From an uncultured bacterium (lineage in GTDB: Bacteria; CAIJMQ01): a DNA stretch of 20,218 nt. The stretch lies in contig CAZNJA010000018.1 in the NCBI GenBank assembly GCA_964573245.1, positions 1-20,218 of the forward strand. The letters are read 5' to 3'. Position numbers and translations under genes: made by a program. The notes below the pieces were generated by a model, which was not told the origin of the DNA, ran no database searches, and saw only the letters and a program-made list of their open reading frames with translations. The stretch's first letter is position 1. Every line of letters begins with the position of its first letter. Shown in pieces: positions 1-20,218 of the stretch.

Positions 1-2
1 CT

Positions 3-95
3 TATACAGATGGTGAAGAAGGATTAAAGGTTTTGAAGGTTTTGGAAGAAGCGGAACGAGCTATTTCCTCTAAAAAAGATAAGGTGGAACTATGA
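3..95 (+). CDS. 3' end of a Gfo/Idh/MocA-family oxidoreductase, probably WbpB/WlbA-like UDP-GlcNAcA 3-dehydrogenase (partial; begins before the window)
   Basis: Frame 3 reads YTDGEEGLKVLKVLEEAERAISSKKDKVEL* (TGA 93-95), the typical 'TDGxEGLxVLxVL' C-terminal helix of this family. It overlaps the wbpD-like start (ATGA), and wbpB-wbpD-wbpE is the usual gene set. Confidence 0.65.
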   Translation, partial: YTDGEEGLKVLKVLEEAERAISSKKDKVEL

Positions 96-682
96 ATAAT
101 TCCGAAAAGAAAGATTACTTTGTCCATTCGTCTTCCTGCATTGATGAAAATGTAAAAATCGGCAAAGGAACCAAAATATGGCATTTCTCGCACATTTTAG
201 AAGGCTCGGATGTGGGAGAAAATTGCATCATAGGACAGAATGTTGTAATAGGGCCTGATGTAAAAGTCGGCAATGGTTGCAAGATTCAAAATAATGTATC
301 TTTATATAAAGGGATTACGCTTGAAGATGGAGTTTTTTGCGGACCTTCCTGTGTTTTTACAAATGTCATAAATCCAAGAGCTTTTATTGTAAGGAAGGAA
401 GAATACCGCCCCACTCTACTTAAACAAGGCGCAACAATCGGAGCAAATGCGACTGTAATTTGCGGCATTACTATCGGCAGTTTTGCTTTTATAGGCGCAG
501 GAGCAGTGGTTGCAAAAGATATTCCTGATTTTGGGCTGGTTTATGGTAACCCTGCCAAATTACAAGGGTGGATGTGCGAATGCGGTATTAAGTTAGAGTT
601 TGAAGGAGATAAAGCAATTTGCAAGGTGTGCAAGAAAGAATACGAACAAATAAATAATAACAAAATTAGAAGGAAAAAATAG
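92..682 (+). CDS. wbpD: WbpD/WlbB-like hexapeptide-repeat N-acetyltransferase (UDP-2-acetamido-3-amino-2,3-dideoxy-glucuronate N-acetyltransferase)
   Basis: Left-handed beta-helix repeats with KIWHFSHI, KIQNNVSLY, FCGPSCVFTNVINPRA, GATIGANAT and YGNPAK, plus a C-terminal CECG...CKVC zinc ribbon. Confidence 0.9.
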   Translation: MNNSEKKDYFVHSSSCIDENVKIGKGTKIWHFSHILEGSDVGENCIIGQNVVIGPDVKVGNGCKIQNNVSLYKGITLEDGVFCGPSCVFTNVINPRAFIVRKEEYRPTLLKQGATIGANATVICGITIGSFAFIGAGAVVAKDIPDFGLVYGNPAKLQGWMCECGIKLEFEGDKAICKVCKKEYEQINNNKIRRKK

Positions 683-685
683 ACA

Positions 686-1786
686 ATGAAAATACCTTTA
701 ACAAACTTAAAAAAACAATATCAGACAATAAAAGAAGAAATTGATTCGGCGATTGAGCAAGTAATCACAAAAACGAATTTTATTCTGGGTAACGAAGTGG
801 AAGAATTTGAAAAAGAAATAGCGAAATATTTTGCCGCCAAATTCGCCGTAGGAGTTGCTTCCGGTACGGATGCTTTAATTTTAGCGCTTAAAGCTTTGGA
901 TATCGGCGAAGGGGATGAAGTAATAACAACGCCTTTTACATTCATTGCCACGGCAGAAGCAATTACAAGGGCAGGCGCAAAGCCGGTATTTTGTGATATA
1001 GACGAAAAGACCTATAACATAGATGCCGAGAAAATAGAAGAAAAAATAACACCAAAAACAAAAGCAATTCTTCCTGTTCATCTCTATGGATTGCCATGTG
1101 AGATGGATAAAATCCTATCTTTATCCCAAAAATACAACCTTAAAATAGTAGAAGACGCTGCCCAAAGTTTCGGAGCAAAATATAAAGATAAAAAAGCAGG
1201 TACTATCGGCGACATGGGATGTTTCAGCTTCTTTCCGGCAAAAAACCTGGGCGCTTTCGGCGACGGGGGAATGGTAATTACAAACAACGAAAAAACAATG
1301 CAGAAATTAAAATATTTGAGAAATCACGGACAGACCAGACAATATCATTACACCATGCACGGATTTAACAGTAGATTAGACACATTGCAAGCAGCTATCT
1401 TGAAAGTTAAATTAAACCATATAGATAAATGGATAACAATGCGTCGGGGAAATGCGGAATATTACAAAAAACTTTTCTCGGGAAGCAATGTTACCATCCC
1501 TTTTATTCCTGATTATGTCGAAGATTCCTTTAACTATTATACAATCCGCATTAAAGAAAAAAGAGACGCAGTCCTAACACACTTAAAAGAAAACGGTATA
1601 GCTGCCGCAATATACTACCCGTTGTGCCTGCATCTTCAGGAAGTCTACAAAAGTCCGGGACACGGGTTGGGTGATTTCCCGGTTGCCGAAAAATTGCAAA
1701 ATGAAGTATTGTCGCTTCCTATGTATCCCGAACTTGAGAAAAAAGAAATGGAAGAAGTAGTCACCCAAATAAAAGAAGTATTATGA
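686..1786 (+). CDS. wbpE: DegT/DnrJ/EryC1/StrS PLP aminotransferase, WbpE/WlbC-like
   Basis: Motifs SGTDAL, GDEVITTPFTFIAT, PVHLYG, EDAAQSFG, SFFPAKNLG (PLP lysine), NSRLDTLQAA and LSLPMYP. Adjacent to the wbpD-like gene. Confidence 0.85.
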   Translation: MKIPLTNLKKQYQTIKEEIDSAIEQVITKTNFILGNEVEEFEKEIAKYFAAKFAVGVASGTDALILALKALDIGEGDEVITTPFTFIATAEAITRAGAKPVFCDIDEKTYNIDAEKIEEKITPKTKAILPVHLYGLPCEMDKILSLSQKYNLKIVEDAAQSFGAKYKDKKAGTIGDMGCFSFFPAKNLGAFGDGGMVITNNEKTMQKLKYLRNHGQTRQYHYTMHGFNSRLDTLQAAILKVKLNHIDKWITMRRGNAEYYKKLFSGSNVTIPFIPDYVEDSFNYYTIRIKEKRDAVLTHLKENGIAAAIYYPLCLHLQEVYKSPGHGLGDFPVAEKLQNEVLSLPMYPELEKKEMEEVVTQIKEVL

Positions 1787-1827
1787 AAGTAGTAAAATCG
1801 ACTATAAACTCACAAGGGGGATGAAAA

Positions 1828-2628
1828 ATGAGCGAGCAAAAACATTTAGATAACGAAGCTGATTTAAAAGATTATATTAATGTTATGATTAAAAGAAAAA
1901 AAACAATTTTAATCATATTTTCCCTGTGCGTAATTATTGCAACTGTTATTAGTTTCTTAAGACCGAAAGCATATGAAGCTGCCACAATAATAAGCATCCC
2001 AACCCCAACACATATTGCTGTTTCAAAACCTTTAATGCAAAAAGGTGAAGCTATTCAAAAACTTAAAACGGGAAAAATATTAATACCCGTAATTCAAACA
2101 TTCAATCTAGGCATAGACGGATTTACGCTTGAAAAAATGATGAAGACGGAAAATATCGAAAACACAAATCTTCTTAAGCTAAAAATACAATATGAAGATC
2201 CTCAATTGGCGGTAAAAATCTGCAATGCCATTGCCGACTATTTCGTCCAACAAGCCAATGAGATTCGAGACGAAAGATTATCTCCAATAAATGAGAAAAT
2301 AGGCGATTTGAGAAAAAGAAGTGAAATAATTGAAAAAGAAATACAAAAACTCAACCAAATGCTCTCGTCTGAAATATCCAATGTTGATTTTGTTATTCTG
2401 CAAAATGCTTTATCTAATTATCAAACTCTCTACTTCAATATAAACGGGGAAATTTATTTATTAAGAAAAGAGTTGATGGATTATCAGCTATTTGAAGTTT
2501 TTGAACCTGCTACTATGTCTGTAAACATTAAACCGAACAAACGGCTAAATATTACTGCTTCTGCAATTTTAGGATTGATAATTGGAATCTTTGCTGCATT
2601 CCTGCAGGAATTTGCAAGGAATAACTGA
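1828..2628 (+). CDS. wzz: Wzz-type polysaccharide chain-length determinant (short form)
   Basis: N-terminal 'DLKDYINVMIKRKK' followed by a TM helix and 'PKAYEA', a central coiled coil, and C-terminal 'KPNKRLNITASAILGLIIGIF' TM helix. GGGGGA Shine-Dalgarno-like sequence just upstream. Confidence 0.85.
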   Translation: MSEQKHLDNEADLKDYINVMIKRKKTILIIFSLCVIIATVISFLRPKAYEAATIISIPTPTHIAVSKPLMQKGEAIQKLKTGKILIPVIQTFNLGIDGFTLEKMMKTENIENTNLLKLKIQYEDPQLAVKICNAIADYFVQQANEIRDERLSPINEKIGDLRKRSEIIEKEIQKLNQMLSSEISNVDFVILQNALSNYQTLYFNINGEIYLLRKELMDYQLFEVFEPATMSVNIKPNKRLNITASAILGLIIGIFAAFLQEFARNN

Positions 2629-2636
2629 ATTTGGAA

Positions 2637-2660
2637 TAGAATTTTTATTATAATAATAAA
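2637..2660 (+). promoter_or_regulatory. Possible internal promoter or regulatory site upstream of neuB
   Basis: Very AT-rich spacer with TATAAT at 2649-2654 inside the inverted repeat TTTATTA-taa-TAATAAA (2644-2660). No convincing -35 box at canonical spacing. Confidence 0.25.
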
Positions 2661-2675
2661 TACGGTGCAAAAATA

Positions 2676-3689
2676 ATGCCGAAAAAAGATAAGTGTTTAA
2701 TAGTTGCCGAAGTCGCTCAAGCCCATGAAGGAAGCCTGGGAATAGCGCATGCTTTTATAGACGCTATAGCCAGTGCCGGTGCTGATGCGGTAAAGTTCCA
2801 AACGCATATTGCCAGTGAAGAGAGCACTCTACAGGAAGAATGGCGTGTTAAATTTAGCCAGCAGGATGTTACGCGTTATGATTACTGGAAACGAATGGAC
2901 TTCACTGAAGAGCAGTGGAGTGGGCTTAAAAAACATTCGGAGGAAAAAGGGTTATTATTTATCAGTTCGCCATTTTCAATTAAAGCAGTCCAACTTCTTG
3001 CGCGAATCGGCATAGACGCATGGAAAATACCGTCTGGAGAAGTAAACAACACGCCAATGTTTGAAGAGATGGCAAAAACAAAGTTGCCGTTTATTCTGTC
3101 TACCGGAATGAGCTTTATTAAGGAAATTGATGAAGCCGTAAAAAAGGTCAAAAAGTTCAATATCCCATTAACGATTTTACAATGCACAACCGAATATCCT
3201 TGTCCGCCGGAAAAAATCGGTTTAAATATGATACCTTATTTCCGACAGCGTTATGATTGTAGTGTGGGACTGTCAGACCATTCCGGATATATATACCCGG
3301 GGCTTGCAGCAGCAGCGATTGGCGTTGAAATGGTAGAGGTGCATGTCACATTCAGCCGAGAAATGTTCGGTCCGGATGTAAAAGCGTCCTTGACAATCGC
3401 AGAACTGAAACAACTTGCCGAAGGAATCAGGTTCATTGAAAAAATAAAAACTAATCCCGTGGATAAAGATATTATTGCAAAAGATAAATCTAATTTACGC
3501 CAACTTTTCGGAAAAAGTATTGTAGCTAACGCTGATTTACCAAAAGGCAAAATTATAACCAAAGAAGATATAACTTTAAAAAAGCCGGGCAAAGGATTAG
3601 GAGTTGAATATTTGGATACTATTATAGGCAAACGATTGAAAAAACCATTTAAAAAAGACGAATTTTTATCAGAAAGGGATTATGAATAA
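2676..3689 (+). CDS. neuB: N-acylneuraminate (nonulosonate) synthase, NeuB family, with C-terminal SAF/antifreeze-like domain
   Basis: Motifs IVAEVAQAHEG, GADAVKFQ, SSPF, KIPSGE, LSTGMS, QCTTEYP, GLSDHS, EVHVT, and SAF-type 'KGKIITKEDITLKKPGKG'. Confidence 0.92.
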   Translation: MPKKDKCLIVAEVAQAHEGSLGIAHAFIDAIASAGADAVKFQTHIASEESTLQEEWRVKFSQQDVTRYDYWKRMDFTEEQWSGLKKHSEEKGLLFISSPFSIKAVQLLARIGIDAWKIPSGEVNNTPMFEEMAKTKLPFILSTGMSFIKEIDEAVKKVKKFNIPLTILQCTTEYPCPPEKIGLNMIPYFRQRYDCSVGLSDHSGYIYPGLAAAAIGVEMVEVHVTFSREMFGPDVKASLTIAELKQLAEGIRFIEKIKTNPVDKDIIAKDKSNLRQLFGKSIVANADLPKGKIITKEDITLKKPGKGLGVEYLDTIIGKRLKKPFKKDEFLSERDYE

Positions 3690-4857
3690 TAAAAAACGCA
3701 GAAAAATATGTGTCCTTTTGGCGGATAGAGCCAATTACGGCCGCTTAAAACCGGTAATGAAAGCCATATCTGAACATTCACAGTTACAGCTGCAAATTGT
3801 GGCCACAGGCACTATGCCCTTAGAGAGATTCGGCAAAGCAGTTAATGTCGTAGAACGAGATGGTTTTCATATTGACAGCCAGATTTTCATGGAATTGGAA
3901 GGGTCTACTCCTGTTACCATGGCTAAATCAGTAGGATTTGGGATTATCGAATTCGCCAATGAATTCCAGAGATTAAATCCCGATGTAATACTGATTATCG
4001 GTGACAGATACGAAGCATTGGCAGCTGCCATAGCCGCAGCATATATGAACAAATGCATCGTGCATATCCAAGGTGGCGAGGTTTCGGGTTCGATCGATGA
4101 AAGCGCACGCCATGCAATCTCGAAATTAGCACATTTCCATGTACCCAGCACTAAACGCTCTGCTGAATATCTCGTAAGGATGGGCGAAAAAAGGGAACAT
4201 ATCCTTACCATAGGTTGTCCGAGCAGTGATATAGCCCGTCTGCTCAATAAAAAAATATCTTCGAAAATACTAAATCAATCCGGCGGGGGAGCCGTTATCG
4301 ATATATCAAAACCTTTTTTATTGACAATATTGCATCCTACTACCACGGAATTCGGCGATGAGAGATCTCAAATTAAAGAATTATTACGTGCTTTAAATGA
4401 GTTAAAAATACAGACGGTATTATTATGGCCTAATATAGATGCCGGCTCCGACCACATAAGTAAAACCATAAGAATTTTCAGGAATAAATATCAACCTGCT
4501 TGGCTGCGCACCATAACAAATATACATCCTGAGGAGTATCTAAAAGTTCTTTCAAAGACTGTTTGTGCAGTAGGCAACTCCAGCAGCTTTGTAAGAGATG
4601 CCAGTTATTTCGGCACTCCTGTTGTGTTGGCGGGTAACAGACAAAATGGCAGGGAATTGGCTGATAGTGTGACTTGTGTGCCTGTGGTCCGGTCCGCCGG
4701 GATAACTAAGGCAATCCGCAGACAACTTGCACATGGAAAATATAAACCAAGCAATTTATACGGCGACGGATATGTTTCTGAAAGAATTGCAGATAGTTTA
4801 GCCAAAATAAATATTTATATCCAAAAAAGGATATCTTATGTGTCTGAAAAAAAATGA
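3682..4857 (+). CDS. neuC: UDP-N-acetylglucosamine 2-epimerase (hydrolysing), NeuC family
   Basis: Motifs RANYG, GDRYE, HIQGGEVSGSIDESARHAISKLAH, GCP, HPTT, PNIDAG, GNSSS and YGDG. Overlaps the neuB stop. Confidence 0.92.
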   Translation: MNNKKRRKICVLLADRANYGRLKPVMKAISEHSQLQLQIVATGTMPLERFGKAVNVVERDGFHIDSQIFMELEGSTPVTMAKSVGFGIIEFANEFQRLNPDVILIIGDRYEALAAAIAAAYMNKCIVHIQGGEVSGSIDESARHAISKLAHFHVPSTKRSAEYLVRMGEKREHILTIGCPSSDIARLLNKKISSKILNQSGGGAVIDISKPFLLTILHPTTTEFGDERSQIKELLRALNELKIQTVLLWPNIDAGSDHISKTIRIFRNKYQPAWLRTITNIHPEEYLKVLSKTVCAVGNSSSFVRDASYFGTPVVLAGNRQNGRELADSVTCVPVVRSAGITKAIRRQLAHGKYKPSNLYGDGYVSERIADSLAKINIYIQKRISYVSEKK

Positions 4858-5798
4858 ATCCAACTTATAAAGTAATTTATCTCGGACCAAAGGAAGGTTT
4901 TGATGCAGCTTACGAAGTATTAAAATCGCATGCAGAATTAATCAATATCCGCACTGAACAAGAAGAAATTATAAAAGCTTTGAGTTCAGCAGACGCCCTT
5001 CTTGATGCTTCCATGAAAGTGTCAATAACAGATGCTATGATTAAGAATGCACCGCATCTGAAGCTCATTAGTTGTGCAACCACGGGCTCGGACCATATCC
5101 ATCGCACCGAAATTACTCAACGGGGCATTCAAGTTTATACCCTTAAGGAAGACCCCAAAATCATCCAGAATCTTACTCCGGCGGCAGAGTTATCTTGGGC
5201 TCTGCTTTTGGCATGCGCACGTAAACTCACTGCCGCAGCAGAACATGTAAGAAATGGGAATTGGGTACGCGAAGAATTTCCCGGAGTTATGCTTAAAGGC
5301 AAACAGCTCGGTATTGTCGGCTGTGGCAGAATAGGCAACTGGATGGCGCACTATGCACATGCGTTTGGCATGAGAGTTGTAGGTTATGATCCTTATCTTG
5401 CTGAATTTCCCGAGGAAATAAAAAAAACTGACCTTTTATCACTTTTCAAAACATCGGACTTTATCTCGGTTCATGTCCATTTGACCAAAGACACAAAAGG
5501 ATTAATATCCTCTGAACTCTTTTCAAAGATTAAACGGGGAGCTATTTTTATAAACACCTCACGCGGCGGGCTCATTGACGAGACATCTCTACTTGATGCA
5601 CTAAAGTCCGGTCGCATTGCTGCAGCAGGATTAGATGTATTAGACGGCGAACCTGACATTGCCGAGCACTCTCTTGTCAAATACGCCCGCTCACATAGTA
5701 ATCTTATAATTACTCCTCATTGCGGCGGGTTTAGTCCTGATGCGGTAAAGATAGTTTGTAGACATGCTGCAGGCAAAATTATAAAACATTTGACTTAA
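4854..5798 (+). CDS. D-isomer-specific 2-hydroxyacid dehydrogenase (SerA/GhrB-like catalytic core, no ACT domain)
   Basis: TGSDHI, AAEL, GIVGCGRIG (NAD binding), YDPY, INTSRGGLIDE (Arg), LDVLDGEP (Glu) and ITPHCGG (His). ATGA overlap with neuC. Confidence 0.9.
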   Translation: MNPTYKVIYLGPKEGFDAAYEVLKSHAELINIRTEQEEIIKALSSADALLDASMKVSITDAMIKNAPHLKLISCATTGSDHIHRTEITQRGIQVYTLKEDPKIIQNLTPAAELSWALLLACARKLTAAAEHVRNGNWVREEFPGVMLKGKQLGIVGCGRIGNWMAHYAHAFGMRVVGYDPYLAEFPEEIKKTDLLSLFKTSDFISVHVHLTKDTKGLISSELFSKIKRGAIFINTSRGGLIDETSLLDALKSGRIAAAGLDVLDGEPDIAEHSLVKYARSHSNLIITPHCGGFSPDAVKIVCRHAAGKIIKHLT

Positions 5799-5803
5799 TT
5801 CCT

Positions 5804-7348
5804 ATGAATCGCTTAGCAAAATTAGCCAAGGATATTGCTGACTCGGGTATCACAAAGGTTTTTGGAATTCCCGGCAGTGGTGCTAGTCTTGAGTTGATAG
5901 ACCAACTTGAGAAGCATGGAGTTAGATTTTATCTTACTCATTTTGAAGCATCAGCCGCTATTATGGCAGGAACAACCGGTTATTTGACCGGCCATGCAGG
6001 CGTTGCTATATGCATAAAGGGTCCCGGGTTAGCAAATATGGTTCCAGGGCTTGCCTTTTGTCAATTTGAAAATTATCCCCTGGTGGCTATATCAGAGGCA
6101 TACGCTCCAGACACACCTATGACAAAAGCCCATAAACGTATAGACCACGAAAAATTAACAGCTGCTGTAGTTAAAGGAAGAAGAGCACTAGCAGAGCAAG
6201 GTCCTGATTTCAAGAAACTTGCTTTATGGGCTGAAGAAGAGTTGCCGGCGCCTGTGCTTTTTGAACTTCCCAATTCAGTTATTACTAATGAAGAGGCTAT
6301 TCCTATAAATGAGATACATGTTAAAGGGGATATTGAAAATCTTGTTTCAAAATCGCAAAGGCCGGTAATCGTTGCCGGAACTTTAGCTGTCCGCAAAAAA
6401 TGGTCAAAATTCTTAAATAAACTTCATATACCAATTTTTTCAACAGCCGCCGCAAAGGGAGTAGTAGATGAAACACTCCCCCACTCCGCCGGCGTATTTA
6501 CAGGCGCTGGTTTAAAGCTTACTCCCGAAAAAAATATATTGCCTTCAGCTGATTTAGTAATAGGAATAGGACTGCGACCTAATGAAGTATTGCAAGCCAA
6601 ACCTTTTAACAGTCCTACTGTTAATATCACTTTGTCTGCAGATTCTTTAGCTGAAAAAGCTTTTGGTTTTATTGCAACAGCCGGTTGTGAAGCCGGAGAA
6701 AAAATGTTTGAAATACTCATCGAAAAAAAATGGGGATTAGAGAAGCTGGCTTCTTGTTTAAAAGAATTACGCCACCATATGTTAGACACTTCATTTCTAC
6801 CTGCTCACGTATTCGAATTACTAGAACAACATTTTGCTCATAATGTCCGTATTGTTATGGATACGGGCAATTTCTGCACTATTGGTGAACACATGTGGCA
6901 CAGCCGAGAAACCTCGCAGTGCATTTTATCCGGACAGGCAAGATATATGGGAACTGCTCTTCCAGTGGGAACAGCAGCTTCACTTCATACACCGGAAATA
7001 CCCACTGTAGTTATTGCAGGTGACGGCGGCATCGGACCATTTATTTCGGAGATAAAATTAGCAGTCCAAAACCATCTTCCTCTTTTATTGATACTTATGA
7101 GCGACGGGGGATTTGGCTCCATACGTATCCGGGCCCGTAAAGACGGTTTAACACTTAAACCATTGACTATAGATAATCCTTCCTGGGTTTCTGTCTTAGC
7201 CGGGTTTGGCGTTCCGGGATTTCGCACTAAAACTCTTAAAGAATTCCGAAACCGCCTTGAAAAATGGTCTCCTCAGTCTGGACCTTTATTTTTGGAGGTT
7301 CCATTTGCCCCTGATATTTATGAGCAAATGGTATATGATATTCGCTAA
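5804..7348 (+). CDS. Thiamine diphosphate-dependent enzyme, acetolactate synthase/decarboxylase superfamily; substrate unknown
   Basis: VFGIPG, catalytic Glu in HFEASAAIMA, GPGLAN, KGVVDE, ADLVIGIG, MGTALP and the ThDP/Mg motif GDGG...SDGGFG. Confidence 0.88.
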   Translation: MNRLAKLAKDIADSGITKVFGIPGSGASLELIDQLEKHGVRFYLTHFEASAAIMAGTTGYLTGHAGVAICIKGPGLANMVPGLAFCQFENYPLVAISEAYAPDTPMTKAHKRIDHEKLTAAVVKGRRALAEQGPDFKKLALWAEEELPAPVLFELPNSVITNEEAIPINEIHVKGDIENLVSKSQRPVIVAGTLAVRKKWSKFLNKLHIPIFSTAAAKGVVDETLPHSAGVFTGAGLKLTPEKNILPSADLVIGIGLRPNEVLQAKPFNSPTVNITLSADSLAEKAFGFIATAGCEAGEKMFEILIEKKWGLEKLASCLKELRHHMLDTSFLPAHVFELLEQHFAHNVRIVMDTGNFCTIGEHMWHSRETSQCILSGQARYMGTALPVGTAASLHTPEIPTVVIAGDGGIGPFISEIKLAVQNHLPLLLILMSDGGFGSIRIRARKDGLTLKPLTIDNPSWVSVLAGFGVPGFRTKTLKEFRNRLEKWSPQSGPLFLEVPFAPDIYEQMVYDIR

Positions 7349-7361
7349 AAGGAAATAAAAA

Positions 7362-8372
7362 ATGTCTGAAAAGCATATTCTAATTGTTGGAAGCGGCAGT
7401 GTGGGTAAGCGACATGCACGCAATTTGTCAGCCATGGGTTGCAGGATTTCCTGCATTGACCCAAAACCCGGACGTCAAAAAGAACTTTCAGCAGAAATAC
7501 CCGTTGAAGCTACATACGATAACATGAAGCAAGCTTCCCAAAATAAAAGCGACTTTGGTGTTGTTATTTGTTCCCCGCCTCTATACCACGTCGAGCAAAC
7601 TCTTACGGCTATTGGCTGGCAACTTCCTATATTATTGGAAAAACCGATTTCCCCTGATTTGAAAAGCGCGCTCAAATTGGCAGATAGAGTTAAAAAGGGA
7701 AAAATCCCGCTCTTATTAGGATATACCTGGCGTTGGTGGAAACCATTAAAGCGTGTTCGCCAATTGCTCGCAAAAAAGCATATAGGCAAACTTTTATATG
7801 TTCAGTTCGTCATGTCAGCTCATCTTGCAGATTGGCATCCGTGGGAAAATTACAAGGATTTTTTCATGGCAAGCAAATCTCTCGGAGGAGGAGCGCTTTT
7901 AGACGAAAGCCATTGGGTTGATTTGATGATTTGGTTCTTTGGCATGCCAAAAAGTGTATTTGCGAGAATAGAAAAGATCAGCAATCTGAAAATCGAGACC
8001 GATGATAACGTCAATATGTTTATAGAGTATCCGAAAGGATTAAGAGTAAGTATACACCTTGACCTTTTCGGAAGACCTCACGAAAAATATATTTCTTTTG
8101 TGGGTGAAAAAGGGACACTGCGTTGGTCGGCAGACCCAAACCAAATTTCCATAGGACGCCAAATGACGCATTCATGGAAAAAAATACCTTACGCCTGTGA
8201 AAGGAACGATATGTTTGTCGACGTGGCAAAAGAATTCCTTCATGTCATAAAAGGCGGAAAAATCAAGACATGTTCCATTGAGGACGGGGTTAAAGTCCTA
8301 CAAGTTATTGAAGCCGCACGAAGAAGTCATTCTATAAAAAGTATAGTAACTCTAAAAACAAAGGGAAATTAA
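7362..8372 (+). CDS. Gfo/Idh/MocA-family NAD(P)-dependent oxidoreductase
   Basis: IVGSGSVGKRH Rossmann motif, LLEKP, GGGALLDESHWVD and C-terminal 'EDGVKVLQVI'. AAGGA Shine-Dalgarno upstream. Confidence 0.9.
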   Translation: MSEKHILIVGSGSVGKRHARNLSAMGCRISCIDPKPGRQKELSAEIPVEATYDNMKQASQNKSDFGVVICSPPLYHVEQTLTAIGWQLPILLEKPISPDLKSALKLADRVKKGKIPLLLGYTWRWWKPLKRVRQLLAKKHIGKLLYVQFVMSAHLADWHPWENYKDFFMASKSLGGGALLDESHWVDLMIWFFGMPKSVFARIEKISNLKIETDDNVNMFIEYPKGLRVSIHLDLFGRPHEKYISFVGEKGTLRWSADPNQISIGRQMTHSWKKIPYACERNDMFVDVAKEFLHVIKGGKIKTCSIEDGVKVLQVIEAARRSHSIKSIVTLKTKGN

Positions 8373-9082
8373 TGGCTTTTGAGGGAAAGAAAATTTTAGC
8401 CGTGGTGCCCGCACGAGGGGGAAGTAAATCCATACCCTATAAGAATCTTTGTAAGGTCGGTGGTATATCTCTGATTTGCCGTACTGCCGGGGTTATAGAC
8501 TCTCTACCATGGATTGATAAAGCAATCCTTTCTACCGACGATGAGAAAATTGCATCGGAGGGAAAAAACTGCAGACTTGAAGTCCCGTTTCTTAGACCGG
8601 CCGAATTAGCAAGTGATTCCGCAACTTCTGCCGACATGTGGAAGCACGCATGGTTGAACTGCGAAAAAACATATGGATGCAAGTATGATATATCCATCCT
8701 GCTGGAACCAACCAGTCCACTGCGTATTCCTGAAGATATAGAGCGTACGGTCAAGGTCTTGTTAAAAGGAGATTGCAAAGCAGCAGCTACAGTAAGTAGG
8801 ATGCCGGCACATTTTACGCCACATAAAACTTTACTTGTCAAAGACGGCCGTATTGATTTTTATATGCCTAAAGGCAAACAATACAGCATTCGACAGGAAA
8901 TCCCCGAGTTTTATCATCGTAACGGAGTTTGTTATGCGGTAACAAGAGATACTTTGTTGGAACATGGAAATATCATTGAGAAAGATTGCGCCGCGGTTAT
9001 TATCAAGCGGCCGGTAGTAAATATTGATGAACCCTTTGAACTTGAATTGGCTGAATGGCTTTTATCAAGACAACAAAAATGA
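8372..9082 (+). CDS. neuA: Acylneuraminate cytidylyltransferase (CMP-nonulosonate synthetase)
   Basis: VPARGGSKSIPYKN, LSTDD, PFLRPAELASD, LEPTSPLR, RQ...NG and NIDEPFE. TAATG overlap with the upstream gene. Confidence 0.93.
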   Translation: MAFEGKKILAVVPARGGSKSIPYKNLCKVGGISLICRTAGVIDSLPWIDKAILSTDDEKIASEGKNCRLEVPFLRPAELASDSATSADMWKHAWLNCEKTYGCKYDISILLEPTSPLRIPEDIERTVKVLLKGDCKAAATVSRMPAHFTPHKTLLVKDGRIDFYMPKGKQYSIRQEIPEFYHRNGVCYAVTRDTLLEHGNIIEKDCAAVIIKRPVVNIDEPFELELAEWLLSRQQK

Positions 9083-11748
9083 AAGATAGTCTTTCTAAAG
9101 TAAATTTAATACCTTTAAAAAACAATATTAATAAATCATTACGTAAGTTACAGCTATGGCAGAAAAAATATTGGCTCGATTTTTTAATAGTTATCCTTTT
9201 TCTTATAGTTGCCGTGCTGTATTATAACCAAAGGATAGGACATGACAAAGTTATAACGAACCTCAAAGGTGATGCAGCGATGGTCGCAAGCGTCTTCGCA
9301 GGCCGTGACTATCGGAGTGATTTTCAGGGCGACCCGTTGTTGGGTCAAGCAAAAACTAGTGATTCATATATTTGTGTAGCTTACTGGTATGTAAGTTTTA
9401 TGCACCGCCGATTTGGTCTCCCCTACGGTAATGCTTACGTTACTATGCTAATCCCCATCGTCTTTCTGCATTTATTGGGATTTTATGTCCTTGGCAAAGT
9501 CTTGTGTCATTCCCGAATTCTTTCTATTTTATTAGCTTTTTGTTGTTTATTATACATACCTTTCGAAACATGGGGCGAAATCTGGGGTTTAACTCGTGAG
9601 CCTCTGAATCGCGTCGCAATCGGTTCCCTCATTGGTTTTTTCTGGGCTATGGCTGTTTACTATGGGCGTAAGCCCAAAATGCGGTTAGCCATCATGGCAG
9701 CGATGGGGTTATCTGTATGGATTCATCCCGCTGCAATTCCTGTTCTTGGCTTTTCTCTTTGGCTGGGTTTTTGGGCCATGCGCGCTGAGGATGAAACACC
9801 CCAAAAATTTATCATGAACATGTTCATACTCGCGGGGGTGATTCTCCTGATTTTGTTGCCCTATATACTGCAATATTCCTCTAGTTTTGGCTATCCGCAC
9901 TCGCCGCCGGAACTTAAGAAAAAATTGCTTGAAATAATGCGTTCTTCTTTTATCGACGGGTACACCCGTAATGAATGGACAGCTATTAAATTGTTTTTTT
10001 ATCAATTTCTTTTACAGAAACCATTTATAAGCGCAGCCATAATCGCATTGTTCGGAAGTTTTTTTATTGCCACTGCCAAAGAACGCCGAACAATTTTACA
10101 ATTGGCACTTATAGCTGTAGGGGTTATATTTGTGTCAAACGTAATATTTCTACTCGACCATTATCTTGCTGCGAGAGCCGAACGTATTCCTTTAGAACTT
10201 GATTTTGTACGCGGAAACCGTTTCTTAATACCATTGTCTTTTATCGTCCTTTTTTATTCGGCAGCAATTTTTTGGCGCAAATTCGGGATGAAATTGGGGT
10301 TACCTATCTCTATTCTCATCTCTGGCTTTCTATTTTTTAACCTGCAACCGAATATAAAGGACATGTATGCGAAATTGAATCAAGGCTATAACACTTTGAC
10401 ACAAGAAGGAAGTCCGGCCAATAAATCTGACATCGAAATGCTTGACTGGCTGCGCAACGAAACACCCAAAAAGACATTTATAACGGTAGTTTTCAACGAT
10501 TTATTAGACAACACGGTGCGCTATGTCAGTATGCGGCCTTTATCTTTTTCATTTAAAGACTCCTGTATGTTTAGTTATTTCGATTGGGAAAAGTTATTAG
10601 AATTCCGACAAAAAAAGTCTATCTATGATCAAGCCATAGAACATCAAAATATAAAAATGCGATTTCATCTTGCCGTTAAAACAGCCATTCTTTTTGGCTC
10701 TGATTTATTGGTTATTGATAAGGTGCTGTTTGACGAGTCCTATCGAGAGGTTCAAAACGCTATATTATGGGAGAATGTCAAATATGCCGTGATTGACCTC
10801 GGTCAGATAAACGACCTTTCAATTGATGCGGAGCAACCTGAATTTAAGATGTTGACGACGCGTAGTGCCTACGACCGCGAGGTCCAACCGTGTGTGTACT
10901 ATATCCCACCCGACAAGAACAAGTCGTATCCATTAATTGTCTATCTTCACACATGGTCCGGAAGAGCTTATGATGACAGTTATGTTTTTCAGATGTTTAA
11001 TTTGTCCAAAGAACACGGCTATGCGATATTGTCTCCCAATTTCAGGGGCAAGAACATACGCCGGGAATCAACCGGCTCAGAACTGGCAGTTGCTGATATT
11101 ATATCTGCTGTAAGGAAACTGTGTGATGAATATTCTATCGACACCAAACAGATTCACCTTGTCGGAGTTTCCGGCGGCGGATATATGTCTCTTCTTATGG
11201 CAGGATGGCTTCCGGAACTTTGGAAAACGGTTACAGCCTGGTGCCCGATTTTCGACCTTGCGGAATGGAGCCAGGAGTGCGAATCATATGGCAAGTATAT
11301 AAAAAAATCCATAGATATAGATCGCAAGACTTCAATAGCCGAAGGGCCCTATTTTACCGAACTTGCTAAACTTCGTTCTCCGTCAGAATGGTTGAAACAT
11401 GCGAAGGAACTCCCGATACATATCTTTGCCGGCATCGATGATAATTCTGTGCCTGTCAGCCATTCCATCAAGGCCTTTAATATATTGGCTATGCAGGAAG
11501 ACAGGTTATCCGACGAAATTATTGAGAAGATAACGAGGGATAGAATAATTCCTGCTGATTTACAATCGGATATTGGAAAAACTATCCATACAAGCAAAGA
11601 CGAAGCTAATGAGAAATATTACGGGATCAATCGTAAGGTGTTACTACATAAAGTATCCAATAATGTACAATTGACTATTTTTGACGGCGCACATGAAATG
11701 TTGCCTGAGGAAAACTTTAAACGGATAATTACCTATTCGCAAGATTGA
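9079..11748 (+). CDS. Multipass membrane protein (about 11 TM, GT-C/ArnT-PMT-like) fused to a C-terminal alpha/beta hydrolase (S9 peptidase/esterase-like)
   Basis: Start set at ATG 9079 (ATGA overlap with the neuA stop) rather than 9055. About 11 hydrophobic segments by eye, acidic first loop, and a 'MLDWLRNETP...LWENVKYAVIDL' soluble domain. Then PLIVYLHTWSG, PNFRG, GVSGGG (Ser 11170-11172), GIDD and DGAHE (His 11692-11694). The hydrolase call is firmer than the GT-C call. Confidence 0.7.
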   Translation: MKDSLSKVNLIPLKNNINKSLRKLQLWQKKYWLDFLIVILFLIVAVLYYNQRIGHDKVITNLKGDAAMVASVFAGRDYRSDFQGDPLLGQAKTSDSYICVAYWYVSFMHRRFGLPYGNAYVTMLIPIVFLHLLGFYVLGKVLCHSRILSILLAFCCLLYIPFETWGEIWGLTREPLNRVAIGSLIGFFWAMAVYYGRKPKMRLAIMAAMGLSVWIHPAAIPVLGFSLWLGFWAMRAEDETPQKFIMNMFILAGVILLILLPYILQYSSSFGYPHSPPELKKKLLEIMRSSFIDGYTRNEWTAIKLFFYQFLLQKPFISAAIIALFGSFFIATAKERRTILQLALIAVGVIFVSNVIFLLDHYLAARAERIPLELDFVRGNRFLIPLSFIVLFYSAAIFWRKFGMKLGLPISILISGFLFFNLQPNIKDMYAKLNQGYNTLTQEGSPANKSDIEMLDWLRNETPKKTFITVVFNDLLDNTVRYVSMRPLSFSFKDSCMFSYFDWEKLLEFRQKKSIYDQAIEHQNIKMRFHLAVKTAILFGSDLLVIDKVLFDESYREVQNAILWENVKYAVIDLGQINDLSIDAEQPEFKMLTTRSAYDREVQPCVYYIPPDKNKSYPLIVYLHTWSGRAYDDSYVFQMFNLSKEHGYAILSPNFRGKNIRRESTGSELAVADIISAVRKLCDEYSIDTKQIHLVGVSGGGYMSLLMAGWLPELWKTVTAWCPIFDLAEWSQECESYGKYIKKSIDIDRKTSIAEGPYFTELAKLRSPSEWLKHAKELPIHIFAGIDDNSVPVSHSIKAFNILAMQEDRLSDEIIEKITRDRIIPADLQSDIGKTIHTSKDEANEKYYGINRKVLLHKVSNNVQLTIFDGAHEMLPEENFKRIITYSQD

Positions 11749-11776
11749 TTTTCCTGTAAGAATATTACTTCAATTA

Positions 11777-11812
11777 TATAATAGCCATTACGACTCTCAG
11801 TATAATAGACAT
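11777..11812 (+). repeat. Imperfect 12-bp direct repeat, each copy starting with TATAAT
   Basis: TATAATAGCCAT at 11777-11788 and TATAATAGACAT at 11801-11812 (11/12 identical). The second copy runs into the ATG at 11811. Confidence 0.55.
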
Positions 11813-13229
11813 GAAAATACTTTTATTACAGCCCTTTATTCCTGATGACGATACGATGTGGGGTAGATTTTATAAGGGCAAAGGTTTTGTCCCTCCTATT
11901 GGTTTATTGTCTATCGCAAGTTATTTGGCTAGTAAAGGTTATGATATTTCGATCTGCGATCCTCAATTAGAAAAATTTTCCAAGCATGATTTGGAAAAAT
12001 TTTTATCAGATAATAACTTTGATGTAATCGGTATACCGGCTTTTACTAATTCTCTCGGACACGCTTTTAATACGGCCGATATGTGTAGGAGAATATTGCC
12101 CGAATCAAAGATAATTTTTGGCGGAGTGCACGCAACAATTATGCCTAGACAGGTGCTGGAAGATTGCCAATCAATTGATGTGGTAGTTATTGGAGAAGGC
12201 GAATATGTTTTGGAAGATTTAATCAATGCTTTTAGTAACAACAAATCAATTGATAATATTCAGTCAATAGCTTATCGCGGAGTTAATAATCAAGTTATAA
12301 TTAACCAAAGGTCTAAGCCGATTGATAACTTAGACGATTTGCCCCTGCCAGCTTATCACTTGATTGATATGTCTCAATATATTCCTCATCCTACCCAATA
12401 TAAGCGTTTGCCTAATTTTCCGGTTATTACCCAGAGAGGTTGTCCATTTAACTGTTCTTTTTGCAGTGCCCATTTGATACATGGGAGAAAAGTACGATTT
12501 CGTAGTGCAGATAATGTTCTTGAAGAATTAAAATTATTAAAACATAAGTATGGTGCCCGGGGAATATATTTTCAAGACAGCACCTTTACAATTAATCGGA
12601 ATTATTGTAAAGAATTGTTTAATAAAATGATTGAGCAAAAATTAAATCTTGTTTGGGCTTGTAATACAAGAGTCGATTGCGTTAATGATGATTTGTTAAA
12701 ATTGATGAAAAGAGCCGGTTGTTGGTCCATAGGTTATGGAGTTGAATCATACAACCAAAAATCTCTTGATTTGTTAAATAAAAGTATAACTGTAGCTCAG
12801 ATTGAAAAAGCTATTGCTTTGACCCATAAAAACAGAATAAACTGTTTGACCAGTTTTATTCTTGGTATACCGGGTGAAGATTATAGTGATAGTTTAAAGA
12901 CAATTGAATTCGCCAAAAAACTAGCCGGCCAAATCGCTTTATTTTATCCGCCAGTGCCCTACCCCGGCACTGATTTGGAAACTATATGCAAAAAAGACGG
13001 TGGTTTCAGAATGACAAATAATTGGATGGATTACACAGCCGTAAATTTTGCAAATCCTATTTATATTAATCCGAAAATAGGTCAGGCAAATATGCAGAAA
13101 TTGCTTGAATTAGCTTATCGTTCTTATTATTTGACACCAAAAGTATTGTGGAACAATTTAACAGCCATTAACAGTTTGGATGACATAAAAAGATATTACA
13201 GAGCCGTACGGGCAATTTCGGGAATTTAA
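11811..13229 (+). CDS. Cobalamin-binding radical SAM protein (class B methyltransferase-like)
   Basis: N-terminal B12-binding domain ([22 protein letters not shown]), then [10 protein letters not shown] (CxxxCxxC), FQDSTF, GVES and FILGIPGE. Confidence 0.9.
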
Positions 13230-13266
13230 CTGTTTTAATCATTTTTATTGTCACAAGGAATTAGTT

Positions 13267-14352
13267 ATGTATAGTGTTAATCATATTTTTGTTAATGTAA
13301 AGTATCTTTTCAATGTGTTGAGAAGAAAACCCCTGTTTTTTATGCGTTTAGTAAAAAATTATATTCTGGCGGTTATTCATCCTACCCGCCCACCGTTGAG
13401 ATTCGCGGATATTGCAATTACTTATAGATGTACCATGCATTGCGAACATTGCTCGGCTTCGGTTATGCTTGATAAACGCAGAACAGAATTAACCATCGAA
13501 GAATACCGTATTATTGCGGATAAACTCATCAAGGCAGGGCTTTTACTCATCAATATTACAGGAGGAGAACCGACCATACGGGACGACTTGAAAGAAATTG
13601 TTAAGGCATTTCAACCCGGCAAGATTTTTATTGCTGTACAAACGAATGCCTCTCTTTTGACGGAAGAACGATTGCGGGAATTAAAGTCAGCAGGTGTAGA
13701 CGGAATAAATGTCAGTATTGACTCCGCTGACGCTAAAACACATGATACTTTCCGTAACTCCCCGGGCGCCTTTAAAAAGGCGGTAAAATTAGTTAAAACA
13801 GCAACTCGGATGGGATTTAAGGTAGGGATAAGTTATGTGTTATCGCGGGAGAATCTTTATTCTGAAGACCGCCGAAAGATTGTTGCTTTTAGTAAAAAAT
13901 ACGGAACATTGCTTAATTACAATCTGGCTTCGCCTATCGGTTTCTGGAGGGGGAAATTAGACAAGTTGCTCAGGGATAAAGACAGGCAATATTTGTTAAA
14001 ATTACTGGAAGAATACCCACATTCGAAAACTGATTTTGAAACAAATTATTATACCAAAGGTTGCGGTGCTATTAAGGAAAAAGTGTATATCAGCCCGTAT
14101 GGCGATGTGATGCCGTGTCCATTTATACAGGTAGGTTTCGGGAATATTTTAATTGACGATTTTGAAAATATCCGGGACAGGGCATTCCAATATAAGTATT
14201 TCAGGTCATATCATAAACGGTGTCTTGCAGCCGAAGATTTGGATTTTATAAAAAATACTATTTGTTACGATAAAACAGCAGTTTTAGAAAAACTGCCTGT
14301 AGATCACATGAAAGCGTTTAAATCACGGAAAATAGCATTAGGCAAAAGATAG
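13267..14352 (+). CDS. Radical SAM protein with C-terminal twitch/SPASM-type auxiliary cluster domain
   Basis: ITYRCTMHCEHC, ITGGEP, QTNA, VSIDS and HDTFR. C-terminal GCGA...YISPYGDVMPCPF...CL. Confidence 0.88.
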   Translation: MYSVNHIFVNVKYLFNVLRRKPLFFMRLVKNYILAVIHPTRPPLRFADIAITYRCTMHCEHCSASVMLDKRRTELTIEEYRIIADKLIKAGLLLINITGGEPTIRDDLKEIVKAFQPGKIFIAVQTNASLLTEERLRELKSAGVDGINVSIDSADAKTHDTFRNSPGAFKKAVKLVKTATRMGFKVGISYVLSRENLYSEDRRKIVAFSKKYGTLLNYNLASPIGFWRGKLDKLLRDKDRQYLLKLLEEYPHSKTDFETNYYTKGCGAIKEKVYISPYGDVMPCPFIQVGFGNILIDDFENIRDRAFQYKYFRSYHKRCLAAEDLDFIKNTICYDKTAVLEKLPVDHMKAFKSRKIALGKR

Positions 14353-14359
14353 AACACAT

Positions 14360-15430
14360 ATGTACGAAAAATTCGCGAATTATTTTATATGTCCCAAATG
14401 CCATGCATCATTGAATATACTGAAGGTGTTTTCTAAAAATTCGGATGATATCCTTGACGGAATTTTGGGATGTGAAAAAGACCACTATTACCCTATTATT
14501 GACGGCATTCCCCGTTTATTGGAAATCAAATCAATTCTCAGATTTGTTGACAGCAACAGATTAAACATATTTATTAATAAGTATTTTAAAGATATTCCTG
14601 TTGTGTTCGTCGATAATATCAATAAACAAAAAGAAATTGCTAAATCTGTGGGTATTAATACCGCTAATTTTTATGCGGATATGTGGAAAAGATATGATAC
14701 TGATTTTGATATGGACGATGATAGAGAATTTAAACGTTTAATCGGCAATAATTTAGAGTTCGGGTTATTAAAAAATCTGTCGGCAATTGATGTCGGTGCT
14801 GGCGCCGGACGGTATGTGAAACCACTGCTGTCAGCCGGGGTAAAAGAGATAATTTGTATGGATTTGGGAAACGCGATTACCCTAGCTTACAGGAAATATC
14901 ACGATGATAGGCGGGTGTTATGCATCCAAGCAGATATCTATCGGCTTCCGTTTGAAAATTATTTTGACTTTGTTTTGTGTGTCGGGGTTCTCCAGCATCT
15001 GCCGGATTCTTCAGACGGTTTTGTTAAACTCGCAAAACTGGCCAATCAACACGGCCAACTTCTTGTATGGGTGTATGGCAATTCGCCGATAAAGAATATT
15101 TTAATTGTTCTAAGAAAACTTTGCCGCCGGTTTCCTCTAACATGGCTTTGGAACCTAAGCGGTTTTTTTGCCTCTTTCAGATGGTTTGCTTCAAAATTAC
15201 ATGTATGGCTGCCGACACTCGGCGGTTATAATGAAGGGTATAGCTTCCATTATTTCCGCACAAATACCTTTGATCACCTTTCTGCTCCAATTATTGATTT
15301 TTTTCACAGGGACACGTTAGTAGAATGGCTTAAAAAAACAAACATAAGTGAATACGAACTAATTGAACGTTTTCCAAGGCATGCTAACGCGAGTTGGATT
15401 ATAAAAGCCCGAAAAACTTTGGAACCATGA
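14360..15430 (+). CDS. Class I SAM-dependent methyltransferase with N-terminal Trm112-like zinc domain
   Basis: FICPKC...GILGCEKDHYYPIIDGIPRLL (Trm112-like), then IDVGAGAGRY, QADIYRLPF, FDFV and GVLQHLPD. Confidence 0.85.
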   Translation: MYEKFANYFICPKCHASLNILKVFSKNSDDILDGILGCEKDHYYPIIDGIPRLLEIKSILRFVDSNRLNIFINKYFKDIPVVFVDNINKQKEIAKSVGINTANFYADMWKRYDTDFDMDDDREFKRLIGNNLEFGLLKNLSAIDVGAGAGRYVKPLLSAGVKEIICMDLGNAITLAYRKYHDDRRVLCIQADIYRLPFENYFDFVLCVGVLQHLPDSSDGFVKLAKLANQHGQLLVWVYGNSPIKNILIVLRKLCRRFPLTWLWNLSGFFASFRWFASKLHVWLPTLGGYNEGYSFHYFRTNTFDHLSAPIIDFFHRDTLVEWLKKTNISEYELIERFPRHANASWIIKARKTLEP

Positions 15431-16389
15431 TTAGTCAAGACAAGGATTTATCAAAAACCATTATTAAAACCGTATCCGTGAAATGTCCCGTTTGCGGAAC
15501 GGGTAGATTCCGAAAGGTCGCAACAGGATACGATTTTGAATATGATACATCCGCGTGCATCTACCAATTTGTCCGTTGCCTTAAATGTAAGGTGCTGTAT
15601 CTCAATCCAAGACCGGACATCTCATCACTCGAAAAGATTTATCCGATGGAATATGCTCCGTATGCATTTGAAACCGGCCGTAATCTGACTCTCCGAATCC
15701 GTAGCCTTTTAGAGCGTAGAAGAATTTTGGATTTTCGCCGGCTTTTTAAATCCGGGAGTGATATTATTGATGCCGGATGTGGTGGAGTTGAGTTCCTTAA
15801 AAGTTTTCGCCAGTTTGGGAGACCTGATTGGCGATTATGGGGAAATGACATTTCCCCGCAGGTTTGCACGCACCTTCGCCGGCAGGGATTTCTTTCTATT
15901 CAGGGCAGGTTTGAAGATATTGACATGCCTGACGGTAGTTTTGACGGCATTATTTTAAAACAGGTTTTGGAACACTTGAAATCGCCCATGGCAGTTTTAC
16001 AAAAGTCCAGCCAGCTATTGCGCAAAGGGGGATTCTTAATTATCGAGACACCTAATTCTGACTCTTGGGATGCCAAAATATTTAAGAAACATTATTGGGG
16101 CGGATATCATTTCCCGAGGCATTGGACAATCTTTGATTGCCAGACATTACGCGAAGCGGCTGGCAAAGCAGGATTTGTTTTTGTGCGGCGGAAATACATG
16201 TTATCCCCCTCTTTCTGGGTTCAATCCATCCATCATCTATTGAAAGACAACAATGCTCCCTTCTGGATGTATAAACCGTTTACTCACAAAAACCCTTTGG
16301 TTATGAGCTTGGCAGTCTTATTAGATTGCATTCAAATGTCCCTCGTCGGAAAGACTTCTAATTTGCAAATTATATTCAAAAAGCCGTAA
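15427..16389 (+). CDS. Class I SAM-dependent methyltransferase with N-terminal zinc ribbon
   Basis: Start set at ATG 15427 (ATGA overlap). CPVC...CLKC, LNPRP, IDAGCGG, QVLEHL, ETPN and HFPRHW. Confidence 0.85.
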   Translation: MISQDKDLSKTIIKTVSVKCPVCGTGRFRKVATGYDFEYDTSACIYQFVRCLKCKVLYLNPRPDISSLEKIYPMEYAPYAFETGRNLTLRIRSLLERRRILDFRRLFKSGSDIIDAGCGGVEFLKSFRQFGRPDWRLWGNDISPQVCTHLRRQGFLSIQGRFEDIDMPDGSFDGIILKQVLEHLKSPMAVLQKSSQLLRKGGFLIIETPNSDSWDAKIFKKHYWGGYHFPRHWTIFDCQTLREAAGKAGFVFVRRKYMLSPSFWVQSIHHLLKDNNAPFWMYKPFTHKNPLVMSLAVLLDCIQMSLVGKTSNLQIIFKKP

Positions 16390-16401
16390 AATGTTTCTGA
16401 A

Positions 16402-17142
16402 ATGCTTCAAGACAAACGCCCATCAGGTGCCGCGACTATGTCGCCGGATTTGCCTAAGGCAAAAAAGTATTTCAGATGGATTGTCTCGGAAATAGAACCT
16501 TACCTGGGAGAACATATTCTGGACATTGGCAGCGGATACGGCATTCACCTGGAGTACATCTTACCTAAACATTCCCACGTAACGTCAATTGATATCTCTT
16601 TTGATAGTGTTAAGTTTTTACGGCAAAAATTTCAGGCTGCCCCGGGTTTCAAAGTCCTGCAGTCGGATTTCGAAGATGCGTCCAACTTAGAGTGGTTGGT
16701 AAAAAGCCGTTTTGATACAATTATATGCCTGAATGTGCTTGAACATCTACGGGATGATATTTCATCTTTGAAGAAGATGCATGAGATTTTACGACAACAA
16801 AGAGGAGTTGTCTTGTTAATGGTGCCGGCCCATTCATTTTTATATGGTACAATGGACAGGCAATCGGGACATTTCCGTCGCTATACATTAACATCGTTGA
16901 CTCGCAAATTACAACAGGCAGATTTTGAGATATTACGGATGCACCACTTTAATGCCTTTGGAGTTTTGCCGTGGTTCATCAACAATCGTATACTTAAAAA
17001 AGAACTGGACGGAAGCGGTATCGGCTTGCAGATAAAGATATTTGATACTTATATCGTACCCTTAATAAGACGGTTGGAAACCAAGATTAAATTTCCGGTT
17101 GGACAATCAATAATAATAGTTGCGAGGGTAAAACATGATTAG
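16402..17142 (+). CDS. Class I SAM-dependent methyltransferase of the type often adjacent or fused to GT2 enzymes
   Basis: ILDIGSGYG, FDTIICLNVLEHL and VPAH..LYGTMDRQSGHFRRY. An alternative in-frame ATG lies at 16438. Confidence 0.85.
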   Translation: MLQDKRPSGAATMSPDLPKAKKYFRWIVSEIEPYLGEHILDIGSGYGIHLEYILPKHSHVTSIDISFDSVKFLRQKFQAAPGFKVLQSDFEDASNLEWLVKSRFDTIICLNVLEHLRDDISSLKKMHEILRQQRGVVLLMVPAHSFLYGTMDRQSGHFRRYTLTSLTRKLQQADFEILRMHHFNAFGVLPWFINNRILKKELDGSGIGLQIKIFDTYIVPLIRRLETKIKFPVGQSIIIVARVKHD

Positions 17143-17998
17143 CGTTATACTTCCAGCATATAATGAAGAGAATGTTATAGGGAATACGGTTCGGAATATT
17201 TTTAAGACTCTGAATAAATCCGAATTTAAGCCCTTTGAGGTGATTGTTGTTGATGATGGTTCAACAGACAACACGTTAAAAAAAGCTGAAATTGCCGGCG
17301 CTAAGGTTATACGGCATCCACACAATATAGGTTATGGACGTTCAATCAAAGACGGCATAAAGGCTGCATCTTATGACACTACTGTCATCTGTGATTCCGA
17401 CGGGACATACCCAATCAAAGAAGTCCCCGATATCATCCGTCAGTATCATTCAGGTTTTGATATGGTAGTTGGAGAACGTCGTGGCAAACATTATGAAGGC
17501 TCCCTGATTAAAAAAGGTTTAAGATTTATTCTGAAAGCGCTTGTAGAATTTACTTCGGGGAGAAAGATACCTGACATCAATTCTGGATTGAGGGTGTTCT
17601 CAAAAGAGACAGTCCTTCCCTATTTTTCAAGACTTTGCGATACTTTCAGCTTTACCACATCTTTAACATTAGCTTATATGATGACCGGAAAATTTGTAGC
17701 CTATAAGCCTATAAGCTACCACAAGCGGGTGGGCAAGACAAAGGTCCGATTATTTCACGACGCGCTGCGGACCATGCAATTTATTGTAGAAGCTATCATT
17801 TTTTATAATCCGCTTAAAATATTTATGCTTTTTTCCTGCGCTTTAATTTTGTTCTCAATTTTTGGTTTCTTAATCGCTTTCTGGTTTTCGATATTGGCAG
17901 GATATATTCTTGGACTCAGTTCGTTGTTCATGGCAATTCTAATGTTTGGAATCGGGCTGTTAGCCGTTCTGTTGAAGCAAATTATGCATGAAAAATAA
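17135..17998 (+). CDS. GT2 glycosyltransferase, DPM1/GtrB/ArnC-like (polyprenyl-phosphate glycosyltransferase)
   Basis: ISVILPAYNEE, VVDDGSTD, NIGYG, DxD in CDSDG, DMVVGER, DINSGLRVF, and two C-terminal TM helices. Confidence 0.88.
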   Translation: MISVILPAYNEENVIGNTVRNIFKTLNKSEFKPFEVIVVDDGSTDNTLKKAEIAGAKVIRHPHNIGYGRSIKDGIKAASYDTTVICDSDGTYPIKEVPDIIRQYHSGFDMVVGERRGKHYEGSLIKKGLRFILKALVEFTSGRKIPDINSGLRVFSKETVLPYFSRLCDTFSFTTSLTLAYMMTGKFVAYKPISYHKRVGKTKVRLFHDALRTMQFIVEAIIFYNPLKIFMLFSCALILFSIFGFLIAFWFSILAGYILGLSSLFMAILMFGIGLLAVLLKQIMHEK

Positions 17999-18054
17999 GC
18001 ATATCGGCGAATTGATAACATACCTATCGAAGTTCAGGTAATAAAAACAAAATT

Positions 18055-19857
18055 ATGTGTGGTATTGCAGGGAAAGTATCATTACATCACAGGCCTGATG
18101 TTCAGACTGTTCAGCGAATGACGCACAGGCTTTCACATCGTGGGCCTGATGCAGAAGGTGTTATAAACATAGATAATAACGCTGTGTTCGGTCATAGACG
18201 GCTATCCATAATCGATCTTAGTGCGAGCGCCAATCAACCCATGCAGGATGATTCAAAACGCTATACGATTGTCTATAACGGCGAAGTCTATAATTATCTG
18301 GAATTGAGAAAGGTATTAATAGATGAAGGGGTTCATTTCAGGACCAAATCCGATACAGAAGTCGTTTTGTACGCATATATTCGCTGGGGTGTAAAATGTT
18401 TCGAAAAATTTAACGGAATGTTCGCACTGGCAATTTGGGACAGTTGGGAAAAAACCCTGGTCTTGGCGAGAGATAGATTTGGGAAAAAGCCCCTTTTTTA
18501 TACTTTGTTGAATGGTGAAATTACATTCGCTTCCGAATTAACCGCTTTGCTGGAGGACAACTTCATTAGAAAAAACATTTCCCTTTCTATAGCAGGACTG
18601 AATCATTATCTCGCTATAGGATACATTCTCAGTCCACTGACTATTTATAAGGAAATTAATAAGCTTGAAGCAGCAACATATCTTCTTTTTCAAGACAACA
18701 AAATCAAAAAACACAGATATTGGGATTATAGGGTTTGTTTTGAACGTCAGATAAAACAAACTGAAAATGATATTGCTCAACAGCTTGATGGTCGTTTGGA
18801 GCAGGCCGTCAAATACAGGCTAATCAGCGATGTGCCGGTTGGCGCTTTTTTAAGCGGCGGGCTTGATTCCAGCGGTGTATCGGGCTATGCAAAGCGGCAT
18901 ATTCCTTATGAATTACACACTTTTTGTGTAGGGTTTAATGAAGCAAGTTATAATGAATCTGATGATGCCAAAATAATTGCTGATTACCTGCGCACAATTC
19001 ATCATGAACTTGTCCCGGATTTGAAAGGGGATAAAGAAACAATCCATAAAACGATTGATTGTTACGATGAGCCATTTTCGGATACATCATTGATCCCGAT
19101 GGTTCTCGTGTCAAAACTTGCCAGCCGGTTTGTGAAAGTTGTATTGTCAGGAGACGGTGCGGATGAAATATTTGGGGGATATATCACATATCAGGCCGAC
19201 CTGCTAAAAAAAAGATTTCAGTTCATACCGCCATTTATTCAAAGGTTAGCCTCCACAGTAATTAGGAAAACAGCACCTGAAAGTGCCGGAAAAATTCCAT
19301 TTGGGTTTAAACTCAAGCAATTCGCCAAGGGACTGGCGCAAAGTCCGCAATATGCCCATTACGCCTGGCGCGAATTACATGATGAAAATGAGAGAATATC
19401 GCTTATTGGAGAGGAACACCGTAAAGAGATTAAGGCATCGCATCCTTTTTTTATCTTTCAAAAATATTATGAGGAAACCAAAGACCTAGAGCAGATAAAC
19501 CAGCATTTCTATGTAGATGCTAAAACATGGCTTGCAGATGATATTTTAGTAAAAGTTGACCGCGCGACAATGGCGTTTGGCTTAGAATCCCGCCTGCCCT
19601 TTCTTGACCCCGATGTTGCTGCTTTTGCCGCATCTATTCCCCCTGCAATGAAGATTGGAAAACACGGCGGGAAATCTATTTTAAAAAAGGTTTTGAGCAG
19701 GCATCTGCCGTCCACTACAATCTACAAACAAAAATCAGGTTTCAATGCGCCTGTGAACGCCTGGTTTAATAACCGGCGGGAGAATGAATTCCGATTTTTT
19801 AATAGGTACGTGTGGAACCAAAAATGGCAGTCACTGAAAAACCTCCATGGGCTCTAA
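18055..19857 (+). CDS. asnB: Asparagine synthase (glutamine-hydrolysing) family amidotransferase, probably glycan amidating (WbpS-like)
   Basis: MCGIAG (N-terminal Cys nucleophile), HRGPD, GHRRLSIID, YNGEVYN, RDRFGKKPL, FLSGGLDSS, SGDGADEIFGGY and KVDR...RLPFLD. Confidence 0.92.
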   Translation: MCGIAGKVSLHHRPDVQTVQRMTHRLSHRGPDAEGVINIDNNAVFGHRRLSIIDLSASANQPMQDDSKRYTIVYNGEVYNYLELRKVLIDEGVHFRTKSDTEVVLYAYIRWGVKCFEKFNGMFALAIWDSWEKTLVLARDRFGKKPLFYTLLNGEITFASELTALLEDNFIRKNISLSIAGLNHYLAIGYILSPLTIYKEINKLEAATYLLFQDNKIKKHRYWDYRVCFERQIKQTENDIAQQLDGRLEQAVKYRLISDVPVGAFLSGGLDSSGVSGYAKRHIPYELHTFCVGFNEASYNESDDAKIIADYLRTIHHELVPDLKGDKETIHKTIDCYDEPFSDTSLIPMVLVSKLASRFVKVVLSGDGADEIFGGYITYQADLLKKRFQFIPPFIQRLASTVIRKTAPESAGKIPFGFKLKQFAKGLAQSPQYAHYAWRELHDENERISLIGEEHRKEIKASHPFFIFQKYYEETKDLEQINQHFYVDAKTWLADDILVKVDRATMAFGLESRLPFLDPDVAAFAASIPPAMKIGKHGGKSILKKVLSRHLPSTTIYKQKSGFNAPVNAWFNNRRENEFRFFNRYVWNQKWQSLKNLHGL

Positions 19858-19922
19858 ATTTTACAACTTATTCTGCGGGAATCATTGCAAGTGGTTTAGG
19901 TTTATAGTATACAGTTCACAAA

Positions 19923-20218
19923 ATGTTTAAAAAAGTATTTATTCTATCTTCCGGTAATATTTTAAATATTATTATCTCCGGATTATTAGGTATATATATT
20001 GCCAGGATACTTGGTCCGGAAGACAAAGGTATTCTTACAATTATATTAACTTCTTGTGGTCTTCTGTCTATGATTTTTGGTGCTGGTATTCCTTACTCTG
20101 CCGCCTATTACATCAGGTCCAAACCGAACAGTAAATATATTATATTGTCTCAAATGACCAAAATGATGGTCATCAACGGCATATTGTTATTTATACTCGT
20201 TATGCTAAGCAAGGATAT
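19923..20218 (+). CDS. wzx: Wzx-type oligosaccharide flippase, 5' part (runs off the window)
   Basis: Not in the ORF track. ATG 19923 gives MFKKVFILSSGNILNIIISGLLGIYIARILGPEDKGILTIIL...IFGAGIPYSAAYYI, containing the 'ARxLGPExxG' MOP/Wzx signature. Open to the window end. Confidence 0.82.
   Translation, partial: MFKKVFILSSGNILNIIISGLLGIYIARILGPEDKGILTIILTSCGLLSMIFGAGIPYSAAYYIRSKPNSKYIILSQMTKMMVINGILLFILVMLSKD

Follow-up and report, generated by a model that had tools for sequence, protein, structure and literature searches.

The canonical CMP-Neu5Ac pathway is made up of NeuC, NeuB and NeuA activities, the NeuB-type synthase carrying out an aldol condensation of PEP with an N-acetylhexosamine, and we know of no branched nonulosonate. 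Among sugars of other classes, cluster-encoded ThDP enzymes build acyl-branched products with a reductase acting afterwards, and such enzymes accept long functionalised 2-keto-3-deoxy acids as donors, as set out in the available parts of two reports (PMC9306805, PMC12247030). In the YerE/YerF and ErwE/ErwF systems covered there, an acyl anion derived from a 2-oxoacid is added to a nucleotide-activated keto-sugar, a CDP-3,6-dideoxy-4-ketohexose, and reduction follows. The ElaA/ElaB/ElaC module, known from Acinetobacter baumannii KL49 and Vibrio vulnificus, is a CMP-legionaminic acid 8-epimerase: structures, docking and knockouts led to the proposal that ElaA, a Gfo/Idh/MocA enzyme, oxidises the C8 hydroxyl of CMP-Leg5,7Ac2, while ElaB acts as CMP-transferase and reduction of the ketone falls to ElaC (PMC13656337). 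Finally, the flagellin-modification cluster sfmABCDE of Shewanella oneidensis places a NeuB-domain protein beside an IlvB-like ThDP enzyme, a reductase and a methyltransferase (PMC3765264).

The cassette that we analyse here resembles each of these in part, and the literature searches made turned up no description of it. With YerE/YerF and ErwE/ErwF it shares a decarboxylase-superfamily ThDP enzyme beside oxidoreductases in a surface-glycan cluster, but its sugar would be a CMP-ulosonic acid (PMC9306805, PMC12247030, in the parts available). With sfmABCDE it shares a nonulosonate glycosylation context, whereas there, comparing by description, the ThDP protein has 581 aa, the reductase is of the 3-oxoacyl-ACP reductase type, and the available text of the cluster description mentions no Gfo/Idh/MocA enzyme, 2-hydroxyacid dehydrogenase or CMP-synthetase (PMC3765264). 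We tentatively propose that the product of the cassette is a Neu5Ac-type, CMP-activated sugar, its skeleton remodelled through ThDP-dependent C-C chemistry on a carbonyl generated by a dehydrogenase.

Gene content of the cassette

The window, by which we mean the whole 20,218-nucleotide stretch of DNA analysed, carries on its + strand, at 2676-9082, six tightly packed ORFs in the order NeuB, NeuC, D-2-hydroxyacid dehydrogenase (2HADH), ThDP enzyme, Gfo/Idh/MocA oxidoreductase (Gfo) and CMP-ulosonate synthetase (CMPt) (Table 1). A preliminary description had reported this six-gene cassette at exactly these coordinates, with genes that overlap or lie at most 13 nt apart and with neither NeuD, LegB/LegC nor PseB/PseC. 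The cassette is real, and its ORFs, junctions and family assignments all hold: successive genes are separated by -8, -4, +5, +13 and -1 nt, neuC overlapping neuB by 8 nt and the CMPt start overlapping the Gfo stop by 1 nt, and NeuD, LegB/C and PseB/C have no homologue within 2676-9082. A downstream ORF (9055-11748) overlaps the CMPt gene by 28 nt. The cassette genes are translationally coupled in the window, and it is possible, as part of the same tentative proposal, that all six form one operon for a remodelled CMP-nonulosonate.

Table 1. Coordinates and assignments of cassette genes and upstream neighbours in the window
Position	Strand	Assignment	Details
92-682		Hexapeptide acetyltransferase	Upstream of cassette, beyond a Wzz gene
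686-1786		DegT aminotransferase	Upstream of cassette, beyond a Wzz gene
2676..3689	+	NeuB-type nonulosonate synthase	337 aa, C-terminal SAF domain (PF08666); PF03102 3e-67
3682..4857	+	NeuC-type hydrolysing UDP-GlcNAc 2-epimerase	391 aa; PF02350 3.9e-62
4854..5798	+	D-2-hydroxyacid dehydrogenase (2HADH)	314 aa; PF02826 7e-56
5804..7348	+	ThDP-dependent acetolactate-synthase superfamily (decarboxylase/carboligase) enzyme	514 aa; all three TPP_enzyme domains
7362..8372	+	Gfo/Idh/MocA NAD(P)-dependent sugar dehydrogenase	336 aa; three Pfam domains
8372..9082	+	CMP-nonulosonate synthetase (NeuA/ElaB-like cytidylyltransferase)	236 aa; PF02348

As in the canonical CMP-Neu5Ac pathway, NeuC, NeuB and NeuA activities are all encoded. 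NeuC scores 355 bits against TIGR03568, over the cut-off of 235.9, and the solved structures closest to CMPt are CMP-Neu5Ac synthetases, the best PDB matches being 6IFD (88.8 bits) and the Neisseria CMP-Neu5Ac synthetase 1EYR (86.7 bits). Unlike that pathway, the cassette places three extra conserved enzymes between neuC and neuA, and two of its other products fall below their equivalog cut-offs: NeuB, the sole NeuB in the 1.46-Mb genome, reaches 315 bits against TIGR03569 (cut-off 399.65) and only 215 bits against the PseI model, and CMPt reaches 104.5 bits against the PseF model (cut-off 205.7). The PARGGSK motif is conserved in CMPt, which is 47-64% identical to its cassette homologues and 40% identical at the most distant locus (L080).

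The ThDP enzyme has intact cofactor motifs, with Glu48, GDG406-408 and Asp434 invariant in 18 family members, and scores below cut-off with all NCBIfam models (best 179 bits, cut-off 509). In profile searches of the PDB it lies closest to catabolic acetolactate synthases, at 186-191 bits, as against 114.5 bits for 5AHK of the YerE-like subclass, and on these scores we place it outside that subclass. At tblastn E<=1e-5 it has no paralogue in the genome and at E<=1e-60 no homologue in 40 relatives; among the cassette components only the ThDP enzyme is peculiar to the cassette. The 2HADH keeps the Arg/Glu/His catalytic positions. The enzyme is PGDH-like without being a PGDH. Its best NCBIfam model is PGDH (TIGR01327), at 223 bits under a cut-off of 454, and where PGDH has the Arg-containing motifs 'VRS' and 'RAGxGxDN', this family conserves 'DASMK' and 'CATTGSDHI', which lack that Arg.

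In Gfo, Lys94 of EKP and His184 are invariant. Foldseek neighbours of its AF2 model (pLDDT 92.7) are sugar or cyclitol secondary-alcohol dehydrogenases, among them YjhC and RgNanOx, both sialic-acid oxidoreductases, and WlbA, a nucleotide-sugar dehydrogenase. In genome G003 the best non-orthologous match to Gfo sits upstream of another CMPt. We propose that Gfo introduces a keto (or aldehyde) group into the CMP-activated nonulosonate.

Conservation across genomes

We surveyed 80 public loci that encode a ThDP homologue at 37-53% identity, all of them from MAGs and together spanning over ten phylum-level groups and one archaeon, a Methanoregula. A 2HADH gene immediately precedes the ThDP gene in 67 of 69 loci, Gfo comes after the ThDP gene in 65 of 68, and CMPt is present after Gfo in 57 of 63. 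The whole four-gene core 2HADH-ThDP-Gfo-CMPt is found in 48 of 55 loci, and the full set of six genes in 34 of 55. Dozens of unrelated genomes share this gene order, much more agreement than chance could produce. Within 8 kb of the core, NeuB is found in 40/60 loci and NeuC in 42/60, while NeuB and NeuC lie outside that distance in 18/60. In the five genomes with a stand-alone core that were tested, NeuB was present elsewhere in all five; in genome G005 the best NeuB lies ~34 kb from the module on the same contig, and only two CTP_transf_3 genes exist, one being the module's CMPt. The preliminary description had asked whether homologues of the ThDP enzyme and 2HADH stay with neu genes across genomes, and they do; its view that the three added genes go together with the neu genes, and so indicate a remodelled sugar of the sialic-acid type, is supported by this conserved core.

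Conservation of CMPt bears on one way in which the extra enzymes might act. Neu5Ac is itself a 2-oxoacid and so a formal ThDP substrate, and the ThDP enzyme could turn it into a C8 2-deoxy-aldose that Gfo would oxidise to an aldonic acid; Gfo enzymes can oxidise hemiacetals, and the cassette Gfo scores 39.8 bits against the xylose 1-dehydrogenase model. We consider this literal form of an earlier suggestion, oxidation followed by decarboxylation, extremely unlikely. Such a product would have neither the C1 carboxylate nor the C2 hemiketal on which a CMP-ulosonate synthetase depends, and yet CMPt is conserved and coupled to Gfo. Moreover, the resulting acid would be 2-deoxy and therefore no substrate for the 2HADH.

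A second alternative is that the chain is shortened from its other end. Gfo and/or 2HADH would oxidise C7-C9 hydroxyls of the (CMP-)nonulosonate to an alpha-hydroxyketone, 1,2-dione or 2-oxoacid, which the ThDP enzyme would cleave or decarboxylate to a C7 or C8 ulosonic (or ulosaric) acid. In the uronic-acid form of this reading, also raised in the preliminary description, NeuC and NeuB would work on a UDP-HexNAc uronic acid, 2HADH would oxidise the C8 hydroxyl beside a C9 carboxylate, the ThDP enzyme would remove CO2, and Gfo would adjust the aldehyde. The adjacency of the 2HADH and ThDP genes speaks for shortening, as both enzyme types canonically use 2-hydroxy or 2-oxo acids. So does the best NCBIfam match of Gfo, IolG (103.6 bits). 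In inositol catabolism IolD, a C-C-cleaving member of the ThDP superfamily, acts after the Gfo-family IolG. C-C cleavage is known in this superfamily, as in cyclohexane-1,2-dione hydrolase (PMC12247030, in the part available). Further, a UDP-sugar dehydrogenase, a Gfo gene and a 27-residue fragment sharing 93% identity with the acetyltransferase of Table 1 lie at the end of another contig (C19), the probable upstream continuation of the cassette contig. However, a UDP-sugar dehydrogenase occurs near only 5 of the 80 cassette loci, which leaves the uronic-acid form with little in its favour, and the upstream one lies among WbpB/D/E-like genes, in a pathway of its own: the acetyltransferase and aminotransferase of Table 1 are probably part of a WbpA/B/D/E-like UDP-diacetamido-uronic acid route. 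The nearest relatives of the ThDP family, acetolactate synthases, are carboligases rather than lyases or hydrolases, and to our knowledge no natural truncated sialic acid exists. We regard chain shortening as unlikely.

Modularity of the cassette

The three genes between neuC and neuA had been taken as an inserted group. That they belong with the neu genes stands, but the picture of a single inserted unit needs amending: the cassette is modular, with Gfo and CMPt resembling ElaA/ElaB, and with 2HADH and CMPt recurring as pairs in nonulosonate clusters without a ThDP gene. As in ElaABC, the gene that directly follows Gfo/Idh/MocA encodes a CMP-nonulosonate synthetase, and the pathway includes a further NAD(P) enzyme; the catalytic K91/H181 of ElaA match K94/H184 of the cassette Gfo, by position rather than by sequence comparison; 3EZY, the nearest solved structure to ElaA, is among the PDB matches of Gfo; and 6IFD, used to solve ElaB, is the top match of CMPt. 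In contrast to ElaABC as presented in the available part of its report, 2HADH and the ThDP enzyme take the place of the SDR reductase, and the upstream pathway is NeuC/NeuB only, without the Leg dehydratase, aminotransferase and acetyltransferase (PMC13656337).

Proteins also occur in which CMPt is fused to an SDR, aminotransferase, methyltransferase or 2HADH domain, and at one locus (L084) a CMPt-aminotransferase fusion is immediately preceded by a Gfo gene. Of 58 marine metagenome loci with room for them, 41 have CMPt and 2HADH either fused or side by side, which ties this dehydrogenase type to the sugar pathway itself. The cassette 2HADH is 31% identical to the dehydrogenase half of one such fusion, P0128 (154 bits, E 4e-47); both lack the Arg of the PGDH 'VRS'/'RAG' motifs, both have a 'TGxxHI' stretch, and in both settings the dehydrogenase sits with a CMP-synthetase and a NeuB-like gene. 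Unlike the cassette, the fusion clusters contain a ThDP gene in 0/80 loci and Gfo in 4/80, and their NeuB-like genes are in many cases short, with identities of just 23-31%. Since the pairs occur without a ThDP gene, 2HADH has a role independent of C-C chemistry, a point against our remodelling proposal.

These parallels invite the reading that the cassette is itself an epimerase, in which Gfo would oxidise one stereocentre of CMP-Neu5Ac and 2HADH reduce it again, giving an epimeric sialic acid, while the ThDP enzyme would be accessory only, for instance regenerating an oxoacid for nicotinamide cofactor recycling. ElaABC provides the precedent (PMC13656337). At locus L093, which has no ThDP gene, Gfo immediately precedes a CMPt-2HADH fusion, an order that parallels Gfo-CMPt-SDR. 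WbpB-type Gfo enzymes do recycle NAD with 2-oxoglutarate. Nevertheless we find this reading distinctly unlikely. The ThDP gene is conserved as strictly as the other core genes and translationally linked to them, the ThDP-free cluster type lacks it throughout, and an accessory role leaves a dedicated 514-aa enzyme unexplained. The rarity of Gfo in the ThDP-free loci also means that 2HADH does not generally pair with Gfo.

The fusions weigh, too, on the suggestion that 2HADH and the ThDP enzyme make a C2-C4 hydroxyacyl or keto unit, such as a glycolyl, lactyl or acetoin-like one, for an otherwise normal Neu5Ac. Further decoration of the sugar is indeed common, as a polysaccharide deacetylase gene recurs in 18 cassette loci and methyltransferase genes in many. 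But a 2HADH type that is fused to CMP-synthetases suggests that the enzyme works on the sugar, this reading gives no account of the Gfo-CMPt pairing, and across the cassette loci no acyltransferase is conserved with the core. The preliminary description had doubted this option for want of an acyltransferase, and we likewise judge it highly improbable.

Proposed pathway

How could these enzymes together remodel a sialic acid? We observe directly which gene families are present, that their catalytic motifs are intact, that the genes are packed into a tight operon, and that the arrangement is both conserved and modular across phyla; substrates, step order, position attacked and product we infer from family membership. 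In the pathway that we tentatively favour, NeuC would hydrolyse and epimerise UDP-GlcNAc to ManNAc, NeuB would join ManNAc and PEP into a Neu5Ac-type 2-keto-3-deoxy acid, and the cytidylyltransferase would activate this acid with CTP. Gfo, in the manner of ElaA, would then convert one of the hydroxyls on the exocyclic C7-C9 chain into a carbonyl, the acetolactate-synthase-like ThDP enzyme would form a new C-C bond at a carbonyl, and 2HADH, acting on the sugar itself, would set the final redox state. The kept cofactor motifs and the closeness to pyruvate-using carboligases argue for the C-C step; for the pathway as a whole we put the chance at somewhat less than even.

Two versions can be imagined. 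In an acceptor model, the keto-CMP-sugar would take up two or three carbons from a small 2-oxoacid, following the logic of YerE, to give a branched or chain-extended nonulosonate. In a donor model, the free nonulosonate, a 2-keto-3-deoxy acid, would be decarboxylated as the donor and joined to a small carbonyl acid, and 2HADH would regenerate the 2-oxo acid for CMP activation, yielding a C10 or C11 ulosonic acid. 2HADH enzymes normally require a carboxylate beside the reacting carbon; since no C7-C9 hydroxyl adjoins one, the donor model, or a 2HADH role directed at C1/C2, fits better than the acceptor model. Of the options in the preliminary description, the sequence of oxidation, C2 addition and reduction is the best supported in outline, except that the ThDP enzyme falls outside the YerE subclass. 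More generally, a cassette found in dozens of uncultured microbes probably makes a sialic-acid-like sugar with an altered carbon skeleton.

Results

The six open reading frames that the preliminary description had grouped as a cassette agree exactly with our ORF calls, and their packing is as tight as was claimed, with junctions of -8, -4, +5, +13 and -1 nt and with the stop of the fifth gene and the start of the sixth both at 8372. All ORFs of at least 196 aa in the window are on the + strand. Besides NeuB and NeuC, the cassette encodes a 2-hydroxyacid dehydrogenase (2HADH), a ThDP enzyme, a Gfo/Idh/MocA oxidoreductase (Gfo) and a CMP-ulosonate synthetase (CMPt).

Family assignments and coordinates of the cassette and of other features discussed in the text
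Feature	Sequence	Positions (strand)	Observations
Six-gene cassette	window	2676-9082 (+)	NeuB-NeuC-2HADH-ThDP-Gfo-CMPt
NeuB-family synthase	cassette	(+)	PF03102 3e-67 and SAF domain; TIGR03569 315 bits (cut-off 399.65); PseI model 215
NeuC-type hydrolysing UDP-GlcNAc 2-epimerase	cassette		TIGR03568 355 bits, over cut-off 235.9
2HADH, D-2-hydroxyacid dehydrogenase	cassette		PF02826 7e-56; best model PGDH (TIGR01327) 223 bits vs cut-off 454
ThDP enzyme	cassette		three domains, 514 aa; under every curated cut-off, best 179 bits vs 509
Gfo, Gfo/Idh/MocA oxidoreductase	cassette
CMPt, CTP_transf_3 cytidylyltransferase	cassette		top solved relatives CMP-Neu5Ac synthetases: 6IFD 88.8, 1EYR 86.7 bits
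897-aa ORF	window	9055-11748 (+)	28-nt overlap with cytidylyltransferase gene; residues 1-600 without Pfam match; C-terminus S9/BD-FAE alpha/beta-hydrolase
Radical-SAM and methyltransferase genes	window	11811-17142 (+)	B12-binding radical-SAM enzyme, radical-SAM/SPASM enzyme, three class I methyltransferases, within Wzx/Wzy glycan locus
First methyltransferase	window	14360-15430	N-terminal Trm112-like zinc-ribbon match (NF038101, 32.8 bits)
482-aa protein	L082 (contig C18, window's genome)	1180-2628	between Wzx and Wzy; Epimerase_2 E 1.5e-5, Capsule_synth E 1.3e-3
Cas genes	L081 (contig C19, window's genome)	99-2598	Cas12a-like C-terminus (RuvC_1, NUC domains), then Cas4, Cas1, Cas2
Leucyl-tRNA synthetase	L081	4271-6777 (-)	two overlapping ORFs, 504 aa and 345 aa
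Pseudaminic-acid-type cluster	L084 (contig C51, genome G003)	7060-10118 (-)	Gfo/Idh/MocA directly 5' of 689-aa CMP-synthetase/class III aminotransferase fusion
NeuB/NeuC locus	L148 (metagenome)	1291-11580	NeuB 61% and NeuC 65% identical to window's, closer than most cassette loci

The NeuB equivalog model (TIGR03569) falls under its cut-off yet scores above the PseI model, and the NeuC model takes in Leg-pathway epimerases as well. The genome has a single NeuB and, by tblastn at E<=1e-5, no ThDP paralogue; a separate 2HADH paralogue lies on contig C95. While the canonical NeuC/NeuB/NeuA pathway to CMP-Neu5Ac needs three enzymes (and NeuD), the cassette has three further conserved ones, and from its gene content it would not be a canonical three-enzyme pathway ending in unmodified Neu5Ac.

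How widely is this arrangement kept? The ThDP protein family gave 730 matches among the 7999 candidates scored, and among the matches listed (119 besides the window's protein) lengths run from 493 to 530 aa and identities from 48 to 65%. A single-protein scan of genome contigs returned 78 pattern matches, none of them confirmed; an alignment query on species-representative genomes returned 120 confirmed loci, of which the best 80, all from MAGs, were used. By record title the carriers include Deltaproteobacteria/Thermodesulfobacteriota, Alpha-, Beta- and Gammaproteobacteria, Bacillota, Gemmatimonadaceae, Nitrospira, Acidobacteriota, Rokuibacteriota, Binatia, Planctomycetales, Marinimicrobia and one Methanoregula. 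We counted neighbours in these 80 loci by tblastn of the window's proteins, taking as denominators the loci with room for the gene in question. The neighbourhood search proposed in the preliminary description bears out the association: 2HADH is directly 5' of the ThDP gene in 67/69 loci, with Gfo on the 3' side in 65/68 and CMPt in 57/63. The four-gene core from 2HADH to CMPt is complete in 48 of 55 loci and all six genes are present in 34 of 55, with NeuC within 8 kb upstream in 42 of 60 and NeuB in 40 of 60. The DNA of 18/60 loci, most of them from marine Rhodospirillaceae, contains neither NeuB nor NeuC; in all five genomes examined with such a core NeuB is encoded elsewhere. In the marine genomes the stand-alone core sits among unrelated genes, and those genomes carry 5-8 CTP_transf_3 genes.

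Other genes recur around the cassette. A Methyltransf_23 gene stands between neuC and the 2HADH gene in many loci (13 of the 22 upstream ORFs examined), and proteobacterial loci repeatedly add further genes: those for a sulfotransferase (13 loci), for a polysaccharide deacetylase (18 loci) and for an ABC exporter in fused form (26 loci), as well as three, of 253, 470 and 486 aa, that fall into no clear family. Of these three, the 470-aa protein has faint GT-B similarity. In L001, L004-L006, L009 and many other proteobacterial loci the cassette is thereby embedded in a larger conserved locus. DegT lies nearby in 3/80 loci. A UDP-sugar dehydrogenase does so in only 5/80, which lends little support to the earlier suggestion of a uronic-acid input. 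Genes inserted in five odd loci (L006, L016, L018, L056 and L080) yielded no mechanistic clue. An apparent 2HADH-ThDP fusion of 909 aa in L052 was rejected as a reading-frame artefact of a high-GC locus, the two tblastn matches being in different frames.

Within the host lineage, a search at E<=1e-60 found the ThDP gene in none of 40 relatives, 3 of the same genus among them, and the six cassette genes have a GC fraction of 0.395-0.429 against 0.384 for the genome. From these two observations we conclude that the cassette was probably acquired horizontally. The genome itself (1.46 Mb, 38% GC, 93% complete), of which the window forms C18:1-20218, is bacterial, since a tmRNA is present. At least half of the sequence words sampled were found in three DNA runs labelled salt marsh metagenome, and no RNA run was among the matches listed.

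On gene context, the ThDP enzyme is the only component peculiar to the cassette. Its ThDP/Mg motifs and cofactor-activating Glu are intact, Glu48, G406-D407-G408 and Asp434 being invariant in an 18-member family alignment. When a profile of these 18 members was compared with the PDB, catabolic acetolactate synthases ranked highest (163-191 bits; K. pneumoniae entries 186, and a top match of 191.5 to an ancestral reconstruction), followed by E. coli AHAS I (149), CsmA and BbmA (147 and 142), carboxyethylarginine synthase (142), pyruvate oxidase (120), 2-hydroxyacyl-CoA lyases (116-118), 5AHK (114.5; PDB title 'acetolactate synthase II') and benzaldehyde lyase (111-113). We take 5AHK to be the YerE homologue PpYerE. 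Structures of PpYerE and of JanthE exist (PMC12247030). With 114.5 bits to 5AHK versus 186-191 to catabolic acetolactate synthases, the enzyme lies outside the YerE-like subclass. It also differs from the catabolic enzymes, being 514 aa long versus 566-579 aa for solved acetolactate synthases and scoring below the AlsS cut-offs (NF006378 148.5, cut-off 510; TIGR02418 133.8, cut-off 551.1). An ESM Atlas look-up returned only generic 'thiamine pyrophosphate-binding' clusters. Given the PDB ranking, the closest functional comparison would be with a carboligase acting on a small 2-oxoacid with loss of CO2. Tail shortening or cleavage of the nonulosonate, akin to the oxidation and decarboxylation that the preliminary description had listed among its options, would instead have the ThDP enzyme cleave or decarboxylate the sugar; in view of a ranking headed by acetolactate synthases, we consider it unlikely.

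The dehydrogenase is informative in another way. Its Arg/Glu/His catalytic positions are kept, 'NTSRGG', 'GEP' and 'TPHCGG' line up with PGDH structures, and on these features it belongs to the D-2-hydroxyacid dehydrogenase superfamily. Two motif arginines that bind substrate in PGDH, those of 'VRS' and 'RAGxGxDN', are replaced, the corresponding stretches 'DASMK' and 'CATTGSDHI' being conserved in 54 family members; therefore the protein is not PGDH, and it departs from D-3-phosphoglycerate dehydrogenase (SerA) in model score and in both Arg motifs. A search for longer relatives of CMPt (47 proteins) found it fused to a methyltransferase (9), an HAD phosphatase (many), NeuB (3), NeuC (1), GNAT (1), SDR (1), an aminotransferase (1) and, in P0126, P0128 and P0141, to a 2HADH. 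Over its dehydrogenase half, P0128 shares 31% identity (154 bits) with the window's 2HADH; this half is without the same two arginines and has the 'TGxxHI' stretch in common with it. Scanning genome contigs with P0128 gave matches to the CMPt part only (4 loci), and scanning metagenomes gave 476 relatives, of which 80 were used. Among the latter, CMPt has a 2HADH fused or within 700 nt in 41 of the 58 loci with room, a NeuB-like gene occurs in 44 of the 80 and a Gfo gene in 4, and a ThDP gene in 0/80. These fusions and pairs are common in marine metagenome contigs, where the usual neighbour is a short NeuB-like gene.

The fusions and pairs suggest that this 2HADH is a dehydrogenase type tied to nonulosonate pathways; its substrate is probably the sugar acid itself, and provision of a small donor is not its likely role. 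Supply of a small substituent, made by 2HADH and the ThDP enzyme, thus seems very unlikely to us. As for an epimerisation in which the ThDP enzyme plays an accessory role, the strict conservation of that enzyme's gene in the core speaks against it, and we rate epimerisation as improbable, somewhat more so than tail shortening.

Two further sequences touch on these fusions. In L148, NeuB and NeuC are followed by one tblastn span matching CMPt, a methyltransferase and 2HADH, and the ThDP gene is absent. P0122, a 1449-aa gene model labelled GNE from Symbiodinium microadriaticum, joins NeuB, Epimerase_2, ABC_tran and CTP_transf_3 domains, and its CMPt part shares 52% identity with that of the window. 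Merging of an operon of bacterial type, contamination or gene transfer into the dinoflagellate may account for it.

For the Gfo-CMPt pair there is a published relative. In PMC13656337 (2026), ElaA is a Gfo/Idh/MocA protein with catalytic K91 and H181, proposed from structures, docking and knockouts to oxidise the C8-OH of CMP-Leg5,7Ac2. The CMP-transferase of that system is ElaB, the ketone at C8 is reduced by the SDR ElaC, and the V. vulnificus genes VV0315 (Gfo), VV0316 (CMPt) and VV0317 (SDR) are numbered consecutively. As in ElaABC, the cassette Gfo is directly 5' of the CMP-transferase gene and has a catalytic Lys and His, K94 (EKP) and H184, invariant in 24 family members and comparable to K91/H181 of ElaA (PMC13656337). 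Unlike ElaABC, the region 2676-9082 holds no SDR and no Leg dehydratase. The nearest PDB entry to ElaA is 3EZY and the ElaB search model was 6IFD (PMC13656337); 3EZY is among the window Gfo's PDB matches and 6IFD is the top match of its CMPt. A possible orthology of Gfo to ElaA has two links, the shared PDB relative 3EZY and a fold search that does not discriminate: the Gfo model (pLDDT 92.7) fits a range of secondary-alcohol dehydrogenases of sugars and cyclitols to much the same degree, among them YjhC and RgNanOx, which are sialic-acid oxidoreductases, and WlbA, which acts on nucleotide sugars, and query-normalised TM-scores of 0.78-0.88 for many entries do not tell the families apart.

In G003 the best non-orthologous Gfo match (99 bits) is found in a Pse-type cluster, directly 5' of a gene that fuses CMPt to a class III aminotransferase. 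Together with ElaA/ElaB, this pair shows that a Gfo gene beside a CMPt gene recurs as a device, for which the best reading is the introduction of a keto group into an activated nonulosonate. The L084 arrangement itself predicts that an extra amino group is put on a CMP-activated nonulosonate via a keto intermediate.

Upstream of the cassette are a hexapeptide acetyltransferase, a DegT aminotransferase and a Wzz gene; downstream are the 897-aa protein, two radical-SAM enzymes, three methyltransferases, a GT2, an asparagine synthase and a Wzx flippase, and the contig continues past the window with the 482-aa protein, which has weak GT-B/Capsule_synth similarity, and Wzy. At its end, contig C19 has genes for a UDP-sugar dehydrogenase and a Gfo, together with a 27-residue fragment that matches the window's acetyltransferase at 93% identity, and so it probably joins the window upstream. 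With these genes and the fragment, a WbpA/B/D/E-like route is most likely what the two upstream enzymes, acetyltransferase and aminotransferase, complete; Leg or Pse functions are improbable for them, and an assignment as LegC/LegH or PseC/PseH was dropped. None of the window's other genes accompanies the cassette elsewhere in the 80 loci, the 897-aa ORF included. Its first 600 residues show a negative AT skew and may form a membrane domain, and its product could be a candidate transferase or esterase for the new sugar. For the CMP-activated sugar, the 482-aa protein is a candidate transferase of the GT-B type, and the radical-SAM and methyltransferase genes suggest C-methylation or other radical chemistry on the glycan. 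On C19, a few kb separate the Cas genes from the point where the glycan locus probably starts, and the two leucyl-tRNA synthetase ORFs reflect a frameshift, a gene that is truly split or an error of assembly.

Discussion

How could these six enzymes work together? NeuC and NeuB would make a Neu5Ac-type acid, which CMPt would convert to its CMP-activated form. Gfo would then introduce a carbonyl, most plausibly in the C7-C9 chain, as oxidation at C4 of a CMP-sugar would be expected to favour loss of CMP. The ThDP enzyme would form a new C-C bond and 2HADH would afterwards adjust the redox state. ThDP enzymes known from glycan clusters transfer acyl anions onto keto-sugars activated by a nucleotide, in some cases with a preference for donors that are long, hydroxylated 2-keto-3-deoxy acids, and a reductase acts after the ThDP step (PMC9306805, PMC12247030). 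Two variants can be written. Either the keto-CMP-sugar is the acceptor and gains a branch or extension, or the free nonulosonate is decarboxylated as donor and joined to a small carbonyl acid, with 2HADH regenerating the 2-oxo acid required by CMPt; the donor variant would give every enzyme canonical chemistry. Simple decarboxylation at C1 would likewise draw on a decarboxylating ThDP enzyme and would leave CMPt without that 2-oxo acid; we regard it as the least probable of the alternatives, very remote indeed.

Our preferred, still tentative, reading is that the cassette carries out C-C-forming remodelling of a CMP-activated Neu5Ac-type sugar, for which our confidence stays somewhat short of even. 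Points that count against it include the following: gene context indicates that 2HADH functions elsewhere without a ThDP enzyme, 2HADH enzymes normally require an adjacent carboxylate, and the stand-alone core of marine genomes has unrelated neighbours. With marginally more reserve, we propose that the cassette may be the first natural pathway to rebuild a sialic-acid skeleton. In such a pathway the ThDP enzyme, which is acetolactate-synthase-like, would make a C-C bond on or with a nonulosonate of the Neu5Ac type and so give a branched or extended (C10-C11) CMP-ulosonic acid. Uncultured bacteria of more than ten phylum-level groups, and at least one methanogen, would carry this sugar on their surfaces. 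The cassette would then be one case of a broader combinatorial toolkit that joins a CMP-synthetase to a Gfo, SDR, 2HADH, aminotransferase or methyltransferase enzyme.

Full-text literature searches found no description of a neuB/neuC/2HADH/ThDP/Gfo/neuA cassette, the nearest published items being the Shewanella sfm cluster and ElaABC; one further match, PMC8397731, proved unrelated to the subject. Nonulosonate biosynthesis is already known; what would be new is the class of tailoring step. To our knowledge, known bacterial nonulosonic acids vary in stereochemistry and in N- and O-substituents, never in the carbon backbone, and a product with an altered skeleton would, if the proposal is true, be the first of its type. 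Two further common blocks are uncharacterised, the CMP-synthetase-fused 2HADH and the Gfo beside a CMP-synthetase-aminotransferase fusion, and together with ElaABC they suggest a general scheme of tailoring at the CMP-sugar level.

The cassette is a defined six-gene set that is open to direct expression and assay, and a ThDP enzyme taking a polyhydroxylated nucleotide-sugar ketone or a nine-carbon keto acid would, if confirmed, be of practical interest for biocatalysis. Nonulosonic acids are key surface sugars in host mimicry, in phage and immune recognition and in biofilm matrices, and a conserved, widespread operon that adds a ThDP enzyme for C-C chemistry to their biosynthesis predicts a new class of them.
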